Positions 1 to 32,000 of a stretch of DNA of 32,000 bases are shown piece after piece. The DNA is taken from the NCBI RefSeq assembly GCF_037902255.1, contig NZ_CP147990.1, positions 2,340,001-2,372,000 of the forward strand. The letters are read 5' to 3'. Under the pieces are notes generated by a model. It had not been told where the DNA came from. It did no database searches and saw only the letters and a program-made list of their open reading frames with translations. Position 1 is the stretch's first letter. Each line of letters opens with the position of its first letter. The translations under genes were made by a program, and so were the position numbers. Origin of the DNA: Candidatus Electrothrix sp. GW3-4. GTDB taxonomy: Bacteria; Desulfobacterota; Desulfobulbia; Desulfobulbales; Desulfobulbaceae.

Positions 1-520
1 TTTCCAGTTCATCCAGCTCCTTGGTGAATTTGGGTAATTCCAGGTAAATGAAAATCAGTTTATCATACCCTACCCGATTCCTTTCAATCTCTGAAAGCCT
101 GACATCGTAGCGGTATTTCTCCGCCTGATGTTTGTCCTCATCAAAAGTAAAGTTAAGAATTGCCACCGTATAGACCGCCTTCAGGCCAAAATCCCATTTT
201 TTCCGTTTTTCCTGCTCCCAAATAGGCAATGAATAACAGTAATTCACTCGATTTGAAAAAAAATTATGTTTGCTTTTGCGCAACCCAACAATAAACTTTT
301 CCCCATCCTCATTCTCACAGCAGAGGTCAACAGCGTCCTTCCTGGAAAGAGCGAGCTGTTCGGTCTTCAGGTAGCTGAGATCCCGGACCTCCCCCTGCTC
401 ATCCTGAAGCAGCTCATTGAGAAAATCCAGCAACAGATCCTTATTCGAGTGCTCCCCAAAGATCTTCCTGAATCCATAATCAGTGAGCAGATTAATGTAA
501 CGCTCTTCGGTATCCATCAT
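1..520 (-). CDS. PD-(D/E)XK nuclease family transposase-like protein (PDDEXK_2 / TIGR01784-like); 3' end runs off the window
   Basis: Absent from the ORF track because it is open to the window edge. Hand translation of the minus strand from ATGATG at 520-515 (purine run GGGGGGAGA just upstream) gives MMDTEERYINLLTDYGFRKIFGEHSNKDLLLDFLNELLQDE...AVDLCCENEDGEKFIVGLRKSKHNFFSNR...KWDFGLKAVYTVAILNFTFDED. These are the characteristic N-terminal and core blocks of this family. The frame stays open to position 1. The + ORF 266..589 is its antisense shadow. Confidence 0.7.
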   Translation of the reverse strand, partial: MMDTEERYINLLTDYGFRKIFGEHSNKDLLLDFLNELLQDEQGEVRDLSYLKTEQLALSRKDAVDLCCENEDGEKFIVGLRKSKHNFFSNRVNYCYSLPIWEQEKRKKWDFGLKAVYTVAILNFTFDEDKHQAEKYRYDVRLSEIERNRVGYDKLIFIYLELPKFTKELDELE

Positions 521-704
521 TCTCCCCCCGCAAAAACAGATGAGACAGCATCAGTCATAATTCCACTCCTGGTCTTTATACTGACTTGAAAACGCTGATC
601 TGATATTTTCCTGAGACGTGTATAGAACGACAACAACAGCGATGCCGAGCGTCGTTGAAATATACCGGCGGCAAGCACCAGCAGGAGCGCGGCAGCATCT
701 GTAC

Positions 705-1400
705 TTATTCCCTCCCGGAACGTCCAGAAAACAGGGCCCTCCAATGCACCGAGCGGGACTCCTTGATATCCGGCAGCAGCACAATCTTTTCCGGGAAGCC
801 ATAGCGAGCAAGCGCCTCTCTAAAAATGCCTAATGAATCCGTGACAATTCTCGGGTCATATCCTTCCCCGTACAGATTGTACACCAGGCCCAGCAGCTCC
901 ATATTTCGGTGCTTAATCGCCTCAAGACAGAGCAAGGTATGATTGATGGAGCCAAGCCGGGGTGTGGTGACCAGGATCAGGGAAAAGGAGCGGCTCTGGA
1001 GATAATCCAGTAATAGGAGCTCCCTGGTCAACGGGACCAGCAGACCACCTGCCGCTTCAATGAGCAGCTGATCCACCTGACCAACCAAGGTATCTGTGGC
1101 GCTGTCCAGTTGGGCCGGATCAATCACCGTGCCAGCCTGCTCCGCAGCGAGATGGGGTGAGGCAGGCAAAGGAAAGCAATAGGAACAGGTCAGCCCCTGC
1201 TCGTCCGGGGCAAGCCAGCCTGTACCCATAAGCTTACGATGCAAAAGGATATCTTCGGAACGATCCTTGCAACCGGTCTGCACTGGCTTTTGGGTAATCA
1301 CCACCTTGCCCTGCTCCATGAGATGGCGGGCCAGCAGACCGGTGACGACCGTTTTCCCCACATCAGTATCTATGCCACAGACAACAACGGGTTTCTTCAT
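705..1400 (-). CDS. bioD: ATP-dependent dethiobiotin synthetase
   Basis: 231 aa. The N-terminus VVVCGIDTDVGKTVVTGLLA is the BioD P-loop (GTDTxVGKT type). Length and downstream blocks (LLIEAAGGLLVPL) fit BioD. Confidence 0.9.
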   Translation of the reverse strand: MKKPVVVCGIDTDVGKTVVTGLLARHLMEQGKVVITQKPVQTGCKDRSEDILLHRKLMGTGWLAPDEQGLTCSYCFPLPASPHLAAEQAGTVIDPAQLDSATDTLVGQVDQLLIEAAGGLLVPLTRELLLLDYLQSRSFSLILVTTPRLGSINHTLLCLEAIKHRNMELLGLVYNLYGEGYDPRIVTDSLGIFREALARYGFPEKIVLLPDIKESRSVHWRALFSGRSGRE

Positions 1401-1639
1401 AGACCTTCTTCTACATCCTGTTTTTTAACTCTGCGTTACCTCTCCCTGCCCCTCTTAATAAGACAGGGCTTTTACTATAACATTTTTTCAAAATCAATGG
1501 GATGCAAAAAAAAGGGCGATGAGATAGGTTGGGTTTGCAAACTTAAGGGCACACTAAAGAGAGGAGGCCGTATAGGAAAAAATACGCCCGGTCACGCACT
1601 GACATGGGTTTGGGAAGTCGTACGCTCCCCATTGACGTG

Positions 1640-2215
1640 TTAACTGATTTTCTGAATAAGGCGCTCGTAACAAACAGGGCATATACCGTGCGATAGCTTC
1701 GGGAGCTGGTCTCGGGTAAACAGGACCATCTTCTCAACCGCTTCCTCTACATCCACCCAACTCGCATCATCCTTCCTGATACACTTACACCAACTACAAA
1801 TGGTTATAATTTTTTGGGACCGCTGAACAGAGCTCTCAAGAAAAAATACCGGCGTTCTTACTTCCTCTCGTTCAAGATAACTGGTAAACACTATTTTCCC
1901 CTTATCCTGAGGAGCCATTTCCATTTTCATGTATCTCCTTTTCTCAGGAGAATCACAGCGGAATGGAAACTCAATCGCCTTTCTGTTTACCCTCACGCTC
2001 GTTATCAACATATCATAGAGCTCCTGGCAGCTGCCACAGGATATAAAGCTGCTGATATCACGAGAGAGAACCATATCGCTCATCAGCTCTTCTCCACCAT
2101 TTTGGCTGGCAAAATAAAACCATGCTTCATCGACAGACTCTATTCTATTCGTCCTATCTATGAGATAACGGGTACATGAGTAATCAGTCATCGCTTTCCT
2201 CGAATTATAAAGCAA
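1640..2215 (-). CDS. small PAS-like sensor-domain protein with a C-terminal CxxC...CxxC motif
   Basis: 191 aa. The N-terminal ~120 aa have a PAS-like pattern (YLIDRTNRIESVDEAWFYFASQNGG...FPFRCDSPEKRRYMKMEM). The C-terminus ICSWCKCIRKDDASWVDVEE...LSHGICPVCYERL is a four-Cys module seen at the ends of many deltaproteobacterial signalling proteins. The true start may be the internal Met at MTDYS. Confidence 0.55.
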   Translation of the reverse strand: MLYNSRKAMTDYSCTRYLIDRTNRIESVDEAWFYFASQNGGEELMSDMVLSRDISSFISCGSCQELYDMLITSVRVNRKAIEFPFRCDSPEKRRYMKMEMAPQDKGKIVFTSYLEREEVRTPVFFLESSVQRSQKIITICSWCKCIRKDDASWVDVEEAVEKMVLFTRDQLPKLSHGICPVCYERLIQKIS

Positions 2216-2596
2216 GGCACGTCAATACAAATTTAAATCACGCACTCAGCAACTCGCAACTTGATACACGTCAACCTCTACTAATAAACCATGGCACCTA
2301 TCCACCATAAAATCAAACTTTTTTACGAAAAATCATAACCATAAAAATTAAAGAAACCAACCCCATCTTAGAAATCACCTTGCCTCGCAACGAAATTTAC
2401 ACAAATCGAAAATCATGCTTGCCGTCGGGAAGAGCCTGAAAAGAGGGAGAGCAGGCGTATCGAGAGAAAAAGAATGGGGGAGGAGAAAAGCACACCACTT
2501 CAGAAGAGCGGGTTGGATGACACGACGCATCGCCAGGATAATGCAAAGATAAATCATCCTGACAATGCCTCTGGCCAAATTCTTCCAAAATAGGTT

Positions 2597-3820
2597 CTAC
2601 TTGTACTCCTCGGCCCGGCTGATAATAAACTCCTTCCAGGAAGGGTCATCAAAGGCATGGGCAATGGTGAAGATGTCTTTATCGCCGCGACCGGACATAT
2701 TGATAATAATCGCCTGATCCCGAGACATGGTCGGGGCCTCCTTGATCGCCTGAACAAAGGCATGGGAGGATTCCAGGGCCGGAATGATCCCTTCCCTCTG
2801 CATGGTCAGTTTCAGGGCCTCCAGCACCTCATCATCTGTTGCGGCCTCAAAGCGGACCCGTCCCTTTTCTCCCAGATCAGCCAGGATCGGGGAAACACCT
2901 ACATAGTCCAGTCCTGCGGCAATGGAATGGGTCTCCAGCATTTGGCCATCATCATTCTGAAGAAACATGGTCTTGTACCCCTGGGCCACCCCAGGGGTCG
3001 CCCGGTCGCCCACCATCCTGGAGGCATGTTCCTCGGTATCAATGCCCTTACCACCTGCTTCCACACCGACGAGCTCCACCTCTTCATGCTCCAGGAATCC
3101 CTGAAAGATGCCCATGGCATTGGAACCGCCACCGACACAGGCATAAACCCGATCCGGCAAGCCTTCGTGCTGCTCTTGGATCTGCTTATTTGCCTCAATG
3201 CCGACGATAGATTGAAACCAGGAGACCATCTCCGGGAAAGGGGCTGGGCCGCAGGCCGTACCAAAGACATAATGGGTGCTGTCCATATTGGTGACCCAAT
3301 CCCGAAAGGCCTCGTTAATAGCGTCCTTCAGGGTTCTGGAACCGTCCTTCACTGGCACAACTGTAGCTCCCAGCTTTTCCATCCAGAAGACATTGGGCCG
3401 CTGCCGGGCCACGTCCACTTCACCCATATAAATCGTGCAGTCAAACCCGAAGCGGGCCGCCATAGTGGCGGTGGCAACCCCGTGCTGCCCTGCCCCGGTC
3501 TCCGCGATGACCCGTTTCTTGCCCATGCGCTTAACCAGCAGGCCCTGCCCCATCACGTTATTGGCCTTGTGGGCACCGGTGTGGTTCAGATCTTCCCGCT
3601 TGATATAGATCCGCGCTCCACCCAGATGATCGGAGAGATTTTGAGCAAAGGTCAAAGGCGTAGGACGGCAGGAATAATTGCTCATCAGATCGACATATTC
3701 CTGCCAGAATTTCTCATCGGCTCGTGCCGCCGCATAGGCTTCATGTAATTCCGCAAAGGTCTGATGGAGCACTTCCGGGATGAACGCACCACCCCATTGG
3801 CCGAAATATCCTTTTTTCAT
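2597..3820 (-). CDS. trpB: tryptophan synthase beta chain (TrpB1 type)
   Basis: 407 aa. It has GQWGGAFIPEVL, the PLP-lysine block REDLNHTGAHKANN, ETGAGQHGVATA and GGGSNAMG. No trpA is adjacent. Confidence 0.95.
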   Translation of the reverse strand: MKKGYFGQWGGAFIPEVLHQTFAELHEAYAAARADEKFWQEYVDLMSNYSCRPTPLTFAQNLSDHLGGARIYIKREDLNHTGAHKANNVMGQGLLVKRMGKKRVIAETGAGQHGVATATMAARFGFDCTIYMGEVDVARQRPNVFWMEKLGATVVPVKDGSRTLKDAINEAFRDWVTNMDSTHYVFGTACGPAPFPEMVSWFQSIVGIEANKQIQEQHEGLPDRVYACVGGGSNAMGIFQGFLEHEEVELVGVEAGGKGIDTEEHASRMVGDRATPGVAQGYKTMFLQNDDGQMLETHSIAAGLDYVGVSPILADLGEKGRVRFEAATDDEVLEALKLTMQREGIIPALESSHAFVQAIKEAPTMSRDQAIIINMSGRGDKDIFTIAHAFDDPSWKEFIISRAEEYK

Positions 3821-3885
3821 AATCTGTTTTTTGTTCTATCGGTTATCAATTAAAATACAATTGCCTTATATTCCCTGAAAACTAC

Positions 3886-4572
3886 CTACTTTTTCTTGAG
3901 CTGCTGGAGATATTCCACTAACGCATAGACCTGAGTGGAGGGCATATCAGTGCCACCACTCTCGCAATGACGTTCAGCCCGCTTTGCATGAGTAATAGCG
4001 CCTGAAATGTCTTTTCTTATAACGTGATAAATATTTTTTATCCCGCCTTTTTCATAGGACGGCATATATTTCTTGAGATCAGCCATAACGCTGGCGCAGA
4101 TCGAGCCCCCTTTTACACTGAAATTCTTCGTCGTATAGGTAAAATGAAGAAGGAGCCAGAACTCAAAGCAGGGTACAGAGGTAATCGCGTATATGGGACA
4201 ACCACGTTTTTTCTTTTCCCGTTCTCTTCGGACGACATCAAGAGTTTCCTGATATGTTGGATGCTGATCCTTATCAAAGACACAGTAGACCCGATCATAC
4301 GGCTCGCCCTTCTCACGTTTATCTTTTGCGTATTCTTCCAGGGCCAGTTCCACCACATTACGAGGAGAGGAACCGGCTGTATTTTCTGCAATCCTGATGT
4401 TCGCCGTATTCAGTTGCAGATCATCAATCACGGCTTTAAAATAATCAGGTTCTGTCTTCTTCCCTTCGCAGACAATCAGCACCCGGTCATAGGGAGACCT
4501 TCTCGCCCCCTTTCGTTTAAAGGAAGCAGCGCTTCGGGCTTTACGCTTATGAAACAGCTGATCGCTGCCCAT
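3886..4572 (-). CDS. RloB-like / AbiLii-like Toprim-type protein
   Basis: 228 aa. VLIVCEGKKTEPDYF is the RloB-family hallmark (Toprim Glu), followed by an acidic VYCVFDKDQH (DxD-like) block. Its ATG (4572-4570) overlaps the stop of the upstream ATPase by 1 nt (TAATG), which implies translational coupling. Confidence 0.85.
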   Translation of the reverse strand: MGSDQLFHKRKARSAASFKRKGARRSPYDRVLIVCEGKKTEPDYFKAVIDDLQLNTANIRIAENTAGSSPRNVVELALEEYAKDKREKGEPYDRVYCVFDKDQHPTYQETLDVVRREREKKKRGCPIYAITSVPCFEFWLLLHFTYTTKNFSVKGGSICASVMADLKKYMPSYEKGGIKNIYHVIRKDISGAITHAKRAERHCESGGTDMPSTQVYALVEYLQQLKKK

Positions 4573-5840
4573 TAAAACCGAACCTCACCAATATAGGGCA
4601 AGGCTCCGAATCGGCCTTGCAGATAACCTTTTTCCAGGGCTTCCTGTTTTCGGGGATGAAAATCCGACAAGGGATAAAGCTGCGTTGCCTGATCGCCATC
4701 CTTCTCGGTAAACCAAATCTGATCCCGGCGCAGAATTTTTGCGTCTAATATAGAGGTATCATGGGTGGAAAAAATCAGCTGCCCATTTTGTTCATTAGCT
4801 TCCGAATCATGAATTAAAGAGAGCAGGAAGCGGACTAGATGGGGATGAAAGCTATTATCCAATTCATCAACAACCAGTACCCGCCCATTCTTTAACACAT
4901 CCAAGAGGGGAGCCGCATAAGAAAAAAGCTTTTGAGTTCCGTCAGACTCCTCTTCCAGGGGAAGCAAGCGGTTCTCTCCTTCCGCGCCTATATTATGCTG
5001 AAAGAAAACCTTCTTCACCGGTTTACCCAGCAAGTCCTTCTGAATAGCTTTTTTCACTTCATCAGGCATATCAGAGGGAAACCGTAAGCGATCAATCTCT
5101 TTCTCTTTGATTTCGATTCCATCAACCGCAATACCTGCCCCTTGCAATAAACTCAGAATGTCTTCATAACTCTCCCCTTTCTCACAGGAGCTTGCTGTAA
5201 ATCCTGGATCAAAGCTTTCTCCGTGCCTGATGATAATCAGCTTTTGAAACCAAGTAAAGAGTGGTTTCAACTGCTCGCTGTTCAGCTGGACCGCTGTGGA
5301 CAAAAAAAGGGCATTTGCTCTGGTTGACTCCTGCCATGTTTTCTTTTGGCCGGAAAACTTAGGACCAAAATACCACTCTTCCTCTTCTGTCTCTGGATTA
5401 TACGCCCGTTCAAACCAACGCTGAGCCCGGTTGGTTGGGTACGCAAACAACCATTCATGGACCACCCGCTCCCTGGTCACGGCAAATCCGTACTGATAGC
5501 GAATATCACCCTGAAGAAAAAAGACCTCAAACTCACTTGCAGTCGTCTCGCTTCCGGGATGAAGGAGAAAGGGCTTGCTCGTGATATGTTCTCCTTCCTG
5601 GCTTTCTTTTGAAGAGAAAACCACAAATTCCTGCATAAAATCAAGAGCATCGATAAAATTACTTTTTCCCGCCCCGTTCGCCCCATAGATAACTGATGAC
5701 CTGAGCAATCTCGGAAGCCCTTCAATAGGAGAGGGAAAAGAATTTTCTTCCTGGAGGTCTTTTGTTGCCCCGGCAGCCATGCTCAAGGTTTGGGATTCCA
5801 AAAAGGAGCGGTAATTTTTGACACTGAATTCGATAAGCAT
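4572..5840 (-). CDS. ABC/SMC-type AAA ATPase (AAA_21/RloA, AbiLi-like)
   Basis: Walker A YGANGAGKSNFIDAL, Walker B/D-loop VLVVDELDNSFHP and H-loop LIFSTHD. I place the start at the internal Met (MLIEFSVKNYRSF, ATG at 5840-5838). Family members begin with this beta-strand, and the 35-aa extension in the track ORF (to 5945) is hydrophobic junk. Confidence 0.85.
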   Translation of the reverse strand: MLIEFSVKNYRSFLESQTLSMAAGATKDLQEENSFPSPIEGLPRLLRSSVIYGANGAGKSNFIDALDFMQEFVVFSSKESQEGEHITSKPFLLHPGSETTASEFEVFFLQGDIRYQYGFAVTRERVVHEWLFAYPTNRAQRWFERAYNPETEEEEWYFGPKFSGQKKTWQESTRANALFLSTAVQLNSEQLKPLFTWFQKLIIIRHGESFDPGFTASSCEKGESYEDILSLLQGAGIAVDGIEIKEKEIDRLRFPSDMPDEVKKAIQKDLLGKPVKKVFFQHNIGAEGENRLLPLEEESDGTQKLFSYAAPLLDVLKNGRVLVVDELDNSFHPHLVRFLLSLIHDSEANEQNGQLIFSTHDTSILDAKILRRDQIWFTEKDGDQATQLYPLSDFHPRKQEALEKGYLQGRFGALPYIGEVRF

Positions 5841-6129
5841 GAAATGTACCTGGATTTTCGGTCTACTCAGGTAAAGCAGACAAACTAAGACGGCTTCAAA
5901 TAAACTTTCAACGTAAAAAATGCACAAAAAGTTCTTTTTTTGCAACTAAAATCATTCCCGACTATCTTTTATCAGATTGTTTCGTTCTGAATCAAGCAGC
6001 CAAATCTGACTTGCATCATTTCAAGTGTTCTTCGTTGATACCGGTATGTTTTTTCTTTTGTTTTTCCCTTTTTTCTGTTCCTATTGCCTTGACACCTTAA
6101 CCGTAAAAGTATTTACAGGATATTGAGCC

Positions 6130-9100
6130 TTGAACAGAAAAATACTCTTTCTTGCTGCCGCCCCACGGGATGATAAGAGACTGCAACTTTCTACCGAACT
6201 TCGAGAAATAAAGGAAGCACTACAGCGTTCCCCAAGAAGAGATGATTTCAATTTGATAGATACAGTGGCAGTGCGTGTCCAAGACTTGCGACGGGCCTTA
6301 CTGGCTCATGAGCCTCAAATTGTTCATTTCAGCGGTCATGGAACAACTACCGATTGCATATTGGAAAACCAAACAGGCAACACCCAACCTGTTGACAATA
6401 AAGCAATCGCTACTCTCTTCGGTTTATTCGCTAATTGTATTCAGTTCGTTATCTTGAACTCTTGTAATTCTGAAGCACTTGCTGAAAAAATTGCTGGGGC
6501 TATTCCCTACGTGGTCGGCATGAACGATGAAATCGATGATGAATCTGCAATACACTTCTCTACAGGATTTTACGATGCTTTAGGTGCAGGAAAAGATTAT
6601 GAGACCGCCTTTGAATTTGCCTGTAACGCGATTGAACTCTCCAATCTACCTGGAAAGGATATCCCTGTCCTAAAAAAAGGTAATCCAGAGGCTATTGTAA
6701 AATCGCATCCTCCTACAGGTCCTCAAAATACAGTTCCTGATCAGCAACAAATCGCACCTCAATTCACAGTCCTTCTCAGTGAACATATATCCAGCGAACT
6801 GGATGAGGTTACTCAGCTGTACTATGCCGGAAAGTTCAAAACAGCACTGGAGCAACTTCTCACCATAAAACAGGATCAGATACGCTGGAGTGCCTTAGAA
6901 AATGACAAAAAAGCTCAGGTGCTACGTATTGAGGCCAATCTGCTCCTGAGCTACGACAGCAATATTGACCTAGCTCAGCAGAGATCCGATGAAGCTGACA
7001 GGGTTTCACCTCCCCCACCCGGTTCGTCGGCCTTGCAGGCATTAATAACTTGGTCCAAATCTGGGCCTCAACAGGCTCTCCCATACCTGGAATCACCAGT
7101 CGCAGCTGAAGGCAAATTGCTCAAGGCGTGGCTACTGTCTGCTCTTGAACGCTTTGAGGAGGCCGACAACCTACTTGAGGGATTACCAGAACATGATTCT
7201 GCTATCCAAAGCGATGTATTCCGGCTACGAGCTATCATAAAATTATATGACCGGGAATTGGACAGCGCACTACTCTGTATTCAACGGGCAAGAAAACGCA
7301 CACCTGACAGCAACAAAGTAATTGAGACAGAGGGGATGCTGCTGTATTACAGCGCACTTTCTCCGGCAGTTGTTCCACAACAGCTTCAAGGCATACCTGA
7401 CCCTGTAGACTGGTTGGTTGTTCGCCATGACCTGCAAAGCCTTGAAAGGTTAAATCAAGCGGCTGAAAACTTCTGTACCCTTCTGGACACCTGCGAAACA
7501 AATCAAGAGCAGCAACGTAGCTGGGAGGTCTGGCGGCTGGCCTGTTTATCTTGCCATAAAGATCGCCTACCTGAAGCAGAAACCTATTGCCGCCATCTTC
7601 TGGATAAAGAGCCAACCCATGCCTACGCAATCGCTTGGGGCATTGTTCGACGCTTCCTCAATCAACAACATATCACCAAATGCATTTTTGCCCTTGAGGA
7701 ACAATTAACCACAGAAAAACCGAAAATCGGTGCCATTCTGAGTTTATGTGCGCTGTATAGAGAGGAAGAGCAAAATGATAAGGCATGTAGCTTACTGGAA
7801 ACTCATCAGGATATTTTTATACAGCAGAATCAGCTCCCGCTCTGGCAGGCATGGAAGGCACAAGCGTCCTGTGTTTCAACTGATACAGAGAGTGAAGTGT
7901 CAACAGAAGCGGACTTGAGCATCGGCGCAAAGCTTATATATCTGAAACAAGCTGCCACGATTAACAACGATTATAAAGAACTCTTTCGATACGCTGAGCA
8001 GTCTTTACAGGGAGAACTCTCACCGGACATCTTTTTAAATATATGCGTGTTTTTGAGTTATCAGAACGAGTGGAATTTTATTGCCGATCACGCCCTTGAA
8101 CTTGTCGAAAAAGGAGGAACGAGCGGAGCTGTAGAGCTGGCCGCCCAAGCCTGTTACGAAACAGATCGCTATAAAGAGTTACTGACAATTCTGACAGAAT
8201 ATACTTTTCTGTTTTCCGAAGGAAAATTGCCTCCGGGCTTGGAAAGGGCAAAAATCATGGCCCAACAAAGAGTCGGAGGTTCCGAACTGCCTAAGGCTGT
8301 TTTGGCGGCAGAAGCACTCGCTCAACAGACTGGTGAACTGATTGATCTTTTAAGGCTTGCTGACCTGCAATTATACCAAGGAAATATTGTTCAAGCTACG
8401 CACATAATATTACAGGCTGGTCAACAGCATAAGCTACCACCAAAACAAATTATTCATTATTCGCAGGTTATTGCCACAGAAAACAAAGAGGCTGCGGTTA
8501 AGCTTTTGACAACTTGCAAGCCCGAGGAACTCCCGAGCGAACTGCTTCCCGCCGTTTTCATGTTGAGCAATACGCTTGGGGTAGAGGATAAACTGGAACA
8601 ATTTCTGAGCCGATTTCATGAAGAATTGGCAGCCGGAATGATACCGGGAGTGCAAAAATTTACAGGAACAGACAAGCTGATTGAGCTGATTCAATCTTCA
8701 CAGCAACAGGCGCAACAAAGACAGCAATTATACGAACAAGGAAAAGTACCGATTCATCTCATTGCTGATCAGACTGCGCACTCACCTCTTCTCTCTCTTT
8801 ATCATGAATACCTGTCATATATGAAGCAAGATGGCGAGCTTGCCGGTTCGTCTTCTTTGTTCGTCCGGCATGGAGGAAGGGCAATAATCAGAGACTTCTC
8901 TGCACAGCCATCGGAATGGAATCTCCATCTGGACATCACAGCTCTGTTGCTCTCTACACATCTTGGCATATTGGACAAGGTAGAGCAATGTTTCGGCACC
9001 CTGCATCTTCCAGCTCCCTTGATGCCGCTGTTGCAAAAAATGTTGCAACAAGCCGAACCTGCCCAGGCTGGCAGGGTGAGGGCCATGCAAAAAATCCTGC

Positions 9101-12100
9101 AAGACGTTGAGGACGGAAGAGTAAAATCGGCCCCGGAAACATCCTCACTCAAAGAACAGCTTCTCTCTCGTAACGCTCTGTTTCTGGACTGGACAGACCC
9201 GTTAAGTGATGATGACCAGTTACCCGATGAACTGCGCATCAACTGCCGCTACTTGACGGAGACTCTTTTTCACTTAGGCAGGATATCACAAGTCACCTTT
9301 GAGGATGCTGTCAACAAGTTAGGTCAAGAAGGATTACGATGTGTCTGCTATGCTGATATTGCTGAAGGACAAGATATCATTTGCCAGCATGGCACAGCGG
9401 TATTACTGGCGGAAGCAGGAATTTGGGAAACTTTCAGAAATAACTGCCATGTTCTGTTGCAGCAAGAGGATATAGTTCATCTCAGAAGTGAAATTCAACA
9501 GGCCGAGAACTCCAGAAAAAATATCAAATGGCTCAAAACGATTCGAGATCGACTGTGCTATGGGATTGAAAACGGTATTTACCAGACCATGTCTCTTCCT
9601 TCCGAAAAACAGAACAAAGACATGCATCGCCTTATAAATACCGGAGAACTTAACACGGCCTGCCTGCTTTCACTGCTGTCTATCCCTCAAGAAAAACAAG
9701 CTCAAGTTTGGTGCGATGACCGTTTTGTCAGTGCGTACCCCCGCCTCAACGGCCATCCTACAATGACGATTTTCGATATCCTGAAGGCCCTGAAAGAGTA
9801 TGATTACCTAACGGAGAAAGAATATTACGCTACCCTACAGACTATTCGCAAAAGCAACATTCGTTTCATTCCCTTGGAAGCAGCTGAGGTTATCTACTGG
9901 CTCAGAAATGCACCGATTGCAAATGGGATGGTCAAGGAAACACCTGAGCTCTCCGTGCTTCGACGATACAGTTCCATCTGTCTTGGCGACACTTCCGGGT
10001 TGCAACCGCCAACAGAGGCGCCTGCGTCCAATCCGAATGGAGAACTCCTTTTTATCGTCCAACACAACATCGCAGCGATCAACGCGATAATGACAGCTTG
10101 GGCCTCTGATGATGAACATACCAACAATGTCATAGCTTGGTCTGACTGGATTCTGCACAATCTATATTCAGAATACTATCAACCGATACCTGCTTGGATA
10201 CAGACAAATAGTGATTTTCAGCGATTTCTTAGTTTTTGGTATGACGCCTTTTTGGTAAACGCCATCCCTCTTTCTCAGAAAAAAACGAATGATGAACCCT
10301 CTCGCCGCTCCCGCTATTTAGCATGGATCTCTGAACGCTTGCTGGATAGACGAATTGAGACTGATGAGGAACTACGCACAAAAGTCGCAACAAAGTTCTT
10401 TTCATCAATAAAGCATTTTCTCCAGCTCAACGATACGGAAGCTGAAACAGGTTCGTTGGGGAAAGATCACGAAATCCATCGCGCGACACAGAGCCTTCTG
10501 CGTCAATTTGTTCGCGAATGTCCAGAGCTTATTCGTGAACAACTGTATACATCACAGGAAATGCGGGAACTGCTTGGATTGGTCGAGAACGACAAAAATG
10601 CCTTAATTCCTCTTGGTGGCTATTATTTTTATATCAAAAACTTCAACAAGGCTATCAGCAAAGCAACGAAAAAGAAGAAAGGAAAAATATATACCTGGAA
10701 CAAGGAACACCGATTCTCTGTTACACTTGATCATGTCTCAGAAAATACTAACACTCCCATCTTTCTGTTCAAGAATGCAGACCGACAACTTTCATTTCAT
10801 CTGAACAGCTCTGAAAACGGTGTCCTCTTACCAACAGCATCAGAGAGAATGCAGTTTCTCAAACGACAAGCAGGATTATTTGATCTTCCCAAAAAACAGC
10901 AGGCCAAAGAGTTTGCCAGGATTGAAGAACAGCGTACTCCTTGGGATCGTATTACGGTAATAAGTGAGCTGCTTCAAGATAGCAATACCTACTTCTATCA
11001 ACAGCTCGCTGAATCAATCAGGAAAAGGAAAAGCTTTAAGATACCAGAGTTGCTCCCACCCTCTGGCAATTCTATGCTACGCTTTCTCAGACTGGAAGAT
11101 GAGCAGGATATTCAGGTGGAACTGTGTCAAGCAGCCCAAAGGATGATAAAAGATAGAGGGATCAAAGAAACCCTACTACGATTTTCCACATTACCCTGCC
11201 CTTTGCCCTCACCAGTAGAGCACCATCTTTCCGGGCTTTCCACGAAGCAACGAGACAAGCTCTTTGCAGAATGGCAGACAGAAATTTCTTCTCCGCTATC
11301 GCTCTTCCACTACCTCAGGGCTGTCAGCCAATATCAAAGTCGGTATCAGAAAAAGACATCAAAGCTCCTTGAGGATTTTCTGATTGATCCAGATAGAGGC
11401 CGATTAGTTCAGTTTTTTCTCCTGCTTGTCAATTTAATGAAGAATATGTTCAGCACTTGGCATGAAACCAGAGAACTACGGCCTGCAACTCGGTTGGCTC
11501 TTGCTTGGTCACATGCAGATCGTATTCTGGCGGTTTTCATTTCTATTGGTACGCCCGATGAGAGCATGCTAAAACGTTTCAAGGGAAATATACCACCCTG
11601 TTCAATATCCGATTTTATAGATGAATCGAACAATGGCGTTGATATTGCCGATCCGAAAGTCTTGCCTCATGATTTCTTTATACTCCAAGGTCTTTCTTTT
11701 GCACTTGGCGAGACCAGCAGCAAACTCCTGACAGAAAAGGCCTGCGAAGAGATCACGAAACTCTGTACTCTTGAGAAGATTGAAAACATGGACACGCTTC
11801 TACCCAATCCTCTTTTACTCCGCGACACATTATTGTCCACGAACAAGCTTAATGCTTTCCTTCAACATAATTTTAAAAGAATTTATCAAGATATAGACAA
11901 ACCTGAACTTACTCAATGGTGCAGCCGAGATTCCCAGAAAAAAATCGTGACGGATGCAATACGCAACGAAAAATTACCTTTCCTAACAGCATGGTTGTCT
12001 GTTGAATCGGTGCTTCCTTACCACAAAGTACATAACGATTTGAAAGACGAGCTTGTGAGTTGGCTGACAAAAATCAGTCTATCTGAATTATGGAAATCAG

Positions 12101-12477
12101 ACGAAAAGCTTGCCCAACGAGTCACATTGCAGCTTGCCTTGTTTGTGCAACATCTCAAGTCAACTGAACTGAAAGAAAAAGTTGAAAACGAATTAATTGC
12201 TTTAGCCAGGATTCTTCACGAAAGCAACTCAGCGTCAAAAGAAGAGCCAGTTAAGGAAGCTTTGCTTGATGCTGTTCTCAGAGTAGCATTGTTCGATGGC
12301 ACAGAATTAGGTTTTGCCGAGAATACGGCCCGTCTTTTTAAAGACATTGCAGAGGTAAATCCTCATCTCGACAAAATGATGCGAGTATCTTACATCCCCA
12401 GCCTTGCTGAGGAGCTTCCAATGGAGCCATCCAGAAAGTTGTGGTCACTTATAATCAAGTTGAGATCAGCAGAATAA
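6130..12477 (+). CDS. 2115-aa giant protein: N-terminal caspase/CHAT-like His-Cys module, then TPR-like helical repeats, then a long unassigned helical region
   Basis: One uninterrupted 6.3-kb ORF with a TTG start 9-10 nt after AGGA. The N-terminus KILFLAAAPRDD...IVHFSGHG (H70, nt 6337-6339)...VILNSCNSE (C112, nt 6463-6465)...VVGMNDEIDDESAIHFSTGFYDALGAG matches the clan CD peptidase dyad order. No GxxxxGK[ST] was found anywhere by eye. The next in-frame Met is residue 131, so the TTG start is needed to keep the conserved N-terminus. Confidence 0.8.
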   Translation: MNRKILFLAAAPRDDKRLQLSTELREIKEALQRSPRRDDFNLIDTVAVRVQDLRRALLAHEPQIVHFSGHGTTTDCILENQTGNTQPVDNKAIATLFGLFANCIQFVILNSCNSEALAEKIAGAIPYVVGMNDEIDDESAIHFSTGFYDALGAGKDYETAFEFACNAIELSNLPGKDIPVLKKGNPEAIVKSHPPTGPQNTVPDQQQIAPQFTVLLSEHISSELDEVTQLYYAGKFKTALEQLLTIKQDQIRWSALENDKKAQVLRIEANLLLSYDSNIDLAQQRSDEADRVSPPPPGSSALQALITWSKSGPQQALPYLESPVAAEGKLLKAWLLSALERFEEADNLLEGLPEHDSAIQSDVFRLRAIIKLYDRELDSALLCIQRARKRTPDSNKVIETEGMLLYYSALSPAVVPQQLQGIPDPVDWLVVRHDLQSLERLNQAAENFCTLLDTCETNQEQQRSWEVWRLACLSCHKDRLPEAETYCRHLLDKEPTHAYAIAWGIVRRFLNQQHITKCIFALEEQLTTEKPKIGAILSLCALYREEEQNDKACSLLETHQDIFIQQNQLPLWQAWKAQASCVSTDTESEVSTEADLSIGAKLIYLKQAATINNDYKELFRYAEQSLQGELSPDIFLNICVFLSYQNEWNFIADHALELVEKGGTSGAVELAAQACYETDRYKELLTILTEYTFLFSEGKLPPGLERAKIMAQQRVGGSELPKAVLAAEALAQQTGELIDLLRLADLQLYQGNIVQATHIILQAGQQHKLPPKQIIHYSQVIATENKEAAVKLLTTCKPEELPSELLPAVFMLSNTLGVEDKLEQFLSRFHEELAAGMIPGVQKFTGTDKLIELIQSSQQQAQQRQQLYEQGKVPIHLIADQTAHSPLLSLYHEYLSYMKQDGELAGSSSLFVRHGGRAIIRDFSAQPSEWNLHLDITALLLSTHLGILDKVEQCFGTLHLPAPLMPLLQKMLQQAEPAQAGRVRAMQKILQDVEDGRVKSAPETSSLKEQLLSRNALFLDWTDPLSDDDQLPDELRINCRYLTETLFHLGRISQVTFEDAVNKLGQEGLRCVCYADIAEGQDIICQHGTAVLLAEAGIWETFRNNCHVLLQQEDIVHLRSEIQQAENSRKNIKWLKTIRDRLCYGIENGIYQTMSLPSEKQNKDMHRLINTGELNTACLLSLLSIPQEKQAQVWCDDRFVSAYPRLNGHPTMTIFDILKALKEYDYLTEKEYYATLQTIRKSNIRFIPLEAAEVIYWLRNAPIANGMVKETPELSVLRRYSSICLGDTSGLQPPTEAPASNPNGELLFIVQHNIAAINAIMTAWASDDEHTNNVIAWSDWILHNLYSEYYQPIPAWIQTNSDFQRFLSFWYDAFLVNAIPLSQKKTNDEPSRRSRYLAWISERLLDRRIETDEELRTKVATKFFSSIKHFLQLNDTEAETGSLGKDHEIHRATQSLLRQFVRECPELIREQLYTSQEMRELLGLVENDKNALIPLGGYYFYIKNFNKAISKATKKKKGKIYTWNKEHRFSVTLDHVSENTNTPIFLFKNADRQLSFHLNSSENGVLLPTASERMQFLKRQAGLFDLPKKQQAKEFARIEEQRTPWDRITVISELLQDSNTYFYQQLAESIRKRKSFKIPELLPPSGNSMLRFLRLEDEQDIQVELCQAAQRMIKDRGIKETLLRFSTLPCPLPSPVEHHLSGLSTKQRDKLFAEWQTEISSPLSLFHYLRAVSQYQSRYQKKTSKLLEDFLIDPDRGRLVQFFLLLVNLMKNMFSTWHETRELRPATRLALAWSHADRILAVFISIGTPDESMLKRFKGNIPPCSISDFIDESNNGVDIADPKVLPHDFFILQGLSFALGETSSKLLTEKACEEITKLCTLEKIENMDTLLPNPLLLRDTLLSTNKLNAFLQHNFKRIYQDIDKPELTQWCSRDSQKKIVTDAIRNEKLPFLTAWLSVESVLPYHKVHNDLKDELVSWLTKISLSELWKSDEKLAQRVTLQLALFVQHLKSTELKEKVENELIALARILHESNSASKEEPVKEALLDAVLRVALFDGTELGFAENTARLFKDIAEVNPHLDKMMRVSYIPSLAEELPMEPSRKLWSLIIKLRSAE

Positions 12478-12494
12478 AGCCCCCTTAAAAAAAT

Positions 12495-13559
12495 CTACAA
12501 CACCGACCAAGGCTTAGGTAAAAAAATATGCCGATAGAGCCCCAAGGCATAACGATCTGTCATACCAGCAATAAAATCACAGACCTGGCGATGGAGTTGT
12601 TTCCTCGCCTTATCGCCCCGTACCAGAGGACGCTCAATAAAAGGATGCTCAGTGTTATCGGAAAACTCATATTCGAGGAAAAAGCCGTACAACTCGTTGA
12701 TAATATTCTGGGCCTTCTCAAATTCGTTATGCACACGCTCATTGCGGTACACCTTATTATAGAGAAAACTGCGCAGATCTTTGATAACCTCCTGCATCAT
12801 CGGGCTCAGGCGAAGGCGCCCATCATTACACCGCAGGGTTTCTGTAACCAGATCACGGACCATGGTATCAATGCGCATAGAGGGCCTGTTGCCCACCACC
12901 TCACGCAGGTGCTTGGGGAGATCTGTCTCCCGAATCATCCCAGCCCGCAGGGCATCATCCATATCATGATTCAGATAGGCAATAATATCTGCCACCCGCA
13001 CCGCCTGTCCCTCCAAAGTCGCAGGCAGGTCCTTGCTGTCATCCGGCAGAATATCCCGATAGCCCTTGGAATGCTTGACGATCCCGTTCCGGACCTCCCA
13101 GGTCAAATTCAGCCCCTTTCCATTCGCCTCGATAAAATCAACCACTCGTAGGCTCTGGATATAATGTTTAAACCCTCCTGGATGCAATTTATTCAGGCTG
13201 TACTCCCCGGCATGGCCAAAGGGCGTATGTCCCAGGTCATGACCAAGGGCGATGGCCTCAGTCAGGTATTCATTGAGTTGCAGGCAGGTGGCAATAGTCC
13301 GGGCGATCTGAGAGACCTCCAAAACATGGGTGAGCCGGGTCCGATAATGATCCCCGGTCGGAGAAAGGAAGACCTGGGTCTTATGTTTCAGGCGACGAAA
13401 GGTCTTGGAGTGGATAATACGATCCCGATCTCTTTGAAAAGCTGTACGCAGATCACAATCAGGCTCTTGACGCAGACGCCCTCGTGATTGCGTGCTGAGG
13501 TAGGCAGAGGGAGAGAGTGTTACTTTTTCGTGTTCTTCCTGTTGTTGACGTATATTCAC
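12495..13559 (-). CDS. dgt: dGTP triphosphohydrolase-like HD-domain protein (short, type 2)
   Basis: 354 aa. It has [24 protein letters not shown], the HD motif [15 protein letters not shown]...[14 protein letters not shown], and the C-terminal [11 protein letters not shown] block typical of this family. Confidence 0.9.
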
Positions 13560-13821
13560 GGCAGACCTTGGCTGGATATTTTATAAAACGTGCCGGAGTT
13601 GTAGCAATACCTTTATGCCAGGACAAGTGTTTTTTTGCCTCAGAAAGTCCATTCTCCATCAACAGGTTGACGTTGCCCATTCCCTATGGTAATGACCTGT
13701 ATTTTACTTCTTGCTGTATTCAACAGATAGAGCTGTAACCCCTCCTCATATAGGAGAAAATTGATCCATCCAATACTTTTTCATTTGATTTTCCGGTTCA
13801 GCCGGTAAAAGGAGTCCCTCC

Positions 13822-15132
13822 ATGCGAACGGATATTCTGCACATTGGTGCAGGTGAACTAACCTATGAAATTCGCAATATTGTCAATGTCGGCAACCAGT
13901 TGCAAGACCTAGGTCTCAATGTAAACTGGGAAAACATCGGTGATCCCGTGGCAAAGGGAGAGCAGATCCCGGCGTGGATGAAGGATATTATTGCCGCCGC
14001 AGCGCAGCAGGATGCAACCTACGGCTATTCACCGACCAAGGGGATGCCAGCGACCCGGCAGTTTCTCGCAGAACAAACCAATGCGCTTGGTGGAGTACAG
14101 ATCAGCCCGGAAGATATTATCTTTTTTAACGGACTGGGTGATGCCATTTCGAAGATTTTCGGTTTTCTTCGCCGCACGGCAAGAGTTCTGGTCCCGACGC
14201 CCAGCTATACCACCCACTCCTCTGCTGAGGCGGCCCACGCTGGCGACCGGCCCCTGACCTATATGCTTGATCCGCAGAATAATTGGTACCCGGACCTGGC
14301 AGATATTGAAAACCATATCCGCTATAACCCGGCCGTGGCAGGTATCCTGATCATCAATCCGGATAACCCAACCGGTGCGGTTTATCCCGAGGAAATCTTA
14401 CGAAGCATCGTTGCCTTGGCGGAGAAATACGACCTCTTCATCGTCTGTGACGAGGTCTATCAGAACATGGTCTATAACGGCACCAAGGCTGTCCCCATGG
14501 CTACCCTGATCGGTGACAAGGTGCCTGCCATCTGCATGCGCGGGGTCTCCAAGGAAATGCCGTGGCCTGGCGGACGCTGTGGCTGGATTGAGGTCTATAA
14601 CGGTCACCATGACCCCATGTTTGAAAAGTACATCAACTCCATCCTCAATGCCAAGATGATGGAGGTCTGTTCCACCACCCTGCCCCAGGTGGTCCTGCCC
14701 CAGGTGATTAAGCATCCTGAATATCAGACCTACCTGGACGAACGGGTACAGCGCTATGAAAAGCACTCCAATATCGCCTATGATATCCTCAAAGATGTTG
14801 ATGGGATTGTAGTGAATAAAACCAACGGGGCCTTTTACATGAGTGTGGCCTTTGCAGACGGTGTACTCAATAATCAACAGACCCTGCCCATTGAAATTGA
14901 GCAGGTTCGAAGTACCGTGGAGAAGATGGTCAGCGGGCCGGATGTTTCCCTGGATAAACGTTTTGTCTATTACCTGCTGGGTTCTTCAGGGGTCTGCGTG
15001 GTGCCGCTTTCCTCCTTTGCCACCCAGATGCAGGGCTTCCGCATTACCCTGCTGGAGCGGGACGAAGAGATCTTCACCCAGATCTTCCATACCATTGCAT
15101 CATCTATCAAGGAGTATCTGGCTTCGGCCTGA
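13822..15132 (+). CDS. class I/II PLP-dependent aminotransferase (alanine/aspartate aminotransferase-like)
   Basis: 436 aa. It has YGYSPTKGMPATRQF, ILIINPDNPTGAVY and the PLP-lysine region GVSKEMPWPGGRCGW. RBS AAAGGAG lies upstream of the ATG. Confidence 0.85.
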   Translation: MRTDILHIGAGELTYEIRNIVNVGNQLQDLGLNVNWENIGDPVAKGEQIPAWMKDIIAAAAQQDATYGYSPTKGMPATRQFLAEQTNALGGVQISPEDIIFFNGLGDAISKIFGFLRRTARVLVPTPSYTTHSSAEAAHAGDRPLTYMLDPQNNWYPDLADIENHIRYNPAVAGILIINPDNPTGAVYPEEILRSIVALAEKYDLFIVCDEVYQNMVYNGTKAVPMATLIGDKVPAICMRGVSKEMPWPGGRCGWIEVYNGHHDPMFEKYINSILNAKMMEVCSTTLPQVVLPQVIKHPEYQTYLDERVQRYEKHSNIAYDILKDVDGIVVNKTNGAFYMSVAFADGVLNNQQTLPIEIEQVRSTVEKMVSGPDVSLDKRFVYYLLGSSGVCVVPLSSFATQMQGFRITLLERDEEIFTQIFHTIASSIKEYLASA

Positions 15133-15158
15133 TGTCCCAAGCAGACAAAACAGCAAAT

Positions 15159-15183
15159 CAGCTCAGAGTGCTCCCCTGAGCTG
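15159..15183. terminator. hairpin between the convergent aminotransferase and mscS-family genes
   Basis: Perfect 8-bp inverted repeat CAGCTCAG (15159-15166) / CTGAGCTG (15176-15183) with a 9-nt loop. There is a T-rich stretch only on the minus-strand side and no clean U-tract. Confidence 0.3.
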
Positions 15184-15248
15184 GTCCTGGCCAATTCCTG
15201 TGTGAAAAAAACAAGCTATCAAGCAGGATAAAAGACAGCGTCACCTAT

Positions 15249-16172
15249 TCACCCTCCTACTTCTTCGATCTTTCTGCCGAGGCGGTCTATACTCGTGGTG
15301 CGCCAGGCAACTTCTTGTTGCAGACGTTGAACTTCCTCTTCGGCATCAGCTTCTTTGATCCGGTCCTCGATGATCTTGATCTGTTCCCCCATAAGTTTAT
15401 ATCTGGAATGCATTTTATCGATGGATTCCGCCTCATCGGCCTTGTCAAAGACCACGGATTCCATAGCAGGATGATCTGGGGCATCCGGTCCCTGACTATC
15501 AGGGATGATGTGTTTCTTTACTGAAAGCGCCCGGGTGTTCATAAAGGAGGGAGACACAATCTCTATCCCGGCACTATGCAGAGCATCAAGGATATTTTCA
15601 CGTAATTTTGATCGAGTAGTAAATGGTTTTTTGACACCCTTTAGTATTCCGGCCACCCGGTATTCTACAGAGAAGTCGCCGAGATTTGCAACGTGAACAA
15701 AGGGCTCCTGGAGCGGAACCTCCTCTGCTGCCTTGGTCAGCAAGGTCTTCACCTGGGCATGGGGCACGTCATACCCCAGGGAGACTGTAGCAGAGACAAC
15801 AGTCTTTGTTTTGCGCACCACCTTACAGGGATTGGTGATCAGGTAGAGGTTAGGTAGGGTGGTCAGGTCACTGTCTTTGGTCTGGATTTCCGTGTGGAGC
15901 AGGCCCATCTCCGTGACCCGGCCAAAATGTTCTCCTACACTGAGGAAATCACCGGGGCGAAAATTGGAAACCAGGGAGAGCATCATCCCGGCCATAAAGT
16001 TGCTGATAAAGGTGGTTGAGGAGATGGCAATGGCTGCGGTCAGGATGATACCGAAAAGAGTGAGAGAATTATCAACGCCCTTTTCAGGATCAAACGCCAG
16101 GAGAAGGAGCAGGACTGCCAAGAGAAGGGCCACTGCTGCCAGGTAAAAGAGTTTGCGTTTTCTGTCGTTCAT
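15249..16172 (-). CDS. MscS-family mechanosensitive channel
   Basis: 307 aa. N-terminal TM helices are followed by the MscS beta-domain signature FRPGDFLSVGEHFGRVTEMGLLHTEIQTKDSDLTTLPN, with a C-terminal coiled-coil tail. Confidence 0.85.
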   Translation of the reverse strand: MNDRKRKLFYLAAVALLLAVLLLLLAFDPEKGVDNSLTLFGIILTAAIAISSTTFISNFMAGMMLSLVSNFRPGDFLSVGEHFGRVTEMGLLHTEIQTKDSDLTTLPNLYLITNPCKVVRKTKTVVSATVSLGYDVPHAQVKTLLTKAAEEVPLQEPFVHVANLGDFSVEYRVAGILKGVKKPFTTRSKLRENILDALHSAGIEIVSPSFMNTRALSVKKHIIPDSQGPDAPDHPAMESVVFDKADEAESIDKMHSRYKLMGEQIKIIEDRIKEADAEEEVQRLQQEVAWRTTSIDRLGRKIEEVGG

Positions 16173-16766
16173 AGTCTCTTCGCTGCGGAGGAATGAGGGA
16201 GCTGGAAGATCTGATGGTATTGTACGCCATCGGGCCTGCGTAAGTAAAGCAATCCGTCGAGCAGGGCCAAGCGCCCCTGCAGCTGGACAGCATTACGGAT
16301 ATTGATCAGGCCGATATACTCGCGCGCAAGGGAGATTGGTGGGAGATGCTGGATATACGGCGCTGCTGGCTGGAGTGATGGGGGTGATTGCCGGAAAAGG
16401 GGTAGCGCGGGCAGGCAAGATGGCCGAGGAAGGCTCCTCGGCGGTTCCCCCCTGCTCCTCAGTCATTTTGCCACGCTTCTCACTCGTTTTTCTATGCCCT
16501 TTACTCAATTTTCTTGGCGAGGAATGGGTTTACTCTACTGCTTTTCGATTTTTCCTTGAAGCGAAATAAAATTTCCGGGCTGAAGCGGGAGCAGGACAGG
16601 GAGTATTGCCTGACTTCATGCCAGAATAATGAGCTTGCCGGGATTTATCCCGTGTTTTCTTGCTGTGTTGAAGGGGAGGGAAGGCTTTTTTTGTCTGTGG
16701 GATGATAACCAGCAGAGATCCCCCTAGATCAGGGCATAACCACTGAAAACAACAAGGAGTCGACCT

Positions 16767-17738
16767 TTACTCCAGTCCCAGCACCGCTGCTGCCTGTGCA
16801 GCAATCCGCTCATAATCGTCCCTGGCAAACCAATTCAGCTCCTGATTTTTCCTGAACCAGGTCATCTGCCGTTTGGCATACCTCCGGGTATCCCGGACCA
16901 GATATTCCAACATCTCTTCCTGATTCCATTCCCCGGAGAGCAGGTTATTGACATGCTTATAGCCGATGGCCTGCATAGAAGGCAGCTCTGGAGTATAACC
17001 CATACTGAGCAAGCGCACCACCTCCTCAACCAGGCCCTGCTCCAGCATGATCTGCGAGCGCTGGGCGATCCGCTGATAGAGCTGCTCCCGCTCACAGTCC
17101 AGGGCGACCTGAAAGACCCGGGTGAAGCGCCCTTTCTGATCTTGTTCCTGCTGTTGCTGCTCGGCAATGAGTTCGGTCCAGGTGCGACCGGAGCTCAGAT
17201 AGATCTCCAGTCCCCGTAATAGCCGTTGAGTATCATTGGCATGCACCCGCTCCCCTGCTACTGGATCAATCCGGCAAAGCTCGGCATGGAGCGCCTCCCG
17301 TCCTTCCTGCTCAAGACGTTCGCGCAGCTGCGCTCGAACCCCCTCATCCGTGGGCAGGACATCAAACAGCCCCTCAAACAAGGCCTTGAGATAAAGCCCG
17401 GTACCGCCGGTCAGCAGCACAGTACGATTACGGGAGGCAATCTCTGCAATGGCTGCTAAGGCATCATGAACAAAGCGGGCTGCATCGTACTGATCATCCG
17501 GGTCAATGATGTCGATGAGGTGATGGGGGACCAGGGCCTGTTCTTCCTGGCTTGGCTTGGCCGTGCCGATGTCCATATGGCGATAGACCTGCATGGAGTC
17601 CATGCTGACGATCTCGCAGGCAAAGCGCTGAACCAGTTGGAGAGAGAGGGCGGTTTTACCCACAGCAGTGGGACCGACCAGGACAATGATCGGGCAATTA
17701 ATAGTTGTTGAAGACGGGGTTATTGGAGCGTGTTTCAC
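16767..17738 (-). CDS. miaA: tRNA dimethylallyltransferase
   Basis: 323 aa. It has the P-loop IIVLVGPTAVGKTALS and the blocks SMDSMQVYRHMDIGTAKP, VPHHLIDIIDP and RRYAKRQMTWFR. The GTG start overlaps the upstream stop (GTGA). Confidence 0.95.
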   Translation of the reverse strand: MKHAPITPSSTTINCPIIVLVGPTAVGKTALSLQLVQRFACEIVSMDSMQVYRHMDIGTAKPSQEEQALVPHHLIDIIDPDDQYDAARFVHDALAAIAEIASRNRTVLLTGGTGLYLKALFEGLFDVLPTDEGVRAQLRERLEQEGREALHAELCRIDPVAGERVHANDTQRLLRGLEIYLSSGRTWTELIAEQQQQEQDQKGRFTRVFQVALDCEREQLYQRIAQRSQIMLEQGLVEEVVRLLSMGYTPELPSMQAIGYKHVNNLLSGEWNQEEMLEYLVRDTRRYAKRQMTWFRKNQELNWFARDDYERIAAQAAAVLGLE

Positions 17739-18229
17739 AATTTTTTCTCAGCAGGGGCAAAACAGAGGAGCGGGCTCAGGCGGGCGGTCAGCTTGGGGCC
17801 AATCCCTTTGACCCGGATAAAATCATCCGGCCCGGTAATCGGTCCCTGCTCTTCCCGAAAGGCAATAATCCGTGCTGCCAACTTGGGACCGATCCCTGGC
17901 AGCAGCATCAGGCTTTCCTGGTCCGCCTGATTAACCGGCAAGGGGAGATTGAAGAGCTGGGTGATCTCCGGCGGAGCAGCATCGCAGGACATATCCGGGC
18001 TTATGGCAAGCGCACCAGGGGGTAGTGTAGCCTGACTCACCTGCTCTTGGGATGCGCCTTTGGGTACGCGAAGAATCTCTGCCTTGCCCCCGTCCTGGCC
18101 AGGGACAAGATAATACAGGGAGGCTTGATGCTCGGGCTCCGGGGAAAAACTGCTGAAGGCCAGGATCAGTACTCCCAGCAGCAGGAGGACCGGAACTCGA
18201 TAATCCCGTTCTGCGCGTTCTTCCGCCAC
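17735..18229 (-). CDS. ComEA-family helix-hairpin-helix DNA-binding protein
   Basis: 164 aa. An N-terminal TM segment is followed by tandem HhH motifs, LLPGIGPKLAARIIAFREEQGPI and VKGIGPKLTARL. Confidence 0.8.
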   Translation of the reverse strand: MAEERAERDYRVPVLLLLGVLILAFSSFSPEPEHQASLYYLVPGQDGGKAEILRVPKGASQEQVSQATLPPGALAISPDMSCDAAPPEITQLFNLPLPVNQADQESLMLLPGIGPKLAARIIAFREEQGPITGPDDFIRVKGIGPKLTARLSPLLCFAPAEKKL

Positions 18230-18257
18230 CAGCCCCTCTGGTCAATGCCCGTTGATG

Positions 18258-18860
18258 TTACTGTTCGATGTATTGACGAATCATGTGGATAGCCTCAGCA
18301 GAATCCCATTCAGCAGGCCCTTGGACCTTCTCTCGGATAATACCCTCTTTATCCAGGATAAAGGTCTCCGGCACCCCAGTGATGCCGTAGTTCATCCCCA
18401 CCTGATTACCTTCATCAATAAGAATGGGCAGGGTGATATCAAGCTGTTGGGCAAAGTCTTTGGCATTGCGGGCCTCATCACCATAGAGAACGGCCAGCAT
18501 CTTGAACTGATCCTGCGGTAGGGTGTTATAGAGATTCTGCATGGAAGGCATTTCGCTCACACAGGGAGGACACCAAGTGGCCCAGAAATTAAGAAAAACC
18601 ACCTGTCCCTTGAGCTGGGAAAGGGTCCAGGTTCGACCCTCAATATCGGTGAGGGTGAAATCCGGGGCCGGATTGCCCTGCACTGGCGGTCCATCGGGCT
18701 GCATGGTGACAACCCGTGGCATGGGTTCTTCGGATATCTTCTTCAGTGGAGTCTTCTCCTTGTCCTCCTGACCGCAGGCAGCAAGAAAGAACGTAAGACC
18801 AAGGATCAGGAGAAAAAATACTGTTTTTTGCATATCAACAAATTGCTTCAACGAAGGCAT
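18258..18860 (-). CDS. TlpA/ResA-like thiol:disulfide oxidoreductase, probable lipoprotein
   Basis: It has the redoxin motif VVFLNFWATWCPPCVSEMP and the lipobox-like signal LTFFLAAC. An alternative start at MQKTVFF (18833) is equally plausible. Confidence 0.85.
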   Translation of the reverse strand: MPSLKQFVDMQKTVFFLLILGLTFFLAACGQEDKEKTPLKKISEEPMPRVVTMQPDGPPVQGNPAPDFTLTDIEGRTWTLSQLKGQVVFLNFWATWCPPCVSEMPSMQNLYNTLPQDQFKMLAVLYGDEARNAKDFAQQLDITLPILIDEGNQVGMNYGITGVPETFILDKEGIIREKVQGPAEWDSAEAIHMIRQYIEQ

Positions 18861-18916
18861 ATTGTGCTCTGTAAAATAATCTTTCAGAACGGATTATAAA
18901 AAAATCCGTCCCCTTA

Positions 18917-19510
18917 TCAGGAAAACGCCACCCGAATATTTTTATCGCTCAATTTTTTTATTACAAATCCAAAGAGTGAAGACATAAAGAGTGAAGACAT
19001 AACAACAACCATAAATACCGATGCAATCTTCATAATCCACATCATATTTTGAAACTCCGGTGGAGGGGCTTGGGCACCAGCAAATTCAGGCATTGAGTGA
19101 AACATTGTAAACTGAAGCACCATCCCTAACACATTCCAGGCTATTCCCAGCAACATGATAACGATGAAAACTATGCGTGCCCAATTCTTTCTCTTGAGTA
19201 ATCCAATAGAGGAGATAAAGGTGATTGCTGAAACCACCAAAAAAAAGATGAGAAGCAAATCAAAGTGGTTGAACATAAAGTTAACAACGGCAGGAATCTG
19301 TTCGCCTTGTTCGGTATGTTGAAAGGCTTGATTCATTTCTTCTCTTGGGAAGAGCGTGTGAAACATTATGTTTTGAAGGATACTGATAAAGGTTGCAAAG
19401 CCGCTGATGACAATAAAAATCCAGGCAACGACACTCACAAAGGTAGATCTTTGTGGTTTATCTGACTGTACTTGAACTTCACTGTCCATTACTTCTCCCA
19501 TATTTTTCAT
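18917..19510 (-). CDS. hypothetical integral membrane protein (about 4 TM segments)
   Basis: 197 aa with four long hydrophobic stretches (e.g. FVSVVAWIFIVISGFATFISIL, IVFIVIMLLGIAWNVLGMVL). It is packed co-directionally between flanking genes. No family was recognised. Confidence 0.6.
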   Translation of the reverse strand: MKNMGEVMDSEVQVQSDKPQRSTFVSVVAWIFIVISGFATFISILQNIMFHTLFPREEMNQAFQHTEQGEQIPAVVNFMFNHFDLLLIFFLVVSAITFISSIGLLKRKNWARIVFIVIMLLGIAWNVLGMVLQFTMFHSMPEFAGAQAPPPEFQNMMWIMKIASVFMVVVMSSLFMSSLFGFVIKKLSDKNIRVAFS

Positions 19511-19519
19511 CCTCCACTC

Positions 19520-19939
19520 CTACAATTCACTGGCCGAGGATATTCCTGAACGTCCCTTATATCGGGCCAAGAAGGCGGCAAAATCCCAGTCCATCGAATC
19601 AAGGCGATGAAGGAACTCCGACCGAACCACATAGACCTCTGCTTGCAGTAGAGTATCTAGCAGAGTACCCTCTTCCAAGGCGACCTGGACCTGCTCACGG
19701 GCATACATCTCTCCCTCAAAGCGATCAAGGGATGCCCAGGCCGAATCCGGCAGATCCTGGTACAGACAGCCCTGCACCCGGCCACCTGTATCGAGAAAGA
19801 CCCCGGGATAACTCGCCCCCTGAATGGCCCGACGGGTATACCCCTGGAGGGTGGCCGGGACCGGGGTTGGTGGGCTGCAGCCGGATATCTCCTGCAGAAG
19901 CTCTGCGCACATCAGGGTGCCATAGGCAAAGAGATGCAT
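19520..19939 (-). CDS. gamma-glutamylcyclotransferase-like (GGACT/AIG2-like) protein
   Basis: 139 aa. It starts MHLFAYGTLM (the family YGTL motif), has an acidic LDRFEGEMY block, and is the expected size. Confidence 0.75.
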   Translation of the reverse strand: MHLFAYGTLMCAELLQEISGCSPPTPVPATLQGYTRRAIQGASYPGVFLDTGGRVQGCLYQDLPDSAWASLDRFEGEMYAREQVQVALEEGTLLDTLLQAEVYVVRSEFLHRLDSMDWDFAAFLARYKGRSGISSASEL

Positions 19940-19951
19940 AGTCGGACGTCC

Positions 19952-21541
19952 TTAGGCATTTTTCAGGGCGTCTTTCATCAGCTTATAGTTCACTGCATCC
20001 TCCAGGGCCTGCCAGCTGGCCTCTATGATATTAAAGGCAACCCCCACCGTACTCCACTGGCTCTCAGCATCCTGACTGTCAATCAATACCCGCACCTTGG
20101 CCCCGGTCCCGTGCTCTCCGGTTAAAACGCGTACCTTATAGTCAGCCAGCTCCATCTCCTCTAAGCGGGGATAAAAACGAAGCAGGGCCTTGCGCATAGC
20201 TTTATCCAGGGCATTGACCGGACCGTTACCCAACGAGGCCGTATGAGCCTCTTCGCTGTCTACTGTCAGGCGAATAGTGGCCTCGGTCAGCGACTCCGCA
20301 TCCATCCGGTACTTATTATTCATCACCCGGAAGCCTTCCAGAGTAAAGAAACGGGGTTTGATGCCCATTGCCCGCCGCATGAGCAGCTCAAAGCTGGCCT
20401 CAGCACCTTCGTACTGGAAGCCCTGGTTTTCCAGTTCTTTCAGATCCTGAATGATCTGGGTCATGGCCGGATCATCGGCCTTGAGATTGAGGCCGTACTT
20501 CACTGCCTTGTGCAGGACATTGGACTTGCCCGCCTGATCCGAGATCAGGATACGGCGGATATTGCCCACTTTTTCCGGCTCAATATGCTCATAGGTGATG
20601 GGGTTGCGCTGCACCGCACTGACGTGGATGCCACCCTTATGGGCAAAGGCAGATTCACCTACATAAGGCTGATAACGATTATGGGGCAGGTTGGCCAGCT
20701 CGTTGATCAGACGGGAGGTGGAGTAGAGCTTGTCGATATGCTTGCCCACCTCGGCCTCATGGCCCATCTTGCAGACCACTGCCGGGATGATGGAGGTCAG
20801 GTTGGCATTCCCGCAGCGCTCACCATAGCCGTTCATGGTGCCCTGCACCTGGGTACACCCTAAAGAGATGCCCAACAGGGCATTGGCCACTGCTGTCTCC
20901 GAGTCATTATGGGGATGAATACCGATCCGGGCGCTGCTGCCCTGTTCTGCCAGGAACTGTTTCACCCGTTCAATGATGGGCGGGATCTCATGGGGCAGGG
21001 TTCCGCCGTTGGTATCGCAGAGGGCCAGGGTCTCAGCCCCGCCCTTGATGGCCCGTTCCAGGGTGGCCAGGCAGTATTCCCGGTTATTCTTAAAGCCGTC
21101 AAAGAAATGCTCCGCATCATAGATCAGATGCCGGACATGGGGACGGAGATAGGCCAGCGAATCTTCAATAATCAGCAGATTGTCTTCCAGCTCAATACGC
21201 AGGGCATCATGAACATGGATATCCCAGCTCTTGCCAAAGATGGTAATGGCCGGGGTTTTGGCCGCCACCAGGGCCTGCAGGTTGGGGTCCTGATCTGCAG
21301 GATTCTGAAAATGGCGGGTGGCACCAAAGGCCGAAAGTTGGGCGTGCCCAAGTTCCACGCCCTTCATCCGCTCAAAATACTCCACTGCCAGGGGATTGGA
21401 ACCGGGCCAGCCACCTTCGATAAAATCAATACCCAGCTTATCCAGCTGCCTGGTGATCTTGATCTTATCATCAACTGACAGGTTAAAGTTCTCGGCCTGG
21501 GTTCCGTCCCGGAGGGTGGTATCGTAAAATTCTATGGTCAT
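19952..21541 (-). CDS. cimA: (R)-citramalate synthase (LeuA-family, CimA type)
   Basis: 529 aa. It has FYDTTLRDGTQAENFNLSVDDKI, the HxH metal site IGIHPHNDSETAVANAL, and the C-terminal LeuA-dimer regulatory domain. The length matches deltaproteobacterial CimA. Confidence 0.9.
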   Translation of the reverse strand: MTIEFYDTTLRDGTQAENFNLSVDDKIKITRQLDKLGIDFIEGGWPGSNPLAVEYFERMKGVELGHAQLSAFGATRHFQNPADQDPNLQALVAAKTPAITIFGKSWDIHVHDALRIELEDNLLIIEDSLAYLRPHVRHLIYDAEHFFDGFKNNREYCLATLERAIKGGAETLALCDTNGGTLPHEIPPIIERVKQFLAEQGSSARIGIHPHNDSETAVANALLGISLGCTQVQGTMNGYGERCGNANLTSIIPAVVCKMGHEAEVGKHIDKLYSTSRLINELANLPHNRYQPYVGESAFAHKGGIHVSAVQRNPITYEHIEPEKVGNIRRILISDQAGKSNVLHKAVKYGLNLKADDPAMTQIIQDLKELENQGFQYEGAEASFELLMRRAMGIKPRFFTLEGFRVMNNKYRMDAESLTEATIRLTVDSEEAHTASLGNGPVNALDKAMRKALLRFYPRLEEMELADYKVRVLTGEHGTGAKVRVLIDSQDAESQWSTVGVAFNIIEASWQALEDAVNYKLMKDALKNA

Positions 21542-22126
21542 ATTATTATATCCCTTTCGTAATCAGGTCTCTTTTCTCACTCAGTAAAAAAGGTATCATA
21601 CAACAGTTCTGCTAAAATTCAATTCGCTTTTTCACTATCTCAGAGCAGTGCTGTCACGGTGTTACTGGGCTCGTTTTCGTCCGTCTTATGGACCGCAACA
21701 ACTCGATTCGCCCACTTCTTGCTGAGCTCCTGATTATTCAGGGCAAGCTCGGTATCCAGCATCGACCATAAACCATTATTCGCTGGTCAGTTTATAGTGT
21801 GAGAGGCCTAAAAAATAACTGACTCAGCCCACATTAGATCATTTGAGATAGATTGATAAGGCCTAATTCGCACCAATCGCACCAAAAGCCCCTCCTTACG
21901 CCCTCCCCCAACGGGCCTTTTTCACAACTTTTATTTTTTTAACCGCCCAAAGGGCCGTCGTCCTCTACCTGCATCACACTCCCCCTTTTCCCCCCGTTTT
22001 ATCGCCATTGTATTTTATCAAAAATAAAAGTATAAAATGCTATACAAGGTACAAAAAATACATATCATGTGAGACAATGCGGTAACAGCCTTAATATTCC
22101 GACTTCTCAATGAAAAAAATACAAGG

Positions 22127-22765
22127 ATGGATTTTGCAATGACAGCATACGAGCAAAAAATAGAGGCCTTTGAAAGATCTCTTCAAATGATTGAAGAATG
22201 TGTTCAAAATGGATCGTTACATGTTCCCGAAAGATCATTTCATGCGCTTTATAATACATATGAAATGTTGGTTGATATGTCCCCTTTCCCTGAGGAATTA
22301 AGGATAATTGATTTTATGTCCCGTAAGGTTACGAATTCTCGGGCTAGTTCAAAAAACTTATCATTACCAGATGCTATTCATGAAGAAACAGAAAAACGCC
22401 TATACCAAAGAATACAGCTAGATGGCTATACAGCAGATATCATCCAAGGCGGTTGTGCGTACACTGCTTCTGTCCAGGACGTCTCACTTAAAGGTATCCA
22501 GCTGCATGATCTGCCTGCGAGATTTTATTCGATCCAGGAGGAAAAGTTTACAGTTATCATCTCTAACCTGTTTGACTCTATACATTATAAACTGAAAGCG
22601 TATTCTAAATGGAGAAAGGTAAATGGCAGATCCGTCGCTGTTGGCTTGCACCTTGTCGATGCCCCTACCGCCTGGAATAAACTCATCAATATGATAATTC
22701 CTGAGAACGATTTTGAACCTGCTGAAGAGGGTGCCTGGGATCAATATACAGCGGCTAGAGTTTGA
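22127..22765 (+). CDS. PilZ-domain (c-di-GMP receptor-type) protein with an unassigned N-terminal helical domain
   Basis: 212 aa. The C-terminal half carries RLYQR (RxxxR) followed by DVSLKG (DxSxxG), the two PilZ signature motifs at typical spacing. The start could be the second ATG (22139). The gene is A/T-rich. Confidence 0.7.
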   Translation: MDFAMTAYEQKIEAFERSLQMIEECVQNGSLHVPERSFHALYNTYEMLVDMSPFPEELRIIDFMSRKVTNSRASSKNLSLPDAIHEETEKRLYQRIQLDGYTADIIQGGCAYTASVQDVSLKGIQLHDLPARFYSIQEEKFTVIISNLFDSIHYKLKAYSKWRKVNGRSVAVGLHLVDAPTAWNKLINMIIPENDFEPAEEGAWDQYTAARV

Positions 22766-22868
22766 CCTGACTTTCTGGCAGGATGTGTATAAGTGGTCTT
22801 TAATCAAGGACCTTATCAAAAGGTCGCTGAGTTTACTAAAGTTTACGTAAGGCCTTTTTCGACACCTC

Positions 22869-22908
22869 ACCGGGCGCGTGCTCTGCACGTGACCCGGTTT
22901 TCTTTTTT
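22869..22908 (+). terminator. rho-independent terminator after the PilZ gene
   Basis: A GC-rich hairpin ACCGGGCGCGTGC-TCT-GCACGTGACCCGGT (22869-22898) is followed directly by TTTTCTTTTTT. Confidence 0.55.
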
Positions 22909-23126
22909 CCGCCTCTTGGACTCAGGCCCACTCACAACAGCATCTGCATCCCGCCCTGTAATCCCCATCAGGGCGCGATATAATTCGCTCTGTGATACCG
23001 GAAGATTGAAAAATCCCCTTGTCTCCCCCAAAAAAAATTGACATTTTTTTTATTCACCTTATTTTTTATATAAAGCCTGCACTATCAAAAGCGGGTAGTT
23101 GACTTTCTCGGCAGAAGAGAAAACTC

Positions 23127-23228
23127 TCCTGTGTCAGAAAGTTGTAAAGCCACAGCCGTCGTGAGGCGGTGTCGGAAAGCCACGGGTCTCCAGCGAGGAG
23201 GCAGCCGGGTTGTCTTCTTTCATTTTTT
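23127..23228 (+). promoter_or_regulatory. candidate GEMM-I-like (cyclic dinucleotide) riboswitch with a terminator-like expression platform
   Basis: Two AAAGCC boxes (23146-23151, 23176-23181) flank a hairpin capped by the GNRA tetraloop GUGA (CCGUC-GUGA-GGCGG, 23156-23169). These are followed by GGAAAGCCACGGGUC...GGCAGCCGGGUUGUC. From memory this resembles the GEMM-I blocks GCAAAGCC-CGGG and GGUAGC-GGGGUUACC. A possible terminator is GAGGAGGCA (23195-23203) / UGUCUUCUU (23211-23219, 3 G-U pairs), then a run of six Ts (23223-23228). No covariance-model search was run. Confidence 0.35.
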
Positions 23229-23245
23229 ATACGAGGAGGTCTGCT

Positions 23246-23359
23246 GTGAAATCCACCAGAAGATTCAAGCGAAGCATCATCACGTTGGCATTCTTTTTCT
23301 TGCCACCATTCCCTTTGCCGTTCAGGCAACATTTTAGATTACGCAGACAAAAAGACTAA
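23246..23359 (+). CDS. possible 37-aa small basic/hydrophobic peptide
   Basis: The GTG lies 6 nt after a strong SD (GAGGAGG, 23233-23239). Translation: MKSTRRFKRSIITLAFFFLPPFPLPFRQHFRLRRQKD. It is too short for the ORF track and has no homology support. Confidence 0.3.
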   Translation: MKSTRRFKRSIITLAFFFLPPFPLPFRQHFRLRRQKD

Positions 23360-23665
23360 CAGTTTTTTATATCAGCTGCTGGTTGCGGGATAACTACGCC
23401 TTGAGCTGAGCGACCCTGAAGAGGATTTGCTCGCGGCCAGCATCTTAATACGGCTCATACATCCGTAAAATTTCCATATATAAAAGCACATCAAGGCAAG
23501 TATTTTTTATAGGTTGCAGCAGAAAGACAATAATACCTCTGATGGCAAGAAGCAGAGAGAAGAGCAAGGCATTACAGGAGACACGAACAAGGTGCATCCT
23601 ATTAATTCCCATAGTACAGAGGCGTAACATCAGTTACGTAGAACAAACAACAAGGAGGTCAAAGG

Positions 23666-24646
23666 ATGAAAAAAGTATTGAGAACGTTGCTGATCGTCAG
23701 TGTGTTCATGTTGTACAGCCAATCAATTTTTTGTGCAGAAGAAATTTCGAATGAAGCGGAACCGACTGACGACAATACTGTGACAGATGTGGTTAAGGAG
23801 ACATCAGAAAACAAGTTTAATGATCGCGAACGGCTTGTCCAGACGCTCCTGGGAAACCTGCTCCCTGATGAAAGTGAGTCCCCCGATAATACGGGCAACA
23901 TTGAGAAGCCGGGTAATGATGACGATCCGCTAACGGAAGCAGAGGCGACGGCCTTTGTTGAACAGCTATCGAACGAACAGGTTTTCGCGTTCAATCGTTC
24001 ATTGAACAACGCAGTGAATAATGGGCTGGAGATCAAATTCGACAAGGAGGAGCTGGAAAAGGCTGAGAATTATACCGGCCAGCAGATTAATGCGCTGACC
24101 AAGGCCATGGAAGAAGAGGCCAAATTTCTAGCCTTGTTCGAGAAAACCGGCAATGAGAAATTTCAGGAACGGGCTGAGCGTCAAAAAGAAAAATTTTTAT
24201 CTAAAATAGATAAATTCCAAGACACTGACGATTCAGCATCAGCACTAGAGTCCGGTGATGCAGTGAAAAATAACGTAAAAGAAGAGGCCAAGGCAAGGGC
24301 AAAAGATACTGCCAAGCAAGCTGCACAGAAGGCTGCCAAGGAAGCGGCCAAAGCAGCTGCAAAGGAAGCTGCTCATGAGGCAGCCCAAGAGGTTGTTAAA
24401 GAAGCGGCCAACACGGCGAAAAAAGAGAGTGTGAAGGAAAGACAGGCAGAGAAAATAGTCGAAAGAGAGGCCGCTAAAGCCGCACGAGACGAGGCTAAAG
24501 ATGCTGCCAAAGCCGAGAAGGATGCAGCGAAAGATGCTGCCAAAACCGAGAGGGATGCAGCGAAAGCCGAAAGAGACGCTGCGAAAGATGCTGCCAAAAC
24601 CGAGAGGGATGCAGCGAAAGCCGAAAAGACCGCTAACAAGAAATAA
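23666..24646 (+). CDS. secreted acidic protein with a C-terminal Lys/Ala/Glu-rich amphipathic repeat region
   Basis: A strong RBS AAGGAGG lies 7 nt upstream. The signal peptide is MKKVLRTLLIVSVFMLYSQSIFCAEE. The C-terminal ~110 aa are AKxAAK-type repeats (AKDAAKTERDAAKAERDAAK...). The antisense ORFs here are composition artefacts. Confidence 0.75.
   Translation: MKKVLRTLLIVSVFMLYSQSIFCAEEISNEAEPTDDNTVTDVVKETSENKFNDRERLVQTLLGNLLPDESESPDNTGNIEKPGNDDDPLTEAEATAFVEQLSNEQVFAFNRSLNNAVNNGLEIKFDKEELEKAENYTGQQINALTKAMEEEAKFLALFEKTGNEKFQERAERQKEKFLSKIDKFQDTDDSASALESGDAVKNNVKEEAKARAKDTAKQAAQKAAKEAAKAAAKEAAHEAAQEVVKEAANTAKKESVKERQAEKIVEREAAKAARDEAKDAAKAEKDAAKDAAKTERDAAKAERDAAKDAAKTERDAAKAEKTANKK
24491..24634 (+). 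repeat. 54-bp (18-codon) tandem repeat inside the secreted-protein gene
   Basis: Copies at 24527-24580 and 24581-24634 share their first 46 nt (GCGAAAGATGCTGCCAAAACCGAGAGGGATGCAGCGAAAGCCGAAA). A more diverged partial copy precedes them. Confidence 0.7.
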
Positions 24647-24689
24647 GAACAACCTGAATACATAAACCCCTGCAGGCAGGACAATCATT

Positions 24690-25985
24690 ATGAAGATGAA
24701 GAAACAAGACTCGAAGAAAACTTTCCAAATTTTGATATTGGTTGCCCTGCTTGCATGCATGGCAGGCGTAGCTTGCGCTGCAACAGATGGGCAGGCGGCA
24801 TTTGACAACGGATTGACATTGTTCAAAAATAGGGCGTTCAACAAGGCTCGACAATCGTTTGCAGCCTCTCTTCAGGCCAATCCCGATAATGCAGAGGCCC
24901 ATTTTTTTACAGGACTTGCACTCCAGGAAGAAGAACAATTCAGTCAATCAATTCCTTATCTTGAAGAGGCTATGATGCTGGATCCCGACTATGCCCAGAT
25001 GTCGCTCTATTATATAGGACGTGCCTATTACCAGACCGAACAGGGTCCACTTGCCCAGGAGAGCTTACGACAAGCCGTCGCTGTGGATCCGACATCAGAA
25101 ATCGGTCAATTAGCCCAAGATCTTTCAGCTGCTGGCTTGACAGGTAGTGGCCAGACCAATAAGCGATGGTGGTTGCAAGCTGAAATGGGCTATGAGTACA
25201 ACGACAACCTTACCGTGGAACAGACCGATACAGTCAGTGACGAGGCGGATCATGCCGCAATCATTGAGATCGGCGGAGGGTTCAAGTTGCTGAATCAACT
25301 ATTTAACGGGGAAGTAACCTATGATTTTTACCAGAGCCTGTACAGCGAATATTCTCAATTCAATATGCAGTCCTACCGCGTTGGCGCTGCTGCGAGTCGC
25401 GACTTTGACATCTGGGACCTGAGCCTTGACTATGATTATACATATCTCTTTTTAGACAGTGACGAATTCATGGAGACACAAAGCCTCATGCCTGCTATCG
25501 GGCTGTCTTTTGCTGATCTGTACAGCAATGTAAGTTATATCTTGCAAACAAAAGATTTTTTAAACGATGAAGATGAACACCGGAACGCCATAAATCATTC
25601 CGGCGGCTTGGACCTTTATCTCCTTTCTTTAAAAATGATAGACATGATGTCTGTCGGGATTCGTTATGAATGTGAAGATGCCGAGGATAACGAGCTGGAT
25701 TACACAGGCCCTGTTTTCTCCGGTTCACTGCGGTTCACAATGCCTTGGGGCATCACGGTGCGCTCTTCCTATAAGTATCAGAGGAAACAGTACGAGAATA
25801 TGACGGTCGATATTGGCGAGGAACGGGAAGATAGTAAACAGACGCTCGGCGTAACGCTAACAAAGAAATTGCCTTATAGACTGAAACTGAAGGGCAGCTA
25901 TAAATATATTGACAGCGATTCCAACGCCCCCGTATCCGATTATCAGGAAAATACCGTTTTCCTGAGTTTGACGTATTCACTGTAA
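24690..25985 (+). CDS. outer-membrane protein: signal peptide, TPR domain and a ~14-strand beta-barrel (Slam/DUF560-like or YaiO-like architecture)
   Basis: 431 aa. The signal peptide ends ACAATDGQ. TPR-like hairpins span roughly aa 35-135 (FDNGLTLFKNRAFNKARQSF...NAEAHFFTGLAL...YYIGRAYYQ). After that come ~14 alternating-hydrophobic amphipathic strands (e.g. WWLQAEMGYEY, VTYDFYQSLY, LSLDYDYTYLF, VRSSYKYQRK, VFLSLTYSL). It lies 43 nt downstream of the previous gene. Confidence 0.7.
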   Translation: MKMKKQDSKKTFQILILVALLACMAGVACAATDGQAAFDNGLTLFKNRAFNKARQSFAASLQANPDNAEAHFFTGLALQEEEQFSQSIPYLEEAMMLDPDYAQMSLYYIGRAYYQTEQGPLAQESLRQAVAVDPTSEIGQLAQDLSAAGLTGSGQTNKRWWLQAEMGYEYNDNLTVEQTDTVSDEADHAAIIEIGGGFKLLNQLFNGEVTYDFYQSLYSEYSQFNMQSYRVGAAASRDFDIWDLSLDYDYTYLFLDSDEFMETQSLMPAIGLSFADLYSNVSYILQTKDFLNDEDEHRNAINHSGGLDLYLLSLKMIDMMSVGIRYECEDAEDNELDYTGPVFSGSLRFTMPWGITVRSSYKYQRKQYENMTVDIGEEREDSKQTLGVTLTKKLPYRLKLKGSYKYIDSDSNAPVSDYQENTVFLSLTYSL

Positions 25986-26043
25986 CTCAGCAGACTCAGC
26001 AGTAAGTGACCAGCTCGATTTAAGAGATGAGATAGAGTAGTTC

Positions 26044-26070
26044 AAAAAAGCCCGGAGGGTGACTCCGGGC
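26044..26070 (-). terminator. rho-independent terminator of lysC
   Basis: A perfect 8-bp stem GCCCGGAG (26050-26057) / CTCCGGGC (26063-26070) with a 5-nt loop. The A6 run on the + strand gives a U6 tract on the minus-strand transcript, 22 nt after the lysC stop. Confidence 0.65.
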
Positions 26071-26091
26071 TGCGAGCAACATGAGAACGAC

Positions 26092-27336
26092 TTAGTTCTG
26101 CTCTTCTTTTGGCGGGTTCTCCTGCTCCAGGTTAAAGGCCTCATGCAGGGCCCGAACCGCCAGTTCGGTGTACTTCTCGGCAACCACGCAAGAGACCTTG
26201 ATCTCCGAGGTGGAGATCATCATGATATTGATACCCTCACCGGATAAAATCCGGAACATGGTAGAGGCAATACCAGAGTGATTGCGCATCCCCACACCCA
26301 CGATGGACACCTTAACGATCCCCTCATCACCGCTTACAGACTCGGCCCCGATCTCCTCAGCAACCTTCTGCACGATCTCCATAGTCCGGGCGTAATCGGT
26401 TCGCATCACGGTGAAAGTCATGTCGGTCATCTCCCCTTGCCTGGTATTCTGAAGAATCATATCCACCAGAATGCCCGCATCGGAGATGGGTTGAAAGATC
26501 TTTGAAGCGATACCCGGCTGATCCGGCACCTTGGTAATGGTGATACGTGCTTCATTCTTATTATAGGTAATACCGGAAACCTGCATGGATTCCATCATAA
26601 CTTTCTCCTCTTCAACGACCCAGGTGCCCTCGTTTTCTGAAAATGTGGAACGAACATGTAACGGAACGTTATAGCGTTTAGCCAAGCCAACCGAGCGGAT
26701 CTCCAGCACCTTGGCACCAAGGCTGGCGAGCTCCAGCATTTCGTCATAGGTTATCTTGCTAATCTTGCGCGCCTGCGCACAGATATTGGGGTCTGTGGTG
26801 TACACCCCCTCTACATCGGTAAAGATCTCGCAGGCATCTGCCTTGAGTGCAGCAGCCAGGGCCACTGCCGTGGTATCTGAGCCACCCCGGCCCAGGGTGG
26901 TGATATCGCCCTCATCATCCACGCCCTGAAAGCCTGCAATGACCACGACCTTGCCTGCATCCAGGTGTTTCTGAATCAGCTGGGTATCGATGTCCTTGAT
27001 CCGGGCCTTGGTATGCATAGCATCGGTATGGATATGCACCTGATCTCCCAGCAGGGAGATCGCATCACTACCTGCCGCTTTCACAGCCATAGCAAAGAGG
27101 GCAATGGTCACCTGCTCTCCGGTGGAGAGCAGCATGTCCATCTCCCTGGGATCGGGCATCTTCTGCATCTCTGCCGCCATGCTGAGCAGCTTATCTGTCT
27201 GGCCGGACATGGCAGAAAGCACCACCACCATCTGATGGCCCTGCCGTTGCTGCCTGAGCACCCGCTCAGCCACGTTTTTTATCTTATCGGTGGACCCCAC
27301 AGAGGTCCCGCCGAATTTCTGCACTATGAGCGCCAT
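26092..27336 (-). CDS. lysC: aspartate kinase (monofunctional, with tandem ACT domains)
   Basis: 414 aa. It has MALIVQKFGGTSVG, VVVLSAMSGQTD, TTLGRGGSDTTAVALAAAL and C-terminal ACT repeats (VSIVGVGMRNHSGIAS). Confidence 0.95.
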   Translation of the reverse strand: MALIVQKFGGTSVGSTDKIKNVAERVLRQQRQGHQMVVVLSAMSGQTDKLLSMAAEMQKMPDPREMDMLLSTGEQVTIALFAMAVKAAGSDAISLLGDQVHIHTDAMHTKARIKDIDTQLIQKHLDAGKVVVIAGFQGVDDEGDITTLGRGGSDTTAVALAAALKADACEIFTDVEGVYTTDPNICAQARKISKITYDEMLELASLGAKVLEIRSVGLAKRYNVPLHVRSTFSENEGTWVVEEEKVMMESMQVSGITYNKNEARITITKVPDQPGIASKIFQPISDAGILVDMILQNTRQGEMTDMTFTVMRTDYARTMEIVQKVAEEIGAESVSGDEGIVKVSIVGVGMRNHSGIASTMFRILSGEGINIMMISTSEIKVSCVVAEKYTELAVRALHEAFNLEQENPPKEEQN

Positions 27337-27435
27337 AATAATTTCGATTCCTTTGAATTCAATCTAATTGCTTTTCTTGTTCTGCCCTCTCAGACCGCCC
27401 AAAAGGACAGCGGGCAACACGCACATAGGATCGAC

Positions 27436-27464
27436 ATTCTAAAAACGTCTCTGTAAATTTGCAA
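27436..27464 (-). promoter_or_regulatory. putative sigma70-type promoter of lysC
   Basis: On the minus strand: TTGCAA (27464-27459), a 17-nt spacer, then TAGAAT (27441-27436), about 100 nt upstream of the lysC ATG. Confidence 0.4.
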
Positions 27465-27503
27465 GTCTAATCCGAGGTTGATTTCTGTGCAATCAACCTT
27501 CGC

Positions 27504-27732
27504 TCACTGAAGCAGGAAAAAATACAGCGCTGACAGGAAGGCCTCGCTGTTACCAGGGCTCTTGACACTGCCACTTTCATACGAGCCTGCATCACAGCCA
27601 CTCCCAATCGGCCGGACCACGCCACGTTGCGGTATCGCTATTGGCCGCAGTAATCTCAGCTGCCCGTGTCCAGCCCGGTGCCAATACAAGCAGTCCCATC
27701 AACATAACGAAATACCTTAATTGTCTTTTCAT
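27504..27732 (-). pseudogene. collapsed, frameshifted paralogue of the downstream beta-helix protein gene
   Basis: The ATG at 27732 gives MKRQLRYFVMLMGLLVLAPGWTRAAEITAANSDTA... and then stops. A second frame (track ORF 27504..27689) continues ...PQRGVVRPIGSGCDAGSYE. These match the signal peptide plus AIIAAN block and the DQRGQSRPEGAGCDAGSFE block of the 27894..29639 protein, with the whole repeat region missing. The 5' leader is also shared. Confidence 0.6.
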
Positions 27733-27819
27733 CTTGTCCTCCCAGCAGGCTTGCAGTGGCAAAAAATATCAAGCCACTGCCAAGTAATCTCTTCAAGCGA
27801 CAACTATACGTCTCATATC

Positions 27820-27854
27820 AAAAAAGGCGGAGCCTTGCGGCCCCGCCTTTTTTT
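27820..27854 (-). terminator. bidirectional-looking rho-independent terminator after the beta-helix protein gene
   Basis: AAAAAA-GGCGGAGCC-TTGC-GGCCCCGCC-TTTTTTT (stem 27826-27847 with one mismatch). It sits 40 nt past the stop at 27894 and has a U-tract on both strands. Confidence 0.65.
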
Positions 27855-27893
27855 ACTCAATACTCAATAATGTCAGCTCAGAGCGAATCTTTC

Positions 27894-29639
27894 CTACAGC
27901 TCCTCTTGCAAAATCGCTATGGCATCCTGCACACGATCATACACCTCTTCCTGACTTAGACAGTCGTTAATCCAATCATTTTTATCTGGAGTTATCTCTG
28001 ATGCTCCAGACGCCTCTGAGTTAGCGCATCCATCTGTTTTACCCAGAATACTGTGCTGAAGCTTACTCGCAGCCTCCGTATAGAGTTCTTCATCAACCAG
28101 CTCAATGGTGTTATCAATCTGCTTACTCAGGGTCTTCTGCTTGTTCTGATTATCAAACACCGTAGCATCAAGGGAGGTCACGACCATTGCGGTTTCCTCC
28201 AAGATGGCAATGGTGGCTTCACTTGGAGCAATAGCCAGCACCTCGACAGGACCTGGCTCACTTTCCTCTATACCGTCGCTGACAACAAGGTTGACCTGGT
28301 AGGTTCCAGGCAGATCAGCAAGAAAACAGGGTGCCACAGCTGTTGGGTCATCAAACTCTGCCGTACTCCCCACAGGCCATGCTGTAAGCTCCCAGGAATA
28401 GGAGAGCGGGTCATTATCAGGGTCGGAACTGGCACTGCCATCAAGGCAGACCGTTTCTCCTTGAATTACGGACTGATCCTCCCCAGCATTGGCAACAGGA
28501 AGGTTATTCAGTACCCACTCAAAAGACCCTGCATCGCAACCGGCGCCCTCAGGGCGGCTTTGTCCACGCTGATCTACCGTAAGCCCAGTGAAACATTCCA
28601 CATCCCAATCAATGGCCGGACTTCCATCAACTAAGGCATGGGTCATGGTCAATCCGCCATTATCAGCTAATGGATTAAGGATAGCGGACAGGGCAATATT
28701 CGCACCGTCACTCGTTGCATTAAAGTTGCTTCCGTCAGGGGCAAAACCAGAGCCATAGAATGCCTCAGACTCACTCTCACCGCTATCACCAAAAAAGTTA
28801 AATGCCATAGCAGCAGTAACATCAGGAAAACGAGAGCCGATATAAACTTCATTGCCTACACCAGTGACTTCGTTACCGCTAATAATAGAGCTATTCACCG
28901 TGACGCCACCCCCATCCCAAAAAGCAAGCCCCCCTACATAAATCCCCCCACCGTTCCCACCAGCAGTATTTCCGCTGACAGTGACGTTATTCAACATCAT
29001 TTCCCCAAAGATGGACATTGCCTCTATGTAGATCCCCCCACCATTACCATCAGCACTGTTTCCACTAACCGTGACGTTGTTTAGCGTTAGGATGCTAGAC
29101 GGGCTGCTAAAAATACCTCCGCCATTGCCATAAGCATCATTTCCAGTAACCGTGACCTTATTCAGCGTAAGCGTGCCCCAACAGGCATTGGTAAGTCCTC
29201 CGCCGTTACCCGGAAGATGTGCATGGTTTCCACCGGTAACCGTGGCATTATTCAGGGTTAACTCTCCACCAATGCAGGGATCATCATCGTATGGTCCTGT
29301 GCTTACTTTCAAGACGTACCCAACACCACCATTGCCATCAATAGTATGCCCCTGTCCTTCAATAATGATTGAACTTATAATCGGCGGTCTCGCGTCCTCG
29401 TCCAGCTGCGGATCATCAAGCACAACATCGGTCTCCAGCGTGATGATATCAGTAGCAATTGCATCATCATCTCCCGGACCGCACCAGCCTTGAGCTTGAT
29501 TGGTGTTTGCCGCAATGATGGCATCAGCCAAGGTACAGTTCCCAGCCGCATCCACAACGATCTCAGCAGCATGCCCCTGAATTGGTGCCAGTGCAAGCAA
29601 TCCAATCAACGTGGCTAAATACTTCTTGTGTCTTTTCAT
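27894..29639 (-). CDS. secreted right-handed beta-helix protein (choice-of-anchor-Q-like) with a PKD-like domain and a C-terminal helical module
   Basis: I place the start at MKRHKKYLATLIGLLALAPIQGHAAE (ATG 29639, GGAGGA SD). Next come CTLADAIIAANTN and repeated NNVTVSGN..GNGGGI turns, closing with DQRGQSRPEGAGCDAGSFE. A PKD-like domain follows (PVANAGEDQSV...LDGSASSDPDNDPLSYSWE). The Cys-pair helical tail is ILGKTDGCAN...DKNDWINDC. Confidence 0.85.
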   Translation of the reverse strand: MKRHKKYLATLIGLLALAPIQGHAAEIVVDAAGNCTLADAIIAANTNQAQGWCGPGDDDAIATDIITLETDVVLDDPQLDEDARPPIISSIIIEGQGHTIDGNGGVGYVLKVSTGPYDDDPCIGGELTLNNATVTGGNHAHLPGNGGGLTNACWGTLTLNKVTVTGNDAYGNGGGIFSSPSSILTLNNVTVSGNSADGNGGGIYIEAMSIFGEMMLNNVTVSGNTAGGNGGGIYVGGLAFWDGGGVTVNSSIISGNEVTGVGNEVYIGSRFPDVTAAMAFNFFGDSGESESEAFYGSGFAPDGSNFNATSDGANIALSAILNPLADNGGLTMTHALVDGSPAIDWDVECFTGLTVDQRGQSRPEGAGCDAGSFEWVLNNLPVANAGEDQSVIQGETVCLDGSASSDPDNDPLSYSWELTAWPVGSTAEFDDPTAVAPCFLADLPGTYQVNLVVSDGIEESEPGPVEVLAIAPSEATIAILEETAMVVTSLDATVFDNQNKQKTLSKQIDNTIELVDEELYTEAASKLQHSILGKTDGCANSEASGASEITPDKNDWINDCLSQEEVYDRVQDAIAILQEEL

Positions 29640-29708
29640 CCTGTCCTCCCAGCAGGGTTGCAACGGCAGAGTGTTTGACGCTGCCGCCAGTTAGATTATC
29701 AAGGTCTA

Positions 29709-29736
29709 GTAATACGACATTTATGCAACTTGTCAA
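29709..29736 (-). promoter_or_regulatory. putative sigma70-type promoter of the beta-helix protein gene
   Basis: On the minus strand: TTGACA (29736-29731), a 16-nt spacer, then TATTAC (29714-29709). This leaves a ~60-nt leader that contains a hairpin and the shared CUGCUGGGAGGACA RBS block. Confidence 0.4.
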
Positions 29737-29948
29737 CCTTTTTCTATCAAATCATCAAGGTATACTGGCTAAAAAATACTCACCACATAAGTCAACCCCC
29801 CTCCTCCTCTGAGACAAAGGCCTTATCCCGCCTTGAGCAGATTCCCCCTTGCCGCCACAGACGCACCTTGTTGCGGACAGTCCTGGATATAGACGAAATG
29901 GTTCCCTACCTTGCTCTACCTTGCCCCTCAGGAGCCAATAAGATTCTC

Positions 29949-29977
29949 TTGACAAAGCCTGTACTGCATTTTAGGAT
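29949..29977 (+). promoter_or_regulatory. putative sigma70-type promoter of the rhodanese/oxidoreductase genes
   Basis: TTGACA (29949-29954), a 17-nt spacer, then TAGGAT (29972-29977), about 150 nt upstream of the start at 30131/30137. Confidence 0.35.
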
Positions 29978-30130
29978 CATTTATTGACCTTCCGTCTAAA
30001 TCTACGGGCGCCATGTGTAGCCTCTTCCTCTTTCTCTTTTCCCCGCTCACCTTCAGCAGGAAGGCGCACTCCATGAGCCCACGACAGGCAGCTTTTACCT
30101 TGTGCCATCCCTTCATCTCAACAAAGCGGT

Positions 30131-30970
30131 GTGAATATGCGTTGGAAACAATTTCTTACTCCGGTCAAGTCACTCAATGCACCGGAGACCAGAAAGTACC
30201 TGAATGATCTTTCCGTTGATGACTATAACATCATAGATGTACGCCAACCTGGTGAGTATAAAAGTGGACATATCCCAGGGGCAAAACTCATCCCAGTGGC
30301 GGAACTGGCCGAGCGCAGCAAAGAGCTTGACCCGGAAAAGCCCACCGTAGTCTACTGAGCCATTGGCGGGCGCAGCCGGGTTGCTGCCCAGATGCTGGCA
30401 GGTAAAGGGTTTGCCGAGGTAATCAATATGGCTGGCGGGATCAAGGCCTGGAACAGTGATACGGCCATTGGCCCTGAGGACACTGGCATGGCCCTGTTCT
30501 CGGGCAAGGAAGAGATCGGGGAGGTCCTCCTGATCGCCTATGCCTTAGAGGCCGGGCTTCAGGATTTCTACACCTTGATGCAAGAGCAGGTCAGGCAGGA
30601 GGAGGTCAGGTCTCTGTTCAGTAAGCTCAGCGCCATTGAGGTGAAGCATCAGGATCGGATCTTTGCTGAATACCAGCAGATAACAGCGCCCCCCCTGAGC
30701 CGGGAAGAATTTGAGCGTAAGGCAGAGGTCCAGGCTATGGAGGGCGGCCTGACCACTGAGGAGTACCTGGCCCTCTACCCCACTGATATGGAGGTGGCTA
30801 CGGAAGTACTTTCTCTGGCCATGGGCATTGAGGCCCAGGCCCTTGACCTCTATCTCCGGGCGGCTGCCAACTGTTCCGATGGAGCGACCCAGCAGACCCT
30901 TCTTCGTATTGCCGAGGAAGAGCGCACCCACCTCAAACTACTGGGCGATCTGATGGACGAAAGAGCATGA
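30131..30970 (+). CDS. selenocysteine-containing rhodanese fused to a ferritin/rubrerythrin-like diiron domain (TGA 30356-30358 read as Sec)
   Basis: Track ORFs 30131..30358 and 30392..30970 share one frame and are separated only by one TGA and 11 sense codons. The read-through junction is PTVVY-U-AIGGRSRVAAQMLAGKGFAEVINMAGGIKAWN, which puts the TGA at the catalytic Cys of the rhodanese CxxGxR[ST] loop. The C-terminal half has E...ExxH...E...ExxH (ALEAG, AIEVKH, GIEAQ, EERTH). The start is GTG 30131 or ATG 30137. Confidence 0.75.
30368..30389 (+). promoter_or_regulatory. candidate bacterial SECIS hairpin
   Basis: GGGCGCAGC (30368-30376) / loop CGGGUU (30377-30382) / GCUGCCC (30383-30389): 7 bp with one bulged C and a GGU in the apical loop. 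It starts 9 nt after the UGA. Confidence 0.5.
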
Positions 30971-31005
30971 GCAGAAGCAGCGCACGCATTTAACGAGGAC
31001 ATATT

Positions 31006-32000
31006 ATGAGCAAACGACTGGTAATTGCTGGTGGCGGCCATGCCCATATGCTGACCCTGGCCCACCTGGAGGACTTTGTTGCCAAGGGCTTTGAGGTGAC
31101 AGTGATTGGCCCGGACAGCCACCATTACTATTCCGGCATGGGACCGGGCATGTTGGGCGGCACCTACCGCCCCGAGGAGATCCGCTTTGCCACCCAGCAG
31201 CTGGTGGAGAACAAGGGCGGCCTGTTTATCCAGGCCAAGGTAACCGGTATCCAGCCTCTTGAACGGGCCGTCCGGCTCAGCTCTGGTGAGGAGGTGCCCT
31301 ATGATGTCCTGTCCTGCAACCTGGGCAGCCAGGTCCCGGCGGATCTGATCAAGGGACCGCTGGAGGATATCTTTCTGGTCAAACCCATTGAGCGGCTGTT
31401 CAAGGCCAGGCAACGGATCCTTGAACTGGGGGCCAAGCAAAGGATAAGGATCGCCGTGGTAGGCGGCGGCCCCTCTGCGGTGGAGATCGCGGGCAATATC
31501 TGGCGGCTGGGCCAGGAGCCCGGTATGCAGGAACCGGCCATCACCGTCTTTGCCGGTCGTTCCCTGATGCCCCATCATTCGCCAGGGGTGCGCCAGCGGG
31601 CCGTGGCCTCCCTTGCTGCCCGCTCCATCAAGGTCATCAGTAACACCCGGGTGCAACAGATCCATCAGCGCCAGCTCTTTGATAGCGAGGGCATCACCCA
31701 CAAGTTCGATATCATCTTTGTGGCGGTGGGGGTGCAGCCCAACAGGCTCATTGGCGAGTCCGGCATCCCCACTGGCCCCCAGGGCGGCATGCTGGTGAAC
31801 CGCTATCTGCAAAGCATTAAGCATACGCGCATCTTTGGTGGCGGGGATTGCATTGACTTCCAGGACAGGCCCTTGGACAAGGTGGGGGTCTATGCGGTCC
31901 GCCAGAACCCCATTCTCCGGCATAACCTGATGGCAGCCCTGACCGGGGAGCGGATGCAGGCCTTTGCACCTGGGGGCAAGTATCTCCTCATCTTCAACCT
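31006..32000 (+). CDS. FAD-dependent pyridine nucleotide-disulfide oxidoreductase (NDH-2/SQR-like; resembles the SelD-associated TIGR03169 type); 3' end off window
   Basis: Absent from the ORF track because it is open to the window edge. RBS GAGGA lies 6 nt before ATG 31006. Hand translation gives MSKRLVIAGGGHAHMLTLAHLEDFVAKGFEVTVIGPDSHHYYSGMGPGMLGG...RIAVVGGGPSAVEIAGNI...IFGGGDCID, with two Rossmann GxGxxG/A motifs and the GD motif. The 357-aa minus ORF 30850..31923 is its antisense shadow. Confidence 0.85.
   Translation, partial: MSKRLVIAGGGHAHMLTLAHLEDFVAKGFEVTVIGPDSHHYYSGMGPGMLGGTYRPEEIRFATQQLVENKGGLFIQAKVTGIQPLERAVRLSSGEEVPYDVLSCNLGSQVPADLIKGPLEDIFLVKPIERLFKARQRILELGAKQRIRIAVVGGGPSAVEIAGNIWRLGQEPGMQEPAITVFAGRSLMPHHSPGVRQRAVASLAARSIKVISNTRVQQIHQRQLFDSEGITHKFDIIFVAVGVQPNRLIGESGIPTGPQGGMLVNRYLQSIKHTRIFGGGDCIDFQDRPLDKVGVYAVRQNPILRHNLMAALTGERMQAFAPGGKYLLIFN

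Follow-up and report, generated by a model that had tools for sequence, protein, structure and literature searches.

The window analysed here, a 32,000-nucleotide stretch from the cable bacterium Candidatus Electrothrix sp. GW3-4, carries between two housekeeping genes, trpB and dgt, a segment (3855-12495) that we read, with a probability of about 80%, as a defence island, small and composite, which lies at a variable spot downstream of dgt and holds two independent modules. Both modules are predicted anti-phage systems of already-known kinds. Module 1 (3886-5952) is an AbiL-type gene pair and module 2 (5956-12494) is a single gene for a TGP-like protein, called the giant gene below; the two are separable neighbours in a variable hotspot, not a three-gene machine. 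What the sequences show are the identities of the domains, intact catalytic motifs, the separability of the modules, and the hotspot; the activities, the trigger, and the targets of both modules are all deduced from homology. The first-pass annotation had set the island at 3886..12477; the location held, and alignment to Ca. Electrothrix sp. AU1_5 gave the slightly wider limits of 3855..12495.

2597..3820, minus strand: trpB, left flank, outside the defence modules (TIGR00263, 604 bits)
3886..4572, minus strand: AbiLii, RloB-family OLD-type Toprim nuclease, 228 aa (Pfam RloB and PADLOC AbiLii)
4572..5840, minus strand: AbiLi, ABC-type ATPase of the AAA_21/AAA_15 class, 422 aa from ATG (Pfam AAA_21 and PADLOC AbiLi)
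5893..5952, minus strand: conserved, partly palindromic non-coding element upstream of AbiLi (alignment of six Electrothrix loci)
5956..6129, plus strand: giant-gene-specific upstream region, aligning only with the orthologous giant-gene contig L048
6130..12477, plus strand: giant gene, 2115 aa, TTG start, single-polypeptide TGP-like conflict protein
12495..13559, minus strand: dgt, housekeeping-type dGTP triphosphohydrolase, right flank, outside the defence modules (NF002327, 515 bits, above the cut-off)

At the dgt-trpB site, four genomes had four different contents, and the giant gene was found in one of them. E. aarhusensis has the arrangement dgt–AbiLi–trpB, with AbiLii deleted and a 194-bp gap in place of the giant gene. 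In a metagenomic relative (L018), AbiL is present and a Fer4 ferredoxin-like gene occupies the giant-gene position, and in AU1_5 only a PIN toxin–antitoxin pair lies between dgt and trpB. In a related genome, trpB and dgt are only 884 bp apart at this site. The first-pass annotation had treated the region as a single 8.6-kb insertion, a view contradicted by E. aarhusensis and the metagenomic relative, in which AbiL occupies the dgt-trpB site without the giant gene. Whether the three genes form one system had been left as a question, and comparison with other Electrothrix genomes answers it: the modules are separable. At the dgt-trpB site, loci L049 and L018 have AbiL without the giant gene, as do L050 and L051 at other positions. 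The co-occurrence of giant-gene homologues with AbiL that had been raised earlier was not seen at any of 38 loci of giant-gene relatives (554 kb), and no conserved neighbour was found among 30 non-redundant loci.

On this evidence it is highly improbable that all three genes are an integrated system, acting together under common control from the 289-bp divergent region, and the published description of TGP genes as mostly standalone (PMC8195603) argues in the same direction. The divergent arrangement and the short common spacer would suit such a system. A contig with an orthologue of the giant gene (L048, 84% nucleotide identity) starts within the conserved AbiL upstream element, so that the modules have probably remained side by side in two or more Electrothrix lineages and slight coupling is conceivable. 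However, the conserved element in the spacer is part of the AbiL module alone. The spacer (5841-6129), described earlier as an A/T-rich divergent region of about 290 bp, indeed measures 289 bp with 35.3% GC, and the element within it at 5893..5952 has 26 invariant columns over six Electrothrix loci, four of which (L018, L049, L050, and L051) are without the giant gene. We infer that this element is likely the AbiL promoter or operator; a sigma-70 consensus scan made no call there. The region at 5956..6129 gave no alignment to the AbiL-only loci and contains a conserved TTGACA box at about 6089-6094; it is a putative promoter region of the giant-gene module.

The segment is also deviant in composition. 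Its GC content is 44.7%, close to the 45% counted at first pass, versus 50.6% for the remaining window, and every 8.6-kb stretch to the right of it has at least 47.6%; the hand count of about 60% GC inside trpB was too high, the computed value being 55.6%. The composition calculation gave GC3 values of 0.47 for each AbiL gene and 0.43 for the giant gene, whereas the neighbouring trpB, dgt, and aminotransferase genes have 0.645, 0.555, and 0.63. Low GC is not unique to the segment, as other low-GC patches occur in the window at 1640-2215, 18917-19510, and 22127-22765. It is possible, though rather unlikely, that the segment was not horizontally acquired at all: the ancestral content between dgt and trpB would include AbiL, perhaps together with the giant gene, and some lineages would have lost or replaced it, with low GC reflecting weak codon selection in rarely expressed genes. 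AbiL does lie at this site in three Electrothrix genomes and its homologues are common in the genus and family, decay states exist in the AbiLii deletion of E. aarhusensis and the truncation of both AbiLi and AbiLii in YB6, and the borders are without integrase, tRNA, or repeat, as had been noted before and as our negative searches for a tRNA and for flanking direct repeats at the segment borders bear out. Against an ancestral origin, the AbiL genes show 75-76% nucleotide identity where the flanks of the same genome pairs show 85-87% (trpB, 87% to E. aarhusensis), the contents of the site differ in all four genomes with the giant gene in just one, and GC3 is lower than in the neighbours by 0.1-0.2. 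Homologues of AbiLi with 77-96% identity are common across Electrothrix, and those at about 70% extend across the Desulfobulbaceae, so that within the composite island the AbiL pair is a lineage-resident accessory module and not a recent import from a distant source.

As judged from profile and motif matches, this pair is an operon of the AbiL type, made up of an ABC-ATPase and an RloB/Toprim protein, the architecture that the first-pass annotation had proposed from the letters. AbiLii matches Pfam RloB over the whole profile (6.8e-41) and PADLOC AbiLii (2.1e-31), and AbiLi matches Pfam AAA_21 (2.8e-44) and PADLOC AbiLi (1.6e-101), the latter far better than AriA (3.6e-45). The minus-strand junction of the two genes reads TTTTAATGGGC, in which one base is common to the TAA stop and the ATG start, giving the 1-nt TAATG overlap reported earlier. 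All of the motifs picked out at that stage were located in the two products. AbiLi has the Walker A sequence GANGAGKSN at residue 53 (G53-N61, with Lys59), a signature-like SDGTQ at 299, the Walker B sequence DELD at 325, and STHD at 358 with the H-loop His360; AbiLii has LIVCEGKKTEPDYF at 32 and VFDKD at 98, with the Toprim residues Glu36 (in CEGKKTE) and Asp100/Asp102 (in VFDKD).

In Lactococcus lactis, AbiL (AbiLi/AbiLii) is known as an abortive-infection system (Deng, Liu & Dunn 1999, cited through PMC10440598). The Electrothrix pair resembles it in being a two-gene operon with the ATPase first, the RloB/Toprim protein second, and stop and start overlapping, in having it as the best PADLOC match for both proteins, and in its intact Walker A/B, signature, and Toprim E...DxD motifs. 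It differs in coming from a distant phylum (Thermodesulfobacteriota) and in being chromosomal and not plasmid-borne. AbiL has been grouped among the defence systems that combine an ABC ATPase with a Toprim protein, and it sits in the same ATPase tree as PARIS (PMC11464382), which combines the AriA ABC ATPase with the AriB DUF4435 Toprim nuclease. Like PARIS, the pair joins an AAA_15/21-class ABC ATPase to a separate Toprim nuclease, and AbiLi also matches the AriA model; unlike PARIS, its nuclease is RloB (PF13707) instead of DUF4435, with no AriB match. RloB is related to OLD-type Toprim, with the AAA protein as antitoxin (PMC10440598). No resolved mechanism of AbiL itself was found in the literature, and what we propose is modelled on PARIS (AriA/AriB) and on Toprim toxins that an ATPase neutralises. 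AbiLi most likely keeps the AbiLii nuclease inactive within a complex; on sensing a phage cue, it would free or activate AbiLii, and the freed nuclease would cut nucleic acid and so abort the infection. The hexamer-and-release mechanism and tRNA cleavage are features of PARIS.

By homology, the protein encoded by the giant gene is related to the TPR–GreA/B-C–PIN (TGP) conflict proteins (Kaur, Burroughs, Iyer & Aravind 2021; PMC8195603) and carries a CHAT head; it belongs to a branch of about 2,000 aa marked by PF24407. Full-length homologues have about 2000-2150 aa, and the TTG start is conserved, being also called in the L048 orthologue. Its regions, all on the plus strand, are as follows.

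6130..6729: CHAT (caspase-fold) protease domain, residues ~1-200 (Pfam CHAT, 2.4e-8; PADLOC chat, 3.1e-14)
6772..8649: TPR-like alpha-helical repeat region, residues ~215-840, presumed sensor or scaffold
8677..8880: HTH_upstream_double_PIN, residues 850-917 (PF24407, 5.4e-7, 30.3 bits against a cut-off of 27)
8917..9354: first PIN-like domain, residues ~930-1075, with invariant beta1 Asp935 (LHLDITA)
9373..9879: second PIN-like domain, residues ~1082-1250, with invariant WCDDRF (Asp1196, Asp1197, Arg1198)
10612..10770: region homologous to the permuted GreA/B C-terminal domain, residues ~1495-1547, mapped by alignment from homologue P0004
10807..12474: conserved C-terminal region of ~555 aa without a recognised domain (no Pfam match)

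The CHAT dyad is intact, with His70 in HFSGHG and Cys112 in LNSC; among about 100 aligned CHAT segments covering the respective column, the His is present in 95 and the Cys in 97. In the repeat region the giant protein itself gave only sub-threshold TPR/ANAPC3 matches, while TPR families match several of its homologues and the family profile matches the TPR protein PilF at 2.6e-5. PF24407 was found in 20 of 23 full-length family members. The first PIN-like domain has a partial PF20698 match (0.0042), a match of residues 931-1010 to an HMM from the published PIN alignment, and beta-alpha units in the predicted model (pLDDT 85). In the second, WCDDRF corresponds to the DDR motif of TGP PIN domains; the first copy is without the DDR motif and the second without the beta1 Asp. 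PF24388, which matches 6 of the 23 family members, is found in homologue P0004 (2.7e-10, 40 bits), and the GreA/B-C region gave no direct Pfam match in the giant protein itself; this region has a beta-rich fold in the predicted model and is presumed to be an RNA-polymerase-binding module. R1654, R1684, P1689, and W1793 of the C-terminal region are among the residues invariant across the family. A Foldseek search of both giant-protein models against the PDB gave nothing significant, with the PIN proteins Nmd4 and PAE2754 at E values of about 1-3.6.

Homology places the giant protein in a family of PF24407 (HTH_upstream_double_PIN) and PF24388 (Permuted_GreAB-C) proteins with at least 1060 cluster representatives, retrieved with residues 840-1600 (E<=1e-3). 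Members such as Rubrobacter tropicus GBA63_18505 and WP_190711077.1 of Leptolyngbya boryana plasmid p1 (2213 aa, annotated in RefSeq as 'caspase family protein') are homologous end to end at 20-31% identity. No publication on the long PF24407 branch as such was found in the literature. An HMM from the published TGP PIN alignment matches the giant protein at 2e-12, spanning the DDR motif; one row of that alignment, MBE7557282.1, is itself a member of the family (blastp 2.9e-14), and homologues carry PF24388 and PF20698. The N-terminal heads of relatives are swapped among Mrr-like REase, PNP_UDP_1, HNH, trypsin, caspase, and CHAT, which matches the head swapping described as a TGP hallmark (PMC8195603). 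The compact CHAT head is shared, among 159 family proteins, by the Electrothrix orthologue only, plus one Microcoleus locus. TGP proteins likewise join an exchangeable N-terminal effector to a core that is constant but evolves fast, and they too have TPR repeats, a PIN domain with the DDR motif, and a GreA/B-C-type module; their genes are mostly standalone and patchily distributed. Canonical TGP proteins, for which the RNA-polymerase model was proposed, have about 1100-1400 aa in the order TPR, GreAB-C, PIN (table of PMC8195603), whereas the giant protein has 2115 aa in the order TPR, HTH, PIN, PIN, permuted GreAB-C, and the conserved tail; a CHAT/caspase head is not listed in that table. Protection against phage T5 has been shown for a TGP protein, and the member studied by experiment is Agp, from the Bab/Agp system in E. 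coli (bioRxiv 10.1101/2024.11.07.622273); unlike that system the giant gene is without an amyloid motif or a Bell-domain partner.

The closest CHAT domains (45-54% identity) come from filamentous cyanobacteria such as Nostoc, Calothrix, and Halotia, and the host of the giant gene is likewise a multicellular filament. HetF-type CHAT proteins function in heterocyst development, and the giant protein could on these grounds be a CHAT protease on a TPR scaffold that, like HetF-type proteins, works outside immunity, in development or regulation, and serves differentiation or filament maintenance in cable bacteria. This is very unlikely, however, as in its relatives the CHAT head on this core gives way to nuclease, nucleosidase, or trypsin heads, a pattern that suits a slot for immune effectors rather than a fixed developmental role, and as the giant gene is absent from the dgt-trpB site in sister Electrothrix genomes, has a low GC3, and adjoins defence genes here, as a family member does on the Leptolyngbya plasmid. 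The TPR array and the GreA/B-C-like module of the giant protein are predicted to dock on phage-seized RNA polymerase, and the tandem PIN domains would cleave the transcript. The CHAT caspase-like protease would be the fallback effector: by cleaving targets in the host it would kill or arrest the cell, and sister cells of the multicellular cable filament would thereby be protected.

The stop of the giant gene (12477) and the ORF of the convergent dgt (12495) are separated by 17 nt, the distance given in the first-pass annotation. An anti-phage dGTPase identity for dgt was considered and rejected, that model scoring 201 bits, below its cut-off of 400.

The three ORFs that the first-pass annotation had placed between trpB and dgt were found at the same positions.

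3886..4572, minus strand: AbiLii, the RloB/Toprim gene, 228 aa
4572..5840, minus strand: AbiLi, the ABC-type ATPase gene, 422 aa counted from its ATG
6130..12477, plus strand: the giant gene, 2115 aa, TTG start

AbiLi and AbiLii share one base in a TAATG (minus strand TTTTAATGGGC), the divergent spacer at 5841-6129 is 289 bp long with 35.3% GC, in agreement with the A/T-rich stretch of about 290 bp that had been described, and 17 nt lie between the end of the giant gene and the dgt ORF, which is convergent with it. The GC content of the segment from 3855 to 12495 is 44.7%, compared with 50.6% elsewhere in the window, which supports the proposed deviation in composition; the value of about 60% given for trpB was too high (measured, 55.6%). 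The three genes have GC3 values of 0.47, 0.47, and 0.43, below those of trpB (0.645), dgt (0.555), and the aminotransferase gene (0.63). Further low-GC patches are present elsewhere in the window. Neither a tRNA nor a flanking direct repeat marks the borders, as had been stated, and a scan of positions 3700 to 6300 for sigma-70 promoters and terminators gave counts no higher than those in shuffled sequence, with no call in the divergent spacer. The left flank is a true trpB and the right flank a housekeeping-type dGTPase. Dgt was considered as an anti-phage dGTPase of the island and rejected: it scores 201 bits against a cutoff of 400, it passes the housekeeping equivalog, and its gene is syntenic with the aminotransferase gene in all relatives.

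The segment had been read as a single 8.6-kb insertion. Other Electrothrix genomes were reached through dgt homologues, and the contents of the site in them are as follows.

Contents of the dgt site in Electrothrix relatives
Ca. Electrothrix sp. AU1_5 (L015): dgt-trpB gap of 884 bp; PIN_3 toxin and HicB/RHH antitoxin
Metagenomic relative L018 (dgt 92% identical): dgt, 413-aa Fer4 protein, AbiLi, AbiLii
Ca. E. aarhusensis (L049): leuA-AhpC-HHH-miaA-aminotransferase-dgt-AbiLi-trpB
Two other relatives (L012, L020): dgt, then fabA-lpxA-lpxI
YB6 complete genome (L016, L050): dgt and a decayed AbiL pair at unrelated sites

The alignment with AU1_5 showed trpB and dgt close together, with homology stopping at window position 3854 and resuming at 12496. 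In L018, the AbiL genes align with window positions 3878 to 5954 at 76% and the giant-gene region is replaced, and in E. aarhusensis the gap between dgt and AbiLi is only 194 bp. In Electrothrix, cargoes are swapped at the site downstream of dgt, where four genomes carry no fewer than four different ones. Given these contents, AbiL and the giant gene are separable modules, and the single insertion is not supported. To our knowledge, the phages and immunity of cable bacteria are almost unstudied, and the swap site is a useful place to seek more of their defense genes. In E. aarhusensis, a tandem duplication of a trpB-orf169-bioD-plsY-aminotransferase block (L049, 11580-16921 and 17244-21269) adjoins the dgt/AbiL site; both trpB copies are 95 to 96% identical to the window TrpB protein.

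From the side of the giant gene, the comparison covered 554 kb, made up of 9 genome and 27 metagenome loci encoding relatives together with 2 long contigs. No AbiLi or AbiLii homologue was detected in this sequence by tblastn (best E value, 0.35), and the annotated surroundings of the relatives are unrelated housekeeping genes. When flanking ORFs from 30 nonredundant loci were compared all against all, no neighbor was common to more than two loci. The only one common to any two is a multiubiquitin/ThiF-E1/DUF6527 set, which we take to be a ubiquitin-like defense system. On plasmid p1 of Leptolyngbya boryana IU 594 (L053, 1695-11837) and in a second, unrelated locus (L022, 915-9456), this set is closely followed downstream by a TGP-like giant gene, which looks like defense-island co-location. 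The three genes had been raised as a possible single system; this is not supported, since AbiL is missing near giant-gene relatives and occurs at the dgt site without the giant gene. The segment thus holds two modules, not one system, both of known kinds, and this answer, together with a tidy annotation, is the main value of the analysis, which does not overturn current understanding. An orthologous giant-gene contig (L048) shows 84% nucleotide identity and the same TTG start and begins inside the conserved element upstream of AbiLi; AbiL and the giant gene probably stayed adjacent in this second lineage. Such adjacency is consistent with common ancestry and is not on its own a sign of coupling. 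Cross-talk between the giant protein and the adjacent AbiL is a weaker possibility, suggested by their being neighbors in at least two Electrothrix lineages.

The interpretation of the two smaller genes as AbiL was borne out by Pfam, PADLOC, motifs, and operon layout. In AbiLi, we found GANGAGKSN at residue 53, SDGTQ at 299, DELD at 325, and STHD at 358, and the Walker A, signature-like, Walker B, and H-loop motifs of the AAA_21/AAA_15 class are all present. AbiLii carries LIVCEGKKTEPDYF at residue 32 and VFDKD at 98, with intact Toprim residues (E36 in CEGKKTE; D100 and D102 in VFDKD). The ATPase gene lies upstream and the nuclease gene co-directionally downstream, as in AbiL. Pfam searches gave RloB at 6.8e-41 over the full profile and AAA_21 at 2.8e-44, and PADLOC gave AbiLi at 1.6e-101 and AbiLii at 2.1e-31, with AriA far behind at 3.6e-45. 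In PARIS, a DUF4435-type Toprim protein (AriB) would be expected, whereas the partner here is RloB, and none of the AriB or DUF4435 models of Pfam and PADLOC matched it. The RloB and AAA_21 matches, the lead of AbiLi/AbiLii over AriA, and the lack of AriB together identify an AbiL-type system. No NCBIfam model matches AbiLii. AbiL has been grouped with the systems in which an AAA_15/21 ABC ATPase is paired with a Toprim nuclease, beside OLD, Gabija, and PARIS (PMC11464382), and RloB has been treated as an OLD-type Toprim toxin that is neutralized by its ATPase (PMC10440598). The ATPase would sense a phage cue and control the Toprim nuclease, and infection would be aborted; the activities, trigger, and targets are all predicted.

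AbiLi homologues are widespread in Electrothrix (77 to 96% identity) and occur in other Desulfobulbaceae at about 70%, which marks AbiL as an accessory module long established in the lineage; of the two, the rarer addition is the giant gene. Decay of AbiL was seen in two relatives, E. aarhusensis (L049, GCA_942491045.2, 10001-11391) and YB6 (L050, 9790-11505). In the former, AbiLi is complete and AbiLii is lost, with window positions 3845 to 4528 lacking a counterpart and a 40-codon stub left; in the latter, AbiLi is frameshifted and AbiLii is cut to 146 aa. A toxin can be dispensed with safely and an antitoxin cannot, so the fact that E. aarhusensis lost its nuclease first is in keeping with a toxin/antitoxin-like relationship between AbiLii and AbiLi. 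A conserved noncoding element at 5893-5952, approximately AACTTTAAAG.TTATTAATGCACAAAAAATGCATTTTTTGCAAC, contains an imperfect palindrome and lies about 55 to 110 nt upstream of AbiLi. It has 26 invariant columns over six Electrothrix loci (the window, L018, L048, L049, L050, and L051) and precedes AbiLi in every AbiL locus, whether the giant gene is present or not; it is probably an AbiL promoter or operator. In L051 (GCA_026645415.1, 8569-9560), the AbiL pair has directly downstream of it a CHAT-domain fragment of 84 aa and a toxin-antitoxin pair of the DUF6364/PIN_3 kind. A link between AbiL and CHAT through this fragment was considered and dropped, since the fragment is unrelated to the CHAT head of the giant protein (E value, 0.9) and so provides no evidence for it.

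The giant protein has Electrothrix orthologues at 82 to 92% identity, and full-length homologues of about 1930 to 2160 aa cover 80 to 92% of it at 20 to 28% identity. With residues 840 to 1600 as the query, at least 1060 cluster representatives were found at an E value of ≤1e-3, most of them about 2000 to 2150 aa long. Among 23 full-length members, PF24407 was matched in 20, PF20698 in 9, and PF24388 in 6. The presence of PF24388 (Permuted_GreAB-C) and PF20698 (PIN of the TPR-GreAB-C-PIN system) in homologues pointed to the TGP (TPR-GreA/B-C-PIN) conflict system of Kaur et al. 2021 (PMC8195603), which is not described in the 2020 paper of Kaur et al. In TGP, a constant yet fast-evolving core of TPR, GreA/B-C, and PIN is joined to one of 13 alternative effector heads, and the genes are mostly standalone; GreA/B-C is predicted to dock onto hijacked RNA polymerase and PIN to cut the transcript, with the N-terminal effector as a back-up (PMC8195603). 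One TGP protein, Agp of E. coli ECOR25, protects against phage T5 together with an amyloid-signaling partner (bioRxiv 10.1101/2024.11.07.622273). The giant gene shares with TGP a swappable N-terminal effector, a constant core, and a standalone position. However, canonical TGP proteins have the order TPR, GreAB-C, and PIN with a single C-terminal PIN in 1113 to 1363 aa (about 1100 to 1400; source table of PMC8195603), and the giant protein, at 2115 aa, departs from this architecture with CHAT, TPR, HTH, PIN, PIN, a GreAB-C-like region, and a tail of about 555 aa. By its PF24407 match and its end-to-end homology with family members, the giant gene is a member of a long double-PIN branch of TGP-like proteins. 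This branch is already catalogued by Pfam models and is large, with the at least 1060 representatives as a measure of its size. We found no paper and no experiment on this long double-PIN/permuted-GreAB-C branch, no relative of the giant core in phage genomes, and no NCBIfam model that matches the giant protein.

The compact N-terminal domain is a caspase-fold CHAT domain (Pfam, 2.4e-8, 34 bits against a cutoff of 24; PADLOC chat, 3.1e-14), a predicted protease with an intact His-Cys dyad, in which His70 (HFSGHG) and Cys112 (LNSC) line up with the conserved His and Cys of CHAT segments. Across 31 loci, the heads were an Mrr-like REase in nine, PNP_UDP_1 in four, CHAT in two, and caspase C14 and HNH in one each, and a trypsin head was found on one further homologue; neither a caspase nor a CHAT head appears in the TGP table of PMC8195603. 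The other CHAT head, from Microcoleus, is the sole further one found in the family, and the giant-protein version is shared, among 159 family proteins, only with the Electrothrix orthologue. RefSeq already lists a 2213-aa member, from a Leptolyngbya boryana plasmid, as "caspase family protein", so the architecture is rare and not new to databases. The closest relatives of the CHAT head itself (residues 1-200; window 6130-6729) are 45 to 54% identical, come from filamentous cyanobacteria such as Nostoc, Calothrix, and Halotia, and are terminal domains of NACHT/WD40/TIR/LRR-Roc proteins. The CHAT head apparently moves around among filamentous, multicellular bacteria. Because its host forms an obligately multicellular filament, this caspase-headed copy is a fair candidate in which to test whether such effectors bring about altruistic cell death, and this candidate and the dgt hotspot are the most useful outputs of the analysis.

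Behind the head, the TPR region gives only subthreshold matches in the giant protein itself and is found at the level of the family: TPR families match homologues, and the family profile matches the TPR protein PilF at 2.6e-5 and nothing else among PDB sequences. PF24407 (HTH_upstream_double_PIN) matches residues 850 to 917 with 30.3 bits against the Pfam cutoff of 27. For the PIN domains, an HMM was built from 28 rows of the published alignment (supplementary PIN.aln), with the long-branch row left out, and compared with the giant protein, which carries the TGP-type PIN features of a beta1 Asp and a DDR motif; with that row added, residues 931 to 1010 (LHLDITA, beta1 Asp935) were matched too. 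The row, MBE7557282.1, is a member of the giant-protein family (blastp, 2.9e-14), so Kaur et al. had already included part of the long branch. Other family members have two complete tandem PIN copies. In the giant protein, the conserved acidic residues of the two copies (residues 930-1250; window 8917-9879) complement each other: beta1 Asp935 is retained in copy 1, which has LDW in place of DDR, and Asp1196-Asp1197-Arg1198 in copy 2, which lacks the beta1 Asp. Judged from these residues, the tandem PINs could form a pseudo-dimer whose active site is single or composite. The AlphaFold models had fair quality (pLDDT 79 and 85). Against the PDB, Foldseek gave helical-repeat noise only for the 761-residue model of residues 840 to 1600 (best E value, 0.11) and nothing significant for the 381-residue double-PIN model, with Nmd4 (7qhy/8rd3) and PAE2754 (1v8o/1v8p) at E values of 1.0 to 3.6; hhalign of family subalignments against a profile of three VapC-like PIN toxins, too thin to inform, gave no signal. 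GreA/B-C has no direct Pfam match in the giant protein, and its weaker assignment to residues 1495 to 1547 comes from mapping the PF24388 match of a homologue (P0004; 2.7e-10, 40 bits) and from the beta-rich fold of this region in the predicted model. The C-terminal 555 or so residues (about 1560-2115; window 10807-12474) are conserved across the family and match no known domain; R1654, R1684, P1689, and W1793 are invariant there, H1795 and D1838 almost so, and the region may be an unrecognized functional module.

From these domains and intact motifs we infer every activity, trigger, and target proposed here: the TPR array and GreA/B-C-like module would engage RNA polymerase, the PIN domains would act on RNA, and the CHAT protease would be the terminal effector. 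We give roughly one chance in five to the giant protein being a single-chain RNA-polymerase guard, in which the GreA/B-C-like module and PIN pseudo-dimer would sense and cut the transcripts of hijacked polymerase and the caspase-like CHAT head would then kill that one cell, sparing the other cells of the electrically coupled cable-bacterium filament. If so, the long double-PIN branch would be a distinct, uncharacterized class of immune sensor.

Elsewhere in the window, three more small insertions are specific to it relative to close relatives. An MscS-like channel gene lies between the aminotransferase gene and miaA (15134-16769), a DUF2127 membrane-protein gene of low GC (0.39) between AhpC and leuA (18742-19970), and a 191-aa ORF that matches no family in the interval from bioD to trpB (1382-2602), the last being present in E. 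aarhusensis and not in AU1_5. The lowest GC in the window is in the region from 22001 to 23665 (0.36 at 22001-22500), where a 212-aa ORF at 22127-22765, with a GC3 of 0.35 and no Pfam match, may be another acquired gene.

Follow-up and report, generated by a model that had tools for sequence, protein, structure and literature searches.

The 2115-aa protein encoded at positions 6130-12477 of the window, i.e., the whole 32,000-nucleotide stretch of DNA that was analysed, is probably a single-polypeptide, NTPase-free conflict protein, most likely anti-phage, of a giant family that combines an HTH, a double PIN and a permuted GreAB-C domain. A defence or conflict role was the best reading because the N-terminal modules (heads) of the family are standard conflict-system effectors, and because five of the seven homologue loci examined adjoin defence or mobile genes. 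The features of the gene are as follows:

5946..6129, no strand: intergenic, divergent region common to the giant gene and AbiLi, presumed promoter region (sequence)
6130..12477, plus strand: whole gene, predicted CHAT-TPR-HTH-PIN-PIN-(permuted GreAB-C)-C-terminal domain; TTG start, stop codon 12475-12477
6139..6723, plus strand: predicted CHAT (clan CD, caspase-like) protease module, aa 4-198 (Pfam, PADLOC and PDB matches)
6337-6339, plus strand: predicted catalytic His70, motif IVHFSGHG
6463-6465, plus strand: predicted catalytic Cys112, motif FVILNSCNSE
6772..8649, plus strand: TPR-like helical repeat array, aa ~215-840 (sub-threshold TPR matches)
8677..8880, plus strand: HTH "upstream of double PIN" (PF24407), aa 850-917 (Pfam)
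8902..9363, plus strand: PIN-like module 1, aa 925-1078, near-invariant D935 and E952 (PF20698, profile match, AF2, conservation)
9364..10029, plus strand: PIN-like module 2, aa 1079-1300, invariant D1196-D1197-R1198, E1253 and E1270 (profile, conservation, AF2)
10030..10590, plus strand: helical linker, aa 1301-1487, conserved W1324, W1340 and W1399 (AF2 helices, conservation)
10591..10815, plus strand: putative circularly permuted GreA/B C-terminal-like domain, aa ~1488-1562 (PF24388 matches of homologues)
10816..12474, plus strand: C-terminal all-alpha domain, aa 1563-2115, ~550 aa (AF2, conservation)

The first-pass annotation had placed a TTG-initiated open reading frame here, and the start analysis agreed. 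A stop codon lies one codon 5' of the TTG, and the TTG context and the N-terminus LNRKILFLAA are also present 5' of the annotated start in P0001, an 82%-identical homologue. Initiation at the next in-frame start (6253) would remove 41 aa and with them the first CHAT strand. A possible AGGA Shine-Dalgarno sequence was identified ~10 nt 5' of the TTG, and the gene was identical in two independent assemblies. The divergent region measures 184-289 bp, reaching ~5841 if the AbiLi start of the gene callers is taken; a sigma-70 consensus scan of it found no site. The proposed absence of an NTPase was also upheld: the whole 2115-aa protein contains no GxxxxGK[ST], nor any GK[ST], and no P-loop family was found in the Pfam, NCBIfam or PADLOC scans.

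The N-terminus is predicted to be a genuine minimal CHAT His-Cys module with the dyad intact, and is probably active. Both motifs were found at the positions originally given, and the proposed caspase/CHAT character of aa 1-185 was matched by Pfam PF12770 (E 2.4e-8; 8e-10 with the isolated 200 aa, exceeding the gathering score) and by PADLOC "chat" (E 3.1e-14). The PDB entry 8tl0, a SAVED-CHAT protein, aligned over aa 6-195 with E 1.9e-15, including both the His and the Cys motifs. H70 and C112 were each kept in 97 of ~100 aligned homologues (~97%). The module is 45-54% identical to the CHAT of NACHT and WD40 conflict proteins, whereas identity of the body to its non-Electrothrix relatives does not exceed 33%. 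No candidate CHAT substrate was evident near the giant gene, and neither a PCaspase partner nor a cyclase is encoded nearby.

The protein had been called an orphan; this did not hold. The body (aa 840-2039) matched 1164 representatives of 50%-identity clusters, 547 of them at E<=1e-30 and most of them ~2100 aa in length (2000-2150). Collinear full-length homologues showed 22-33% identity over 80-99% of the length, and 172 aligned members share only ~25% identity. The giant family is spread patchily across phyla, with hosts that include Electrothrix, Thiomargarita and Anaerolineales. Nor does the system appear to be undescribed in kind: by sequence, the family comprises more than 1000 clusters, its HTH and permuted GreAB-C already have Pfam models (PF24407 and PF24388), and it appears to be a rearranged, approximately double-sized relative of the TGP (TPR-GreA/B-C-PIN) conflict proteins predicted by Kaur, Iyer, Burroughs & Aravind 2021, eLife (PMC8195603).

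Across the giant family, a constant ~1900-aa chassis carries an exchangeable N-terminal module. A REase-like head was present in 88 of the 116 full-length representatives (76%); rarer heads in this set included PNP_UDP_1, Trypsin_2, SMEK_N, an NNH2 helical domain and TIR, and CHAT was restricted to the window protein and P0001. At one locus (L010) the effector is encoded apart from the chassis, by an upstream gene that overlaps it. All of the nearest body relatives carry a REase head, and the CHAT protease appears to have replaced this usual REase (DNase) suicide head in the Electrothrix lineage.

Downstream of the head, tiles of aa ~215-840 gave sub-threshold matches to TPR_2 (E 9e-4), TPR_19 and ANAPC3 (E 8e-5), and the same TPR-type families recurred in 4-8 of 22 giant-family members. 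The HTH scored above the PF24407 gathering threshold (E 5.4e-7; 30.3 bits vs 27), was present in 21 of 22 aligned members and forms a three-helix segment in the AF2 model. It had been proposed that ~1900 aa were helical repeats and that the last ~1300 aa carried no motif. Only aa ~215-840, going by the weak TPR matches, and aa 1563-2115 are all-helical, and aa 850-1562 comprise the HTH, the two PIN-like modules and the beta-rich GreAB-C-like domain.

The PIN and GreAB-C assignments come from Pfam models and transitive homology, direct matches of the window protein being weak or absent. For PIN-like module 1, PF20698 was matched in 6 of 28 member segments (best 9e-5) and weakly in the window protein itself (E 0.24, aa 934-969). 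Its order in the AF2 model is beta-alpha-alpha-beta-alpha-alpha-beta-alpha-beta (pLDDT mostly 85-97), with D935 at the end of beta1 in LHLDITALLL. Profile-profile comparison of the two modules (P 1.4e-4 over 155 columns; controls 0.1-0.2) points to a duplication. The family profile of PIN-like module 2, which has an alpha/beta topology in the AF2 model, matched P0122 (aa 1060-1260) at 6e-31, where Pfam PF20698 itself matches aa 1064-1176 at 4.4e-18; the overlap was repeated in P0123 (1.3e-10). Through these two proteins, module 2 appears to be the equivalent of the TGP-type PIN (PF20698).

The putative GreAB-C segment has the order beta-beta-alpha-beta-beta-beta-beta, and its beta-rich Gre-like fold was present in both AF2 models. 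It aligns to P0004 aa 1311-1361, which match PF24388 at 2.7e-10, and PF24388 was the sole family match in 12 of 45 member segments (best 3.3e-6). The helical linker matched no family. The C-terminal domain was modelled with high confidence (pLDDT 90.4, pTM 0.90) and has near-invariant D1585, R1607, R1654, R1684, H1727, W1793, H1795 and D1838. It is missing from relatives of 1270-1480 aa. Only generic solenoids were returned for it from the PDB (E>=0.013, TM<=0.25) and from a viral structure library (E>=0.054).

Nuclease activity is a prediction for both PIN-like modules. An alternative, which we regard as unlikely, is that of a protease-armed sensor whose PIN-like and Gre-like domains are catalytically dead scaffolds, with CHAT as the sole enzyme and RNA polymerase uninvolved; a phage protein would bind the TPR or C-terminal domains and drive oligomerisation, as in an NLR but without an NTPase. 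The large TPR array and the highly conserved C-terminal domain suit such ligand sensing. The canonical first (beta1) Asp is absent from module 2 of most members, so that one PIN may be degenerate; Foldseek and profile searches with the giant protein gave no PDB PIN or GreA match; and the Gre segment of the window protein has diverged, contains a Lys-rich insert and does not reach PF24388 alone. In addition, no effector-independent (nuclease) defence was detected for Agp, the TGP protein of the E. coli Bab/Agp anti-T5 system (bioRxiv 10.1101/2024.11.07.622273). However, the PIN residues listed above are near-invariant in the 172 members, in spite of ~25% overall identity, which would be difficult to account for unless they serve in catalysis or metal binding, and every family-invariant acidic residue of both modules is kept in the window protein. 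Agp, a validated TGP member, is the sensor of phage T5 that triggers Bab, the effector, and a point mutation in its GreA/B-C domain abolishes sensing (bioRxiv 10.1101/2024.11.07.622273); the domain is thus functional in that relative.

The giant gene has a GC of 0.448 and a GC3 of 0.426, compared to a GC3 of 0.56-0.67 for the flanking genes (trpB-like 0.645, dgt 0.555), confirming that it is richer in A/T than its neighbours. The divergent pair was correctly recognised as AbiL (PADLOC AbiLi 9.6e-103, AbiLii 2.1e-31), and the giant gene sits in a compositionally foreign islet beside it. That the three genes form one defence system (3886-12477) is very improbable. They are immediately adjacent and divergent with a common control region, and their common low GC3 (0.43-0.47) suggests joint acquisition. 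Nevertheless, AbiL is a self-contained two-gene system, no AbiL, RloB or AAA_21 neighbour was present at any of the seven homologue loci, and the proposed functional link was not borne out. It is normal for independent systems to share a defence islet. TGP-type genes are also reported to be mostly standalone (PMC8195603).

The relatives' neighbours included SIR2/resolvase/Schlafen-AlbA, Mrr with SEFIR/TIR, GmrSD/Vsr/Dcm, Trypsin-nSTAND1/WD40 and integrase genes; two of the seven loci (L003 and L007) lie mostly among housekeeping genes. These loci, the housekeeping flanks in the window (trpB-like, dgt, aminotransferase) and the existence of housekeeping relatives of GreA/B-C domains and PIN nucleases would suit a non-immune role in the RNA metabolism or transcription of cable bacteria, for instance as an RNA quality-control nuclease that associates with RNA polymerase and has a regulatory protease. 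We consider this highly unlikely given the foreign composition, the patchy distribution of members only 22-33% identical, the defence or mobile-element neighbours of five of the seven relatives, and the exchangeable toxic heads (REase, TIR, SIR2, PNPase, trypsin, CHAT), which are typical of conflict systems.

An anti-phage role is probable for the giant family. The chassis would survey transcription, with the GreAB-C-like domain docking on RNA polymerase, the HTH and PIN modules binding and cutting nucleic acid, probably phage transcripts, and the TPR array and C-terminal alpha domain sensing a phage cue or mediating self-association. On detection of infection, or once a first line has failed, the protein may change its conformation or oligomerise, bringing CHAT modules together and switching on proteolysis of host or phage targets, so that the infected cell would stop growing or die; within a multicellular cable-bacterium filament, kin cells would thereby be protected. 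Nuclease action, polymerase docking and protease activation are extrapolated from the TGP model of Kaur et al. 2021, from Agp and from SAVED-CHAT. Docking by TGP proteins is itself hypothetical, and the domain order unlike that of canonical TGP means that the RNA-polymerase model may not transfer. The earlier view of a protease-armed sensor/effector stands as regards the CHAT module and the defence context; the predicted PIN and Gre domains go beyond a repeat sensor, and shift the picture to a nuclease and RNA-polymerase-binding chassis with an exchangeable suicide effector.

TPR-CHAT (Csx29) of type III-E Craspase, an RNA-linked immune system, likewise combines TPR repeats with a CHAT protease; it partners the gRAMP/Cas7-11 effector and becomes active when target RNA is bound. 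A PDB search with the CHAT module returned 8tl0 as the sole entry at E<=1, and not Csx29, and no CRISPR genes were found in Pfam scans of the main ORFs of the window. The protein 8tl0, from a Haliangium ochraceum type III-B CRISPR/CBASS hybrid (Steens et al., bioRxiv 10.1101/2023.06.23.546230), is the closest solved relative of the N-terminal module, aligning over the whole ~190-aa minimal CHAT. It is a protease switched on by sensor-driven filament formation (bioRxiv 10.1101/2023.06.23.546230), and the giant protein may resemble it as a sensor-fused, oligomerisation-activated CHAT protease acting in abortive infection. In SAVED-CHAT, the cA3-binding SAVED sensor is N-terminal to CHAT; in the giant protein, CHAT is N-terminal and SAVED is absent, the PADLOC SAVED_CHAT match spanning only the CHAT part. 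CHAT/caspase heads also occur on STAND NTPase, WD40 and TPR conflict proteins, which are found in cyanobacteria and other multicellular bacteria (Kaur et al. 2020, PMC7159879). These follow the same logic, with the effector at the N-terminus of a large sensor that contains repeats; however, they have a P-loop switch such as NACHT or NB-ARC, which the giant protein lacks, and its chassis (HTH, PIN-PIN, GreAB-C) is unrelated to theirs.

The TGP systems (model and effector list in PMC8195603, section 7) are 1100-1400 aa, compared to ~2100 aa in the giant family. Their order is TPR, GreAB-C, PIN; in the giant family it is TPR, HTH, PIN, PIN, linker, GreAB-C, C-terminal domain, with the PIN duplicated, the GreAB-C circularly permuted and placed after the PINs, and the HTH and the ~550-aa alpha domain as additions. 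CHAT/caspase accounts for 0 rows among the tabulated TGP effectors, against ~450 REase rows. One giant "SIR2+TPR+PIN+PIN" row is present in that tabulation, the form having been seen and not described. The parts are nonetheless the same: in both, the N-terminal effector is exchangeable and is joined to a TPR array, a GreA/B-C-type domain and a PF20698-type PIN. Both groups are single large polypeptides, mostly standalone and without an NTPase, and draw on one effector repertoire in which REase is dominant, alongside trypsin, TIR, SIR2 and PNPase. TGP systems are enriched in multicellular or filamentous bacteria, which is in keeping with the occurrence of the giant family in Electrothrix, Thiomargarita and Anaerolineales.

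The giant gene and its divergent neighbours were delimited as follows:

6130-12477 (+): giant ORF, 6348 nt, 2115 aa, TTG start
4572-5945 (-; start at ~5840 according to the gene callers): AbiLi/AAA_21, PADLOC match at 9.6e-103
3886-4572 (-): AbiLii/RloB, PADLOC match at 2.1e-31

The TTG start proposed in the first-pass annotation was borne out. A stop codon is present one codon 5' of the TTG, and the next in-frame start (6253) would cost 41 residues, including the first CHAT strand; the TTG is thus the sole workable start. The 82%-identical homologue P0001 showed the same 'cc-TTG-AAC-AGA-AAA' context, with the peptide LNRKILFLAA upstream of its annotated ATG. An identical giant protein was present on contigs of two independent sequencing runs, and the gene is therefore not an assembly artefact. 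Its A/T-rich composition relative to the flanking genes was confirmed, with a GC3 of 0.43 compared to 0.65 for the trpB-like gene and 0.56 for dgt; the GC3 of the AbiL pair was 0.47. The pair from which the giant gene had been said to diverge was identified as AbiL by both PADLOC matches and is complete at 3886-5945 (-). Together, the giant gene and the AbiL pair make up an islet of 8.6 kb that lies between the trpB-like gene and dgt and stands out by its foreign composition (low GC3). Neither a tRNA nor an integrase nor a flanking repeat was noticed, and tRNA genes were absent from the whole window. Exact-protein look-ups of dgt and P0001 yielded no other genomic context with which the islet could be compared. 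Neither a sigma-70 promoter nor an intrinsic terminator was found in 5900-6200.

Elsewhere in the window, the ORF at 23666-24646 (+) encodes a signal-peptide protein, the C-terminal half of which is an Ala/Lys/Glu-rich repeat of the 'DAAKAEKDAAK' type, with a local AT skew of 0.32-0.36. It is followed by an ORF for a TPR and SlipAM/BBP2 outer-membrane protein at 24690-25985 (+), and the pair (23666-25985) may represent a Slam translocon together with a surface lipoprotein as its cargo. A 589-aa PKD-domain protein is encoded at 27894-29663 (-), where the GC skew is strongly negative (-0.16 to -0.23).

The minimal His-Cys CHAT module that had been read at the N-terminus was recovered by three separate matches. 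Pfam analysis identified PF12770 (CHAT, clan CD) with an E-value of 2.4e-8 and 34.2 bits against a gathering score of 24 (8.2e-10 for the isolated 200 aa), and the PADLOC 'chat' model matched the module at 3.1e-14. Among the solved-structure sequences, the only real match was the SAVED-CHAT protease 8tl0 (E 1.9e-15, aa 6-195), in an alignment limited to chain residues 290-485 and with the HF-GHG and LN-C motifs in register. H70 lies in HFSGHG and C112 in LNSCNS, which reproduces the order and motifs of the CHAT His-Cys dyad. These two residues, on which the earlier reading depended, were each kept in 97 of ~100 ungapped sequences when 128 CHAT segments of the collected homologues were aligned. 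These sequence matches mark the N-terminal module as a true CHAT protease domain; from their homology to the CHAT structure in 8tl0, aa 1-200 are predicted to adopt the caspase-hemoglobinase fold, and the H70/C112 dyad is probably catalytic. The reported absence of a Walker A motif also held: the whole-protein motif search returned no GxxxxGK[ST], nor even a GK[ST] tripeptide, and Pfam, NCBIfam and PADLOC scans of the whole protein and its tiles matched no NTPase family.

The description of the protein as an orphan was not sustained. An exhaustive phmmer search of 1.84 billion cluster representatives with aa 840-2039 returned 1164 body homologues at a cut-off of E<=1e-3; 851 of these passed E<=1e-10, and 547 passed E<=1e-30. 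Their length was mostly 2000-2150 aa, and the match extended over nearly the full query. The first homologue search gave full-length relatives (~1900-2160 aa) with 22-28% identity over 80-92% of the query; overall, collinear homology to proteins of ~2000-2150 aa ranged from 22 to 33% identity and spanned 80-99% of the window protein. The close relatives were from Candidatus Electrothrix, and a cable bacterium is thus the most likely source of the window. Five region profiles each matched 164-172 of the 172 family members, and a search with a profile of the whole-family alignment added three intermediate relatives among the matches listed.

The N-terminal head was variable across this family. 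The N-termini of 116 full-length representatives fell into 24 clusters, the largest of which (88) carried an Mrr-like restriction-endonuclease (REase) head (GIDV...QCK). Further heads included PNP_UDP_1, Trypsin_2, SMEK_N and an NNH2 helical domain, with TIR in shorter relatives. Only two proteins, that of the window and P0001, had a CHAT head; in each of the eight nearest body relatives inspected, the head was of the REase type. The CHAT module was 45-54% identical to its counterparts in NACHT and WD40 proteins, a much closer match than that of the body to any non-Electrothrix relative, which argues that the head has been replaced by domain shuffling in the Electrothrix lineage. Three short homologues of 913-988 aa (P0116, P0119 and P0120, the last from Caballeronia sp. 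LZ033) start within PIN2 and continue through the linker and GreAB-C to the C-terminal domain; both the TPR array and the effector are missing. Truncated gene calls, split genes or a free-standing form of the chassis tail could each account for them.

The ~1900-aa chassis behind the head was divided into the following regions, all on the (+) strand:

aa ~215-840 (+): TPR-like array; weak TPR and ANAPC3 signals in tiled and family-wide Pfam scans
aa 850-917 (+): HTH, PF24407 'HTH upstream of double PIN'; E 5.4e-7, 30.3 bits against a gathering score of 27
8902-9363 (+): PIN1, PIN-like module; weak match (E 0.24) to PF20698 ('PIN domain associated with the TPR-GreAB-C-PIN system'), which begins at the near-invariant 'LHLDITALLL' strand (D935)
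9364-10029 (+): PIN2, PIN-like module; profile equivalence to PF20698 via the shorter relatives P0122 and P0123
aa ~1488-1562 (+): permuted GreAB-C-like domain; alignment to aa 1311-1361 of the Rubrobacter homologue P0004, beta-rich in the AlphaFold2 model
10816-12474, aa 1563-2115 (+): C-terminal all-alpha domain (~550 aa); model pLDDT 90.4, pTM 0.90

The TPR hairpins that had been suggested for aa 220-800 are in keeping with the weak signals over the array, but the reading of the whole ~1900 aa as helical repeats was not upheld, as the chassis includes HTH, alpha/beta and beta-rich domains. Similarly, the last ~1300 aa, in which no motif had been named, can now be assigned to the HTH, two putative PIN modules and a putative permuted GreAB-C domain, which leaves the C-terminal ~550 aa with no known structural relative. 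PF24407 was present in 21 of 22 aligned family members, directly upstream of the PIN modules. The AlphaFold2 model of aa 830-1600 (pLDDT 85.6, pTM 0.76) showed, in order, a three-helix unit, two alpha/beta modules, a helical linker and a beta-beta-alpha-beta-beta-beta-beta domain; both alpha/beta modules were modelled as beta-alpha-alpha-beta-alpha-alpha-beta-alpha-beta. NCBIfam contained no family for the giant protein or its tiles. A Foldseek search of this model against the PDB, for which a 771-residue multi-domain query is ill-suited, gave nothing better than E 0.1, with solenoid noise only and neither PIN nor GreA, and profile searches of PDB sequences with the PIN1 segment, the Gre segment and the body gave no meaningful match. 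The fold assignments of the PIN and GreAB-C regions are thus putative and derive from curated sequence models and from homology through intermediate proteins.

The PIN assignment was made through P0122, a 1408-aa protein of TIR-TPR-HTH-PIN-PIN architecture in which PF20698 matched aa 1064-1176 at 4.4e-18. The PIN2 profile covered the same P0122 residues as PF20698 (6e-31), and the PIN1 profile matched just upstream (4e-24). The same pattern was seen in P0123, where PF20698 matched at 1.3e-10. Direct matches to PF20698 were weak and were found for 5 of 22 members and 6 of 28 PIN1 segments. Family homology via P0122 and P0123 accordingly points to a PIN of the PF20698 type in the window protein. 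When the PIN1 and PIN2 profiles were compared with each other, hhalign gave a P-value of 1.4e-4 over 155 columns, compared to 0.1-0.2 for control pairs; by this profile similarity the two modules are related to each other, as a duplication.

The residues D935, E952, D1196-D1197-R1198, E1253 and E1270 were near-invariant in 172 members and were all kept in the window protein. PIN1 has both the canonical first Asp (D935) and a Glu (E952). In PIN2 the first Asp is missing in most members ('IICQHG' in the window protein), and an invariant DDR motif and two Glu are kept. This split of residues points either to a single composite active site or to degeneration of one of the PINs. The main rival explanation turns in part on the same residues, the loss in PIN2 on one side and the acidic positions kept in both modules on the other: the PIN and Gre modules would be non-catalytic scaffolds and CHAT the sole enzyme, which we consider unlikely.

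For the region downstream of the linker, aa 1311-1361 of P0004 matched PF24388 'Permuted GreAB-C' at 2.7e-10, and 12 of 45 randomly chosen member segments matched the same family (best 3.3e-6), with no competing family. The window's own GreAB-C segment, which carries a Lys-rich insert and is too divergent, did not match PF24388 when searched alone, and a profile search of PDB sequences with this segment gave no GreA match. The C-terminal domain, when its model was compared by Foldseek with PDB and viral structures, gave only generic ARM/HEAT-like matches and no specific relative. Its near-invariant residues were D1585, R1607, R1654, R1684, H1727, W1793, H1795 and D1838, and this largely polar set may mark a functional site. 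The domain was absent from canonical proteins of the TPR-GreA/B-C-PIN (TGP) conflict systems and from the 1270-1480-aa relatives.

To place the gene in its genomic context, the neighbours of seven homologue loci were surveyed, one of which (L012) was too short for context; a search for loci with a 4-sequence alignment gave three genome loci. Defence-type neighbours were present at four of the seven loci. These were SIR2_2, a resolvase and Schlafen-AlbA at L009; Mrr with SEFIR/TIR, and UmuDC, at L008; and GmrSD, Vsr and the cytosine methylase Dcm at L010. At L010 (5124-11743), the gene for a 626-aa PNP_UDP_1 protein (PNPase) overlaps a head-less 1580-aa chassis gene by 4 nt, a split architecture indicating that the effector can be a separate polypeptide. 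At the fourth locus, L004 (Anaerolineales MAG JABTUW010000008.1, 7964-20664), a trypsin-headed giant gene precedes a pair of Trypsin_2+nSTAND1 genes and one WD40 gene. The trypsin head on the giant protein beside two nSTAND1 NTPases places one effector type on two sensor chassis. Two ORFs (7964-11953 and 11950-14268) make up the giant gene of L004, a sign of a frameshift or of an error in the MAG.

A housekeeping role would find some support at L007, where an integrase lies beside otherwise housekeeping genes, and at L003, where housekeeping genes are accompanied by a Fic protein. The contexts were not consistently of this kind, given the defence-type neighbours at the other four loci, and we regard such a role as highly improbable. 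No neighbour gene was conserved across the seven loci, and none of them (0/7) had an AbiL neighbour (AAA_21 or RloB). A three-gene system with AbiL was rejected on this lack of conserved linkage, and a functional unit at 3886-12477 likewise found no support. Proximity in the islet is what would favour a joint system; in view of the homologue loci, we give that reading very little credence and take the AbiL pair to be a system of its own that shares a small defence islet with the giant gene.

In the mechanism that we consider most likely, the Gre-like domain would join the chassis to the transcription machinery, and the HTH and PIN modules would bind or cut nucleic acid. The TPR array and the C-terminal domain may sense infection or mediate self-association. 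Activation would gather the CHAT modules, by analogy with SAVED-CHAT filaments, and CHAT proteolysis could then arrest or kill the infected cell, an outcome that would be useful in the multicellular filament of a cable bacterium. A more far-reaching reading, which we advance as a doubtful one, is that the giant double-PIN family is not a mere enlargement of TGP but a class of one-protein immune sensors with a mechanism of their own. It would combine a composite nuclease of two PIN halves, a permuted GreAB-C plugged into the secondary channel of RNA polymerase and a new ~550-aa alpha domain reading a phage cue; in Electrothrix, it would be a transcription-guarding, NTPase-free 'caspase activation platform' for cell suicide in the filament.

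Few of the immune sensors predicted so far are proposed to monitor the host RNA polymerase and not a phage molecule; the TGP-type proteins are among these, and the small protein Agp is the only one tested so far. The giant double-PIN branch comprises >1000 clusters at 50% identity, is confidently modellable and has predicted functions only, and a conserved domain for which no structural relative is known takes up about a quarter of each giant protein. By its sequence, the CHAT-headed form would add a caspase-like protease to the effectors driven by the double-PIN chassis. In cable bacteria, altruistic death of a single cell in the filament has an obvious kin benefit. The giant gene offers a compact one-gene system in which to ask how an NTPase-free sensor activates a caspase-like protease, and which targets the protease has.

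Several known types of system were compared with the window protein. STAND/NLR-like sensors (Avs, NACHT, NB-ARC) have a P-loop switch, whereas the window protein has none, and a STAND-type sensor was ruled out on this basis. In 8tl0, the SAVED-CHAT protease of a type III-B CRISPR/CBASS hybrid, cA3-driven SAVED filaments activate CHAT (bioRxiv 10.1101/2023.06.23.546230). The window protein, in contrast, has no SAVED/CARF, and the PADLOC SAVED_CHAT match covered profile positions 298-452, the CHAT part only; the missing SAVED domain excluded this type. A secreted polymorphic toxin was also rejected as unlikely, as the putative toxic module is N-terminal, no secretion domain was found in any profile library and there was no evident immunity gene. 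The PIN systems mentioned in DefensePredictor and in the 'embedded defences' preprint are unrelated.

The closest likeness was to the TGP systems of Kaur et al. 2021 (PMC8195603, section 7), in which a constant TPR + GreA/B-C + PIN region carries one of 13 N-terminal effectors. It was proposed there that the Gre domain docks on virus-hijacked RNA polymerase, that the PIN cuts the extruded transcript and that the effector is a back-up suicide device. In E. coli Bab/Agp, the TGP protein Agp gives resistance to phage T5 by triggering its partner effector; signalling is lost on point mutation of GreA/B-C, and a nuclease defence that works independently of the effector was not detected (bioRxiv 10.1101/2024.11.07.622273). 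The window protein has the same predicted parts and logic, and its family has variable heads from the conflict repertoire and mostly standalone genes. However, canonical TGP proteins are ~1100-1400 aa in the order TPR, GreA/B-C, C-terminal PIN, whereas the window protein runs TPR, HTH, PIN, PIN, linker, permuted GreAB-C and 550-aa domain over 2115 aa, twice the TGP length. The table of PMC8195603 lists proteins of 1113-1685 aa in the order TPR+GreAB-C+PIN, with ~450 REase-headed rows, one 2304-aa 'SIR2+TPR+PIN+PIN' entry and no caspase/CHAT-headed row. No publication describing the giant double-PIN branch was found in the literature searched. The window protein is outside the architectural definition of canonical TGP and is a member of a giant HTH + double-PIN + permuted GreAB-C branch (Pfam PF24407, PF24388). 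The first-pass suggestion of an undescribed system was therefore not right, as TGP-related, effector-swapping, NTPase-free conflict proteins had already been predicted (PMC8195603); the window protein is a CHAT-headed variant of these, new in this form, from a large branch with a conserved domain that has no known fold relationship.

Follow-up and report, generated by a model that had tools for sequence, protein, structure and literature searches.

Two open reading frames of Candidatus Electrothrix sp. GW3-4, which gene calling keeps apart, very probably constitute a single gene that encodes a ~31-kDa selenoprotein, in which a rhodanese domain with selenocysteine (Sec) at its catalytic position would be joined to a ferritin-like diiron domain. 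Both the Sec decoding and the persulfide-type function that we suggest below are read from comparative evidence: the conservation of an in-frame TGA across related loci, its alternation with Cys codons, the constraint on the sequence that follows it, and the structural affinities and neighborhood of the encoded protein.

The reading frame and its internal TGA codon

The window (the whole 32,000-nucleotide stretch of contig NZ_CP147990.1 that was analyzed) carries on its forward strand the ORFs 30131–30358 and 30392–30970, which lie in a common frame and are parted by a lone TGA at 30356–30358. Thus, as the original prediction had held, they form one reading frame: a complete fusion gene (30137–30970, forward strand) with a single internal TGA and its own terminator, the TGA at 30968–30970. 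Since the homologs, which are 275–281 aa at full length, begin with the residues MRWKQF, the ATG at 30137 (MRWKQF...) appears to be a likelier start than the alternative GTG at 30131, for a predicted product of 277 aa and about 31 kDa. The expectation that automated annotation would break the gene in two was also borne out: Logan gene calls split it into products of 73 and 180 aa, and in GenBank, the name 'Rubrerythrin' is given to 192-aa fragments from Ca. Electrothrix aarhusensis and Ca. E. laxa. Such fragments account for 89 of the best 120 database matches, and NCBIfam contains no model covering the rhodanese/ferritin-like fusion family, which fits with the splitting of the gene in GenBank.

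The internal TGA, which we propose to be a Sec codon, falls at the catalytic position of the rhodanese (VVY-U-AIGGRS). In the alignment, its column is an invariant Cys (YCAIGGRS) in 119 of 119 scorable full-length homologs, precisely where the catalytic Cys had been predicted to belong. At the level of the codon, the related loci present a Sec/Cys pair, with TGA in 71 of 108 and TGC or TGT in the other 37. The TGA loci are distributed across many Desulfobacterota and include Ca. Electrothrix aarhusensis, Ca. E. laxa, the isolate Desulforhopalus singaporensis DSM 12130 and Desulfarculus. A neighbor-joining tree combined with Fitch parsimony gave about 16 Sec/Cys switches with Sec as the root state; from these reconstructed states, it looks as though Sec was ancestral in the fusion family, with Cys replacing it about 16 times. 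Cys forms are also found in close relatives within Electrothrix (P0001–P0007 and L002); therefore, Sec is dispensable.

A SECIS-like hairpin and the proposed decoding of the TGA

Just 3' of the TGA, the coding sequence contains a SECIS-like stem-loop (30361–30394, forward strand), with a lower stem pairing 30361–30364 with 30391–30394, an upper stem pairing 30370–30376 with 30383–30389 and, in the register of the family, a G-rich apical loop at 30377–30382 (CGGGUU). The minimum-energy fold of the window's own sequence takes a shifted register (30368–30389; nine pairs, one bulged U, a CGG loop, -13.3 kcal/mol), and its hairpin begins at 30368, 9 nt past the TGA, which is the place where the original prediction had put a SECIS-like element. 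Equivalent hairpins, again shifted in register, are present in L019–L022 and L055.

The support for this hairpin comes from synonymous codon choice and not from energy. In counts over 66 Sec and 36 Cys forms, the stem-closing codon at Ala+9, GCT, whose pairing partner is the A of the Ser codon AGC, is found in 58 of 66 Sec forms versus 7 of 36 Cys forms (Fisher p = 6e-12); likewise, pair 22/39 is canonical in 36 of 66 Sec forms versus 4 of 36 Cys forms, six C-G to A-U double changes included. Shared ancestry partly confounds this Sec-specific codon signature. Folding, which the original prediction had proposed as a check, did yield a hairpin at the expected position, but one that is thermodynamically unexceptional and whose energy is not significant. 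Relative to dinucleotide shuffles, 10 representative hairpins had z of about -1 or weaker, with none stronger than about -1.2. Further, when the 39 nt following the codon were compared in minimum free energy with 300 synonymous recodings per sequence, the Sec forms were only slightly better than their recodings (just 3% of them beat 95% of their own) and were not stabler than the Cys forms (mean -13.8 vs -15.9 kcal/mol). The latter match or exceed them in stability owing to the intrinsically palindromic nature of the motif GGRSRVAAQ, and given these comparisons, we dropped energy as evidence for the hairpin. RNAalifold on the same 66 Sec and 36 Cys sequences returned no meaningful consensus, and a search of 30330–30430 against Rfam (gathering threshold and E <= 10) gave chance matches only, with no SECIS family. 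Like the bacterial SECIS, the hairpin of the fusion family is a stem-loop within the ORF; it starts 9–13 nt past the UGA and has a G-rich apical loop from about 18 nt past it. It differs in showing neither sequence similarity nor an Rfam match, in that its binding by SelB is putative, and in that the encoded peptide dictates much of its capacity to pair.

Taken together, we propose that the TGA at 30356–30358 would be decoded as Sec by the bacterial SelB/tRNA-Sec system, with the stem-loop probably guiding the insertion, and that Sec would thereby stand in place of the catalytic Cys in a single-domain rhodanese whose loop is of the CxxGxR type. The window and the fetched related loci contain none of selA, selB, selC and selD; ARAGORN, run on the window and on 42 loci, detected no tRNA-Sec, Pfam identified no sel genes among 20 genes of the window, and no second selenoprotein candidate emerged when the window was scanned for further frames interrupted by TGA. 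The Desulfobulbaceae relatives of cable bacteria have 8–16 selenoproteins each (PMC5029168, supplement).

Were the TGA instead a true stop, the gene would be a pseudogene, or else the codon would reflect an assembly error or a nonsense mutation of recent origin, with nothing functional past codon 73. A single-base change suffices to convert TGC to TGA, TGC is what the close relatives carry (L002; P0001–P0007), and annotation pipelines do take this TGA as a stop; yet the comparative sequence data already contradict such an account, which we hold to be extremely improbable. The TGA is identical in the independent run assemblies SRR28154588 and SRR28154589, and is therefore not a sequencing error; the same TGA recurs in 66 distinct sequence contexts spanning orders of Desulfobacterota; all 71 TGA orthologs have exactly one internal stop and a frame that stays intact for ~200 codons downstream, with a second stop or frameshift in 0 of 71; and dN/dS is 0.04–0.11 downstream of the codon, as against 0.04–0.08 upstream. 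It could also be supposed that translation terminates at the TGA and is re-initiated from an ATG or GTG close by, resulting in two proteins, namely a rhodanese stub of 73 aa and a stand-alone 'rubrerythrin' of 180–201 aa. A conserved Met (QM-LAGKGF) 12 codons past the TGA, a GTG or ATG two codons past it in some relatives and the predominance of such fragments among the best database matches are in keeping with this. However, the break would then fall inside the active-site loop of the rhodanese, and the Cys homologs are single chains of 276 aa. Moreover, the 11 codons leading from the TGA to the Met (AIGGRSRVAAQ) are invariant in protein and synonymously variable, and therefore translated, and no start codon lies ahead of them in the window; within this stretch, the codons +1, +3 and +4 past the TGA vary at the third position only (GCN, GGN, GGN). 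Thus, we consider a restart highly improbable.

A different possibility is that the TGA is read through as Cys, Trp or Gly, via near-cognate suppression or a reassigned code, rather than as Sec, and the unexceptional thermodynamics of the hairpin would be compatible with it. Against this, TGA terminates three other Pfam-supported genes of the window in addition to the fusion gene and is internal to no other window gene; it is thus an ordinary stop here, and there is therefore no code change. Further, the codon is placed only at the catalytic Cys column, in the classic Sec/Cys pattern, and the host lineages are rich in selenoproteins. Suppression of low efficiency would not account for about 16 independent Sec/Cys switches along with a retained hairpin-closing codon. 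Decoding as a standard amino acid therefore appears highly improbable to us, and Sec remains the reading that we favor.

The rhodanese and ferritin-like domains

When Cys is substituted at the TGA, Pfam recovers a Rhodanese domain (PF00581, E 8.5e-22) at residues 24–109 (30200–30457, forward strand), whose six-residue active-site loop is of the CxxGxR type (U/C-AIGGR-S). An AlphaFold2 model of the Cys ortholog P0001, which is 82% identical, has an alpha/beta domain at residues 1–107 and four long helices at residues 127–276, and a flexible linker connects the two. In Foldseek searches, this model matched rhodanese domains with an rmsd of 1.7–2.1 A, and the most similar solved versions come from persulfide-handling enzymes: CoADR-RHD (3icr), Npsr (3nta) and PRF (5ve3).

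The original prediction had described rhodanese-related sulfurtransferases as a reported bacterial selenoprotein family, and rhodanese-type selenoproteins with a UxxG motif have indeed been catalogued (PMC13188914). The fusion protein joins these known forms: in both, Sec takes the place of the catalytic Cys (here as U-A-I-G), the hosts are Desulfobacterota, and the prediction is made from Sec/Cys pairs and a bacterial SECIS. The catalogued family is, however, indexed by its rhodanese Pfam domain only, with zero mentions of a ferritin or rubrerythrin domain, and the diiron fusion is not mentioned in the selenoprotein catalogues. Catalogued form 2 (representatives MBM9537886.1 and MCY3690685.1), compared here by its catalogue description only, may be equivalent to the two-domain family. 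Sec-rhodaneses as such have been catalogued before, and selenoproteins are common in Desulfobacterota. Literature searches on selenium in cable bacteria or Electrothrix, and on selenocysteine in connection with rhodanese and rubrerythrin, returned nothing relevant. Two curated families, NF041203 (rhodanese_LYCAU, CxU) and NF045694 (TsoB, a rhodanese/DsbD fusion), are likewise rhodanese-domain selenoproteins; they have other Sec motifs and other fusion partners, and the fusion protein is a member of neither, scoring 34 bits vs a cutoff of 115 for the former and 18 bits vs a cutoff of 805 for the latter.

The C-terminal half is a ferritin-like ('erythrin'-type) four-helix domain (30521–30952, forward strand), which Pfam Rubrerythrin (PF02915) matches at residues 131–274 (E 1.3e-9, 39 bits vs a cutoff of 22.8). 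Its putative diiron ligands, E140, E170/H173, E234 and E264/H267 (279-aa numbering), are invariant in alignments A1 and A4, and of 123 divergent representatives, 102 retain both ExxH motifs. The closest fold matches are thioferritin (2vzb), a DPS-like protein (8w1e) and the Pfu protein 2fzf. Thus, the E/ExxH/E/ExxH four-helix diiron domain anticipated downstream of the rhodanese is indeed present; the fusion, which the original prediction could not name, corresponds to Pfam Rubrerythrin/ferritin-like and belongs to a large existing family of 232 clusters at 50% identity, for which JGI uses the name 'rhodanese-related sulfurtransferase/rubrerythrin'. The E, ExxH, E, ExxH bundle is shared with rubrerythrin/erythrin proteins (PF02915; the erythrin domain of MbfA; thioferritin 2vzb). 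In contrast to rubrerythrin proper, the fusion protein has no rubredoxin-like Fe(Cys)4 domain, as the chain stops just after helix 4 and contains no CxxC pairs; hence, the domain is of the erythrin type, and its metal binding is putative. To our knowledge, no characterized rubrerythrin/erythrin member carries an N-terminal rhodanese.

A flavoprotein neighbor and the proposed redox module

At a gap of 35 nt, the fusion gene is followed by a partner gene on the same strand (31006–32000), which runs past the window end; its complete counterpart in L117 has 370 aa. The product is an FAD-dependent pyridine nucleotide-disulfide oxidoreductase (Pfam Pyr_redox_2) related to TIGR03169 ('Nterm_to_SelD'). 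This model is its best, full-length match, at 226–252 bits (252 for the complete ortholog) vs a cutoff of 310; hence, it represents a related subfamily and not a member by the NCBI threshold. The flavoprotein has no conserved redox-active Cys pair. The partner is directly downstream in 52 of 63 Sec loci and 13 of 26 Cys loci (median gap 39 nt). As only 35 nt separate them, the two genes are probably co-transcribed, and no terminator-like site was found between them. Upstream, the 470-nt intergenic region contains a weak promoter-like site (TTGACA-17-TAGGAT, 29949–29977, forward strand); the consensus scan found two sites vs 1.4 expected in shuffles. A TPMT/TehB-like methyltransferase downstream in L117, considered as a selenium link, was set aside on account of its conservation in one close relative only.

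The affinity of the rhodanese to CoADR-RHD, Npsr and PRF and the conserved flavoprotein neighbor are the reasons for which we propose a persulfide-type function. These three enzymes contain the most similar rhodanese domains with CxxGxR loops, and in each the rhodanese works with a Pyr_redox_2 flavoprotein or an iron enzyme. They differ in that the flavoprotein or, as in the persulfide dioxygenase-rhodanese PRF, the mononuclear-iron dioxygenase is fused to a rhodanese with a catalytic Cys, whereas here the flavoprotein is a separate TIGR03169-type neighbor gene, the rhodanese is fused to a diiron four-helix bundle and would have Sec as its catalytic residue. The fusion protein and the flavoprotein might correspond, in split form, to the NADH-dependent persulfide reductases (such as Npsr), in which the flavoprotein is fused to the rhodanese. 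Briefly, Sec may carry either sulfane sulfur or selenium, in the form of a selenosulfide or perselenide, and might exchange electrons with the downstream-encoded flavoprotein and/or the diiron site.

More tentatively, and at a rather low probability, the Sec-rhodanese/diiron protein and the TIGR03169-like flavoprotein might constitute a hitherto undescribed two-gene redox module, of which two versions are compatible with the data. In one, the flavoprotein would generate or reduce a protein-bound selenosulfide or perselenide, with the diiron site processing it, such that the module would be the diiron counterpart of the units formed by SQR and persulfide-dioxygenase-rhodanese. In the other, it would deliver selenium to SelD.

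The records of cable bacteria in GenBank and most metagenome calls currently present a free 'rubrerythrin' and a rhodanese stub in place of one selenoprotein, and this mis-splitting touches about two thirds of the fusion family, which is widespread in Desulfobacterota. Our reading predicts that cable bacteria decode Sec, and it would place a catalytic selenol in one chain with a diiron center, beside a flavoprotein of a family that is elsewhere fused to SelD; one of the hosts, Desulforhopalus singaporensis, is in culture. If either version of the module is true, it would supply a function for this SelD-associated flavoprotein family, and the handling of sulfur by cable bacteria and many sulfate reducers would require selenium.

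A rhodanese–ferritin-like gene with an internal TGA

On the forward strand of the Candidatus Electrothrix sp. GW3-4 window, translation reveals a single TGA (30356–30358) as the sole interruption of the frame spanning 30131–30970, in the context PTVVY-TGA-AIGGRSRVAAQ. As the original prediction had it, the ORFs at 30131–30358 and 30392–30970 share one frame and the TGA falls at the rhodanese catalytic Cys: this residue occupies the TGA column in all scorable full-length database proteins. The gene most likely starts with the ATG at 30137, because homologues begin at MRWKQF, and would encode a product of 277 aa (~31 kDa). Logan contigs from two runs (SRR28154588 and SRR28154589) are base-for-base identical to the window, TGA included; hence, it does not stem from a read or assembly error of one assembly. 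The terminator of the gene (30968–30970, forward strand) is also TGA. Thus, one mRNA would carry both a recoded and a terminating UGA, requiring a local signal at the first.

With Cys assigned to the TGA, the protein contains a Pfam Rhodanese domain (residues 24–109, E 8.5e-22) and a Rubrerythrin/ferritin-like domain (131–274; 39 bits against a cutoff of 22.8). The latter corresponds to the diiron four-helix domain originally predicted, and its putative metal ligands (E140, E170/H173, E234, E264/H267) are invariant. The AlphaFold2 model (pLDDT 80) of P0001, an 82%-identical Cys orthologue, has three parts: an alpha/beta rhodanese (1–107), a low-confidence linker (108–125) and a bundle built on four long helices (127–276). 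As the fusion protein has no rubredoxin domain, its C-terminal unit belongs to the erythrin type and is not a true rubrerythrin; it resembles thioferritin (2vzb), a DPS-like protein (8w1e) and a P. furiosus protein (2fzf). The nearest solved rhodanese domains all come from persulfide-handling enzymes, namely a beta-lactamase-fold/rhodanese protein (3tp9), CoADR-RHD (3icr), a persulfide dioxygenase–rhodanese fusion (5ve3) and the NADH-dependent persulfide reductase (3nta).

Recurrence of the TGA and selection around it

The proteins nearest to the fusion product are from Candidatus Electrothrix, the cable bacteria of the Desulfobulbaceae (76–82% identity), and the best 120 database matches are all of 269–304 aa with both Pfam domains, labeled by JGI as "rhodanese-related sulfurtransferase/rubrerythrin". 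The architecture is common: an exhaustive search (E <= 1e-30) recovered 232 clusters at 50% identity, mostly of 270–290 aa and matching over their full length, across which the active-site Cys and the two ExxH motifs are generally kept. The Cys-only picture in full-length database proteins is an ORF-calling bias. The DNA of 108 related loci (GTDB species genomes, JGI metagenomes) shows two states of the catalytic codon: TGA, the Sec form, at 71 loci with 66 distinct 63-nt contexts, and TGC/TGT, the Cys form, at 37 loci with 36 distinct contexts. Carriers of TGA include Ca. Electrothrix aarhusensis, Ca. E. laxa (closed genome), the cultured Desulforhopalus singaporensis DSM 12130, Desulfarculus and several other Thermodesulfobacteriota lineages. 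Parsimony on a neighbor-joining tree of 100 distinct proteins yields ~16 Sec/Cys switches with Sec as the root state; Sec predominates in the family and is its probable ancestral state.

All 71 TGA genes have exactly one internal stop, with a ~200-codon frame intact downstream to the normal C-terminus. Directly after the TGA they encode an invariant AxGGRSR, in which codons +1 (GCC/GCT/GCG/GCA), +3 and +4 (both GGN), counted from the TGA, differ at third positions only, implying that these codons are translated; the window has no start codon separating them from the TGA. Comparison of the window with four TGA-bearing Electrothrix orthologues gave dN/dS of 0.04–0.08 upstream and 0.04–0.11 downstream of the TGA. 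Reassignment of the codon is countered by the use of TGA as the terminator of three other Pfam-supported window genes besides the fusion gene itself, and by our finding no internal TGA in the other window genes; hence, the standard genetic code applies. Judged from sequence, the family strongly conforms to the standard comparative criteria for selenoproteins, of the kind used in PMC1088965. The recurrent TGA, the Sec/Cys pairing and the selection on both sides thus support the selenoprotein interpretation of the original prediction, and the TGA at 30356–30358 very probably encodes Sec. No selA, selB, selC or selD occurs in the window or in the retrieved loci. Published selenoprotein counts (PMC5029168, supplementary file 3) lend Sec decoding indirect support: Desulfobulbus, Desulfocapsa and Desulfotalea have 8–16, strain MLMS-1 has 21 and Desulfarculus baarsii has 5. 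In the literature searched, no paper dealt with the use of selenium by cable bacteria.

A candidate SECIS hairpin

In the register common to the family, the candidate hairpin on the forward strand comprises a 7-bp upper stem (30370–30376 with 30383–30389; columns 21–27 with 34–40 of the family nucleotide alignment, where the TGA occupies columns 7–9), a 6-nt G-rich apical loop, CGKGUN (30377–30382), and a 4-bp lower stem (30361–30364 with 30391–30394; columns 12–15 with 42–45). This is the minimum-energy structure in three related loci (L026, L008 and L025). The window has one mismatch in this register, and its own fold shifts to a stem of 9 bp that has a bulged U and a CGG loop (−13.3 kcal/mol), starting at 30368, in agreement with the hairpin originally placed 9 nt downstream of the TGA. 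On RNA folding, the SECIS-like position and shape of that prediction held, but its energy did not stand out from dinucleotide shuffles (z about −1 or weaker). Sec forms fold no better than Cys forms. Their advantage over their own synonymous recodings is slight, since the peptide GGRSRVAAQ is inherently palindromic when encoded in a GC-rich genome. RNAalifold and Rfam found nothing on the hairpin.

The discriminating feature is codon choice; the thermodynamics is not convincing. At +9, 58/66 Sec forms as against 7/36 Cys forms use GCT for Ala (Fisher p = 6e-12, with shared ancestry as a partial confounder); the U of this codon is paired to the A of AGC, the Ser codon at +6. Likewise, the pair between columns 22 and 39 is canonical in 36/66 Sec as against 4/36 Cys forms, again partly confounded by shared ancestry; six of these pairs are double changes from C-G to A-U (AGR Arg with GCU Ala). 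In one clade (L019–L022 and L055), four synonymous sites have changed together, giving an equivalent shifted-register hairpin, GAGCCGC-GUG-GCGGCUC. The Cys forms retaining GCT tend to be nearest to Sec forms (p = 0.04), which fits a constraint relaxed after Sec loss. The hairpin is, therefore, plausible and supported as a SECIS, but not proven.

Gene neighborhood, proposed function and annotation

A 370-aa FAD-dependent oxidoreductase follows the fusion gene after 35 nt (from 31006; cut at the window end, complete in the related locus L117). Its best family match is TIGR03169, "Nterm_to_SelD" (252 bits, below the cutoff of 310), a flavoprotein family fused to SelD in some organisms, and its sole invariant Cys lies in the GGGDC FAD motif. 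Where enough downstream sequence is available, it directly follows the fusion gene in 52/63 Sec and 13/26 Cys loci (median gap 39 nt). More distant members (42–46% identity) lack it, and instead have a membrane FA_hydroxylase (diiron) gene directly upstream (L019, 5172–5960; L025, 5158–5952), suggesting a different partner in that branch. We found no other conserved neighbors. Past the window's 3' end, L117 (2609–4885) encodes, on the same strand after the flavoprotein, a 358-aa protein without recognized domains, a methyltransferase of the TPMT/TehB-like family, associated with methylation of selenium and tellurium, and a 174-aa protein of unknown function; the close relative L002 keeps the latter two, with only a partial match to the 358-aa protein, at a different position.

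Elsewhere in the window, genes for RloB (3886–4572, −) and an AAA_21/AbiEii-like ATPase (4572–5945, −) adjoin that for a 2115-aa protein with CHAT and HTH_upstream_double_PIN domains (6130–12477, +); the region 3886–12477 looks like a defence island. No in-frame TGA interrupts the gene for a 200-aa AhpC/TSA-redoxin (TlpA-like) protein (18258–18860, −), whose relatives, the Prx-like thiol:disulfide oxidoreductases, form a known family of selenoproteins. A c-di-GMP-I riboswitch aptamer (23139–23217, +; Rfam RF01051, 51.1 bits, above the gathering score) lies ~450 nt upstream of a 326-aa ORF without a Pfam match (23666–24646), followed by a TPR/SlipAM protein (24690–25985).

The data show one gene with a TGA recoded at the catalytic position under selection, encoding a two-domain protein with a conserved flavoprotein neighbor. 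We propose that SelB-dependent Sec insertion at the UGA would be guided by the hairpin, and that the selenol might hold sulfane sulfur or selenium in the form of a selenosulfide or perselenide. NAD(P)H, the flavoprotein, the Sec site and/or the diiron centre could then exchange electrons, on the model of the fused flavoprotein–rhodanese persulfide reductases. Equally open is the alternative that the diiron domain detoxifies peroxide or O2, fed by the flavoprotein.

Rhodanese-type selenoproteins have been predicted since 2005, and in the Desulfobacterota symbionts of Olavius few selenoprotein families were more abundant. Current catalogues list forms 1–5, two with the UxxG motif that the fusion protein shares. 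The rhodanese-selenoprotein papers searched make no mention of a ferritin or rubrerythrin domain. The two-domain family was probably counted under the rhodanese heading, since it is so abundant in the genomes those authors analysed, and may be their "form 2". The searched literature appears not to report that the rhodanese is fused to a diiron domain, that Sec predominates and is probably ancestral in this family, that the gene is linked to a SelD-associated flavoprotein family or that cable bacteria carry it.

No NCBIfam match clears its model's cutoff; the two models curated for Sec-rhodaneses give 34 bits (cutoff 115) and 18 bits (cutoff 805). The split annotation foreseen in the original prediction is borne out at the locus, where Logan has two products, a Rhodanese of 73 aa and a Rubrerythrin of 180 aa. 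In GenBank, the part after the TGA appears as 192-aa proteins under the name "Rubrerythrin" for Ca. E. aarhusensis and Ca. E. laxa, while the Ca. Electrothrix sp. ATG1 fragment is called "sulfurtransferase, partial" (all among database proteins P0122, P0130 and P0145). Such fragments, which begin 2–24 codons after the TGA, mostly at a conserved Met 12 codons downstream, make up 89 of the best 120 matches in a search with the C-terminal ORF. Rubrerythrin counts in the genomes of cable bacteria are probably inflated by this split-gene artefact.
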